DNA from: Octopus vulgaris
Taxonomy: Eukaryota
Assembly: GCA_951406725.2 (NCBI GenBank)
Contig: OX597832.1
Span: forward strand, 70,122,001 to 70,186,000
Direction of reading: 5' to 3'
Length of the DNA: 64,000 nt
In this document: positions 1-64,000 of the stretch, one piece after another
Layout of the letters: each line of letters opens with the position of its first letter
How positions within the stretch are numbered: position 1 is the stretch's first letter
Notes under the pieces: model-generated
What the model saw: the letters and a program-made list of their open reading frames with translations, nothing else
What the model was told of the DNA's origin: nothing
Database searches by the model: none
Made by a program: the position numbers and the translations under genes

Positions 1-249
1 CACATATATAGACATTGATGGAGGATATATTTCTGATTGGTCTGTATGTTCAATGCTTCCTTGCTTGCTCTTTGATTGGTAGTGCGGCATCGGTTACTTG
101 TTTACTTACCAAGCTTAGAAATACGAACATGAAACGAAAAGTGTCTAAGAGGATCTTTCGCTTGAAAATCTTTATTTCAGTGACATCATCTGCTGTTATA
201 TACTTACATAGATGTATATTTTATACATACTGTGTATAAGTGTGTGGAT

Positions 250-350
<101 letters not shown>

Positions 351-443
351 TTATATATATATATATATACATACATACATACATACGTACATTCGTACAT
401 ACATACATGCATATATATACAGTATGTATACATATGTATATAT

Positions 444-562
<119 letters not shown>

Positions 563-872
563 CGTGTACTGTCAACTCAACGTGACAGTCCCGTAAAGGG
601 AAATTACACCACCGCTATTTAGCCCTAGGAAGCATCGACGCTTCCTGTCGGCCTTGACACATTTCCTGTGTCTTTATATATTTACGAAGGGGAGACAAAC
701 ACCCCAAACAGCTAGGCCTGCATCTAGAGACATGCATGTTTCTAGGTCTTGCTACTCGTTAAGTTGACAATATACAACAACTCTATTACTCCACCACCGC
801 ACATATCTCTATGAGATATTTAAAAATTTAATATTTCTGATTTTGGTGATCAGTGAATAAACTTCACTGAAA

Positions 873-1011
873 AGTAGCTTGCTAACCAACCACATGGTTC
901 CGGGTTCAGTCCCACTGCGTGCATCTTGGGCAAGTGTCTTCTGCTATAGCCCCGGGCCGACCAATGCCTTGTGAGTGGATTTGGTAGACGGAAACTGAAA
1001 GAAGCCTGTCG

Positions 1012-1099
<88 letters not shown>

Positions 1100-1314
1100 G
1101 GTTTGTGTGTTTGTGTTTGTCCCCCTAGCATTGCTTGACAACCGATGCTGGTGTGTTTACGTCCCCGTCACTTAGCGGTTTTGGGAAAAGGGACCGATAG
1201 AATAAGTACTGGGCTTACAAAGAATAAGTCTCGGGGTCGATTTGCTCGACTAAAGGCGGTGCTCCAGCATGGCCGCAGTCAAATGACTGAAACAAGTAAA
1301 AGAGAGAAAAGAGA
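873..1314 (+). mobile_element. tRNA-derived SINE with internal (TA)n(TG)n, 5'-truncated
   Basis: B-box-like GGTTCAGTCCC, body shared with the other copies in the window, AAAAGAG tail. Confidence 0.85.
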
Positions 1315-1366
1315 ATATATATTTACGAAGTCAAGACAGATATCTTTAGCTAGCAGGCCTTGCTAC

Positions 1367-1412
1367 TCTAGACTGATGATGGGCAAGACCCAGAAACATG
1401 CATGTCTCTAGA
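1367..1412 (+). ncRNA. Minimal type I hammerhead ribozyme (canonical core)
   Basis: TCTAGA-CTGATGA-TGGG caaga CCCA-GAAA-CATGCATG-TC-TCTAGA; stems I and II pair, stem III palindromic, GUC cleavage triplet. Confidence 0.9.
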
Positions 1413-1628
1413 TGCAGGCATAGCTGTTGGGGGTATTTGTCTCCCCTTCGTAAATATATAAGGACACAGGAAATGGCGTCAAGACCGACAGGAAGCGTCG
1501 ATGGTCTAAATAGCGGTGATGTAATTTCCCTTTACGGGACTGTCACGTTAAGTTGACAGTATACAACCACTCTATCGCTCCACCACCGCACATATCTCTA
1601 TGAAATATTTAGAAATGTAATATTTCTG

Positions 1629-1880
<252 letters not shown>

Positions 1881-2312
1881 CTCACATGTATGAACACTGG
1901 CATGTCTGTATGTGAGTGTGTGTGTATACATGTATGCATGTGTATGTATGTATATATGTACACATTTATACCAATATACCGTTCTTAAAATTCCTGAAGA
2001 GGCGAATCAATAGCCGATTATTTCTGTAACACTGTGTAGGAAATGACCAATTTTACTTTTACTTTACATGTTTTTAAGGTGTCATTCGGCAGTTGAATTG
2101 AAATCAGTCTTTAATATCTCAAACATATATATATATGAGATTGAATACACACGTGTATATATATATATATATACAAGCACACACAGAAACACATATAAAT
2201 ATATATTTACACAAATATATATATATTTGTGTGTGTTTGAGTGTGTGTGTATAAAGTTCGACTTGTATAAGTGTATTCATGGATGCGTGCATATATGTGT
2301 TATATATACATA

Positions 2313-2380
<68 letters not shown>

Positions 2381-2514
2381 ATACTTGATATATGATGTAA
2401 TAGATTTTAAATATTACTTGTCATCTCTTAATCATATATAATCGTATAGGTATGCAAAAATACACTTGCACATAAACGCACACATGATTTTGTGCATATA
2501 TATATATATATATA

Positions 2515-2723
2515 CAGGGTGTCCCAGAAGTCGCGCACCACCCTGGTTTTATAAAAGAATACACCCTTTTTGATTTTAAAAACACTTTATTGAAATTAAT
2601 CGTAAGAAATGCTCAAATTGAGCACGCTCTACAATAAAACATGCAGAAAAAATATAATAAAATAAAATGCTCTAATTATTTTAAATGAAAACCAGAATGG
2701 TGCGCGACTTCTGGGACACCCTG
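2515..2723. mobile_element. Tc1/mariner-type MITE
   Basis: Perfect 26-bp TIRs CAGGGTGTCCCAGAAGTCGCGCACCA / TGGTGCGCGACTTCTGGGACACCCTG, TA on both sides, non-coding interior. Confidence 0.9.
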
Positions 2724-2729
2724 TATATA

Positions 2730-3586
2730 TGAGGTATGACCAATAAGTATCCGGACTCTCACCATAATAACGAAGCTAATGCACGCTGACCTTAACCTCT
2801 GTTGTGTTGGAACACGAAGTTTTAACATTCGAGCTCACTTCCGCTGTTTCAAGTAGTGCTTGGACGGAATGTGTGTAGCGTGTGATCGTCGCATTGACCA
2901 TGAGAGAGAAATCTGTCATGGTGGTACCTGCTCAGTAACCTACGCAAAAGTTGTAGAAAGTGTAAGGTGAGGAGTGTATGAGCAGCACACAAGTGTACGA
3001 GTGGTTCAGACGTTTCCAAGATGGCCGATATTGACGAACATTCTGTGAGAACCGCAACCAGTGGAACTGAGAAAAAATTGCAGATGTGCGTGCAGCTGAG
3101 GGGAAAACGTCGAATCACCATCCGTAAGGTATTAGAGTATGTGCAGCGTAGTTACGGTTCACTTCAGTCCATTATCACTGAAGAATTTGGTATGAGACGC
3201 GTGTCTGCCAAGTTTGTGCCAAAACTGCTTTCAGCTGACCAAAAAGACACTCGGGTTTCAGTTGCATAAACTTTCCTTGATTGTGTCGAGAACGATGTAA
3301 ACTTTTTGAAAAGTTTGCCTAGACCACTGAGCAGATATCGCCAAGCTTTTGGCAAAATTTGATGTTGATTTTCGGCTCAAGATTCTCTGTTATGATTAAT
3401 GTGATGATCACATGCTACACATGTACTTCCAAGCAGTGGTGTAAACAACGGAATTGAGCTAGAACGTTAAAACATAGTGCACATGCACAGCAGAGATCAA
3501 GGTCAATTTTCACCAAGCGACTTCACTTCGTATGATTCAGCTTTGTTACCATGAAAACAGTCCAGATACTAATTGATCAGACCACG
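2730..3586 (+). mobile_element. Internally deleted mariner transposon
   Basis: Imperfect TIRs (GAGGTATGACCAATAAGTATCCGGACT ... AGTCCAGATACTAATTGATCAGACCAC); ORF 3021-3269 has RRITIR and MRRVSAKFVPKLL (WVPHEL-like); DD34D region absent. Confidence 0.75.
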
Positions 3587-3614
3587 CATATATATCTGTA
3601 TATATGAATGTATG

Positions 3615-3710
<96 letters not shown>

Positions 3711-4853
3711 TGTGTCTGTGTGTGTATATGTATGTGTGTATATATAGTGTACATTTTAGCACATAGCTTTCTCCCTGTTACTTGTTCTTAATTTGTTTCC
3801 TCTATATTGTAACATTGTGATCCATTTTCTCTTTCTGTCCCCAGTTCAAGTATTGCAGCTCTGCTTTCTTAAGGCAATACCTTCTTGTTGGATCATAATG
3901 CAAACACCGAAGCCGTCATTTTACTTAACGGTATTAACTAAGTCCTTCATATTTTACGTTTTAGCTTTTCTGTGCTCACTTGCTATTCGTTTCATAAGTT
4001 TCTCGCAACTCTATAGTAGAACTATGCCATTGAACAAAGCTTGATTCCTGTTTAAAATGACGCTTCCTTACAATTCATTCCCATCTTCCATAAGTATCTC
4101 AGTTTCTTTCTGTAGTTTATCGCCCTACGTTGTCAAGGCATTTGGAAACTTCAGAATGAAACCTCCTTTCTTTTGTGCGTAAGTACTGCGTTGTACCAGG
4201 CTGGCATTACTAATTAAGGGACAAAGTGTCTCATGGTGTCCGGTGTTTACTACATATCTGTGTCCATGAAACACCGACACTTCCGAGGTTTCAGTTTTGT
4301 AGAAAGTGTAGCATAGTCAGGAGCTCTTTTATTTGCCTGATCCCCGTCGTGACTGCGCCCTTACTTTAAGTTTTGCGTTTTACTCGATTAACTCATTTTC
4401 CGTCAGGAGAACAAAAGAGTGCAACATAGAGTTGATTCCTATTATATTCATATTGCTCAATTTGTATCTTATGTCTCAAGGAATGATATATTCACGTGAT
4501 TATGTCTCTGGTTAAGGATGCAGTGTAAACAGTTTGGACAAGGTCTTATGCTATGTACCCAATGTACTAATAACAACCATCGCGGTCATTTCACCTGACT
4601 AATTAAAACAGCAGAAGATTGACCAAGCGTAAGCGATTTTCGGAAAGAACCGAAAGGATGCCCCGGTCTGCGATACATTGTCTGATATTGTTTTTTCCTT
4701 AGATGTTTCCCAAGGAACCCAGGCACAATGGGTCCTAGCTCCCTTAATTTAATATGAGGAATATATTTCGTGAGGCTATTTGTGTATCAGAGATTATTCT
4801 GTGAGGATGTCTTTGTCTTCAATTACTATCCCAGACCCGCTCTTGCCATTCTG

Positions 4854-4893
<40 letters not shown>

Positions 4894-5145
4894 TATGCAG
4901 ATGCAGGTACATATGTATGTATATATGACGGTATATCATATACTAAGCGATAAAGTTAACAATTAAGATATACTATTATGAAATGAAATATATATTTATG
5001 AAGCAGGAACGCACAGTAGGAAGTACGGGTGCAGAGAACCCCATGTGAATTGAAACACCCCTCTCTCACAATTTAGGAGAAAACACGTTCTATTACAAGT
5101 CGAAACCAGCGCAAATCACCGCCCCAAATTAGTTTGTATAACCAC

Positions 5146-5180
<35 letters not shown>

Positions 5181-5667
5181 GCACACACACACAAACACAC
5201 ACTATACATGTATACCGCTCTGACAACGAGGAGATCTTCGATATTTTCGTAGAAAATCGACTGAATATAAAGGGATGTCATTTTACGTTTTAGCTTTTAT
5301 TTATCATTTAAAATAGTTTTCACAACTGAAAATATCTTTGCTATTCACATTGAATAACTACCAGCATACAAAATACTGCAAGTGGAAGATGATAATGCCA
5401 AAGTTTGAGGTCTTCGATGCAAAATTAATTTTCAAATAAATTAGACATTCATCAAAACCAAAGTGAGAAAAGATTTGCAACAGAATCACCCTCGAGGATA
5501 GAACCGCATAGACATCATATCAAATTAGACACATGTATGACTGCAGTCGTGTCTGTGTGCGTATGGGTAACATATACAGGTAAGTGTATAAGTAGGTGTG
5601 TTTGCACGTGTATACAGGTGAGACTGCTTGTGTGTGCACATATACATATACATATATCATATATGTA

Positions 5668-5730
<63 letters not shown>

Positions 5731-5734
<4 letters not shown>

Positions 5735-5917
5735 AAGGGAGTCAGAGAAAGGCAGAATGCCACTTATATCTGAACACTATACAAATATTCCTTTTCTTCT
5801 AATTTTTCTAACTTTAATTATTTAATCGTTACAGTTGAAAAGGTCTCAAAATGACCGAAACCGGTACTGAAATGTTCTTTATAAAATTATTTTAGCATTT
5901 TCTATTTTGACTTGTTT

Positions 5918-5922
<5 letters not shown>
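5731..5922 (+). repeat. Inverted partial pLTR of PLE-1, tail-to-tail across (TA)n
   Basis: Reverse complement of ~5981-6183 with a small deletion. Confidence 0.85.
5832..5869 (+). ncRNA. Minimal type I hammerhead, U3-A8 core variant
   Basis: CAG-TTGAAAA-GGTC tcaaaat GACC-GAAA-CCGG-TA-CTG; palindromic ACCGGT stem III. Confidence 0.75.
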
Positions 5923-5985
<63 letters not shown>

Positions 5986-6033
5986 AAACAAGTCAAAATA
6001 GAAAATGCTAAAATAATTTTATAAAGAACATTT

Positions 6034-6071
6034 CAGTACCGGTTTCGGTCATTTTGAGACCTTTTCAACTG
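6034..6071 (-). ncRNA. Minimal hammerhead (U3-A8) in the 3' pLTR of PLE-1, sense to the RT
   Basis: Reverse complement of the 5832-5869 motif. Confidence 0.75.
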
Positions 6072-6735
6072 TAACGAGTAAATAATTAAATTTAGAAAAA
6101 TTAGAAGAAAAGTTTTTTTAAAGGAATATTTGTATAGTGTTCAGATATAAGTGGCATTCTGCCTTTCTCTGACTCCCTTGTTTGCACTTGTGTGTTCGAG
6201 GTCGTTGTGAATTCTTGGTAGGGTAGAAGAAGAAGACGGCTGATGAGGAGAGGGAGTGAAAAAATTTGGAAGTGCTTTGATTGTTGTATTTTGAATGGTC
6301 AGTGACGGCTAGCAGTTGCAGTTCAATTCAGGAGAATATTTCTATTGAGAGGTTTGTTTATGGAATTTGCGTAGGTGTTTTACTAAAAAGCATTAGTGAT
6401 AAAGTTAAGAGGTAGAAGGTGGAGCAGAAGAAGAAGAAGCTGACGATGTTGATGATGATGATGATGATGATGAAGAAGAAGAAGGAGAAGGAGAAGAAGA
6501 AGATGATGATGATGATGGTGGTGATGATGATGACGACGATGATGATGATAATGATGATGATGATGAAGAAGAGGAGGAAGAAGAAGAAAACAGAGAAGGG
6601 AGAATATGAATGGGTGAAAGTAGTGAGGTGTTGTATGACTTGAAGTTGGCATGTTATGGATTATAGCTGTGATTGGGGTTGATTAGTAATGGATTCTTTG
6701 GAATGTAATATTTGTGTGTGTATATTTCTTTTATT

Positions 6736-8604
6736 CTAAAGTTGAGGTACATTAATCGTTTGTCGTAGACAAAGAAGTGGCCTGTATTTTGTAATAAAGA
6801 GAGTTTCTTTACTTATTCGTTGTCTCGAGGTTGTATCGTCCCTAAATTGGTAGAGGGGGAAAATCCTGAAGTCTGGTGTTTTGTTGTTGGCGCAAGTATC
6901 TATGTGTTGGCTGAAAGCTATTTTTCTGTTTTGGGGAATTTTTATCTGGGATCTGTGCAGGGCCATTCGTTTACGCAAACTATTTTTTGTTTGGCCTATG
7001 TACTGCTCTTGACACCCGGAGCAGGTTAGTGAGTATATTAGGTTCTCCGAAGCACATGTGAAGTTGCTTTTCACTGTAAATCGCTGTCCCTGTTTGAAGG
7101 AGAACTCTGATCCCTCAATTAGATAGTCGCATATCCCGCAATTGGGTCTTCCACATTTTTTTACTGTCGGCTTCTGTGTTGAAGAGTGAATTCGGGCTTG
7201 TGTTAGGAGACTTTTCATGGATTTAGGCTGTCTCTTGCTTTTTATGATCGTGTGTGTTTGGAGGATTGTGTTCATTCTGTGGTCTTTTTTTAGGAGGGGT
7301 ATGTTGTGGAGGATGGTGCCGAAGGCTTCGTTATTGAGAGGGTTGCGTGTGGAAATGTATGGTAAGGCTTTTGGTCGTAAGTTTTTCTTTGATTTGGGAT
7401 GTCTCAGTTCCTTGATGTTAAGTTGAAGGGCACGTTGAATGCACTTGTCAATAAGTGAAGGTGGATAGTTCCTGGTGATAAGGGTATCTTTTAGTTCTTG
7501 TAGTCGTGTGTATCTGGTGTTTGCGTTAGAGACTATAGTGCATATCCTTTTTGCTAGATTGAAGGGGATATTCATCCTGGTGTGTCTGGGGTGGCATGAA
7601 TTGAATGGAAGATATTGCTTAGAGTCTGTAGGCTTATAATATATGTCTGTTTCTATTACATTATTAGCTTTCTTAATGAGGATATCGAGGAAGGGGAGTT
7701 GTTGCTGCCTATATTCCATCGTGAATTGGATGTTTACGTCCAGTCCGTTTAAAATTTCCTGGAATTCTATGAGTTTTTCTATATTTTTATGCCAAAGAAT
7801 GAAACAGTCATCTAGATATCTCTTCCAGTTGTTTTCTATGTAGATGGAGAAAGGGCTGCCATATCTTTCTAGAACCTTACGATACAGACTGATCTCTAGA
7901 TATCCTATGACTAGGTTGGCAAAGGAGGGGGCCATTCGTGTACCCATCGCAGTCCCCGATTTTTGTCGGTAGAAGTTGTCATTGAAGGCGAAGAAGTTAT
8001 TTTCCAGGATGAATTTAACCCCTTCTATCACGAATTCTTTTTTGATGCGATGTGGTAGTTCGTTGGCGTGATTCTCTAGCCAGAATTGGATTGCCTCTAG
8101 TCCTAGGTTGTGGGGGATATTGGAGTAGAGGTTGACTACATCGAAGGATACCAGTATGGTGTTTTTGTTTATAGTATTCGGTAGGTGATTGAGCATATCC
8201 AAGTCGTCCCTTATATAGATTTTGACATGTTTGAGGAGTGGTTTTAACAGGGTGTCTAAAAAGTTACTGAGGCGGTAGGTTTCGCATGCGGGACCTGCTA
8301 TTATGGGTCTCAATTTGAGGTCATTAGGATTAGGGACTTTAATTATTTTGTCTGTAGCTATCTTGCATGCGTTGCTAATTTTCTCACTTTTGTGTATCTT
8401 AGGTATACCGTAGAATTGGCTGGTTTTACTTGTGAAATTGGTCATATAATCATATTCTTTGTCGGTGAGCCCTGCTTTGTATGGGTTTAACATGGATTTT
8501 AGTTCCCTCATTATTTTTTGTTGACTGTAGTTTTGTGCCTTTTCATAGTATGTTGTGTCTTCCAGCATAGAAAGTACTAAGGTTATGTAAAATGTCGTAT
8601 CCAT
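6736..8604 (-). CDS. PLE reverse transcriptase plus GIY-YIG endonuclease; frame continues upstream to ~9078 through two TGA stops
   Basis: LVSFDVVNLYSNIP, GTAMGTRMAPSFANL, WKRYLDDCF, LPFLDI, YYKPTD; CGRPNCGIC linker; NLIY..C..C...YIGQT..LRKR...H. Confidence 0.92.
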   Translation of the reverse strand: MDTTFYITLVLSMLEDTTYYEKAQNYSQQKIMRELKSMLNPYKAGLTDKEYDYMTNFTSKTSQFYGIPKIHKSEKISNACKIATDKIIKVPNPNDLKLRPIIAGPACETYRLSNFLDTLLKPLLKHVKIYIRDDLDMLNHLPNTINKNTILVSFDVVNLYSNIPHNLGLEAIQFWLENHANELPHRIKKEFVIEGVKFILENNFFAFNDNFYRQKSGTAMGTRMAPSFANLVIGYLEISLYRKVLERYGSPFSIYIENNWKRYLDDCFILWHKNIEKLIEFQEILNGLDVNIQFTMEYRQQQLPFLDILIKKANNVIETDIYYKPTDSKQYLPFNSCHPRHTRMNIPFNLAKRICTIVSNANTRYTRLQELKDTLITRNYPPSLIDKCIQRALQLNIKELRHPKSKKNLRPKALPYISTRNPLNNEAFGTILHNIPLLKKDHRMNTILQTHTIIKSKRQPKSMKSLLTQARIHSSTQKPTVKKCGRPNCGICDYLIEGSEFSFKQGQRFTVKSNFTCASENLIYSLTCSGCQEQYIGQTKNSLRKRMALHRSQIKIPQNRKIAFSQHIDTCANNKTPDFRIFPLYQFRDDTTSRQRISKETLFITKYRPLLCLRQTINVPQL

Positions 8605-9227
8605 TAAGACAACAGCACTCCCTTTATCGGCCTCTTTGATTGTTATTGTTTTATCTTGTTTTCATTTGTTCAACTCAGCCCATTCTTTTTTGCTGAAGTT
8701 TGGTTTGTGTTTTTGTTTGTGCATATGTTGATATGGGTAATTTGATATGTGGTCACAGAAATCATCAAGTGTTTTGTTCTTACCTTTAGATGGGGTGTAG
8801 TTACTCCTATTTCTGACTAACGATTCGTCCTCGTTGTATTTATCGTATAGCTCCTCAGTAAGTCTTAATTTTCTTCAGAATTCTGCGATGTCTTCTTTCA
8901 TTTCATTGTAGTTGGGGTGGTGTGGGGTGGGTGTAAACTTGAGTCCTTTGGAAAGTATGTTTATTTGGTTTGCTGTTAGTTCCTTGTGAGTTAGATTGAT
9001 AATTTTTATTACTTTTGGTTCCTCCTGCTTGTTTGGTGCTATCTTGTGTCTCTGTGTTTGCGTATTGGGTCTAAAAAATGAATGCGGTGGTTGGGACGAT
9101 AGCTATTATATAGTTGTTCTTTGTTGATGTGGGGTCTCCTGTTGTGATTTATGGTCTGTGTTCTTGGAGCAGTATTGAGGAGAGCGTCCCGATATCCCAT
9201 ATTCGGGTGTGGTGTTCTAGGAGGCCT

Positions 9228-9683
9228 TCATTGGTAATCATTGCAAGTGGTGCGGATTTGTTGTGCATGGTTGTTTAACCGGTTGATGGGACGAAGATTT
9301 CGTTGGTAACTCTTTTGGGTGGGGATAAGGTTGCAGTGTCTATGCTGTGGGTGTTGATTTATCCTTTCTCTGCTTGAAGTGGGGGTATTCCTGATATTGT
9401 ATCGCTGGCTGCTTATAGAGTTAGGGTTAGGTCCTGTATTCTTTTTTTGATAGTAGTGAAGGTTCCGATTTTTAGACAGGTGTGTATCGGTGTTTGGGTG
9501 TTGTTTTGGTTTTCTTATTTTCTGGAAAGGGTTGTTGGAGGCGTGCTCTGTTTGAAAGACGGCTTCATAGTCTGAGAACCAAGTGGCGCTTTTCTCCCAG
9601 CGTTGGAGAGATTTTAGTTCTTCTTTTTCACAGTCCTCTTTCCATAGTTTGGAGAACTTCTCTTGATCTGGGCCTTGGGTCAT
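9228..9683 (-). pseudogene. PLE-1 ORF1 fragment (charged helical region plus low-complexity tail)
   Basis: WKEDCEKEELKSLQRWEK and NNPF motifs match the ORF1 pieces of PLE-3 and PLE-4. Confidence 0.7.
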
Positions 9684-10073
9684 TTTGTGAATTTCTTCGT
9701 TGATATCTTCATCGATGGATTTTATTTTCTTCTACCTCTTAACTTTATCACTAATGCTTTTTAGTAAAACACCTACGCAAATTCCATAAACAAACCTCTC
9801 AATAGAAATATTCTCCTGAATTGAACTGCAACTGCTAGCCGTCACTGACCATTCAAAATACAACAATCAAAGCACTTCCAAAATTTTTCACCCCTCTCCT
9901 CATCAGCCCTCTTCTTCTTCTACCCTACCAAGAATTCACAACGACCTCGAACACACAAGTGCAAACAAGGGAGTCAGAGAAAGGCAGAATGCCACTTATA
10001 TCTGAACACTATAAAATATTCCTTTAAAAAAACTTTTCTTCTAATTTTTCTAAATTTAATTATTTACGCGTTA

Positions 10074-10111
10074 CAGTTGAAAAGGTCTCAAAATGACCGA
10101 AACCGGTACTG
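10074..10111 (+). ncRNA. Minimal hammerhead (U3-A8) in the inverted 5' pLTR of PLE-1
   Basis: Same motif as 5832-5869. Confidence 0.75.
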
Positions 10112-10197
10112 AAATGTTCTTTATAAAATTATTTTAGCATTTTCTATTTTGACTTGTTTTTTCATATATATCAACTCGTGTGTTCCTTTTCACCCTT

Positions 10198-10262
<65 letters not shown>

Positions 10263-10263
<1 letters not shown>

Positions 10264-10541
10264 CATTAATAAATCTCTGAACGAGATATAAACAGTAACC
10301 GCTCGACAACGTAAAGTGTACTAGCCATCTGAATGTGGCCAGCTACTGGGGGTGGGGTGTTACTGACGCTTTTAGCCCCAGGAGATCAACGTCACCAGCT
10401 GGCCTTAGACTCAATTTCAGTGCCCTTGTGTTATTTGCAAAGGGAGGTCATCCTCCCTCGAAAACCTAAGTGATACATACGGACTATAGTTTCGAGGTAA
10501 TTGCCTCTCGTCAACGCATGGTAAACACCGGTTTTCGATGA
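10263..10541 (-). mobile_element. Retrozyme-like unit family B, left part (split by the LINE)
   Basis: Directly repeated from 15938; contains the hammerhead; continues at 15861 after the LINE; monomer ~356 nt. Confidence 0.8.
10476..10520 (-). ncRNA. Minimal type I hammerhead (U3.G8 core)
   Basis: CATGCG-TTGACGA-GAGG caatta CCTC-GAAA-CTATAG-TC-CGTATG on the minus strand. Confidence 0.8.
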
Positions 10542-10793
10542 TAATTCTTTATTATGATTATATAATCAGTACTTAGAAGAACAATACAGAACATACATAC
10601 AAAAAACAGTTAAGTGGTTCGTTTAAAAATTTCCAAAATATATGGATTATTCATTATACAAAAAACTGTATATAAATTGTCATTTGCATTGACTAATATA
10701 ACATTACATTAGATTGATATCTTACCGATATATTTTAAACCCCAGCAACCTATAAAAGCCCCGCAGCTTTCCTTTCCTCTTCAACATCCTTAG

Positions 10794-13049
10794 TTAAACT
10801 GGGTTTCTGACACCCACCTTTTTCGCCACTTCCTTCCATCTTTTTTCATACACACTTCGTGGTAAGGTCTTCTTTTCCAGCCACATTTTGCTCTTCAGAT
10901 GATATCTGAAGTAAGTGAGCAAGCCGGGGCCTGAGACAAAGGATCCTATTGCGACTCCTTCCATTCTTGTATGCCACATGCATTCTTTTACTACTGCAAC
11001 CGTGCAGTGAAAACATGCCTCACCTTCCTTCGAGAGTCCTGTTGGCGGTATCATCTTAATCATAGACTCAGCCGACAGCTGTACTCGTCCCAGATGCGAT
11101 AACACGTGTTCTGCGTAACTTATCAAGTCTGACAACTGCCGACAGTGTACAAAAGCGTGCTGGACGGTTTCATCGTCCAACCCGCATCTTGGACATGTCG
11201 GTGGCACTGAAATTCCGTGCCGCGATAACTTCTCGCGAACAGGTAAAGCATTCCTATAACACTGCCAGGCCAGGGATCTTTGGAAATTATCCAAATACCC
11301 CGTCCTGAAAGTCTTTTTAAACAGGTTGGTAAGCTGGTCTTCGTCGAACCCCAGAGCCCCTCCTAGAACGTCGTCGTTCTTTGCCTCTACAAGCCTGCTA
11401 TAAAATACCGAGGTGGTATTTCCGCTGCCGGCCTTGTCCGCCTTATGGATCAGCGTGAGTGCCCGTCGACACTCCTTTTGCCATAAAGTCAGATTCCGTC
11501 TTTTGATGTAACCGGGTTTAAAATTCACTAAGGAAGCCGGTCTCGGGAAAAATTCCCCTGCCAGCGGACTCCACACCTTATTACCCTCCAGGTGGTGCCA
11601 GAGATGCTTCAGCCTCAACGCATGTCTGCGCATCGTCAACCAAGGCATTCCTAACCCACCCTTTAACGGTTCCTGGCAGCAAACGGAGCGCCTCACAAGT
11701 GGCTTTCCTCCCTTCCACAAAAAGCGGGAAAGGATTCGCTCCAACTTGCTAAGCCATGAATCGGGGCAAGGGACAACGGTCAGGCGGTAAGTGATTACAG
11801 ATGCAATAAACATCTGTACCACCTCCGCCCTTCCTTTCAAGGACAGAAACCTTCCGGACCAGGTCCGTACTACGGCCTCCACCTTGCCCGTCACCTCACT
11901 CCAATTCCTCTCCGTTTGGGAGTCTGGCCCAAAGCAAACTCCTAACAACTTAACAGGACCATCTGTCCAGTGTCCCACGGCACTGGACGATATCGACTTG
12001 CTCCTCCAGGTGCCGAGGCATAAGCCAATCGACTTGTCCTTGTTAACTTTTGCTGCTGCCACCGCCTCGTATCCTCTGATAGCATCTTCTACACAATGTA
12101 GCTGAGCCTCATTGGACACGATCTCATCCGGGTTACTTCCCAGCCTCTCCAACTTTCGCAGCAATGGCTCGAGAGCCAACACGTACAAAAGTGGTGACAA
12201 GGGGCAACCTTGACGAACTGAACATTCGATCGAAAACGGTTCCGTTAGGTAACCGTTTATCTGGACGGTGGACTTGCTGCCGCTATACATTGCGGAGATC
12301 CACCCGCGAAATTCAGGGCCCAGTCCAGCCGCTTCGAGGACCGTCGCCAGGTACTTATGGTCTACCCTATCGAACGCTTTACTTTGGTCTAACTGGACCA
12401 TTACCCCGCCCTTGCCGGTTAATTTACCCACCCTATCTAAGGTGTAGCGTATAAGGTGAAGATTGTCCTGGATCAACCTGCCTGGAATTGCAAATGTCTG
12501 TGCTTTCCCGACAAGTTTCTCCACGACAGTCGTCAACCTTTTTGCCAACACGTTGGCCAAAATCTTTAACTCTACATTAAGTAGAATTATGGGCCTGTAA
12601 TTACTAATGTTATCCCCCTTGCTCGAATCTTTCTGGATTAGCGTCATCACTCCCCGGCTTACAGAACTGGGAATTCTCCCGTTCTGCTGCCAGTTCGTGT
12701 AGACGCCTGCCAGTATTCCCCCGAACAAGTCCGGCATACTTTGATAAAACTCGTAGGGCAGACCATCCAGCCCCGGCGACTTCTCTCCGGCGCATCCGGC
12801 CAGTACCCCCTCTATCTCAGCGGGAGTGATCGCTCCTTCACAGCACTCCACCTCACGCCCCGAGAGCCGTGGTCCGCCGGCTAGGAAGTCCTGTAAGGCC
12901 TTCCCCCGCTCCAGCGAACCACCACCCCCGAACGCGCGGGCGAAATGCTGGTGAAGAAACTTTTGCATCTCCTCCTGTCCATAGATCTTGTGTCCATGTT
13001 CGTCAGTTAAAGACTTGATTGAAGCTTTGTTGCCTCTCTGACTCTCCAC
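10794..13049 (-). pseudogene. LINE ORF2 RT and C-terminal Zn-binding region, catalytic YADD deleted
   Basis: KSPGLDGLPYEFY, NYRPI, DQSKAFDRVDH, VRQGCPLSPLLY, CPRC...ETVQHAFVHC; no YADD after LEPLL. Confidence 0.88.
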
Positions 13050-13112
13050 TCGACGGGCCCATCCGGCAACGTTAATACCTTCTCGTTTCCCTGCGCGTAG
13101 CTTAGCTCTAAC

Positions 13113-14135
13113 TCAGCAACCTTCGTGTTTGGAATTAAGGTGATGGTACAATACCGTCCTTGCCGCCATCACTCCGGATGCAGAGCCAGATTCCATTGCC
13201 TCGTTTAGATTCTTAACTAAATCGTCCTCTATCCTAGACCTATCTAACCTTAGCTGATTGCTAAATCTAATGGACTCTGAACGAATGGCTCTTTTGAGGG
13301 AGTGCCACCAGCTATTATTAATGATGGTGCCACATAATGCCCTCTGTACTAACACCTTAATCCGGGTACGGAAGTCTTCACAATTCAAAATAGACTTGTT
13401 CAGCTTCCAGTACCCGGGTCCCTGTCTATGACACTTATCTAATTGGACCCTACAAGTCACAAATTTGTGATCCGTGTAAGGCACAATGTGAAACTGTGGA
13501 CAACTAAACATATCCTTATCTCTTTTTCTAACGAATATCCTATCTATATACGATCTGCGTGAGCCGTCGTTGTTACTCCACGTCCACTGTGGAACGCTCG
13601 GCTCATCCAGTCGATAACGGTCTACTAGATTAAAGCTCTCTAGTAGACCCTTGAGGCTAGGGTTCCCCTTCCTATTGGTTGAGCCAACACTGTCGACCCG
13701 CGCTTCGAGGAGAGTGGTAAAGTCCCCTACTAAGACTACCGTTTTCGACGTCACTAAAAAGTGCTCCTGATTCCGAAAAAAACCCGACTGCCTATTCTCA
13801 TTCGGAGCGTAGACAGCTACCAACCTGAAGGACTGTTTACTTACGTGGGTCACATCCAGAACGACCAGCCTGCCTTCTGGGTCCAGAAAGACAGTACTTA
13901 CCTGCAAGTCCAAGCGCTTCCTGATAAGGACTGCCACGCCCCTTCCTCTTCCTCGGCTAGGAGAAATACATTTCTCGAAACCATTTAGAAAAGGCGAGAA
14001 CGCTTGGGCCCCGTTCATCTTGGACTCGGTTACAATAGCTACGTCCACTCTGTGTGTCGTGAGGTCGTCCAGGAGACAAATTTGTATCCATTTCGACCCC
14101 ATTCCACGCACATTCACACAACCCAGCTTAGCCAT
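13113..14135 (-). CDS. LINE ORF2 APE endonuclease; same frame as the RT, separated by one TGA
   Basis: NVRG, VYAPN, LVGDF, WTW, SYIDRIF, TDHK, GPGYWKLN motifs. Confidence 0.88.
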   Translation of the reverse strand: MAKLGCVNVRGMGSKWIQICLLDDLTTHRVDVAIVTESKMNGAQAFSPFLNGFEKCISPSRGRGRGVAVLIRKRLDLQVSTVFLDPEGRLVVLDVTHVSKQSFRLVAVYAPNENRQSGFFRNQEHFLVTSKTVVLVGDFTTLLEARVDSVGSTNRKGNPSLKGLLESFNLVDRYRLDEPSVPQWTWSNNDGSRRSYIDRIFVRKRDKDMFSCPQFHIVPYTDHKFVTCRVQLDKCHRQGPGYWKLNKSILNCEDFRTRIKVLVQRALCGTIINNSWWHSLKRAIRSESIRFSNQLRLDRSRIEDDLVKNLNEAMESGSASGVMAARTVLYHHLNSKHEGC

Positions 14136-14159
14136 TGTCGGAGAGAGAGAAAAAAAAAC

Positions 14160-15608
14160 TTACGGTTGGGACAGGGAGCATGACAGTTTAAATCTGCATG
14201 CTTCCCCTTCTTCCTCCCTTGTGGTCGTAGCTGCAGGGCTCTTAACCGGCGTTGCCATCGGGCTCAGGGTAGGTGTGGTTGCCGGGGTTATAGTAAGTTT
14301 ACCCTCCAGTATTTCGTTAGTAACGTCTCTGATAAGGTTATTTTTTAAATGTTCTTGCAGTGTTTTTTCCTTCCTCTCGTCTTCCTTTATTTTTGCAAAA
14401 CGAGTGGTCGACTTAGTGTCTGAAGACTTACTGAATAATTTCAGTTTTGAAAATTTAAAATACTTGAACACTCTTTCGTTTTTCTCGTCGAATGCTACAA
14501 CCTTTTCATTTTTTTTAATCAATTTTTTCCAATCTTGTCTTATGGGGAGGGGCTTGGCGAACTGTGTTCCAATGAATACAGTGCCGTGGGGGTGGGGCTG
14601 GGGAATTTGTTTTGGATGTATCTCTGCGGTGTTTGCTGATTTTTTCTTTGTTTGGGGAGGGGAGTCCAGGATATTTTCTTTTTTTCTTTTGTGTTTCACC
14701 TGTGTAAATTCCATTTGTTCATTTTTATCTTCCGTTTCGATTCCCTTCCTTGTCGCAGTCTTGGGGTCTTTTTCCGCCTTTTCTTTTTCTGTGTTTGAAG
14801 CACTTTGAGGAGGGGCTTCGCTGTTTTTCTTTTTTTTTATGCAGTTCGAGCGGACGTGACCCTTTTCACCACATTTGAAACACCTAAGTCTGCGCCCCTC
14901 CACCGACACTCTCATTGTAATTCCTTCCTCAATAAATACCCTATCGGGTAAGTTTTCTAGCACATTATTTTCTGCTTGAACGAGGAGTTCGAGCGCTTGT
15001 CCCTTCCAGTGTACCTCCTCTTTCCTTTTCATCTGCAGAATTGAGACTTTCTGCTCTACGTCGTGCAGAACCGCCGCTGCTACCCACATTATCTCATATC
15101 CTCTTGGAATGTCTTCCACATATAGTTTCGCAGTTCTTTTTCCCATATATGTAGGTAGTAACATGATGTCCTCACTTTTTAAGGTCATCGATGAAATCTC
15201 TCTTGCCACATCAGCCGAGTCGAAATGTGCTTCAACGGTAGCGCTGCGGGCACCTCGACCGACGTGGCGAATTTTGCTCCACACCGGGGACAAGCACTTC
15301 TCTACTATTTCGTTCTTCACGTCCATTATTTTTTTCTCTTTGTTACTGTAAACCTTGTATACGACTATCTTAGCCTTTATTTCCTGTAATTTCGCTTGCG
15401 GCGGTACCAGTTTAATTTCATTGCCTTCCTTTTTTACCAAGTTCCGGTATTCGAATAACTGTTCAATTTTAAATTCTACTTCCGTTATGTTTCCGCCCAC
15501 TGCGGCCGAAAAAGACTGTTTTTTAACCTCGATATCCTTCTGTTTTCCCATCACGGGAAAGTCGCTCCTCGACGCCAAGTCGCCCCTCGACGCCAAGTCG
15601 AACTCCAT
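14160..15608 (-). CDS. LINE ORF1, gag-like with CCHC zinc knuckle
   Basis: 482-aa ORF immediately upstream of ORF2; CFKCGEKGHVRSNC. Confidence 0.85.
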   Translation of the reverse strand: MEFDLASRGDLASRSDFPVMGKQKDIEVKKQSFSAAVGGNITEVEFKIEQLFEYRNLVKKEGNEIKLVPPQAKLQEIKAKIVVYKVYSNKEKKIMDVKNEIVEKCLSPVWSKIRHVGRGARSATVEAHFDSADVAREISSMTLKSEDIMLLPTYMGKRTAKLYVEDIPRGYEIMWVAAAVLHDVEQKVSILQMKRKEEVHWKGQALELLVQAENNVLENLPDRVFIEEGITMRVSVEGRRLRCFKCGEKGHVRSNCIKKKKNSEAPPQSASNTEKEKAEKDPKTATRKGIETEDKNEQMEFTQVKHKRKKENILDSPPQTKKKSANTAEIHPKQIPQPHPHGTVFIGTQFAKPLPIRQDWKKLIKKNEKVVAFDEKNERVFKYFKFSKLKLFSKSSDTKSTTRFAKIKEDERKEKTLQEHLKNNLIRDVTNEILEGKLTITPATTPTLSPMATPVKSPAATTTREEEGEACRFKLSCSLSQP

Positions 15609-15860
15609 TTCTCAAATTATGAGAACCAATTTTTCAATAAAAAAAAAATTACCCCGAAGGTAATAACAATGTTTATACACAGAATTTTCAGCCCCGTAGG
15701 GCGAAAATTACTGTCACACAACGGACAACTGTTCAATTCACGAGCAACACAAACAACGACGAACAAAAAACGAACTCACTCAACAAAATAGGCAGCTAAC
15801 TTCTCAATACGCAGATGAAAGAGTGGTCTCTAGACGAGTCAAAACACCGGTTTTCGATGA

Positions 15861-16491
15861 AGGAGACCTTTGCAAATAATAATATTTAACGTTTTTCACA
15901 GCAACCACAGTCACTGATTTAGAAAAACTGTCTGAAAGCATTAATAAATCTCTGAACGAGATATAAACAGTAACCGCTCGACAACGTAAAGTGTACTAGC
16001 CATCTGAATGTGGCTAGCCACTGGGGGTGGGGTGTTACTGACGCTTTTATCCCCAGGAGATCAACGTCACCAGCTGGCCTTAGACACAATTTCAGTGCCC
16101 TTGTGTTATTTGCAAAGGGAGGTCATCCTCCCTCGAAAACCTAATTGATACATGGCTAGTACACTTTACGTTGTCGAGCGGTTACTGTTTATATCTCGTT
16201 CAGAGATTTATTAATGCTTTCAGACAGTTTTTCTAAATCAGTGACTGTGGTTGCTGTGAAAAACGTTAAATATTATTATTTGCAAAGGTCTCCTTCATCG
16301 AAAACCGGTGTTTACCATGCGTTGACGAGAGGCAATTACCTCGAAACTATAGTCCGTATGTATCACTTAGGTTTTCGAGGGAGGATGACCTCCCTTTGCA
16401 AATAACACAAGGGCACTGAAATTGTGTCTAAGGCCAGCTGGTGACGTTGATCTCCTGGGGCTAAAAGCGTCAGTAACACTCCACCCCCAGT
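15861..16491. mobile_element. Retrozyme-like family B, right part: tandem copy (to 16153) plus inverted near-complete monomer (16152-16491)
   Basis: 15938-16153 repeats 10263-10478; 16152-16491 is inverted and contains the empty LINE target. Confidence 0.8.
16316..16360 (+). ncRNA. Minimal type I hammerhead (U3.G8 core)
   Basis: CATGCG-TTGACGA-GAGG caatta CCTC-GAAA-CTATAG-TC-CGTATG. Confidence 0.8.
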
Positions 16492-16930
16492 TGACATTGC
16501 CGTATAGGGAGATTGTTCTCTCTCCAAAGCACTGCCGTAGCAACTGCGTTGTTTCTTTTGAGGTATGAGCACTTGCCCCATCTTTTTGGAACCATGTGTG
16601 AGGTATACTTTGAACGGCCAGGTGCAAAAAGTCTCAGTCATTAATACCTGAAAGAGAGGCTTTACGTCAACAAACCGGAAACCCTGATGCAACCGAAGAA
16701 CATCAATAGATAAATCAAAGAAGAAATTGGCTCTGAACCTCTTGAGGGTGTTATGATGCAAGTTTTGGAAAGAGTGTGGGCGTGCGAAGCCTTTAAACGG
16801 CTGCCGTGATGTAATGGTGTTACAAAATTTGACTTGTGCATATTAATTTCCATTATGTCCTTTATATTGTCGCAAAATATCATGCATTTATTTGTAAAGT
16901 TATGGAAGTTATTATAAATTAAAACCCATC
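16492..16930. pseudogene. Rearranged Tc1/mariner transposase remnant
   Basis: WFQKDGASAHT...FGERTIS on minus; LKERLYVNKPETL-like piece on plus. Confidence 0.55.
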
Positions 16931-17235
16931 AGTGACTTCAGGCTCTGATTCCTCTTGAAAATCAGGACGCTGGCCCGAAAAATATCGCGATAAGTAAAGG
17001 AGATAGTAGATGCATCTTCTCGCCTTACCTGGGACCAATTGCTTGATTTTCAAATAGAATCGATTATTTGGTCCTGTCTGAAGTTTTTTTGGAGATGGAA
17101 GCCTGCCCAGAACCGTTTGGCCAAAGTGTCAAAACTATAAGTTGATATAGCTTTATTTTGAGTACTTTAAAGGATGTGTATCTCTCACTGGATGAAGTAA
17201 TGTTTTGTTGATCTTACCTCAAAGGAACAGTGAAC

Positions 17236-17266
<31 letters not shown>

Positions 17267-17443
17267 TGTATGTATGTATGTATGTATGTATGTATGTATG
17301 TGTGTGTGTATGTATGTATGTATGTATGTGTATATATATATATATACGTACATAAATACGTACATCATTATATGAGTGTGTATCGGAAATAAGGCGATGT
17401 CGTGTTTGTTTTATCCGTCTCGTAGATATGTTTTGTCTATTAA

Positions 17444-17636
17444 ATGACAAAACGTTCCGGCATTTTCCTTCTCCTTTCGTTGACTCTTTCTCATCTTCCT
17501 TCCTCGTGCGCCATCAACCCCGATACAACTTTACAGCATTTCTATGTGTTCATTTGTAATGCTGCTGTCATGATACACACGTCTATAAAACAAGCCCTAG
17601 GTGAAATTTCAAGCAAACTCTTATCATACTTAACAA
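17444..17636 (+). CDS. Candidate first coding exon of an unknown secreted or membrane host protein
   Basis: Pyrimidine-rich acceptor ending 17425, signal-peptide-like MTKRSGIFLLLSLTLSHLPSSCA, GTAAGT donor at 17637. Confidence 0.3.
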
Positions 17637-17893
17637 GTAAGTGCGTGTTTGTGCACACTCACGCACACACACAGACACACACACACACACGCACAGTAAA
17701 ACATGTATGTATATGTGTATTTATACGTGTGCGCATATATATCCATATACTTACATATATATATACTTACATATATACGTATACTTACATATATATATAC
17801 ATATTCATATATACATATGTCTATGCATATATTTATACATACATCTGTTTCCAAAATGGCCTATATATAAAAATATGCTTACATGTGTATTAA

Positions 17894-17972
<79 letters not shown>

Positions 17973-18105
17973 ATATATATATATATATATATATATGCGT
18001 GTGTGTGTGTGTATACATACATATATATATATGTATGTATATGTATATATATATATATCTATATATCTATATATCTATATCTCTATATATATATATATAT
18101 ATATA

Positions 18106-18596
18106 TTGTTATATTTCGGAATGGTCATTTTGCCAGTTTAGCCAATAAAAACACACGCACTATATATTTGGTGTTATTTTGCTTCCGTGTTATTTATTTT
18201 TTACATTAATCTTAATCTTATTTCGGCCAAAGTTCTTTCGTCACACTCCTGTGACCGCATCAGTGGTCCTTTGTTTTCTTCTCACTTATTTGTGTCTCTC
18301 CTTACTAACCGTCAGCCATTTTGTATTTCTATTGTATGTCTTCATTTGCGCATGCTTATATCTCTATGTGCGTCTATGTTTATTTAGTGTGTGTGTGGGG
18401 GGGATGCCTGTAATATTTGTATCTTCTGTTTATATACATTCATGTAATTTGTATTTTGTTTTTGCTGTTGTTGCTTTTGTTCTAATTTTGTTCATGTGTT
18501 TACATCCACCCATTATTATCATTACATATGCTTGTATGTATGTATAACAACAATATTAGTAATAATAATAATAAATCTAATCGAAAAAAAAAGAGA

Positions 18597-18627
<31 letters not shown>

Positions 18628-19430
18628 CATATATACACACACATATACACATATACATATATATATATATATTCACATATACATACATAGATACATATAC
18701 ATATATATAGTTATTCATTTCTATTTCTTTAATTATCTGTGTATTTATTATGTTTGCAGGATCCACTATCATCATATGTTGTGGTGTGTGCTATTGCTCC
18801 ATTCTAGTTTTCTATTCAGGCTAGGTTTATTTTCTATTATATGTGTAGCTTCTGTAATTTGTCTAATTGTTGCATCTGTTCTATGTGTGGACAATATCTT
18901 AATCTCTATGTTATTGATTGATCCCCCGTGTTCCTGTTCGGCGTGTTGGTACAGAATCGATTAGCTCTTACCTTCCTTGAGTTGTCTCCAATGTTTATTC
19001 ACCCGCTCTCCAATGCTTCTTGCTGTTTCCCCTACGTATGTTACTGTCTTGTTACTGCATCGTCCCTCTATACATGTTATACTATAGACCACATTTCTGG
19101 CTTTACAGTTTGTTTGTGGGCTAAATCTACATACAGTGCAATAGTTATCCGTACAGAGGGTTCTACTAAAAGGATAGGTTCTACCAATTATAGATCTGAT
19201 AGGGTTGCCTGGCTTTTCAACAACCTTAATTCTTAGTTTAAGTTTATCTAGGGTCCTTCTAAAGCGGTACGCCAGTTCACCTCCAGGGGTGGTGTCAACG
19301 AACATGATACTCTGGTATTTATGGCTATCATACCAAGAGTTGCCCTTCCCTATTTTCTTTTTTGTCCTTTCTATAGTGTTCCATGACTTGTTCCTATAGA
19401 GTGGGCAAATCCCATTCCTATCATTACATA
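18106..19430 (-). mobile_element. 5'-truncated PLE-2 fragment (RT C-terminus, GIY-YIG, pLTR), a different family
   Basis: ORF 18961-19305: CTDNYCTVC linker, NVVYSITC...YVGETARSIGERVNKH. Confidence 0.75.
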
Positions 19431-19522
19431 ATATATTATGCAGTTCTCAGGTTACAGCCATAAAGAAAGGATCAGAGTATACAAAGGAGCCATGAAAAAA
19501 AGAAATTTGAAAAAAAGAAATT

Positions 19523-19731
19523 TGTGTGTCTGTGTTTGTCCCCCTAGTATTGCTTGACAACTGATGCTGGTGTGTTTACGTCCCCGTCACTTAGCGGTTC
19601 GGCAAAAGAGACCGGTAGAATAAGTACTCGGCTTACAAAGAATAAGTCCCGGGGTCGAGTTGCTCGACTAAAGGCGGTGCTCTAGCATGGCCGCAGTCAA
19701 ATGACTGAAACAAGTAAAAGTGTAAAAAGAG

Positions 19732-19732
<1 letters not shown>
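19523..19732 (+). mobile_element. SINE 3' half
   Basis: Matches the 3' body of the SINE family. Confidence 0.8.
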
Positions 19733-19767
<35 letters not shown>

Positions 19768-20828
19768 CAATGCTATTACCCGTTTGTACATGCAGTCTAT
19801 ATATTTTTAAATGTCGTTGTTTAATACAACTTACGTATAAACACAGTCATATATAAATGCCAGAGGGTGTCAATGCATATACTCATGTATGTATCCTGTA
19901 AGCTCAAATAAACATCACAAATATACACATGCAAACATACACAAATTTACACGCGCGCACACACACACACACACACACTCACATATATATATATATATAT
20001 ATATATATACGCAAACACACACACGTATACTTAAATATAAACATACACAAAAACATACCTACTTCACATACGTACCTCAAATAGGTTGACGCAGATACAT
20101 ACATTCATTCATATAAGCACATACACGCATACATACGTGCATACATACATACATACGTGCATGCATGCATACATACATACATACATACATACATACATAC
20201 ATACATACATACATACATACATACATACATACATACATACATACATACATAAACGCACATATGCACACATATAAATTAAGTTAGCGTTTTCCGAAAGTGA
20301 TTTCTTAGGACGGCTTGAAGCAATTACAAATCTCTTTTATGTTTTTATCACCTGAATCCAGAAGATAGAAACATGGCGTCATTGCGGTGACGGGGAGAGG
20401 GACGGGCGGGAGGAGGAAAGAGGAGAAGGAAGAAAGAGACGACGAGGCTGGGGAATTGATGCAGACTGAACGTTATCTTCGCATTACTTCCCAACACAAT
20501 GATCAACGCGTTCTCCTACCCTGCACACACACACACACTCATACACACACACATGTATAAGTATGCCTGTATAAATATATATGCATATATAAGAATATAT
20601 GCACATATAATCGTAATTATAGATATATGTGTATGTATGTATATAAAGTTGACATGCATATAATTTAATATGTGTGTATATTTACGCCTGTGTATACGTA
20701 CGTGCCTCAATAAATACATGTTTATATATGTTTATGTATAGACATTTATTTGTAAATATATATATATATATATATACATAACATTATACATGAATGTATA
20801 TACATATATATAAGTATATATATATATC

Positions 20829-21252
20829 TTTCTCTTTTTACTCTTTTACTTGTTTCAGTCATTTGACTGCGGCCATGCTGGAGCACCGCCTTTAGTCGAG
20901 CAAATCGACCTCGGGACTTATTCTTTGTAAGCCCAGTACTTATTCTATCGGTCTCTTTTGCCGAACCGCTAAGTGACGGGGACGTAAACACACCACCATC
21001 GGTTGTCAAGCAATGCTAGGGGGGCCAAACACAGACACACAAACACACACACACACTCATATATATATATATATATATATATGCATATATACGACAGGCT
21101 TCTTTCAGTTTCCGTCTACCAAATCCATTCACAAGGCATTGGTCGGCCCGAGGCTATAGCAGAAGACACTTGCCCAAGATGCCACGCAGTGGGACTGAAC
21201 CCAGAACCATGTCGTTGGTAGGGAAGCTACTTACCACACAGCCACTCCTGCG

Positions 21253-21255
<3 letters not shown>
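20829..21255 (-). mobile_element. tRNA-derived SINE, full length
   Basis: Reverse complement of 28316-28736. Confidence 0.88.
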
Positions 21256-21291
<36 letters not shown>

Positions 21292-21536
21292 GCACATACA
21301 TACATATATATATACATATATATATATAAATACATATATGTATATATATATATACGTATATATATATATCTATATATATTTGTGTGTTTGTGATTTAGTA
21401 TGTGAATGTGTGTACGCCGTTTCATGATAAACAGAGACATAAATAGACAGTCACACACAAAGACATGCACAAATACATATAAATATACACACTTAAACAC
21501 ACACACTTACACACACGCACACAATATGTTCGTATG

Positions 21537-21613
<77 letters not shown>

Positions 21614-21637
21614 CTGTGTGTGTGAGTGTGTATATCA

Positions 21638-21686
<49 letters not shown>

Positions 21687-23748
21687 TAACTAAAACGACC
21701 TCAAAATCCATATTAATGCTTCACGCAGGTATCGATCAATTTATCGATATACAGTAAATCAATACTCGATTCAAACTATTGTATCCATGTAGCATTGATA
21801 CAATAGAAAAATTTCGTGACGATACAATAAGAAATAGAAAAAGAAAGATTAAAGAAATGGTAATGTTTCTGTAGGAAACATAATTTGGGGTTATTGTCTT
21901 TATGTTCCCCTTGTTTTTTTATATTATTTAATCCGAGGATGGAGGTCAATATTCATGCTTATTTTTGCTAAGAGATTAAGGGAGACAAGAAATGCAAGTA
22001 AATCATCACAGGTCATAGTTTATCTGCAGGTGTAATTCTTACAACAATCAGGATTTCACTAATACCACCCAAACCCCATGGAGTAATAGAGATATGGATG
22101 ACGGATGAAATTTATGAGTAAATGAACCGCCAGGTTAAACTTATGTTCATCGACATGTGTGCTGTTTGTGGACTTGAATTTAAGGACAAATTTAAGGAGA
22201 AGCGACGGTAGAATGGACAGGACAGGGGGATCAGGGTAAGGGGATCAGGGCAAAGGGATCAGGAAGTAAACTTCACAGCTATGCAGTCGCGGTTTTTCGA
22301 ATTTGTTTATTGAAAATAATTGTGCCGAAAATAAATATTGCTGTGTTATTATAAGAACTTCCCTTGAATATATTTATTGTAGATTTTTGGAGCTGAATTC
22401 AGCTGGTGCAACCCCCTGCTTAGTTTCCATGAATTTTAGAGTAGTCCTATAATTTTCATGTGTAAAGTTCCGCTTCTTCACACTCATATATACACACGCA
22501 CATACACACATATAAAACATAATATTGTTAAAATATCATTTGTTGGAAGATTGGAGAAATAATTGACAAAAAATTCCATCTTTGGAGAACTTAAATGAAA
22601 TCAGTGAAGAATAAAGAGCTTCGACACCATTACAAGATTTGGCACACATTGTCCAGTTTGGATAATATAATGCAGCCTACATGCTGTTTCTAAAGGACAA
22701 CAAATCTTGGATGAAATATCTTTTCATTCTGGGCATGCTCTATCATGGCCAGAAGCATTCGTTGAAACTATTCAAGCAAGAGTTTCAGTCATTAATAAGA
22801 CATTAGCAAGTTTCAAATTTGTTGTACAAAGATCAGACGCTTTATACATTCGAACGGATCGAGAATTCCTAAGTGTGAATACTTACATTGTTTTTTTTTT
22901 TTAATTAAGGTGTCATCTAAATCACAGATCATCCATGTCACAGACTATATAATTCATTAGTCTTTACAGTCACTTACAACTTCCAATCTACCCATAAAAG
23001 TTTTTAACGCTGATCGAATAAATACAAAATCAAACGGAAGTTATTGCATCTGTGGCCACCCACTCTGAGTTTTATACCGGGACTACATGGTACAATGCAT
23101 CCTGTTTCTTAATTTAAATGTCATTTTGTGTGATTCAAGAGTAATGTTGTTGTATCCAGAGGTTCGAGTAATAGATTGTTCCAATCATGACTAAACATGT
23201 TGATTTATATCAAGGAATACGTTACGCATGGATCCAGCCTTTAAATTTTAACCATTTTGCGTGAATCATGGGAGAACTGCTTGTTTTATCTAGAAGACTG
23301 AATGGCAACCGGCTCCATTCGTGACCATCCCGACTTGTTTTATATAAAGAAATAAGCTGTGCATTGAATTCAGATTTTTAAAAATTTTATAACAATTTTG
23401 CACGAATGGATGAAGAAATTTTTGTCGTTTCGAGAAGATCGATCGCCAAATTCGAGGCCCCAACCTTGATTGCTGTCCCTTTGGACGTTGTCCTTTTGGA
23501 ATGACCCGCGTTTAGAGATAATTTCACCCCAGTTTGTACTTCAAAGACTAAATTGACGAAAAGAACATTAGACTTATTTAATATTTTAGGCTTTTCCGCT
23601 ATTTACCATTTAAAACTGGCGAGATAAAATCTAATGTGTCTGTTTCTGGTCTTTGAACGAATTACAAAAATATATAAATAAATAAATGAGAGCCTTAATA
23701 ATTGTGTACACACGCGCACAAACACAGATACACACACACACACACACA

Positions 23749-23782
<34 letters not shown>

Positions 23783-23876
23783 TGCCATACAAGCGCACAC
23801 CACAGGCGCCTTCGCACTTCCCCACACATAGACTTGTCAATGATATATATATACGATCTATCTATCTCTCTATCTC

Positions 23877-23971
<95 letters not shown>

Positions 23972-23975
23972 TATA

Positions 23976-24007
<32 letters not shown>

Positions 24008-24824
24008 CATACATACATGCATACAATCATACACATATGTATGTATATGTGAGTAGATTTCAGTGTGTGTATAAGCATGAAAATATAACAAAAATATGCT
24101 CACCTCTATACACCAACAGCATAATACACACATATTTACATATATGTCGATGTTTAGATGTGTGTATATGTATATATATATGTGTGTGTGTGTGTGTATG
24201 TGTGTACATATACAGATATGTGAGCACTCGTTTATATGTGCGTGTGTGTGCACGTGTATGTGTGTGTGTTTATGTATGTGCGTGTGTGTGTGTGCGCGTG
24301 TCATATGTGAATGTTTTTATGTGAGATAATTTGGATTAGAAACCGACACAAAGACAGAGACTAACGGCCTCCATTGATGGCCAATGAAATCCTGCGACGT
24401 GCACTCATCGCCGATGATGTAGGAACTATTTAATTACTGCTGTAATAATAATACCTTATCAAACTTGATACACACATTCAACTTAAGTGTAGAGAAGCCA
24501 TTATAATGATTCTCTAATAAAAAAAAAGTATAACTTCGCCTCGGCGTTTCTGTTTGTTACATAGACCCTGATTAGTGCAGCTTTAGCAAATCTGTAATGG
24601 AAAACGTTCTGACCGTGATCATCCAGGGTAATTTTTCTTTCTTTATAACATGTGTATGCTAAATAAATTTCTAAATAAAGCAGTGAGTGTTGAACATTTT
24701 GTTTTTTTGTTTAAAGATGAAAGTCCAATACATGTAGAAATAGAGCTGGCATATTTTTAATGTTTTCTGATCAAGCACACTAGCGCGTGCGTGGGTGTAT
24801 ATGCGTCTCTCTCTCTCTTTCTCT

Positions 24825-24859
<35 letters not shown>

Positions 24860-25261
24860 AGTATGTTGCATGTATATGTATATATATATCATTTTATCTG
24901 TTTCTAATTGAAAATAATTAAAAATTCGATGCGCTACATCATTCCCGTATTATTAGACAACCGCATTTTAAGCAACGGATCTATTTATTTCGTATATTTT
25001 ATTTTAAAACAATATATACATATATAATATCTATTCAAAACTCAAGAGCTATTACAGAGAGTTTCAATTACATACTTAACATGTTGCCGAGATTAGTCAA
25101 AATCTTTCAAAAATCTCACAAATATCATATTTTGAAATCATCTAGGTTGTCCTGATTTATATGTTTATCACAGTTTTCTTTTCTTTTTGTTTTGCAAGAA
25201 GCTTCCATAGTATGCACACATGTGCACCAATATATATATATATATATATATGTATGTATAG

Positions 25262-25452
25262 TACGTTAGTACGCCGGGTGGAATAACTAGTGGTATTTCG
25301 TCTCTCTTTTCGTTCTGAGTTCAAATTCCACCAAAGTGTACTTTGCTTTTCATCCTTTCTGATAAATCAAGTATAAGTTGCGTACTAGCGTCGATCTAAT
25401 CGACTGGGCCCCTCACCCAAAATTTCGGGCCTTGTGTCTATAGTAGAAAAGA
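25262..25452 (+). mobile_element. Second SINE family, diverged copy
   Basis: CGTTCTGAGTTCAAATTCC and TTTGCTTTTCATCCTTTC shared with 58936-59160. Confidence 0.65.
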
Positions 25453-26869
25453 ATATATATATATATGTGTGTGTGTGTGTGCGTGTGTGTGTGTATAAGT
25501 ATGCATATGTATATGAGATGTACATGTACATATATTAACGCGTTTGTATTTGTATTATTGTATGCCACTGTGCGTGAGTGCATCTATATATCTATCTCTA
25601 TATATATATATATATATATGTATACACACACATTTACATACATATACATAAATATGTATATGTATGTGTGAGGGTGTGTATTTGTGTGTGCGTGCGTGCG
25701 TGTATGAATGCCCAACCGTATTATCTACATAACATTTACTCACCTTGTATTGGCAGAATTCACCAACAATGTATTTCAATTTCTGGTTTTCGTTTATTAT
25801 TAATATTTTTTTTTGTTCTGCCACTTTTGTTGTTGCTGTGGTTGTTACTGTTGTTGTTTTCGATGTCGTTTCTTTTAGTTCATTTTTGCTTCTTCCAACT
25901 TGTATGTATTCTTGCACAAAAGTCTTCCTTGGGGACGCTATCAGGACAAATTGTATATCTTTGTTAGCACTTTAATATCCATGTCTAGTGATGCAGGCCA
26001 TTCAATTCACTAAACAAATACATGCATACACAATATTCAAGCATTATGCATTCATATATTTACACACATATATTTACACCCTCCACACACACACATATAT
26101 ATATGCATATATGTATATATGTGTATATATGCATACCTATATATATTCACTTATACATACTAATTTGTGTGTGTGTGTGTGTGCGCGCGCGCGTAGTGTG
26201 TGTGGTGTAGTTTTATATCCACGGTTTATTCTTCAGTTTCGCGATTTCCTCTCATCTCAAATATCGGAGAAAAATAAAGTGCCAAATATTTCGACACAGA
26301 AAATAACATATCTGAAAAGAGAGAGAAAAAATATATATTCTATTATACACTGCCAAAAGTACCTTTCTATTAATCTCTGAGCGTACCTCGTATTATTTCC
26401 GGTGTTTTGGGTAGCCATATATAAACCATATCTCTTTCATAAAATATCTAAACATTGGAGAGTGTCATGTGGTTAGCAAAAATAGTTTTGCTATTAAAAT
26501 GGTGTTTTGTATGTTCGTTATACGGAGATTGTATTTGCATGGGTTGGGGGAAGGAGACAGATTTTAATGTATTATACAAACACTGCAGCAGTCTTTTCCT
26601 TTAATTTATGGATTTTGTGTGAAATTGTACATACTTCTATGCTTGTATGTATGCATGTATGTATGTATGTATGTATGGATGGATGGATGTATGAATGTGT
26701 ATATGTATGCATACATGTATATATGTGTGCGTACATATATATATATATACATACCTATTTACACTTATATATATACATACACACCTATACATATATACAT
26801 ATATAAATACTTATACATATGTACCTACATATATGTACATTCATATAAGCATAAATTATATATATATAG

Positions 26870-26900
<31 letters not shown>

Positions 26901-28036
26901 ATATGCATGAATGCATATATATGTATGTATGCATGTGTGTGTTTTAAGTTGAAATAGTTTGCATACCATAAATGTTTATGCATGCTACAAGTCATATATT
27001 TTGTCGTAAAACACATTATCACACTCAGATATACACACGTGCATCATATACACTTTCATGCGGACGTACACAATCATACACGTATGGCTCCCGATGGCAC
27101 ACAGTCGTACATTCACGCACCTTTATCCACACACACACATAAGTGCACAGGCGCACATTTATGTACCAAAGTTTATTAGGTTATCGAAGTTGTAAGTCTA
27201 CACTCTTATACTTTTCACTGATCTACAGGAACATGGTAAGCAGTGGATAACATTAGCTGAGGGAAATGCGCCGTATTCTATCTTAAGATAATCCCATCAC
27301 ACGGAATCTGGAACACGCATATTTAGACCACCATCATAATGATTGATCGGATCAAGTGAAAATATGTCTGCTATATCGATGTGAAACACATTTATTATAT
27401 TTTGATGAGGATTAAGAGAAGTTGCGAGGTCAACAAGACTGTGACGACATTAATTGAATGGTTGATACAGACGACTTCAACGACGACTACGATGTCGACG
27501 AAGATGATGTTGAGGATAATGACGACACGACCACAACGATTACGAGGAAAAAGACGATGACAACAGCGATGGTAACGACAATGAGTTACGATGATGACGG
27601 TGATGATGATGAGATTAATTCAGTGATGAAAACAGAAAGGAGGAAGGCAGGATGGGAAGATGATGAAAAGTGGAAAACAGAAGGAAAGGGTGAAGTGGTT
27701 GTAAGAATGAAGAAGAGGAGGTAAGGCAATGATAAATAGGGTAAAAGAGGTGGAGGATGTGAAGAGTGAGCACATTTGCGCACATAGGGGGAGGCAGAGA
27801 CAAAGAGAGAAAGAGAGAGAGAGAGAGACAAACAGAGAGACAGAAATACAATTATTTTCAAATTTTTAAAGGTACCTTGGCCTCTAGATATTGCGTCAAA
27901 TCACTAAATAACAATTGGGACAAGCTCCGTATGGTAAGGGGTGTAGGTCACAACAATTGTTTCAATTGCATTAACACACACACATATATAGATATAGATA
28001 TGTATATATCTATGTGAGTGCATGTATGTATACATA

Positions 28037-28082
<46 letters not shown>

Positions 28083-28315
28083 GCATACAAATATACACAC
28101 ATACGTAAAAGCGTACACTTACACACATATGTACACATCTATCTGCACATACATACACACATGTATGTACGTGTATGCATTCACAGGCGTATATTCATAA
28201 TATAATCTCCGAAAGTGAGTGTTCTCTGTTTTTCTTTACATATGTACTTGCGAGCGTGTTGAATTTGTGCATGACAACTCAGCGATTCACAACCGGTGTT
28301 AGTTTGTCTATATAT

Positions 28316-28487
28316 AGGCGCAGGAGTGGCTGTGTGGTAAGTAGCTTGCTAACCAACCACATGGTTCCGGGTTCAGTCCCACTGCGTGGCATCTTGGGCA
28401 AGTGTCTTCTGCTATAGCCCCGGGCCGACCAATGCCTTGTGAGTGGATTTGGTAGACGGAAACTGAAAGAAGCCTGTCGTATATATG

Positions 28488-28522
<35 letters not shown>

Positions 28523-28736
28523 TTGTGTGTCTGTGTTTGGCCCCCCTAGCATTGCTTGACAACCGATGGTGGTGTGTTTACGTCCCCGTCACCTAGCGGT
28601 TCGGCAAAAGAGACCGATAGAATAAGTACTGGGCTTACAAAGAATAAGTCCCGAGGTCGATTTGCTCGACTAAAGGCGGTGCTCCAGCATGGCCGCAGTC
28701 AAATGACTGAAACAAGTAAAAGAGTAAAAGAGAGAG
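28316..28736 (+). mobile_element. tRNA-derived SINE, full length
   Basis: AGGCGCAGGAGTGGCTGTGTGGTAAG (A box), GGTTCAGTCCC (B box), internal microsatellite, AAAAGAG tail. Confidence 0.9.
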
Positions 28737-28923
28737 AATCCCCGTCATTTAGGGTTAAGACAGAAAGAAAGTAATAGAATAAATTGGAGACTTTAGAGTA
28801 CATAATGGAGTAGATTTCATCGACTACAACCCTCAAGTCATCGTACAGGCATGGACACGCTCCACTGACTGTAATCAGTACTAAAATAAAATATATGCAT
28901 GTGGGGGGGGGGACAAGGAGACG

Positions 28924-28966
<43 letters not shown>

Positions 28967-29542
28967 CTTACACTCACACAGACGCACACTCACAAACAAT
29001 CAAACCCAGACACGGATACATGAGATATATTTGGAAGATGATCAAATGTTGATATAAAAATATGTGATGCATGCAATATTCAACTAGGTTTCTGAACGAT
29101 GTATAATGATAACGATGCAGTGAAGAGTAAAAACACAAAAAATAATATTGTTTTCATGTATCTTCAGCCAAAGGAAATTATCTAGGAAAATAAATAATTT
29201 TTCAGATAAGACATTGTGTACTGATAGTTTAATGAATTGTAATGTATCATTGTCAAATATATTGAAGAAGTACGGATAGTTATCATCAATATTTATGGAC
29301 ATATGTATGCGTATATAAGTATGCTTATAATTGTATATGCATATGCACACTTATACAAACGTATACACGTATATATATATATATATATATATATATAACA
29401 CAGACGTCACTAAAACGACTAAGGATACTGCTGAGCACCAGCATTGTTAGAAATAAGAGTGAAAACATTTCTTAGCCACCACGAGGGAGCACTTATCTTA
29501 TAACTGAAAAGGGAGGCAAGCTCCCTACAGCACTCGGGACAT

Positions 29543-29590
29543 AGCCAGATCACTTTTGATTTCGCATTTAATTAATACTCGTCAGTAATT
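29543..29590 (-). ncRNA. Type I hammerhead with degenerate stem I
   Basis: aatta-CTGACGA-GTATT aatta AATGC-GAAA-TCA aaag TGA-TC-tggct on the minus strand. Confidence 0.55.
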
Positions 29591-29880
29591 CTTACCTGGC
29601 TGCCAAGAGCTAGGCTGGCTCACCTTGTCAGTTTATAAGAGTTACCGTAGAAATCGTACGCTGGTTTCATAAATGGTAACTGTAAAAATTATAAATAACA
29701 AAGGTGCTCACAGGAAACAATGTAGACATCTTGGTTTCAATATTGATGTAAATTTGTTTATAAAATGGTTTATCCTTTTTGTTTGATGCCTATGCGGTCA
29801 CCTGAATAGAGCGGTTTCTTTCAAATTGATACCATGTTGTATCAGGGGCAAACGTATATCGGTAAAATTAATATTGATAT

Positions 29881-29948
<68 letters not shown>

Positions 29949-30179
29949 TACATTGCTATTTGATATTTTCAAATTGATATACGAAGATATGTAACAAAAA
30001 ATCCTGAAGGTAGACATTTAATCTAGAAGCAGATATGTCTTTCCACATATTAGTGTAGTGACTTGCTATTGTCTTCTTTCGTACTACCGAAACATTGATG
30101 AAGGCAATATTGTTTGAATTTTCAATCATGTACATACATACATATACATTCACAGAAAGGACGGCTCTGTAATATTCAT

Positions 30180-30955
30180 GAAACGCTTGTCAGAACCAAC
30201 AGTTATTGACACCTTTTAAAACAAGAAATACTGGTGTAACATCCCAATAAAATCATCAGTTCAGTGTAAACATAACAGTCCTGATATTGTTCCGAATGAC
30301 AGGGGACAAGGGTTATGCACTGATGGTAAGGTCAACTGCACAGCGGATGTGAATGTGGAATCAAAAGTCCAAGAAAAACAGGACATTTATAGCGAATTAA
30401 CGTGGAAGTTACATATCTTGTACTCTGACAATGAATTCTCATTTGTACCTCTCAACATTGGTGCATTAGGTTATATACCAATAAATTTGCATAAAACATA
30501 GAAATACTCTGTTTCATAGAGAAAGCATAAAAGTAACTGATGCTTTTCTAATCTATTAGTGGCACAGTGAAGAGTGAGAGGCATTTGAAAAATTTTCCAT
30601 CTGAGATTCTTATGTGAATGGATGCACACATATGGGTGTATGCAACGACAGTTTAACCAACACACCAAACTAACCACATATTTACACACACGGGAACTCT
30701 TTTAACTCAAAGAGTCTTGTCATTTTGTTAAGGACCGTCTTTAACTCACTGAAGTAGGACCGAAATAAAACAATCATACATACATACCTGTAATTACTGG
30801 AGCACAGGGATATGTAACACTGCCTGAAATTAGTCTTGAGAAATTAGGCTTCCCAAAACCAGAAAGGAGAAAACTGATTCGAAGACTGACAGCTCCAATG
30901 TATTGTGTGAACTGTAAAAAATCTGTAAAACTTTCCTGACGTTTATCATTTATTT
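30180..30955 (+). pseudogene. 3' remnants of RLE-type (R4/Dong-like) non-LTR retrotransposons
   Basis: Decayed KHNSPDIV and FVPLNIGALGYIP peptides; second PVITGAQGYV-like piece near 30790. Confidence 0.5.
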
Positions 30956-31409
30956 ATGTCTAGACATGTATGAGAATACATATATAAAAACAAAACATAC
31001 AAATCTGCACATATACAAACGTACATACATACATATATACATATAGGTATGCATACAAAAGTACCTGGATGATGAAATTGCGATGAAGGTGCTTTGTATC
31101 TAGGTTAGAAACCGGTTCTTCCTCCATTAGCAAGAATCTTGATATAAGACTGAATAATGACATACATACACCGACACACGCGCGTACACGCACACACACA
31201 TGCATACATACATACATACATACATACATACATACATACATACATACATACACATGCATACATACATACATACATACACATAATACAAACATACATGTAT
31301 ACGTGCATAGATACATTTGTGTGTCCATGTAATTATGTATATATGTGTATCTGCCTATCTATATAGTTAAAGATAGATAGACAGAGAGGCAAATAGATGG
31401 ATAGATAGG

Positions 31410-31446
<37 letters not shown>

Positions 31447-31455
31447 GGATAGATG

Positions 31456-31569
<114 letters not shown>

Positions 31570-32193
31570 GAGAGAGATAGATAGATAGATAGATAGTAGA
31601 AGAATATAGATTAACAGTGCATACAGTATATTCTGTAAGCAGACAGACGATATTAACGGTGCTCGGTAAATTAGAGTCTGTTATTAAATGACACGGTTTT
31701 TCTTTGGCCAGAAAAAGAAGCCAAACTGACGAAGTTCAGCACATTTACCGCTTCTGCAGTGATTACTTCTATACCTTTAAACTCTGTTAATATATAGTTA
31801 CATTTACCTCAATGCAACACGCAGATTAATGCACTTTTCACATTCTTGTATTCACATCGCCAAACATCTCACTATTCTGAGGGCAACAATTTCAGATATA
31901 CTTAATATCTAGTTAATATTGTCCAATAAAATGTTAACCACAGTTCTGTTCGTTAAGCATTTAACTTTGATGAAACGTTAAAAATGTCGCTGAAACCAAT
32001 CTCATGTTCTTTCGTTACAGAGGGAGGGACGGGTTGCGGAAAGTGAGGGAAGGGGAACATGTTTTGTTATACATTACTTTAAGGCCTGTCTACAATCTTC
32101 CAATATCGATCCATCTATGTCTATATTTATATACATATTTACAAACATAAATGCATAAACGATTACACACACACGCTCCGGCGAGCGCAAACA

Positions 32194-32258
<65 letters not shown>

Positions 32259-32302
32259 TCTCACACAAATACAAACGCACACACTCTCTCACAGATATAT
32301 AC

Positions 32303-32680
32303 ACGCGGAAGTGAGGCTGTGTCATAGCGAGTATGCTTCCCAACCACATGGTTTCGGGTTCAGTCACACTGCGTGGCACCTTGGCCAAGTGTCTTCCGCT
32401 ATAGCCTTGGGTCGACCAAAGTTTTGAGTGGATTTGGTAGACGGAAACTGAAAGATTCCCGTCGTATATGTGTGTATGTGTGTTTGTTATAACTTGATAA
32501 CCAGCATTGATGTCTTTACGTCCATGAAACTTAGCGATTTGCAAAAGACTTCTAGTACAAAAAGTACAAGGCTTAAGAAGAAATAAGTAATGGGATTGAT
32601 GCATTCGACTAAAAACGTAAATTGTTCAAGGCGGTACCCCAGCATGCTCGCACTCAAATCACTGAAACAAGTAAAAGAGT
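32303..32680 (+). mobile_element. Diverged older copy of the tRNA-derived SINE
   Basis: Same head (CCAACCACATGGTTTCGGGTTCAGTC) and tail (ACTGAAACAAGTAAAAGAG). Confidence 0.8.
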
Positions 32681-32702
32681 ATATGTATATATATATATAT
32701 AA

Positions 32703-32753
<51 letters not shown>

Positions 32754-32779
32754 AGTATATATATATATATATATATATA

Positions 32780-32865
<86 letters not shown>

Positions 32866-33358
32866 ATATAACATAATACATAATGTAAATCCTGTTCTGT
32901 GTGTGTGTAAATGATTATAACACCCGTATTTTTCAACTGAATTTCTCCAAACTAGGAACATACAATACATATGCAATAGGGATGGTTTCCAACTTTTAAA
33001 ATTTTTCACATAATGTGTAACGGACCCCTGGAGATAAAAAACACCCGTCCCTGCGTTACGTGGATAAAGGAGTTAACTCTGTGCGAACTAACTTTCAGAA
33101 ATTGATTGTCTCCCTTACATCCATTGGTCATAAAAAATATTTCTTTTCATATTCGACTCTTGTCTTTGAAAGTTTTAAAAATATTTACTTCCGGTCTTCT
33201 AGCGTCAGTGACGACCATATCTCTCTATTGATATCTCTGTACCCATCTCTATATATCTATCTATATCTCTCTAACCATCTCTATCTCTATATCTATCTCT
33301 CTGTATCTATCTATATTTTATCTATGTATCTATATCAATCTTATTTGTCTAACGAGCT

Positions 33359-33407
<49 letters not shown>

Positions 33408-34250
33408 TCTCTGTCTATATCTCTCTATTGTTTTCACAAAGTTTTCAATCGCTAATTACAAACGACAACGACAATATACTGACAGAAAGAAGTTCACAAT
33501 TACCGATGAAAGTAATTTCATACGTAATTTCCTAACAGAAGTAACTTCATAAATTTTACTTCAATCCGTACACCTCGTTGAATTTGCCAACACATTTCTT
33601 ATTTATTTTGCAACGTTTTGTATTTTTTATTGTTGGCGGAATTACTGATAAAAGTAAGATCATAATTTACTAACAGAAATAACTTTAAATATTTCACTTA
33701 AATCCCTAAAAAATTCCCTAAAAAATTCTTATGCAATGATTTTTTGGTTTTTCTGTTAACGGCTGGTTTTTTTTTTGGTTTCTTTGATACTGGCTCTTTG
33801 GTTCACTGACAAATTTCGCGTCAAAACATACAATTCTTATTTTCCGTAAAAACTTCTTATTTTCTTTCTGTCCGTCATATTAAGAAATATAATTTCCGTT
33901 ACCAAGTTATTTTCATTGTTTACTATCATTCTGTTTACGTATATAACGATGTGTACAAGGAAAGTGTCAAGTTTGTCTACAATGTCAATGTCAACCAAAA
34001 GAATGTCTCTCTACATGGAAAGAGAGACAGCTGCAGAAAGGGAAGCATCCCCAAAAGGGAACAGAATGTGCACTACAAAAGCCAGAGCATCTCAAAATGA
34101 CGAACAGAGGTATGCACGGGTGGAAAATCTAGGATCTCCACTGCAGAACGAAGAGCAGTTGTAACAGCTTAGAGAAGCAACTTCTATGAAGCAGCTTTAA
34201 AATATTCTCTAGCATATATATATATATATATATATATACATTTATATATA

Positions 34251-35024
34251 ATCAAAAATAAGGGTGAAAAAATTGGATATTAATTTTAAAATATCATCAA
34301 TTTAACACCAAGTGGCTTAGCGCATAAAAACCAGGGATACAATAAAGTTTATACACAAATATAAGACAGTGACCACTATGTGGTCAACTCTTGCGCTAAA
34401 AATAGATCCGCTATGGTTTCAACCACGAAGAATTGTTTCCAATGAAAATTAGCACAACTATGAGCGTAAACAATTGTCCAGAATTAATCTACATTTTTGT
34501 TATTTTACATTTGCCCTGCTCGTTTACGCTCATAGTTGTGCTAATTTTCATTGGAAACAATTCTTCGTGGTTGAAACCATAGCGGATCTATTTTTAGAGC
34601 AAGAGTCGACCACATAGTGGTCACTCTCTTATATTTTTGTATAAACTTAATTGTATCCCTGGTTTTTATGCGCTAAGCCACTTAGCGGGCATTTGAATCA
34701 TTACTGCGAGTATAATCGACTAAACCACACGCGTGTTTGACGTTATGTTAAAATCTAGCATGCGGTTTGGTAAATTGTATTCAAGACAAATTCTGCTGAT
34801 GAACTATGGATATATTGTGTGAGTAAAATTACATAATTTATTAATAGCGAAACAATTGTCCAGAATCAATCTACATTTTTGTTATTTTACATCTGCCCTG
34901 CTCGTTTACGCTCATAGTTGCGCTAATTTTCATTGGAAACAATACTTCGTGCTTGAAACCATAGCGGATCTATTTTTAGCGCAAGAGTCGACCACATATT
35001 GGTCACTCTCTTATATTTGTGTAT

Positions 35025-35030
<6 letters not shown>
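34251..35030 (+). mobile_element. Retrozyme-like or solo-pLTR unit, family C (inverted plus tandem)
   Basis: 34310-34471 inverted versus 34522-34683; direct repeat with 382-nt period (34468 and 34850); (TA)n on both sides. Confidence 0.75.
34791..34865 (+). ncRNA. Type I hammerhead with long stem II
   Basis: TTCTG-CTGATGA-aCTAT...ATTGTGTGA gtaaaa TTACATAAT...ATAGc-GAAA-CAATTG-TC-CAGAA; first pair of stem II mismatched. Confidence 0.78.
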
Positions 35031-35087
<57 letters not shown>

Positions 35088-35183
35088 CTGAAAATTTTCT
35101 TTTCGGATTTCAGTTAACGTCTATGTTCAATGCCGGGCATGGGTTGGAGAGTTATAAATGCAGAAAGCTAGTATTTCTGCTAG

Positions 35184-35243
<60 letters not shown>

Positions 35244-35533
35244 CAACAATTGAGGGTAAAATTAATTAATTATTAATCAATTTCACCAAGTGTTCAGTAT
35301 GCAAAGGGACCATTTAAGGCGAATTCAAATTATTACATTATATAAAAGGGCTTAGTAAAATAAATTACTTTGCCGCATACTGAACTCATTAGAAATAGCA
35401 GCTAAAAAACTTTTTTAAAGCTATTTCTAATACTTAAAGAAAATCTCTCTCATATAGTGTTTGCTTAACTCAACTCACAAAAGTTTGGGGGTAAGGACAT
35501 CAAAAAATCAAAAAATCAAATGCAAAGGTTATT

Positions 35534-35585
35534 TGAGAACGTACGTTTCAAGATTAGTCAAAACGACACTTCTATCATCAGCTCA
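35534..35585 (-). ncRNA. Type I hammerhead (family D, inverted copy)
   Basis: Reverse complement of 35981-36032. Confidence 0.72.
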
Positions 35586-35980
35586 GAAACTCCTTGGTTT
35601 GGATTTGAAAACACTGAAAGTAAGAACATACCCTTTCGGCTTCTCATCGCTTTCGAAGATCTGCTCGTAACTAACAGTGCCAACAAACTCAAATAAGCAA
35701 GCGAACACTTGGTGAAATTGATTAATAATTAATTAATTTTACCCTCAATTGTTGAAATTATAATTAATCTCCCTCTAATTAATGCTTCGGATTTTACCGA
35801 AATAAGCATAGTGTTTGATGATTTTAACCCACGCTGGTGGAAAGGGGAGAACAGAAATTCTCCGCTTGCTTATTTGAGTTTGTTGGCACTGTTAGTTACG
35901 AGCAGATCTTCGAAAGCGATGAGAAGCCGAAAGGGTATGTTCTTACTTTCAGTGTTTTCAAATCCAAACCAAGGAGTTTC

Positions 35981-36032
35981 TGAGCTGATGATAGAAGTGT
36001 CGTTTTGACTAATCTTGAAACGTACGTTCTCA
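35981..36032 (+). ncRNA. Type I hammerhead (family D)
   Basis: TGAG-CTGATGA-tAGA agt GTC gtttt GAC taa TCTt-GAAA-CGTACG-TT-CTCA. Confidence 0.72.
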
Positions 36033-36480
36033 AATAACCTTTGCATTTGATTTTTTGATTTTTTGATGTCCTTACCCCCAAACTTTTGTGAGTTGAGTTA
36101 AGCAAACACTATATGAGAGAGATTTTCTTTAAGTATTAGAAATAGCTTTAAAAAAGTTTTTTAGCTGCTATTTCTAATGAGTTCAGTATGCGGCAAAGTA
36201 ATTTATTTTACTAAGCCCTTTTATATAATATATATATATATATATAAACTTATATATATGTATGTATGTTTGTATGTATAACAACTGGCGAAAAGTTATT
36301 CAACATTTGGATAATTGAACGTAAATACATGTAAAAAACAAACAAGCTTGTGTGTATGTGTCTCTGTCTATATTTCTATGCATATTGTTTAGTGCATATT
36401 ATATGTGTCTGTGTATGCATATGTGTATATCTGCGTGTGTGAGTATGTGTGTGAGTGTATATATATATATATATATATAT

Positions 36481-39400
36481 ACCTTAAATAACAAAATCGA
36501 AGACTCAAATCTACTCGCCCGGGAAAGTAAAAACAGTGAAGACACAACTCGCTACACTGACCAGGTTAGTAATGATTTACAACTGTTATACACAACACTA
36601 AATTCAATTTTCATTAACAAATCCGACAATAAACAACACACACCAAATGAAACACACCAGAACATCATACGCACTCAAATCAACCTAGCAAAAAGAAAAA
36701 TAGGAAACATTTGGAATACAAACCTGCACAATAGAAAACTCGCCTTCTGGAACATGATAAAAGATTCCAACAAAGCAGATATATACGAGGGATGGATGAA
36801 CTCAACACCAATTGTCCTCCCACGTAAATTCCAGATAAAAATAATTCCCAGCGAGCCTGACGGACAGAGAACTATTAGGGAAAGGTCAGCTCTATCCAAT
36901 TTAAGATCAGAAATAGAACTACTAAAACTTAGGGCCTCCACAAATGAGGAAAAATATAAAAGCATCGACGAGGAGATGCACAATGAAATACAAAAACAAA
37001 CAGAGGGACAACCCCTCGAAAATACACTAAATCATTGGAAGGAAACCTAGGAAAAAAGCAACGATTTCTTCCAAAGATATGCGTCAATTTTCAAAAATGA
37101 ATTGGGTACAGATAATCCCTTTCTTAAGAAAATTACAAAAAATAAAAAAGAAAAACCGAACAGCCCACAAACCACCCCCAACTATCCTCCATACACTAGA
37201 AACAGAATTCACCCACAACCAACATTTTCGAACCACGCAAGACTTAACAGGAAACAAGCTGACAGACAATGCGTCTATGAAATAGATTACACCAAAAACA
37301 GAACACACCAACAATATCCTAATACCAGACCCAACCACCACATAACAGCACAAAGCAACACTAGAATAAGAAATACACCAGACACAAGTCGCTACTACCC
37401 CATGAACCAAAATTACTGGTCCCCACCGAACACAAGACAAACGCAAAAAAACACTAAGTCAAGCAACATCCCACATACAAGCAATTCGAAACAAAAATAT
37501 TTCACATACAGAAATTTTACACACACCACAAACGAAAACAACCATAGATTCCCACACACACACAACAATCGAGAGGAAACAATACCACCGTTCCCCCGAA
37601 CCAATATCACACAACCTCACAGACAACTCATACAAACAAAATTACACCCAACATTTTTTAGCCCGGGACCAGAGACACCAGGACACAGGCTGGAACCTAG
37701 TAATAAGGAAAAACCGAAGATAATCAACCTTTCAACCAAACCTCTCTCTAACATAAACATTGACATCCTCTCAAAAGGGCTCAAATTTACGCCAACTCCA
37801 CGCAGAGCCAACCTAAATGATATCAAGGATAATATAACAGAATTTTGCAGAAAATTAAGACTAGCAGAAGCATCAACCAGTTTTAATACTGAAGATGAAT
37901 CACTAGTCAAGAACAAAAGTGAACACATCCCCCACAAAGGAAGAAATAAAGATCTTGACGAATTCTGCAGCCACATTGGGAACTTTCCCTACCATACTAT
38001 ACATAAACAGACAGTTAACTCAAATCTTAACACTACACAATGGAAGGAACTGATAGAACTTCAAAATGATGAAGATATAACCATTAAGGAAGCAGACAAG
38101 GGAAGTGCAGTTGTAATAATGGATACATCATACTATAGAAATCTTGTAATTTCCTTGCTTGATGACAATCAACATTATGAAAAAATCACCAACTACACCC
38201 CGCAAAAAATAATGAAAACTCTATCTTCACTAATTAAAACCCATGAAAAGGAACTAACAACCAAAGAGATTGACTTTCTAACAAACTTTAAATGCAAGCC
38301 TAGCCTCTTCTATGGTCAGTCAAAAATTCATAAAAGCCAAATTATAAATGAAACCTTTAAAAAATCACCAAAGACATACATACACACACCTAACCCGGGG
38401 GACCTAAAACTACGACCCATTGTAGCTGGCCCAAAATTAAGTCTATTTATGGACATTCTCCTGAAACCCTTCCTTAAACATATCGATAGCCATATCAGAG
38501 ATGACTTGAATATGTTAAACCACCTTCCAAAAAAAAGCCAAGGAAGAAACAATCATGGTTTCATTTGATGTAGTTAATTTATATACCAATATACCTCATA
38601 ATTATGGACTAGAGGCAATACAGTTCTGGCTGGACCAATTTCCGGCAGAAATACCAAAAAGGATCAGTAACGAATTCATTACTAAATCGGTTGAATTCAT
38701 CCTACATAATAACCACTTCATGTTTGACAATACATTTTACCGTCAGTAATCCGGAATTGCTATGGGTACAAAGGCAGCACTAGTCATTGCGAACCTAACA
38801 ATGGGCTACCTGGAATAATTATTTACCAGGAATCTTTATCAACCTTTGGAAACCCCCCCTCTCAATACATAAAAGAGAATTGGAAACGATTCCTGGACGA
38901 TTGTTTTATACTCTGGAATGAAAACACAGATAAACTTCTAAAATTCAAAAACCTATTGAACAGCATCAACCCAAATATACAGTTCACAATGCAATACAAC
39001 CAAAAGGAGCTCCCATTCTTAGATATACTAATTAAAAGAATTAACCTTAAAATAGAAACAGACATTTTTACAAAGCCACAGACGCCAAACAATACCTACT
39101 TTTTGATTCATGCCACCCAAGACACACTAAAACAAACATCCCCTTCAACCTTGCAAGAAGGATATGCACAATAGTGTCAACAAAATACAAGGAACTTTAG
39201 ACTACAATAACTCAAAAACACCCTAATTGACAGGCACTACCCAGCTCAACTCATAGAGGATGGGATCAGACGTGCAACAGAAATCGACATAGAAACTTTG
39301 AGAAAAGTTCAACATAACAACACACCTTACCGAAAATACTGCCTTACATATCCACATACAACCCCAGAAACAAAGAAGCCTTCACCATCATCACCCAGAA

Positions 39401-40275
39401 TTTACCAATACTTCATAAGGACCCCAAATTAAAGGAAATTCTAAACATACATAAAATCATTAAAAGCTACAAACAACCTAAATCACTTAAAAAGACTCTC
39501 ACAAAGGCAAAATTGCTTCCTGAAATTACGGATACAAAAGTAAAAAGATGTGGTAGACCAAACTGTGCAACATGCCCAAACCTTCTAGAAGGATCAGAAT
39601 TCCTCTTCAAAGAGGGACAAAAATTCAAGATCAAATCTAATTTTACTTGTGCCTCTGAAAACATAATTTATGTCATAAGATGCTCGGGCTGCCACCAAAA
39701 CTACGTGGGGTCCACGGGACTATCACTCAGACGTAGATGCTCACTTCATCGACAACAGATTGCATTCCCAGAATACAGAATGATACCCTTTAGTGAGCAT
39801 ATTGAGAAATGCGTAAAGCAACTACTACCACAGTTTTTAATCTTTCCATTTTATCAATGTGCTAATTAGACTAAACAAGGAAACATTCTTCATTGAAAAA
39901 TATAAGCCCAAACTTAACCACTCTAACATTCTTATACAGAGAAACTCACCCCATTAAAAAAAAGGCAAGAAATATAAAGCGATTATCTCCCTTACACCGG
40001 AAGAAATCACTTATTACCTCCCCTTACCTGGAACTCTTCTTTACACTTCTTAACGAAATCATAACAATGTTTTGTGAAATTTGAAAAGTTAAACACGAAA
40101 CCGGTAATATCTTCAAAAACTATGTCAATGTATGAAAAAAATTTATAACATTCTTCTGACATAATGACTCAAATATATATTTTTTAACCTTTTAAAACAA
40201 GCATTCTGTAGTATTTTTCACTTTTTACTATTTTCTATATATTCAACCACGTCCTTTCACACACCAACTTTCTCA

Positions 40276-40278
<3 letters not shown>
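36481..40278 (+). mobile_element. Penelope-like element PLE-3 (Neptune-like), decayed, near full length
   Basis: ORF1 piece 36481-37050; RT N-terminus IINLS..ILSKGLKFTPTP, IKEADKGSAVV; FDVVNLY; RFLDDCF near 38890; GIY-YIG 39513-39869; (TA)n flanks. Confidence 0.9.
40077..40111 (+). ncRNA. Minimal hammerhead (U3-A8) in the PLE-3 pLTR, weak stems
   Basis: AT-TTGAAAA-GT taaac AC-GAAA-CCGG-TA-AT, at the expected 3' pLTR position. Confidence 0.55.
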
Positions 40279-40344
<66 letters not shown>

Positions 40345-40500
40345 CACAATCAAGGAATGGCCATAATAGGCCATTCACCCACTAGAAATAACAGCCAAAG
40401 CTTCAACCGCAAAATAACATTAATTCCGCAAACCAGGAGAAAATTAAAAAAAAACATTTACCCTGTAATTTCTTATACGATGCACCGTTTCATCTATATA

Positions 40501-40566
<66 letters not shown>

Positions 40567-40651
40567 TTATAATATATATATATATATATATATTTATAAA
40601 AAAGAAGTTTGAAAAGGCCACTATATAAGATAAATTTTAATTTTCTTAGAA

Positions 40652-40699
40652 ATTTTACATGTTTCGGTTCTTTTTGAAAAAACGAACCTTATCAAAAAT
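40652..40699 (-). ncRNA. Minimal hammerhead (U3-A8) in the PLE-4 3' pLTR
   Basis: ATTT-TTGATAA-GGTTC...GAACC-GAAA-CATG-TA-AAAT on the minus strand. Confidence 0.75.
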
Positions 40700-43600
40700 A
40701 TTTTAAAAAGTTAAGTGTAGTAAAAAAGTTCATAATTGTTTCTTACTGGTCTCAACAGTATCCACGTGGTGGTGTTTTGTGGGAGTAGGCATAATAGCTG
40801 TAAATTTAAAGTTAAGTGTAATAAAAAAGTTCATAATTGTTTCTCAACAGACTCCACGTGGTTGATTTTAGCTGTCTTATGTGTCCGAATGGTCAGTGAC
40901 TGAAATGGCAGCAGCAGCAGTGACTGTTGATCGTAGTAGTAGTAACCGTGGTGGTGATGATAGTTGGGGTTGCAGCAGCTCATTGGTTGTAGCAGCTTAG
41001 CTGTGGCAGTAGCAGCAGCGGCAGCAGTGGAGGACTGTTGATCGTAGTAGTAATAGTAGTGACCATGGTGGTTGTAGTAGTAGTAATAGTAGCAGCAGTC
41101 GTTGTGATCGTGGTGGTAATGGTAGAATTCCATTTTTCTTTTCGGAAGACCAATGTATTGTTTTAATGTTCCTGGCCCAGGGTGTTCAAATTTGGTCCGA
41201 ATTTTCTAATGAAATAAAGTTCTTTATTTTGGCGTTGAGTGAAGGTTACGCGGTCGCTGAATCTGTAAAGTGGGCAAGTTGTGAATTTGGGATTTTTATT
41301 TGAAGCACATATATCTATGTGTCCGCTGACTGGTATTTTCCTGTATTCAGGATTTCTAATTTGGGATTTATGCACCGCCATCCTTCTTCGTAAGCTGTTT
41401 TTTGTATAGCCTATATACTGCCTATTGCACCCTGTTGTGCATGTTAAGACGTAAATTAAGTTTTCTTATGCACAGGTGAAGTTTGTTCTGATGGTAAACT
41501 GATGGCCTTGTTCTAATGTGATATCTGAACCTTCTACCAAAATTCCGCAGTTGGGCTTTCCACATTTTCTAACTGCTGGTTTTGTGGTTGTTGTTGAGTG
41601 CAGTTTAGCTTGGGTTAAAATACTTTTAAAGGATTTTGGTTGCCGTTTACTTTTAATGATGGTGTGTGTGTCGTGGATTCGGTTTATCTTTGGGTCTCCC
41701 TTGACTAAGGCTGTGCTTTGTAGTATGGTGTTGAAGGCCTCATTGTTAAGTGGGTTGTGTGTAGAGATGTAGGGTAGGGTTTTTAATTTTTCTTTCTTTT
41801 TTGGCTTTGTTTGCCTCAGGTCTTCTATACTTAATTTAAGTGCTCGTTGGATTGCACTGTCTATTAGGGGCTGTGGATAATTTCTATTTATGAGTGTAGT
41901 TCTGAGTTCCTGGAGACGTGTTTTTCGGGTGTTTGATATTATGGTGCAGATCCTTCTGGCTAAACTGAAAGGGACATTTATTCTAGTGTGTCTTGGGTGG
42001 CATGACTCAAAGGGTAGGTACTGCTTGGAGTCTGTCGGTTTATAATAGATATCTGTCTCTACTTTGTTGCCGACTTTCTTAATGAGGATGTCTAAAAATG
42101 GCAATTTTTCTTCGTTATGATCTATCGTGAACTGAATATTTTCATTTATTCCATTTAATAGTATTCCTGAAGTGTTTCTATACTTTCATCCCAGAGGATG
42201 AAGCAGTCGTCGAGATATCTTTTCCAGTTGTTCTGAATATAGGTGGAGAAAGTGTTTCCATATTTTTTAGAGTATTTTCTGGTAGAGTATTATCTCGAGG
42301 TATCCCATCACTAGGTTGGCAAAAGAAGGCGCAGTACGCGTACCCATCGCTGTTCCAGATCGCTGTCTGTAGAAATTATTATCAAAAATAAAGTAATTGT
42401 TTTCTAAAATAAATCTAAGTCCGTCTATTATGAGTTCTTTATTTATGCGAGTTGGGAGTTCAAAGGAGTAGTTGTTTAGCCAGAAAGTGATCGCATCTAT
42501 TCCTAGGGTGTGAGGGATGTCAGAATAAAGGTTACGTCGAAGGATACTAGTAGGGCTTTCTCATTGACTGTTTTGAGGAGGTGGTTAAGCATGTATATAT
42601 CGTCTCTTACGTAGCTTTTGATGTGCTTTAGGAAAGGTTTAAGAAGTGTGTCTAAGAAGTTACTGAGGCGGTGAGTTTCACATGCTGGTCCTGCTATTAT
42701 CGGTCTAAGTTTAAGATCATTTGGTGAAGAGATTTTGATGAGTATGTCGGTAGATGTCTTGCATGTTTCACTAATTATTTGGCTTTTGTGGACTTTAGGG
42801 ATACTGTAGAATAAACTTGATTTGCACTAAAAGTTAGTGATGTAATCGTACTCCTTGTCCGTGAGTCCTTCTCGGTATGTGTTGATTAATGTCCTGAGGT
42901 TATACATTATTTTTGGTGGATTATAATGTTGGGCCCTTTCATAATATGTTTCATCTCCTAATATGGATAGTACTAAATTTTTATAATCACTTGTGTTCAT
43001 TAAAACTACCGCGTTGCCCTTATCTGCCTCCTTAATTGTTATTGTTTTGTCTTCTCTTAGTTTGATGAGGTCATTCCATTCTCTTTTGTTAAAGTTTTGG
43101 CTGTATTTTTGTATTTTGGTGAATTGAAAAGGTAAATTATTTTATTTATGTAGTTACAATAGCGGCCTAAGGCTTTATTCTTTCGCTTGGTAGGGGTGTA
43201 ATCGCTGTTGTTTCTAGCTCTTGATTCATCATCTATTTGTTTGGCATGAAATTCCTCGGCACGTCTTAGTTTCCTACAAAATTCCGAAATATCGTCTTTA
43301 ATTTCATAGTAATTTGAGCGTTGTGAGGTTGGTGTAAATTTAAGTCCTTTGGAAAGTATGCTTATTTCGGTAGGTGTAAGTTCTTTATTTGAGAGATTGA
43401 TTATTTTAATTACCTGTGGTTTCTTTTGTTTGTCCGTTGCCATCGTGTATCCCTGTTCCTGTGTGTTAGGTCTAAAAAATGGTTGGTGTAGTTATGCTTA
43501 AAACTACCGTTGATCTGTCTCCTGTTGTTATAATTTTCAGAGTGGGTTTGTGGTGCCCTGTTTTGTAGTGTGTTTTTGTACCTCGTATTCTTAGTGTATC

Positions 43601-44783
43601 AGGTATATTGTGTTGGTAGTTATTGGTAGTAGTGTGTTTGTTGTTTGTTAGGTTTGTATGGTTGGTTCCTAGGGTAGAGGTTTCGTGGTTGAATCTTAGT
43701 TTGGTTATGTGGATTGTAGTTCATAGAATTGTGTGTTGTATCCCTATGGTTCTTGAAATGATGTGGTGGGTCCCTGTAAGTGTTTTGGGGTTGGTGTAGG
43801 TAGCGTGGGGTGCGTTTTAAATGTTTCTTTCTGGTGTGGAGTGTATTTAGATTTCTTGGTGGTTGTTCCGTTCTGTTAGTATTTGATTTTGTTTTACTTA
43901 ATTTTATGAAGGAGTTGTTGGATATGTTTATTTTTGAAGTTGGTTTCATAATTCCAAGACCAGTTGGCGCACTTTTCCCATCGTTGGAGGGACTTTAGTT
44001 CCTCTTTTTCACATTCTTCTTTCCATAGTGTAAGTAATGTTTCAGTATTGATGCCATCTCTTAGTCTGATGACTTCTTCGTTGATTTCTTCATCTATGGT
44101 TTTTACTTTTTCTTCATTCGTCTTAGCTCGCAATTTAAGTAGTTTAATTTCCATCTTCATTTTTTCTAATGACATTTTTTTCTCTAAGTCTTCTTTGTTC
44201 TTCTGATTCTTCTAGGATGGGCTTTATTAGTAATTTGTGGGGTATGATTTGGAGTGTTGAGTTAAGCCACTTTTGGTAAATCTCTGCTTTATTCTGATTT
44301 TGTATCATTTTCCAAAAAGCGAATTTTCTGTTTCGCTGTAGTTTTCTCCATTGGGGAAGGACTTAGTTCTTTATTTGTAATGTTGAAGTTATTAGGTTCT
44401 TCCCATGTGGTCCTTTTTTTGTTGCTCTTGTTTTGTAAAGTTTGTAAAGAACGTCTTCATTGTGTCGCATAGATTTCCAAGGTTCTCATACATTTCCGAG
44501 GGTGTTTTCTTCGTTTCGGTTTCTTCATTATATTTTGTAGAAGGTCGAGATGTTGAGTTGAGTTTGTTTAAAACTGCTGTTAGCTTTGAGTTTATGCATT
44601 TCAATTCTTTCAGTATCTCTTCATTTATTGAGATGATGTTGTTGATGTCTGTTTTAGTAGGCTTTTTCGGGAGCTCGTACGTGATATGATATTTAAGTGT
44701 AGATCGTATACGAGTGGGTATATATTTATAAAAAAGAAGTTTGAAAACGCCACTATATAAGATACATTTTAATTTTCTTAGAA

Positions 44784-44828
44784 GTTTTACATGTTTCGGT
44801 TCTTGAAAAAACGAACCTTATCAAAAAT
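44784..44828 (-). ncRNA. Minimal hammerhead (U3-A8) in the PLE-4 5' pLTR
   Basis: Same motif as 40652-40699 with a shorter loop 2. Confidence 0.72.
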
Positions 44829-45544
44829 ATTTTAAAAAGTTAAGTGTAATAAAAAAGTTCATAATTGTTTCTTGCTGGTCTCAACAGACTCCATGTGGTT
44901 GTTTTTAGCTGTCTTATGTGTCCGAATGGTCAGTGGCTGAAATGGCAGTAGCAGCAGCAGCAGTGGAGGACTGTTGATCGTAGTAGTAATAGTAGTGACC
45001 ATGGTGGTTGTAGTAGTAGTAATAGTAGCAGCAGTCGTAGTGACCGTGGTGGTAGTGGTAGAATTCCATTTTTCTTTTCGGAAGACCAATGTATTGTTTT
45101 AATGTTCTTGGCCCAGGTTGTTCACACTTGGTCCGAATTTTCTAATGAAATAAAGTTCTTTATTTTGGCGTTGAGTGAAGATTACGCGGTCACTGAATTT
45201 GTAAAGTGAGCAAATTGTGAATTTGCGATTTTTATTTGAAGCACATCTATCTATGTGTCCGCTGACTGGTATTTTTCTGTATTCAGGATTTCTAATTTGG
45301 GATTTATGCATCGGCATCCTTTTACGTAAGCTGTTTTTTGTATGGCCTATATACTGCCTATTGCACCCTGCGCATGTTAAGACGTACATTTTCTGATGCA
45401 CAGGTGAAGTTTGCTCTGATGGAAAATTGATGGCCTTGTTCTAATGTGATATCTGAACCTTCTAGTGGCGTTTTCAAACTTCTTTTTTATAAATATATAA
45501 GATCTACATATATATCTAATATATAAGATCTACACTTATTTTAA

Positions 45545-45576
<32 letters not shown>

Positions 45577-45794
45577 TCTCTCTCTCTTTTACTTGTTTCA
45601 GTCATTTGACTGCGGCCATGTGGGAGCACCGCCTTTAATCGAGCAAATCGACCCCGGGACTTATTCTTTTGTAAGCCCAGTACTTAATCTATCGGGGTCT
45701 CTTTTGCCGAACCGCTAAGTAACGGGGACATAAACACACCAGCATCGGTTGTCAAGCAATGCTAGGGGGACAAACACAGACACAAACACACACA

Positions 45795-45838
<44 letters not shown>

Positions 45839-46010
45839 CATATATACGACAGGCTTCTTTCAGTTTCCATCTACCAAATCCACTCACAAGGCTTTGGTCG
45901 GCCCGAGGCTATAGTAGAAGACACTTGCTCAAGGTGCCATGCAGTGGGACTGAACCCGGAACCATGTGGTTGGTAAAAAATATACTTACCACACAGCCAC
46001 TTCTGCGCCT
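45577..46010 (-). mobile_element. tRNA-derived SINE, full length
   Basis: Reverse complement of the family sequence. Confidence 0.88.
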
Positions 46011-46037
46011 ATATATACATATATATATATTTATATA

Positions 46038-46147
<110 letters not shown>

Positions 46148-46178
46148 CATATATCTACATATATATATGTATATATAT

Positions 46179-46228
<50 letters not shown>

Positions 46229-46535
46229 GTTTATATACATACACACACACGCACTTATATAGTATTGATTTATCGCCTTTCTGACACACATATACTCCGA
46301 GATGAAATGATATTTTATTACTGCAGTCAGTCCTGAACTATTTTAGTAAATACATATTATATACTATCAATCATACTCGAAATTATATTGGGTACCGTCA
46401 TCGTCGTCAACGTTCTTGTAGTTGCTGTAGTTGTTGTTCTAGTTTCACTTCAGGTCTGATCGGAAACACCAGAACCATAATCAAAATCAGACCAACCGTG
46501 TACATGTTGCCCTCTCTCTCTCCTTCTGTCTTTAA

Positions 46536-46591
<56 letters not shown>

Positions 46592-46630
46592 AGAAAGATA
46601 AATAGATATATGTATGCATATATATATGTT

Positions 46631-46690
<60 letters not shown>

Positions 46691-46710
46691 CATACAGACA
46701 TATATATATA

Positions 46711-46768
<58 letters not shown>

Positions 46769-49700
46769 AATGTTTATAGGTGTGTGTGTGCTGGGGGATG
46801 TGTGTGTGTGTGTTTGTGTGTGTGCGTGCGTATATTTGTGCATACAACATTTATTAGGACATTATATTTGAATGTATGCCTTAGATTAATTTTGTAGTGA
46901 TGGTTGGACGCAACATCTGTTTCGGCCATTATTAGCCCATGTCATATGAAACTCAATAGCGTTAAAGTTATGTTTTCATACCACCACCCACTTGAATAGT
47001 GACTTGTTGCTGGCAGTGATGTAACGTTGTGTCTGAGGCTTGTCTTGTATTTTTAGGCAGTTTTCCAAGTACAATTTGATAGTTATAGTGTCTTTTTCCA
47101 CGTTACTTTCCCGGTATAATGCACAATGATTCTGTACCATTTGAAGTTAACAAGTAATGTCACAATATTCTATTGCGATGTGAATTCTAGATGTTTCGGG
47201 AGGGGGGGGGGTGTCACACGGCAAGAATATTAAACGTGATGCCTGCAACGTTTCTAAAATTTTGATAAAATATTTTCGTTGTTGTACAAATGGCACAACG
47301 CTTATAGGAGAGTTGGAAAGAATAGTGTTTGAGTTTGTTTTTTTTTGTGACCATTCCAATAAGCAAAGCAAATTTCTTTTGTATAGAGAGGCTACATGAG
47401 TATTCAAGAGACGACCAAGAAGTAGAGAAGCGGAAAAGTTTTGTATGATGATCTCTAGACTAAAGAGTTGTAAAGATCTATGGACACATTCTGCAGTGCA
47501 TATCAACTTTATAGTTCCTATATGCACTCAAGCTTAGGTTGTTAACCGTTTCACCTAAATCTTTGATACAATTTGGCGCTTCGAGATGCTTTTCCGAAAG
47601 AAGAGATTGTAGGTATTTATGTATATCCTTTTTTCTAATTTACAGAGCTGTATTAACATAGTAAGTGATCTGATCTGAGATCGTGTGCTGCAACGAAAAC
47701 AATTGCAGCGCGGAAGGCGCTTATAAGCCATTTAAAAAACTCACACACAAAACCCGTTAGATTCACTTGAACATTTAATACTAATTTGTCATAATATTTT
47801 CGTCGATTTGAGAACAGGTTTGAGATGCAGCACGGAATGTTGTCAGTCATCAGGTTGCGGCCTGAAAGCGACGAAAATAATTTGCCAAATTAAAGTTAAA
47901 TCTTGAAGTGAATCTAACGGTTTTTGCGTGTTTTTAAATGGTTTATAAACACCTCCCGAGCTGAAATTGCTTTTTTCTAAAGCTAAATACAAATTTTCCC
48001 CCGTTTAGCAGCTCGATGAGGCTGGGGGTTTCCAGTGAATCACAATAAATATAAAAGATTGGAGTTTTTGATTTTCTAGAGCTGAGCTTCAATTTCAAAG
48101 AAATTGTTTTTTAATTTCCTGTTTGATAACAATTGATGAATTCTGTTCGAGTATAACTTAACTCGTCCACCAGTTCATAAATTTGTAAAGTGTCTATTCC
48201 TGAGTATTCCGGCTTTCGAACCCTGTTTCGGGACTTTCGTAAACCAATCCACTGAGGGCGGCTTAAAGTCGCCCACCGTTCAAATATGTGTGGTGTATGT
48301 GTGATGAGGAGGACATACATAAGTATACATATTTCAAAGAGGTACGAGTATGTGTGGTATGTTCTTATTCTCACGTGACCTGGTCAATCATCGGTGCCCT
48401 CTGTCTTCCACCCTCTTTAATTCCTTCTCTCTCTGTCTCTCTTTCTCTCTCTCTCTACCCTCTTGCGACCTGCTGCCTAACAAGACATTTCGTTGGTGAC
48501 CGCGGCCCGCTCAAAATCGTTCCCCCTCTGCCGAAAAGGCAATTTTCCAAACACGCCTGCTAGTAAGTTATATTTGTCTCATTTTGTCTAAAGTCGTAAG
48601 ACACCTGCTGTTATCCTGTTATTAACCATTCTTGTTTTTTATTTTTGTTTTCATTTTTTGTATTTATATTCGTCCCTGTTGCGTTTACATTCGCTCCTTT
48701 TCCTTAGTTTTTCCTTGGAGCTGGCCGCGTTGGAGCAAATATCAGAATTAATCAGCCGAAATTTGCTATGATGAACCGGTTTCTGACTGAAGATTAAAGG
48801 CTTCGAATGACCCGTCTGTTTTCTGTGTTGGCCCCTTTGTGTATTTCACGTTCTTGTTTATATATATATATATATATATATATACACGGATATATATTTG
48901 TATATATACATACATGTGTGTGTTTGTGTGTGTCAGTGTTATTTGTGTGTATGGTGTGTGTATGTGTGCGTGCATGCGCGCGCGAGTATGGGAATGGCTG
49001 AATATCATTTCAGAAAGTATTTTAAGATTTCAAACTATTTCAATATACTTTTATCCCTGCAGAGACTGGAAGAGTCCCATAATTGAGAATAATCTTTCTA
49101 CACGTACAGCTGTTACTCTTCTGCTGCCCCTGCTCCTACTGCTGTGACTTCGCTAGTGATGCAGTTGAAACTGGTATTTCTAACACTCATCTATGATGGT
49201 GATGATGATGATGATGATGATGACGATGATGATGATAGTGATGACGATGACGACGACGATGATGATGATGTGTGAATATTTGCATATGGGGAATTAGTGT
49301 CTCTTGTGATAGACATCATTTCAAATAATAATGGGCGATAAATTGTAAATTGTTAAGGCGGATCAAGCAGAAACAGTTGGTGTCTAATACGGCGAATGAA
49401 TTGTTGTAAATAAAACTGGATAATTATAAAAGTTTTAATGAATAGAAAATACTTCTGGTCCAAACACACGCAGACTTCCACACATGCGCGCACACACATA
49501 CACGCATACATATGTACGTACATGCATACATATGTACGTACATGCACACATACGTACATGCATACATACACACATATATACATACGTACATTCATTATTT
49601 ATATACACAAACATACGAAACAAGACAGTTTTTATCGCCGTACACCTTAATCAGACCATTTACTCTCGCAATCATTTCCGTTACATTCATGCATAAAAAT

Positions 49701-50498
49701 GCAGAATGTGTGTATATATGTGTATATTTTCGTATACACATATGTGCATGTTTTCGTATACATATATGTGTGAATATATGTGTTATAAATGCAGCTTCGA
49801 CGGTGTCTTACAAATGTTCGCTCCACAATGCCGAGGCCAGAATCTCTTGTTTGGAAATATTTCGAAAAACGCGAGCAGAAGCTTGTCGAAGGGATTTCAC
49901 TTTCTTTAATAAAGGTAAATAAAGGTAATATATATATTTACCCACAGATTCGAGCACATATGCATCAGCGTGACTGACACTGAGTATTAATTTAAGAGTA
50001 TTTAAGATTAAGTTTTAAAATAGTAACAGATCATGTAGCAATGACATGAGTGAAATATTAGCGAAAAGGTTTTGTCGGATTCATCTGAAATAAATTATTA
50101 AATTGCGCATGATTAATGTATATATATGTGTACGTGTGTACATGTGTGTGTGTGTGAATTGTGCGTTTGAGCGTGTATTGTGCATTTGTATGTGTGTTGT
50201 GTGAAAGATTTTGTATGTACAAGTGTGTGAGTGCATATTAATGTGTATGTGTGTTAAACATCCAAAGACACTGTAAGTATCAGAATCCATATATAAAGAT
50301 AAGAAAGTAGAGAGCTGTTATTTTACTATCTCTAAATATGTAAAGCTATTTGCAGCACATTGAAATGTGTGCACAAAATTTATTTGATTCTTTTGGAAGA
50401 CATCGAACAATAACGTGAGATTAAGTCATTGGCACTAACATATAGAAACTCTATGATCCGTCTTTCATCTGGCATATATATATATGTACATACATATA

Positions 50499-50538
<40 letters not shown>

Positions 50539-50649
50539 CATACATATATATATGCTTATATATATATATACATATACATATATAAATATATATATATATA
50601 TACATATATATACATACATACATATATATATGCATATATATTTATACAT

Positions 50650-50699
<50 letters not shown>

Positions 50700-50774
50700 G
50701 TATGTATGTATATATACATACACATTCATACATCCCGCCTCATTTATTATGTGTGTGTGCGTGTGTGCGTTGAT

Positions 50775-50964
<190 letters not shown>

Positions 50965-52237
50965 GAGTTTTACCTTATGAAGCGGTGCACGTTACCAGAA
51001 TTTTCGACCCGAGTCAAACGCAACAAACTACTCGAAGTACTTGTTAGGTTATTCGCGTAAGTGGAACCTATAGCCTTTCGCATTCAATATGACAATAATT
51101 CCATTCAAAATGGAACCATCCTGTCCAAAAAAGAGTAATTCCATTGAAAATGAGCCTTTTAAAAATGAAAATAAATAAAACTGTAAATTTGCTTTAATTA
51201 TTTATGTATCACCGATGATAAACAGATTTTTTGCGTTATATCATTCCATTCATTGTCAATTTATTCACTAAGTTTGTTTATTTATTATCTATTAGCAAAA
51301 AGCATATTACATACTCCCATTTTGAATAGAACTATTCTCCTATTGAGTGTGACATGGTAGAGACAGACTAATTTGTACAGGCATAGGTTTATATTAATTG
51401 TAGTAATGAGGTGAAACAAAATAGTGATATCTTGAAATATTTTAATACGTGCGTTTCAGGTATACATGATACATAAGAGTGACGTCAGTTAAAACATTTA
51501 TGAAGAAGCTCTTACGTAATGGATGCATCTCCTATCATATATTACGCACACCCTAAGCCTAAGTGTTATATGATTTCAAAATATCATTATTTAGTTTGAC
51601 TTCACTGTTACAACTACAAATACACATATACATACACACATACGCACGCACACACACATGCACGCACACACACACACACACACACCTACATACATAATAT
51701 ATATATATATATATACATTACACACATCGTACGATGAACATCGTACATTATCTGTTAGACACTACTTGGCATGGTTTGATGAATTCCGCGTTCGATTTCG
51801 CAAGAAGAGTCCACCAAACCTTGTTTTCAAACTGTTGATGACTACCCAATTCAGTCACAACATTCACCGAACATTGTACGAATGGTAGGTATAAAAGATG
51901 ATGCAGGATGGAATCGAAATTACAGCCTCGTAATTGGCAAGCAAACATTCTCCCTTTTTATGTTGACAGAGGTTATTCACAATTAACTAAAATTCAAATG
52001 GGTTCCCAGCGGGCACCAATGTGACATGCAAAGAACACCGAAAATGAGCTTGCAGTATATAAATCTTTCTGTAGGTATACATAAATCCATTCAAGTGTGT
52101 ATATATATATTAAATATTTATGACGTGTTTAATCTAAAGCAACTGTAAGTGTACACAGATAAGTATATCAAATATTTTATGCATAGCATTGTGACAGACG
52201 CATTCACGTTTGTGTGTGCGTGTGTATACATGTATGA

Positions 52238-52280
<43 letters not shown>

Positions 52281-52414
52281 TATAATATAAATAAGCAGCA
52301 AAGATGTATAGGTGACAATTCAAGTAATATTTTTGAAGTGTGCGAACTATACCGAACTAGCAAGGTGCCTCAATTAAAGTACCTACTTGAAGTGAAAATT
52401 AATTATATTATATA

Positions 52415-52469
<55 letters not shown>

Positions 52470-52489
52470 TATGTATGTATGTATGTATG

Positions 52490-52547
<58 letters not shown>

Positions 52548-53570
52548 CATATACTTACAAACATGCACACATACATATAACCACTTAGATTTCCTTCCGT
52601 TTCACATTGCAAAATCTCGTTTGCCACTCACACTTTGTGTGTGTGCGTTTGTGCGCACGCGCTCCACCTTGAATGTGTCCAGGAGCCTGTGAGCATGCAT
52701 CAGTGTGGCTATGTGTCAAACCAGATCGACAAATAATAATTGTACTAAGTTGCTAAAAATGTTTCATTTGTATTGTTGATCTAGAGCCCCTCCCCTCCAA
52801 TAAATCTAGTCTCCAATGCGCAACAATTTCAGGTGAATTCATAATATTCTTTCTTGACACTTTGCCATAAAATACTATCAGAAAACATTGTCTATGATAT
52901 CCATTAAATTTGTCCATTGAATATCTCTAACGTAGACATCATATTTATTGGTGTCTCTTGTTATACAGTAGTTTGCTTTCTATTTTCCTTTCACACAGAA
53001 TATTTTCCTTTCTATTTCTTTCTTGCTTTTTTCTTTGGTTCGGGTTTTACGTTTATACTTTATTGTAAATTTTGAATGATTCAGATAACTGAGGTCATGA
53101 TTTTTTTTATTCGTTTATCAATCCTATAGGTCGGATATAAATGTAAGATAGGGTCGGATACGAATGTCGAACAACGAATAGAAATGAGTAAATAACCTAA
53201 TCGGAGCGCCCAACTGAAGGATTGCATTTTATTTAAAATTGAGCGGTTCCTTGCGAAACTGTCAAACATCTATTTGAAACATTGGTGCCGTTAGTTCCAA
53301 CTCCGTATGATTAGGTTTTGAGGTTTTACACCCGATTCAAACACTGTTCTAGCTTTCTGTTATGCACGCAGTTTCATACATCGGTACACACGATGTACAG
53401 ACGACAATGTACAGGAATTTGTATACATGCCTCCATCTCTCTCCAGGTGTGTGTATGTATGTGTGCATGTATATTATATACACATATATAACGAGAAATA
53501 TTGGTTGACATGCATACATGTATGAATATATATATACATATATGTATGTATGTATATGTATGTATATATG

Positions 53571-53608
<38 letters not shown>

Positions 53609-54507
53609 CTATATATATTTGCATATATACACATATTTATATATATATATATACTATATATATTTGTATATGCATACAGTCGTACATATATACATTAATA
53701 CACAAACAAACGCTCATACGAATATATACCCCTGCACTCACTCAAGCGTGTAAGTCAGAGCCCAGATATCATAAAGTCTGGAAGAAAGAGATATTATTGC
53801 ACCAATCCTTTTGGGCTTGTACATCCATTGATATATAACTAATCTATGCACTTGAAACAGTTTGATTTTAAAATACCGATGTGTAAAATATTTTATGAAT
53901 CATACACAATCGTGGAACAGCACTTTTTCTAATATTTTGTCGCAGAGAAACATCTCAAACTGTGTGTTAAAACAGTATTCATAGCTGGCGCCGGATGCCG
54001 TGATCTGATCGCCAGATACGGTATTTCGATCTTATATAGTCTTCTCAGTAAATAATCATTCTAATCTAAGCAGAAAATGCTAATTCCGTCGTAAAAATCG
54101 ATAAACCAAGCATTTACTGATTTGGACGCAAGATGACCAGATTGAAATTTCACAGATATACAACTTAAAACAGCATTACTCATAACATGAATTAATGACG
54201 TGTATATCTATAATACATTTTCACATGAAGAACGACCCTATAAAAAATTGCTTGTTCCAGAGAATTATCCCAAGGAGATCTGTGTTTAAAACATAGAGCT
54301 CATTCAGAATGTCGGTAGATCGCGATCACACTGTTTCGACTTACCTTGGTGTCGTCAGTGGCGAATACCCGTACATTGTAAATTTTATGAATAACGTTCG
54401 GTGACTTGGCGTATTCCACACGTATGTATATATATGCCTCATAGATACATACATACATGCATGCACTCATGCATACATTCACATATACATCAATATATAC
54501 ATACATA

Positions 54508-54674
54508 TAGGCGCAGGAGTGGCTGTGTGGTAAGTAGCTTGTTTACCAACCACATGGTTCCGGGTTCAGTCCCACTGCGTGGCACTTTGGGCAAGTGTCT
54601 TCTACTAAAGCCTCGGGCCGACCAAAGCTTTGTGAGTGGATTTGGTAGACGGATACTGAAAGAAGCCCGTCGTA

Positions 54675-54742
<68 letters not shown>

Positions 54743-54964
54743 TGTGTGTGTTTGTGTGTCTGTGTTTGTCCCCCTAGCATTGCTTGACAACCGATGCTGG
54801 TGTGTTTATGTCCCTGTTACTTAGCGGTTCGGCAAAAGAGACCGATAGAATAGGTACTGGGCTTACAAAAGAATAAGTCTCGGGGTCGAGTTGCTCGATT
54901 AAAGGCGGTGCTCCAGCATGGCCGCAGTCAAATGACTAAAACAAGTAAAAGAGAGAGTAAAAGA
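54508..54964 (+). mobile_element. tRNA-derived SINE, full length
   Basis: Same family as 28316-28736. Confidence 0.9.
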
Positions 54965-54972
54965 TTATACAC

Positions 54973-55054
<82 letters not shown>

Positions 55055-55082
55055 TTTATTTAAAGCAGCAGAAAATTCTACA

Positions 55083-55127
55083 AAACTTGTTACTTTGAGT
55101 TTCCCGTTGTCGTTCATCGGACAGTTT
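55083..55127 (-). ncRNA. Degenerate hammerhead-like motif (U4C)
   Basis: AAACTGT-CCGATGA-acg acaa cgg-GAAA-CTcaaAG-TA-ACAaGTTT on the minus strand. Confidence 0.4.
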
Positions 55128-56301
55128 TTGCTAGAAGGGAACCGATGTCAAACGCCACACCTTTAAAATATGGACTTGTTTGATTGGCCCTTTAGAAATA
55201 ACGGTCAATTTTCGAGCAATAAACAAAGATGAGCTCATAAAAAAAATATATATATATATGAAAATTATAAAAAATTATAAAAATTATAAAATTTGAGGAA
55301 AAACCTTACATTGAATAAAATACATATTGACCTTAACGAAGGAAATATAATTAATACATGGAAATTGAAATGCATTAAAAATATGCATTACAAATATAAC
55401 ACAGCAATACATATTCATATTAAAGTTTACATATATATCAACATACACAGAATAGATGCGTGCGAACCCCATACATATACAGACGTATAAATATAAAGCT
55501 AAAATATACACACAAATGCATGTATACATCTGTATACGCAATCTAGTTCGCACGCAAGCTAAAATCATGGATGGTTAAGTATTGTTCGTATTTACGAAGC
55601 AAAGCTGAAGACATGAGTAAGTGAGGGGGGCGTAAAGTTGCATGACTATACATGTATTGTATAGTTAGAGAAAAAACGAAAGAAAGTAAGAGAGAGAAAA
55701 AAGAAAAGGTGGAAGGAAAAAGAAAAAAGGAGGGGTGGAGAAAAAACGAAATAAGAAAAATTATGTATACAGGCTGTGTAACCTCGTATATTGACACATA
55801 TATAGAGATACAAGTACACAAACACACAAGTTCAAGTAGATAGATACACATACAGTCGTGTATGTGTGTGCTTAAGCACAAACATACGCTCACTTACACA
55901 TACACAGAGACGTATGCTTACAAATACATATTCGTGGCTATACACATGTTTACATCAAAATTCTAATTTTTGACAACGTTGCTTTTAAAAAAATGGTGAG
56001 TGTAATAATGAAAATTATACGAAAGACATGTAAGATATAACACTCTATTTCGGATCATCTATAAATAAAAAATCAAAGTAAGCCTATACAATATAATAAC
56101 ATGAAATAAACTAAGCCGAAGGTTTTTCCTAAGAAATATGTAGAAATATAAACAAAATAAACAAAATATATGCATGAGACGTTGCTATACGGAATGGAAT
56201 CTGCATAGCGCGAAACAAATCCATCGTTGCGTTTACATACTAGTCCAAGAATCAAAATCAAAATTTCAAAATCAAAAATACAACAAGACAAGGTACATAT
56301 T

Positions 56302-57283
56302 CTATCCATATGGTATATTTATGTTTGACATTTTAAATTTGGCTGCGTGCCTGCATAAGTTCATCGGCTCACTTCTTTGATTCAAAGAATTATTGTCTTT
56401 GAATAAAATGTAGAGTTTTTCTAACAGGCAAAGATTGCATTTGAAATTATTCTTGTGTGCTCCATGCCTGTATGTTGCCGCTCTGTCCAGAATGCTCCAT
56501 GTCACGTTGAAAGGTGGGGTTTCCTTTTCTTTTAGTTCCCAGACATATTTTGCTAGGCTGGTCCTCTTCCTATTTTCTGGGTATCTAAATGAATTTTTAT
56601 GCGAATAAAATCGCGTTTTAAACGAGTTTTCTGAAGCCCCTGTATATGTCTTGTATTCCGATGAGCCTTCTATTTGTACCTTCGCTCTATAAACTACTCC
56701 TTTTACTAGACATTTCCCTTCTAACGGGCAGGAGGGTTCATTTTTGAAATTGCATTTCTTAATGGGCTCGGCACCATGTTTAATCTCAATCATATTCCTA
56801 TTATGCTAGCTAATGTAAGAGGCGAAATTTCTGCAACAAGAATAGCTAACCTTCAGGGTTCTTCTGTTAAATATCCTATAGAATATATGGTCCTGCTTAA
56901 AATGCCTAGAGACTAATTTAAAAAATTCCTTACCTATATTAGTCTTTACGGCCAAATTGAAAGCCGGGTTGAACCACAAAACTTTCCTGGTCCTAGTTCT
57001 TCGCGCAGCATTATTATCAGCATTAAGATTTATAGATGCAGGTTTATATAGGGATGACGGCCTTATAGCCACCCATAATTTAAACGGCCATGAATCAGAT
57101 AGACTTAGGAAGGACCTTATTGCTTTCTTTCAAAGGATGGGCTTACGGGTTATAATAGATACTAACCTGAATAGTGTAGATTTTTTAGACGTAAATTTTA
57201 ATGCAAGGTCGGATAGATTTAAACCTTTCCGTAAGCCCAATGAAAAGCTATCGTATATTAGCAAAGATTCGAACCATCCGCAG
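56302..57283 (-). mobile_element. PLE-5 fragment with 5' inversion (EN on minus, RT core on plus)
   Basis: CPLEGKCL..VVY...YTG...FKTRFYSH...CNLCLLEK...CRH on minus; GLYRDDGL, VDFLDV, DSNHP on plus from ~56996. Confidence 0.82.
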
Positions 57284-58490
57284 TAGAGCAACGAAACTTG
57301 GCACAGTTATTAGACTTTTTCTACATAGGAACCACCCAGAGTTACGCATTTCCACATCGTTTGATGCAGTTCTGGAGACCGTTTTTGTAGAAGACCCCAG
57401 TTTGGTCCTCCAAACACGACGTGACTTCAGAAATCAAGGCTACATCATCTGGGAAACGCTTTCCTTTGAAAAACAAGTTCGTGGCTGGGAAGAGGTGACA
57501 ATCAGAGGGTGCAAGGTCAGGAGAGTAGGGGGATGGGGGAGGAGTTCATAGCCGCACGCCTGTGCTTCTGATCTAGTGACACGCGAGTTGTGGACCGGAG
57601 CGTTTTCCTGCAGGAGGAGGATGCCTTTGCTGATCTTGCCCCGCCTCTTGATTTTGATAGCTTCTCTTAATTTCCTCAAAAGTGAAGCATAATAGGCTCC
57701 TGTAATTGTGGTACCCTTTGCCAGGAAATCTGTCATCACTACTCAGTCCTGGTCCCAGAAGACTGTGAGCATGACCTTGCCAGCGGAGGGCTGGACCCTT
57801 GCCTTCTTTGGAGGAGGTGAGTCACGGTGCTTCCACTGCATTGGTCTCTGGATCATAGTGATGGACCCAGGTTTCATCCTGTGTAATCAGTCTTTTGAAA
57901 AATGTTGACTCATCTTCTTGGCACATCTCCAAATTCATCCTCGAGCACTCGACGCGTTCTTGCTTCTGGAAATGTGTGAGCAACCTGGGAATCCATCTGG
58001 CAGACACCTTTTTCAAATGCAAATGGTCATGAATGATAGTTTCCACAGACCCGGTACTAATCTTGACCTCATGGGCTATTTGGCGAATAGTTATGCGTCG
58101 ATCTTCCAAAATGGCAGCCTCAACTTGACGGACAGATGCCTCATCAATGGCAGAAGGGGGGGGACCAGATATGGGAGCTGTTTCCACAGAGTTCCAACCA
58201 TGTTTGAATTCACGATGCCAGCGTTCTACAAGGTCATATGATGGGGCATCATCACCATAAGTTACTTTCATTTCATCAAAAGTCTCCCGTGGTGTGCGTC
58301 CTTTCAAATACAAAAAACCGGATCACTGCTCGACACTCAACAGGCTCCATTTCACACTTGACTCAGTTCAAACACCTGCAAATCAGAAACCACAATTAGT
58401 ATCTATAGAGATATAAATAATTGCACATGCAAAATTGCAGCTAGATCAAACAACTGCAAGTGGGTCAAGGGCATCACTTATTGAACGCTT
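57284..58490 (-). mobile_element. Mariner transposon, frameshifted transposase pseudogene
   Basis: HTH region, RWIPRLLT, TQDETWVHHYDPE, LLQENAPVH, LLPHPP in ORFs 57822-58313 and 57440-57739. Confidence 0.88.
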
Positions 58491-58528
58491 TTAATATTGT
58501 TAACAAGGCAAAAATACACTCATCCATT

Positions 58529-58593
<65 letters not shown>

Positions 58594-58935
58594 GCACATA
58601 CATCTGTTCGTGCTTTTGCGTTCGCTCCCTAATAATCACACTTGAAGTGAATTATTATAAGGTAAAGATTTATGGATTCGTACAAAAAGGTTAATGTCCG
58701 AGTCAGCCGACATCTTTAATTTTTTTCTTCTTTTAGAATAATTTATCTTTAACATGTTGAAAGTAGTTAGCAAGTTGAATAGTTGAAAAAAAAATGTATC
58801 AATTAGACTTGAATCTCCACTTATCATTTTGTGACCAGGAATTTGTTTTTGATTCTGTTTCTTATTTTCTTTTTCTTAGATAAACGAAATGAGCTAATGT
58901 ATACTTGCCGATTTGTTATCATCGCTATCCGTTAA

Positions 58936-59160
58936 GGCTGCGAGCTGGCAGAAACGTTAGCACGCCGGGCGAATTGCGTAGCCGTATTTCGTCTGCCGTT
59001 ACGTTCTGAGTTCAAATTCCGGCGAGGTCGACTTTGCTTTTCATTCTTTCGCGGTCGATAAATTAAGTACTAGTTACGTACTGGGGTTGATGTAATCGAC
59101 TTAATCCGTTTGTCTGTCCTTGTTTGTCCCCTCTGTGTTTAGCCCCTTGTGGGTAGTAAA
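58936..59160 (+). mobile_element. Second tRNA-related SINE family
   Basis: GAGCTGGCAGAAACGTTAGCACGCCGG head, GAGTTCAAATTCC B box, GGTCGATAAATTAAGTACT core. Confidence 0.75.
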
Positions 59161-60011
59161 GGAATGTTTCCGGATTCGATTCCATACACTGCCTTCGACG
59201 GACCAACAAGATTGCATGTGTCATTGAGTAAATAGATAATATCCACAACAGCTCATCTCAATTTTTGGTACATGTATATACATTCATATATAAACATATT
59301 GTGTGTGTGTGTGTGTGTGTGTGTTTGGGTGTGTGTGTGTGTTTGTATGTGTGTGTGTGTGCTTGTGTATTAGTGCGTATAATCGTTAGTGTAAATATGT
59401 ATGCATTTATGGGACGATACAAGAGAAGCGTTTACTAACAGAAAGCAACAGAGATTGTGTAGCAGCAAAAAGTTGAATTGCTTTTCAATGAAATGTAGAT
59501 CAATAAATAAGTAAAAGTAACAGCCCGAGATAAGAGTCGAAGTCTATATAATTGAGTAAGACACTTAAGTACGTTGTCCCAGCCTGGCCACAATTAAACG
59601 AATGAAACGTGTGAAACATTCAAAGAATAAAAGAATAAAACAGCACAATTGAAATGTATAAACAGCTTCTAAATTATGGGCTGCAACAAGATATCCAGCG
59701 AAAGAGGAGAAACCTATGTATACACGCAGATACATACATACATACATACATACATACATACATACATACATACATACATACATACATACATACATGTATG
59801 TATATAAGTGTATATACACATACATACGATTTCCCGACTAACGTAATCGATACTATTCTTTTACAGCTACGAGAAATTTCTATTTCTTTTGATTTATCCG
59901 TTATCAGCTGCAATAATAAAATTTTATGTATGTACTACGTATGTATGAGCATATATACATATATATGTGTGTGTGTGTGAGTGTGTAGGTACAAGTCTAT
60001 GTACATAAACG

Positions 60012-60051
<40 letters not shown>

Positions 60052-60088
60052 CATACACACATACATATATATATATACACATACATAC

Positions 60089-60134
<46 letters not shown>

Positions 60135-60529
60135 TATATATCAATTATCTACATATATACATACGTTCCATGATATAAAAATATATATCGAACAATATAT
60201 CTTTGAGTAACTGAAATAATTTATAAACAAAAAGCATAATAATAATTGTAGAACTAACGATAACGATAAGAGCTTCAAAACCGAACAACAAAATAATAAC
60301 AACAACGTCATCTAGCACACCAAACACAAGTATAGTTCTTATTATTAATATTTTTATTCTGCTCATTAATGTTTTTTGTTTGTTTTTGCTGGGGTTATTT
60401 TGCATCAAAGGGACTACAAAGAGACATAACTGCGATATTATATCAATGTTATGACAATGACGAAATATAATATTCCACAGAAATAACATAGATATTTTGG
60501 TATGAACATACAGAGATATAGGTACAGAG

Positions 60530-60590
<61 letters not shown>

Positions 60591-62669
60591 CATGTCCTTA
60601 TGTCAATATATATCTATGAATGCTGCGTGTGTGTGTGTGGATGCGTGCGTGTGTACATGCGTGTTTGTGCATTTCTACATATATATATACATATCACTCA
60701 CACAGATATATTCATTTCAATACGTGTACACAACAATGTATGTGTATTTACATGCGTTCTGACATATGTACGTGCATCCACACATAAAATAGAGGCGTAC
60801 AATCACTCGCATTTTCATACTTACATGTACATATGGATACATATTTGTATACATGGTAGGAGCCAACTCGTGAGCGGGTGAGGCCACTTTCTATATTCAG
60901 CAATTGCATGTAAACATTCCGACAGTCCAAGAATTCCTGTACTTGAATTCGTTTTCAGAGGATGAAATGTTGCACACCACTTTACAACGCAATCCATTAT
61001 AAAACCAATGACACAACAGAGGCTGAGGTGACTCGAAACTAACAGGTTTTAGAAGTTTACCTTCAACTAGAAAGAAGTTCAAACGAGAACTAGGGGTCCT
61101 TCACCCCAGTTACTAGCATGCTAATTAAACCATAGCCGAGATCCTGACATGTACTACCACACTAGGTTAGAGTAAAGCTGAGAAGAATATTGGCTTTCAC
61201 ACTCCTCAAACATCGCCTCGAGTATTCATATCAGGGCCCCACTAACGGAAGCTGTTTAAAGTCACACCCAAGACATACATGTATATATTGTATGTATGTA
61301 CACGTAAATGCATGCGGCGGGAGAATGTCATCGCAAATCGACAATCACGTCATAGCCTCCAGTTTCAGTAGGAAATGTTCCAGCTTCATTGGAGATATCG
61401 TAAAGAATCGGTTAGAATTTGCGCACAGCTATAAATGATTTCAGTGGGGAAAATGCGCTCTGATGTGTATTGCAAGAGATTTGTAATTTTTTGACATATT
61501 CTCTATTATATTCATGTTACGTGACACAGTAAGCGCTGCCATTCTCTATTACGTTTGTGTCACTTGACACAGAAAACGAGCAAATCCATTCTATTTCTTT
61601 TTACTCAATTTAACACACAGAATATTGTTCATCGTCATAGATAAAGTGTGTTCATTGTTTCTTCTTGGGTTCAACAATGATTCATGCAAAATACGACACA
61701 AATTAATACATTGGGAGCGGGATTATTTAACGTATAGGGCTGTATTTTCAACCGACAGCTTTCGGTTGCTCCTACCGTCCTAGGAGAATGAATTATTCGA
61801 CGAATGAGAAGTTTATTTTGTTCACTTCTGTTTTGTCTTCTGTACGGAATAGTTTTCTACAGACGCTTGGTTTTCTGGACGTTTGCGTTTAGTGTTACTC
61901 AATAATTTGATTGAAACTTGATAATTACACGTTGTCTTCTTGACGGCATTGAGAAAATTTATTCTCATCTTTGGTTTCGCTTATTTGTAAATTTGCTGAA
62001 GCTAAAATAGTTTCATTCTTGGAGAAGACACATATATTTACACAAGGATGTTCGTGGTGCTGAAGTGAAGTGTACACTAGGTGACACTGAGATCTTTAAA
62101 TTACCTTATATGCCTTGATACTGTGAAGTGTTTATTCTTTTTCATTTCCAAAGCAGAATTATAGTTTAAGAACCAGTTGTAGAAGCTGCCTTTGTATATT
62201 CTGCTAGGAAATCTACAGGCTTTTATGTCTCTTGGGACAGCCCTCGTTGCTTACTTCATAAGCGATTCAGATTTGCATAAATATATCAGAGAGGAATATT
62301 TATTTTCTTAGATGCACTTAGCTCCCCTGCTGACCCTTCCGATAAAATCATTCGAAAACTGCCTACGGAATGCTGTTATTGGGATATAAAAACGCGTGTG
62401 AGTGCGTGCATGTGCGTGTGTGCTTTAGCGTTTGTGTATTTGTGTGTGCATCCGCGTGTATGTGTATGTATGCAATTGTTAGTTTTATTTTATTATTGTT
62501 ATCATCATCATCATTACCATTAATACGTAAGAGGGATAGAAAATACTGTCCTTTGCGTCTTTATTCTTCGGGTTAACTATCAAGCCTTGACAAAAGACTT
62601 AAAACAGAAATTATTTTTATAAAAATATCGCACAGAGAGCAGGTCTGTATTGCATTTGTACGCCCACTT

Positions 62670-63669
62670 TTAATTCCCAAACGTTCTGAGTGAAAAATAT
62701 GTACAAACTCTTAACTTACTAGTTTTCAGATTATTTTTCGTTGATGCTGCCCAGTCTGATTGGTCCATCTTCTTGATTATTCCTAGGCTTTCTAGTCTTT
62801 CAAGTTTCTTGTTTACCTGGTCTATTGCCATAAATGGTACATTCCGTTTTGGCTTAAACACAGGTGTTGCATTTTGTTTTCCTATAATTTTTGCCTTTGT
62901 TTTCGGGCAGCAGCCCATTTCCTCCAAGGAAAAATCTGGGAATAAATGTATCGTTTTTCATTTCAAATCCCCCAGCCGCATTCGAACCTTCGACTGAACT
63001 GACTATATTCCATCACAAAACACTTATAGGCGTATTCCACAATTTGAACAGTTCCATCCACTCAGTGTCGAGTAGATTTTATGTGTCGTGTCAAAATTTA
63101 CTATTTTTTCACATTATTCTGGCACTTGTAAGGTTACAGCTTGTTTTTTTCCCCCAGCTTAGCAAGAATTCTCGGTCTTACTTCTGCGTCTATTTCTGCA
63201 GTTAGCCCCCGAGTAAATATCAGACATTTGAACGTTTCTAGCGTTACTTCGTCCAGTTTGAACTTTTCGCATTCTCTGTTAACTCTGCCAACATGTGTGA
63301 TGTAGTCCTCCTCGTTGTTCTTTTCTAGCTTCAGACATTTCCAGCATGTAGTGAGCAACGAGCTTTCCTCGCTAAAACTTTTACATAATATGTCTATTAT
63401 ATCTTTAAAGTTTATGTCAGAAGGTTTTCTTTTTTTTTCTGGAGTACGTAATTGTTGTAACGCTCATGTTACAGTTTTCTTAGGACTAGACGCGTTTTTA
63501 TATAGTCGTTCCAATCTTTATTGAAGATCTGTTCGTATCTTTTATAGTACGCTTCGAATGTAACTCCTTTGTCTGGTTTATATTTAAATTCTGTTATTGA
63601 GTTTGCAACATAATCTGGTGGGTACATGCCCTTTACTGCGAACACTTTTATAAATAGCCAAACCGGCAC
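62670..63669 (-). pseudogene. Ty3/Gypsy gag-pol remnant
   Basis: FEAYYKRYEQIF and FKCLIFTRGL (gag-like); PVFKPKRNVPF...LERLESLGII...SDWAA...LRVC (RT N-terminus). Confidence 0.75.
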
Positions 63670-64000
63670 ATAACGGGGAAAATACTTTGAAATTAAGGTA
63701 CCGAAGTTATTATTGTTGTTATTATTATTAGCTTTTCTTTATTCAATTTTGTTTCCACTTCTTGCCCAATGTCTTCCCGAAGGCTAGGGCAAAGAAACAC
63801 TGTATACATCGAGAGAACATTAAAATAAACACACCACATTGCTTATGTACAAAATTAAGTCATGGGAATAAAAAGAATAAAAAAGAACAAATAAAAAAGG
63901 CAAGAAAAGATAAAATATTACATGGGTTGTGGTCGTTCTCACACGAAATGCTCTTCTCAATGCATATGACGTACCAGTTAAGAAAATCTGCTACACGTCT

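Follow-up and report, generated by a model that had tools for sequence, protein, structure and literature searches.

The window analysed here is a 64,000-nucleotide stretch of the Octopus vulgaris genome (GCA_951406725.2, contig OX597832.1, positions 70,122,001 to 70,186,000), in which a 5.3-kb LINE splits one unit of a hammerhead-bearing repeat, next to an inverted partial copy of the same repeat whose site is still empty (Table 1). The LINE has two open reading frames, the second of which joins an AP endonuclease to a reverse transcriptase (RT) and a C-terminal zinc-binding domain, with human L1 ORF2p as its best structurally solved relative (E 4e-53). To judge from its sequence, this copy is dead, since ORF2 is interrupted by an in-frame stop and a 16-codon deletion near 12120 takes out the RT catalytic motif. 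Its 3' end lacks poly(A), as originally noted, and carries only an AATAAA (10548-10553), 6 nt before the end.

Table 1. Features of the interrupted repeat, the LINE and the neighbouring empty site (positions in the window)
Feature	Position	Strand	Remarks
Downstream half of split repeat	10260..10541	-	duplication, hammerhead and first 222 nt of next monomer
Type I hammerhead, extended stem I (predicted)	10458..10538	-	fold; covariation on 32 flanks
3' target-duplication copy	10523..10541	-	19 bp exact; family core 14 bp at 10526-10539
Full-length LINE, family A, L1/Tx1 group, inactive	10542..15841	-	5' end probably reaches 15844
ORF2, RT and zinc-binding part	10797..13112	-	RVT_1, zf-RVT
ORF2, AP-type endonuclease part	13116..14135	-	Exo_endo_phos; in-frame stop 13113-13115 separates RT part
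ORF1, one CCHC zinc knuckle	14163..15608	-	PF00098, 21 bits vs cut-off 20.8
5' target-duplication copy	15842..15860	-	predicted +1 at 15858
Upstream half of split monomer	15861..16155	-	to inversion point CATG, 16152-16155
ATCAGT motif, predicted core of snRNA-type proximal sequence element	15913..15918	-	at -60
Inverted partial repeat copy with empty site	16152..16491	+	motif 16237-16242, +1 at 16297
Hammerhead of inverted copy (predicted)	16316-16360	+	predicted cut after 16354

A CCHC zinc knuckle in ORF1 is typical of Tx1 elements, in contrast to vertebrate L1. In a quick RT tree with weak deep forks, whose rows include no characterised Tx1 member (Tx1L, Keno, Kibi, Koshi), the LINE falls in a 10-row clade of unnamed proteins (support 100), outside a 12-row vertebrate L1-like clade (100). 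The earlier designation of the element as Tx1-type agrees with its L1/Tx1-group domain layout, its ORF1 and its site specificity (see below); its membership of the Tx1 clade proper is putative.

The insertion anatomy first described for this locus is confirmed, with some refinements. The 19-bp direct repeat is the only common string of at least 10 nt between two 121-nt windows around the junctions, its uninterrupted counterpart lies in the inverted copy at 16295-16313, and a monomer of 356 nt results once the LINE and one duplication copy are removed in silico. Judging by other LINE copies, the duplication proper is 16 bp, the adjoining TTT being the LINE's own 5' end. LINE and hammerhead are co-oriented, with the predicted cut 60 nt beyond the LINE 3' end. 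The insertion was also said to lie 2 nt from the hammerhead; proximal stem I does start at 10520, 2 nt off the duplication, but fold and covariation put the site inside the ribozyme, on the 5' strand of an extended stem I. The downstream half of the split repeat stops at the family's outer fixed 3' end, where it adjoins a (TA)n tract. That the inversion lies 3 nt beyond the predicted cut might suggest a trace of cleavage; this idea was rejected because inversions at other loci fall at many positions.

The window hammerhead, with its core UUGACGA rather than CUGANGA, stem II GAGG/CCUC and a U3-G8 wobble, gives no Rfam match by either gathering or E-value thresholds, and the ribozyme call rests on covariation. 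Over 32 flanks, 90% of cells are paired, against 30-44% in slid controls, and 13 of 29 pairs vary on both sides, signals that the relatedness of the flanks inflates; the base of stem II is unpaired in half of the flanks (16/32), and the tertiary 3-8 pair is CG in 16, UA in 11 and UG in 5. Across the family the features of a type I hammerhead are present (YUGANRA, GAAA, UH, stems I-III and the 3-8 pair), and the predicted cut in the window follows GUC, between 10482 and 10481. Stem III (CUAUAG in the window copy) is perfectly palindromic in 94 of the 102 tallied motifs, from which action as a dimer is predicted. Such a short palindromic stem III is like that of dimer-acting amphibian motifs, and the animal non-LTR retrozymes, which derive from Penelope-like elements, likewise have tandem units of 150-450 nt, a type I hammerhead and a GC content below 50% (available text of PMC7229834 and bioRxiv 10.64898/2026.07.22.740005). 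In the octopus repeat, by comparison, self-cleavage and circular RNA are putative.

The repeat itself is a non-coding tandem unit with one hammerhead each, found at 2,834 candidate places in the genome with one to three units per locus. Most of its ends (29/33) fall at fixed unit positions, 170-176 (19) or 216-222 (10), and its loci show inversions and AT-rich duplications of ~10 bp that match the anatomy of Penelope-type insertions. In these respects it behaves as a non-autonomous Penelope-type element, a putative retrozyme. In the Penelope-like element PAc, too, 3' ends fall at two fixed positions separated by a few dozen nt, insertion sites are AT-rich and the repeat unit holds a hammerhead; PAc encodes its own RT and GIY-YIG protein, whereas the 356-nt repeat encodes nothing (PMC11167929, in part). 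Homology to the repeat was found neither in a neighbouring Penelope nor, in a search for the terminal repeat of an autonomous partner, at the 30 GIY-YIG loci examined out of 148 listed (6,136 candidates). Among the sequencing runs listed as carrying the sequence, none is recorded as RNA; in all four runs presumed to be RNA, contig depth is lower over 16228-16320 than over 16336-16479, a difference from which no conclusion is drawn, since contigs cannot rank the parts.

The original prediction held that the LINE possibly targets ribozyme repeats, and proposed comparing the flanks of all its 3' ends. All 40 scored 3' ends of this LINE family, which we call family A, abut one site: 35 in the 356-nt repeat, two in a distant, hammerhead-bearing repeat family 60% identical to it, and three in tandem on a regenerated site. 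By Kojima's criterion (more than 20% of flanks of one type, with duplication) family A counts as target-specific. The upstream half of the repeat is in register at 36 of the 39 visible 5' junctions, and the usual duplication is 14 bp, exact over that length at 22 of 34 two-sided sites. Seven local variants of these 14 bp occur, each present on both sides of its insertion; the repeat is therefore the target and not part of the LINE. The LINE family is young. A sister family, B (82% DNA identity), behaves alike, with 27 of 30 examined 3' ends on target (19 at the hammerhead repeat, four at U2 +1, four at a regenerated site); one B copy (L213/L248) is off target, with neither the short signal nor the upstream motif described below. 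The flanks thus support the prediction as to the repeats, while the cue that is read is probably something other than the ribozyme, because near-identical copies lie at U2 +1, where there is no ribozyme. At one locus (L061), a family A copy stands between the promoter and an older B copy, and the A copy has no ribozyme behind it.

Over 5.5 kb, the copies in U2 share 98.3-99.4% identity with a copy in the repeat, and their endonuclease is the same or nearly so. They adjoin U2 nucleotide 1, and at their start stands a 14-nt leader of retrozyme type whose first base is the predicted +1; since the four U2 copies share derived changes, one leader event, not four, is indicated. One related copy, 5'-truncated and with a deletion at its 5' junction, ends at U1 +1. 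What repeats and snRNA genes have in common is ATCAGT at -57 to -61, seen in 20/20 U1, 18/18 U2 and 52/59 repeat sites and in 0/14 U6 matches, a motif identified from position only, in a tally in which one cluster supplies 18 of the 20 U1 loci and pseudogenes probably account for many of the U6 matches. The distant repeat family has it at -58 or -59 (two exact, one variant). A polymerase III (U6-type) promoter was considered for the AT-rich stretch at -35 to -25 and rejected, because U6 matches lack the motif and the LINE begins with T-runs. The hammerhead satellite 2 of newts has been reported with an snRNA-type promoter (PMC2220036, in part).

As the best reading of these sequences, we infer insertion at snRNA-type start sites and transcription from them. 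More fully, we give a probability of roughly two in three to the view that a site-specific LINE of the L1/Tx1 group inserts at one base of the repeat, likely an snRNA-type start site, and likely uses the promoter there for its own transcription. The repeat would be a Penelope-type element, non-autonomous and with a U1/U2-type promoter from which polymerase II transcribes it. The AP endonuclease would nick just before +1 at a two-part short signal, ATCG at +1 to +4 and YGG at +10 to +12, with promoter context (bound SNAPc or open chromatin) narrowing thousands of such signals to the occupied sites. A second nick at +14 would place the LINE 14 nt behind +1, such that LINE RNA would begin with the host's first 14 nt; the duplication would leave the ribozyme or the U2 coding sequence complete downstream of the LINE, yet sever its link to the promoter. 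Read-through transcripts would then be cleaved by the hammerhead 60 nt beyond the end of the LINE, and any dependence of the LINE on that cut is conjecture.

The main alternative, which we consider rather unlikely, is pure sequence recognition, in which the endonuclease, as reported for other Tx1 elements, responds to a more extended DNA signal lying roughly between -4 and +14, promoter factors and chromatin are needless, and the site is a start site only since selection retains elements that land behind a promoter. The endonuclease is stated to be the main determinant of target choice in the clade (PMC4494074, in part), AT(C)G and YGG or YAG stand at equal spacing in all targets, and nine of the first 12 nt of U2 agree with one repeat subfamily, ATCGCTACCTGG, which means that sequence alone may explain part of the target switch. 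The tandem C3 bears on the same point: its downstream copy has no private changes and its upstream copy eight private and ten shared, from which the younger copy seems to have inserted without ATCAGT at -59, although gene conversion among copies of the U2 cluster may confound this picture. Taken at face value, C3 speaks against the motif being strictly required. Against a purely sequence-based choice, the youngest branch of family B, comprising 13 rows with support 97/94, uses ATCGAAGACCGG, ATCGCTACCTGG and ATCGCTTCTCGG alike, and its signal must therefore be degenerate; TTY|ATCG-N5-YGG has 7,475 genomic matches, only 1,033 of them with ATCAGT upstream (control 15), and none of the ~6,400 free-standing matches is occupied among the mapped family A or B insertions. 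A matrix derived from 34 occupied sites in the repeat gives U2 a score that hundreds to thousands of background positions per Mb equal or surpass, but it is a weak instrument that mirrors repeat conservation rather than enzyme preference; because its sites were picked via the upstream motif, it is not used as evidence for that motif.

Assistance by RNA, whereby a hammerhead-cut tail matching the target, or else the 14-nt leader, would base-pair with the nicked site and so set specificity, seems improbable to us. It would suit a LINE without poly(A) behind which the duplication restores a complete hammerhead, as well as the 5' duplications of L034 and L038, which have A against the local subfamily's T as if a donor leader had overwritten it, and the 2-4 nt that family B junctions have in common with the bases before +1. 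The 3' flanks, on the other hand, follow the local subfamily or pure U2 and never a donor tail, neither U2 nor U1 has a ribozyme, the leader at U2 is appended rather than annealed, and single mismatches in a duplication fit later mutation. Very improbable indeed is a composite, in which LINE and repeat move together or the pattern stems from duplication of a single ancestral insertion. The repeat does lie on both sides of nearly all copies, and some U2-cluster copies look duplicated, but the matching local variants on both sides already refute it. Moreover, the flanking repeats belong to subfamilies 70-94% identical to the window monomer, as against about 92-97% between the LINE copies and the window LINE, the 5'-truncated copies L036, L037 and L053 join the upstream repeat half at the same site, and the 60%-identical repeat family and U2 are used too.

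Several known systems come close to this one. Like this LINE, the AP-endonuclease LINE Tx1L of Xenopus, found in the piggyBac-type Tx1D, prefers another mobile element, as do the crocodilian Tx1-Mar, Tx1-8_Crp, Tx1-4_AMi and Tx1-9_AMi; tandem copies around a duplication are common to both, and co-transcription from the target has been proposed for the Tx1 elements (available text of PMC4494074). Their targets are DNA transposons or LTR elements, whereas the octopus LINE enters a hammerhead retrozyme at a predicted start site, and the same enzyme uses U2 as well. Keno (Tx1 clade) and Utopia (restriction-like endonuclease) also insert in U2, sometimes in tandem, but their downstream U2 flank begins at nucleotide 39, splitting the gene, and not, as here, at nucleotide 1 with the coding sequence left whole (PMC4640811, in part). 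For the present LINE, unlike Keno, U2 is only a side target, most copies lying elsewhere. In the literature searched we found no report of a hammerhead retrozyme as the target of a LINE, and the terms Tx1, promoter and snRNA are absent from the available text of bioRxiv 10.64898/2026.07.22.740005.

These observations add hammerhead retrozymes as a target class, and U2 +1 as a new U2 site, for site-specific LINEs. They catch a target switch with almost no change in protein, and the choice and change of target by Tx1-type elements thereby become directly testable. For an invertebrate retrozyme they also map where the promoter and start site probably lie, and they offer a possible route to the U1- or U2-derived heads of Tx1 elements, an open question in PMC4494074 (available text). 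A LINE that reads promoter context could, in addition, serve targeted insertion.

Contact with the transcription factor TFIIIB brings the retroelements Ty3 in yeast and TRE5-A in Dictyostelium to a set distance from the promoters of small-RNA genes. Those elements target polymerase III genes, whereas this LINE would use polymerase II genes of snRNA type, by a contact that is conjectural. We entertain tentatively, at somewhat less than even odds, the further idea that the lineage homes on U1/U2-type promoters via SNAPc or chromatin, as a promoter parasite moving between ribozyme repeats and snRNA genes with its endonuclease unchanged. If true, this would be a polymerase II counterpart of Ty3 and TRE5 tethering, and the octopus genome would harbour a three-layer parasitism of Penelope, retrozyme, and LINE with its ORF1-only derivative.

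The 19-bp direct repeat around the window LINE is confirmed and is unique at the junctions, and rejoining the flanks restores a 356-nt unit, in keeping with the original prediction of a split monomer of ~356 nt. The empty site claimed for the same window is there too, as an intact target inside the inverted copy, and the predicted distances (2 nt to the hammerhead, 60 nt from the LINE 3' end to the cleavage site) and absence of poly(A) were all correct. Between the 19-bp copies sits a minus-strand LINE whose ORF1 bears a CCHC knuckle and is followed by AP endonuclease, RT and zf-RVT domains. Because it carries a stop and a 16-codon deletion that hits the RT catalytic motif, this copy is dead.

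The proposed flank comparison of LINE 3' ends, run on 40 scored of 169 candidates from the LINE's own family (family A), shows all 40 stopping at one shared site: 35 in the 356-nt repeat, two in a distant 375-nt hammerhead repeat, and three at a regenerated duplication with another LINE behind it. The upstream half of the repeat is in register at 36 of 39 visible 5' junctions (two with deletions); of the remaining three, one is an inverted fragment, one belongs to a rearranged locus and one is a (TA)n tract. At 34 two-sided sites the target duplication is identical over 14 bp in 22 and differs by one base in nine. For a sister family (B), 82% identical to A, 246 candidate 3' ends gave 40 scored and 30 extracted; 19 of these adjoin a hammerhead repeat, four U2 nucleotide 1 and four a regenerated site, with one off target, one rearranged and one without its end. 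Taken in order along the chromosomes, the first 30 intact sites include one that carries a LINE. We regard site-specific LINE insertion into hammerhead repeats as close to certain. The off-target B copy (L248) lies in sequence that looks similar to a short interspersed repeat with at least seven copies in the window (see table).

An Rfam search gave no hammerhead match for the window repeat, whose copy has the core UUGACGA. Nevertheless, aligning 32 of the 40 flanks downstream of the LINE (excluding three tandem junctions, two distant-family flanks and three with deletions) supports a predicted type I hammerhead in the target repeat: 90% of cells are paired, against 30-44% in slid controls, and 13 of 29 pairs show changes on both sides, counts that kinship of the sequences inflates. 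Sixteen flanks have CG as the 3-8 tertiary pair, 11 have UA and five UG; stem II lacks its first pair in 16 of the 32. Stem III is exactly palindromic in 94 of 102 motifs tallied, as in the dimer-acting amphibian motifs treated in passages of PMC7229834. Stem I covers the entire target site (fold z = -3.85), and the LINE nick therefore falls at the first base of the predicted structured RNA.

The 356-nt unit has 2,834 candidate places in the 2.8-Gb genome; 30 extracted loci hold one to three units each and show 5' truncation or inversion as well as short duplications of AT-rich sequence. Of 33 3' ends, 29 map to unit positions 170-176 or 216-222; passages of PMC11167929 give a pair of fixed ends separated by a few dozen bases as the 'tail' signature of Penelope. 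Part of a recent preprint (bioRxiv 10.64898/2026.07.22.740005) makes the animal retrozyme a non-autonomous Penelope derivative, a description that our repeat, judged from its sequence, fits; no autonomous partner appeared among 30 GIY-YIG loci examined. The unit of the distant family is 375 nt long and, over 231 nt, shares ~60% identity with the 356-nt unit. The adjoining Penelope-like element has an RT-bearing minus-strand frame with a GIY-YIG match slightly below cut-off, terminal repeats both direct and inverted, a minimal hammerhead of its own with core UUGAAAA and stem III ACCGGU, and no match to the 356-nt repeat. A fragment truncates the inverted 356-nt-repeat copy ahead of the usual 3' end; its translation appears to resemble a Tc1/mariner transposase.

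Coordinates of features in the window and at genomic loci (L, extracted locus; C, contig)
Feature	Position	Remark
Target duplication	10523-10541 / 15842-15860	19 bp
Stop in LINE	13113-13115	
Penelope-like element	5731-10249	frame 6739-8661; hammerheads ~5830, 6073, 10072
Related Penelope-like sequence	37763-39694, 41193-43481	65-69% identity to neighbouring frame
Inverted repeat	35334-36232	370 bp, near-perfect
Empty distant-family repeat	552-877, 1315-1632	split by another short repeat
Truncating fragment	16492-16850	
Short interspersed repeat	872-1325, 19521-19764, 20746-21379, 28309-28737, 32295-32780, 45483-46132, 54423-55054	
Full-length B LINEs at U2 +1	L130-L132 (C3:20.81-20.83 Mb), L133 (C23:43.31 Mb)	clustered U2 genes, two promoter types
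Truncated LINE at U1 +1	L234/L235 (C18:49.05 Mb)	U1 cluster
ORF1-only element	L142:4670-6458, L147, L258	1.8 kb
Third hammerhead repeat variant	L134-L135 (G000:C1:194.34-194.35 Mb)	start ATCACCAGCTGACC
Element stack	L136-L137 (C1:216.76 Mb)	separating duplication AACAGCGGAC...

Stacked with the LINEs at the same target site is an element with ORF1 and no ORF2, its ORF1 28-34% identical to that of the window LINE, which resembles HAL1-type non-autonomous elements. A third hammerhead repeat variant holds several ORF1-bearing elements stacked at the equivalent site, and a further stack has a different separating duplication. The octopus LINE shares architecture and behaviour with the target-specific Tx1 elements described in parts of PMC4494074; it is a candidate member of the Tx1 clade, and in a quick RT tree built with no characterised Tx1 reference it falls outside the vertebrate L1-like sequences. 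Identity with Keno is rejected, as the Keno U2 flank begins at nucleotide 39 in the pertinent passage of PMC4640811 and the octopus copies adjoin U2 nucleotide 1. A 2026 octopus repeat annotation gives L1-Tx1 families, and a term search of it finds no hammerhead, ribozyme or snRNA (PMC13282606). The site-specific system is real, and the literature searched describes no LINE targeting a hammerhead repeat or snRNA start site; an earlier record might exist in Repbase Reports, Dfam, Kojima and Fujiwara 2004 or the supplements of the papers cited here.

The targets have in common ATCG (ATAC in U1), with A as the predicted start base (+1), plus YGG or YAG at +10 to +12. Upstream, ATCAGT lies at -57 to -61 in all 20 U1 loci, which have two promoter types, in all 18 U2 loci free of a LINE (three types; the two occupied ones were set aside) and in 52 of the 59 repeat sites captured. 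In the distant hammerhead family it stands at -58 or -59, and it precedes none of 14 U6 matches. A newt hammerhead satellite is described with an snRNA-type promoter in passages of PMC2220036. The U2-resident copies fall within the youngest repeat-resident branch of family B (support 97/94), are 98.3-99.4% identical over 5.5 kb to one repeat-resident copy, and share with it an identical or almost identical endonuclease. These copies share changes in a mosaic pattern, suggestive of gene conversion. The truncated related LINE at U1 is the sole match to the U1-junction search pattern.

What, then, chooses the site? Joint movement of LINE and repeat as a composite is scarcely credible: seven duplication variants are each seen on both sides of the LINE, and the repeat was therefore a target present before insertion. 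That sequence at the site alone decides is rather unlikely. In its favor, a tandem on C3 has no private changes in the downstream copy versus eight private plus ten shared upstream, so that the downstream copy looks younger, which counts against a strict need for ATCAGT, as does the fact that U2 agrees with one subfamily of the repeat in 9 of 12 nt. Against it, TTY|ATCG-N5-YGG has 7,475 genomic matches, 1,033 with ATCAGT upstream (control 15), and free-standing matches hold none of the mapped insertions; the short signal is therefore insufficient. Targeting assisted by RNA seems very improbable.

At L061, a locus holding both families, the B copy lies downstream and its junction base follows the repeat and not the end of the A copy; the A copy therefore inserted after B, on the promoter side, with no ribozyme behind it. 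The U2-resident copies carry, between the 14-nt U2 duplication and the 5' UTR, a 14-nt retrozyme-type leader beginning at ATCG, which counts as one event because those copies share derived changes. RNA started at the repeat +1 would leave just such a leader. We favor, at a probability of roughly two in three, a reading in which these LINEs target a promoter context and themselves use the promoter.
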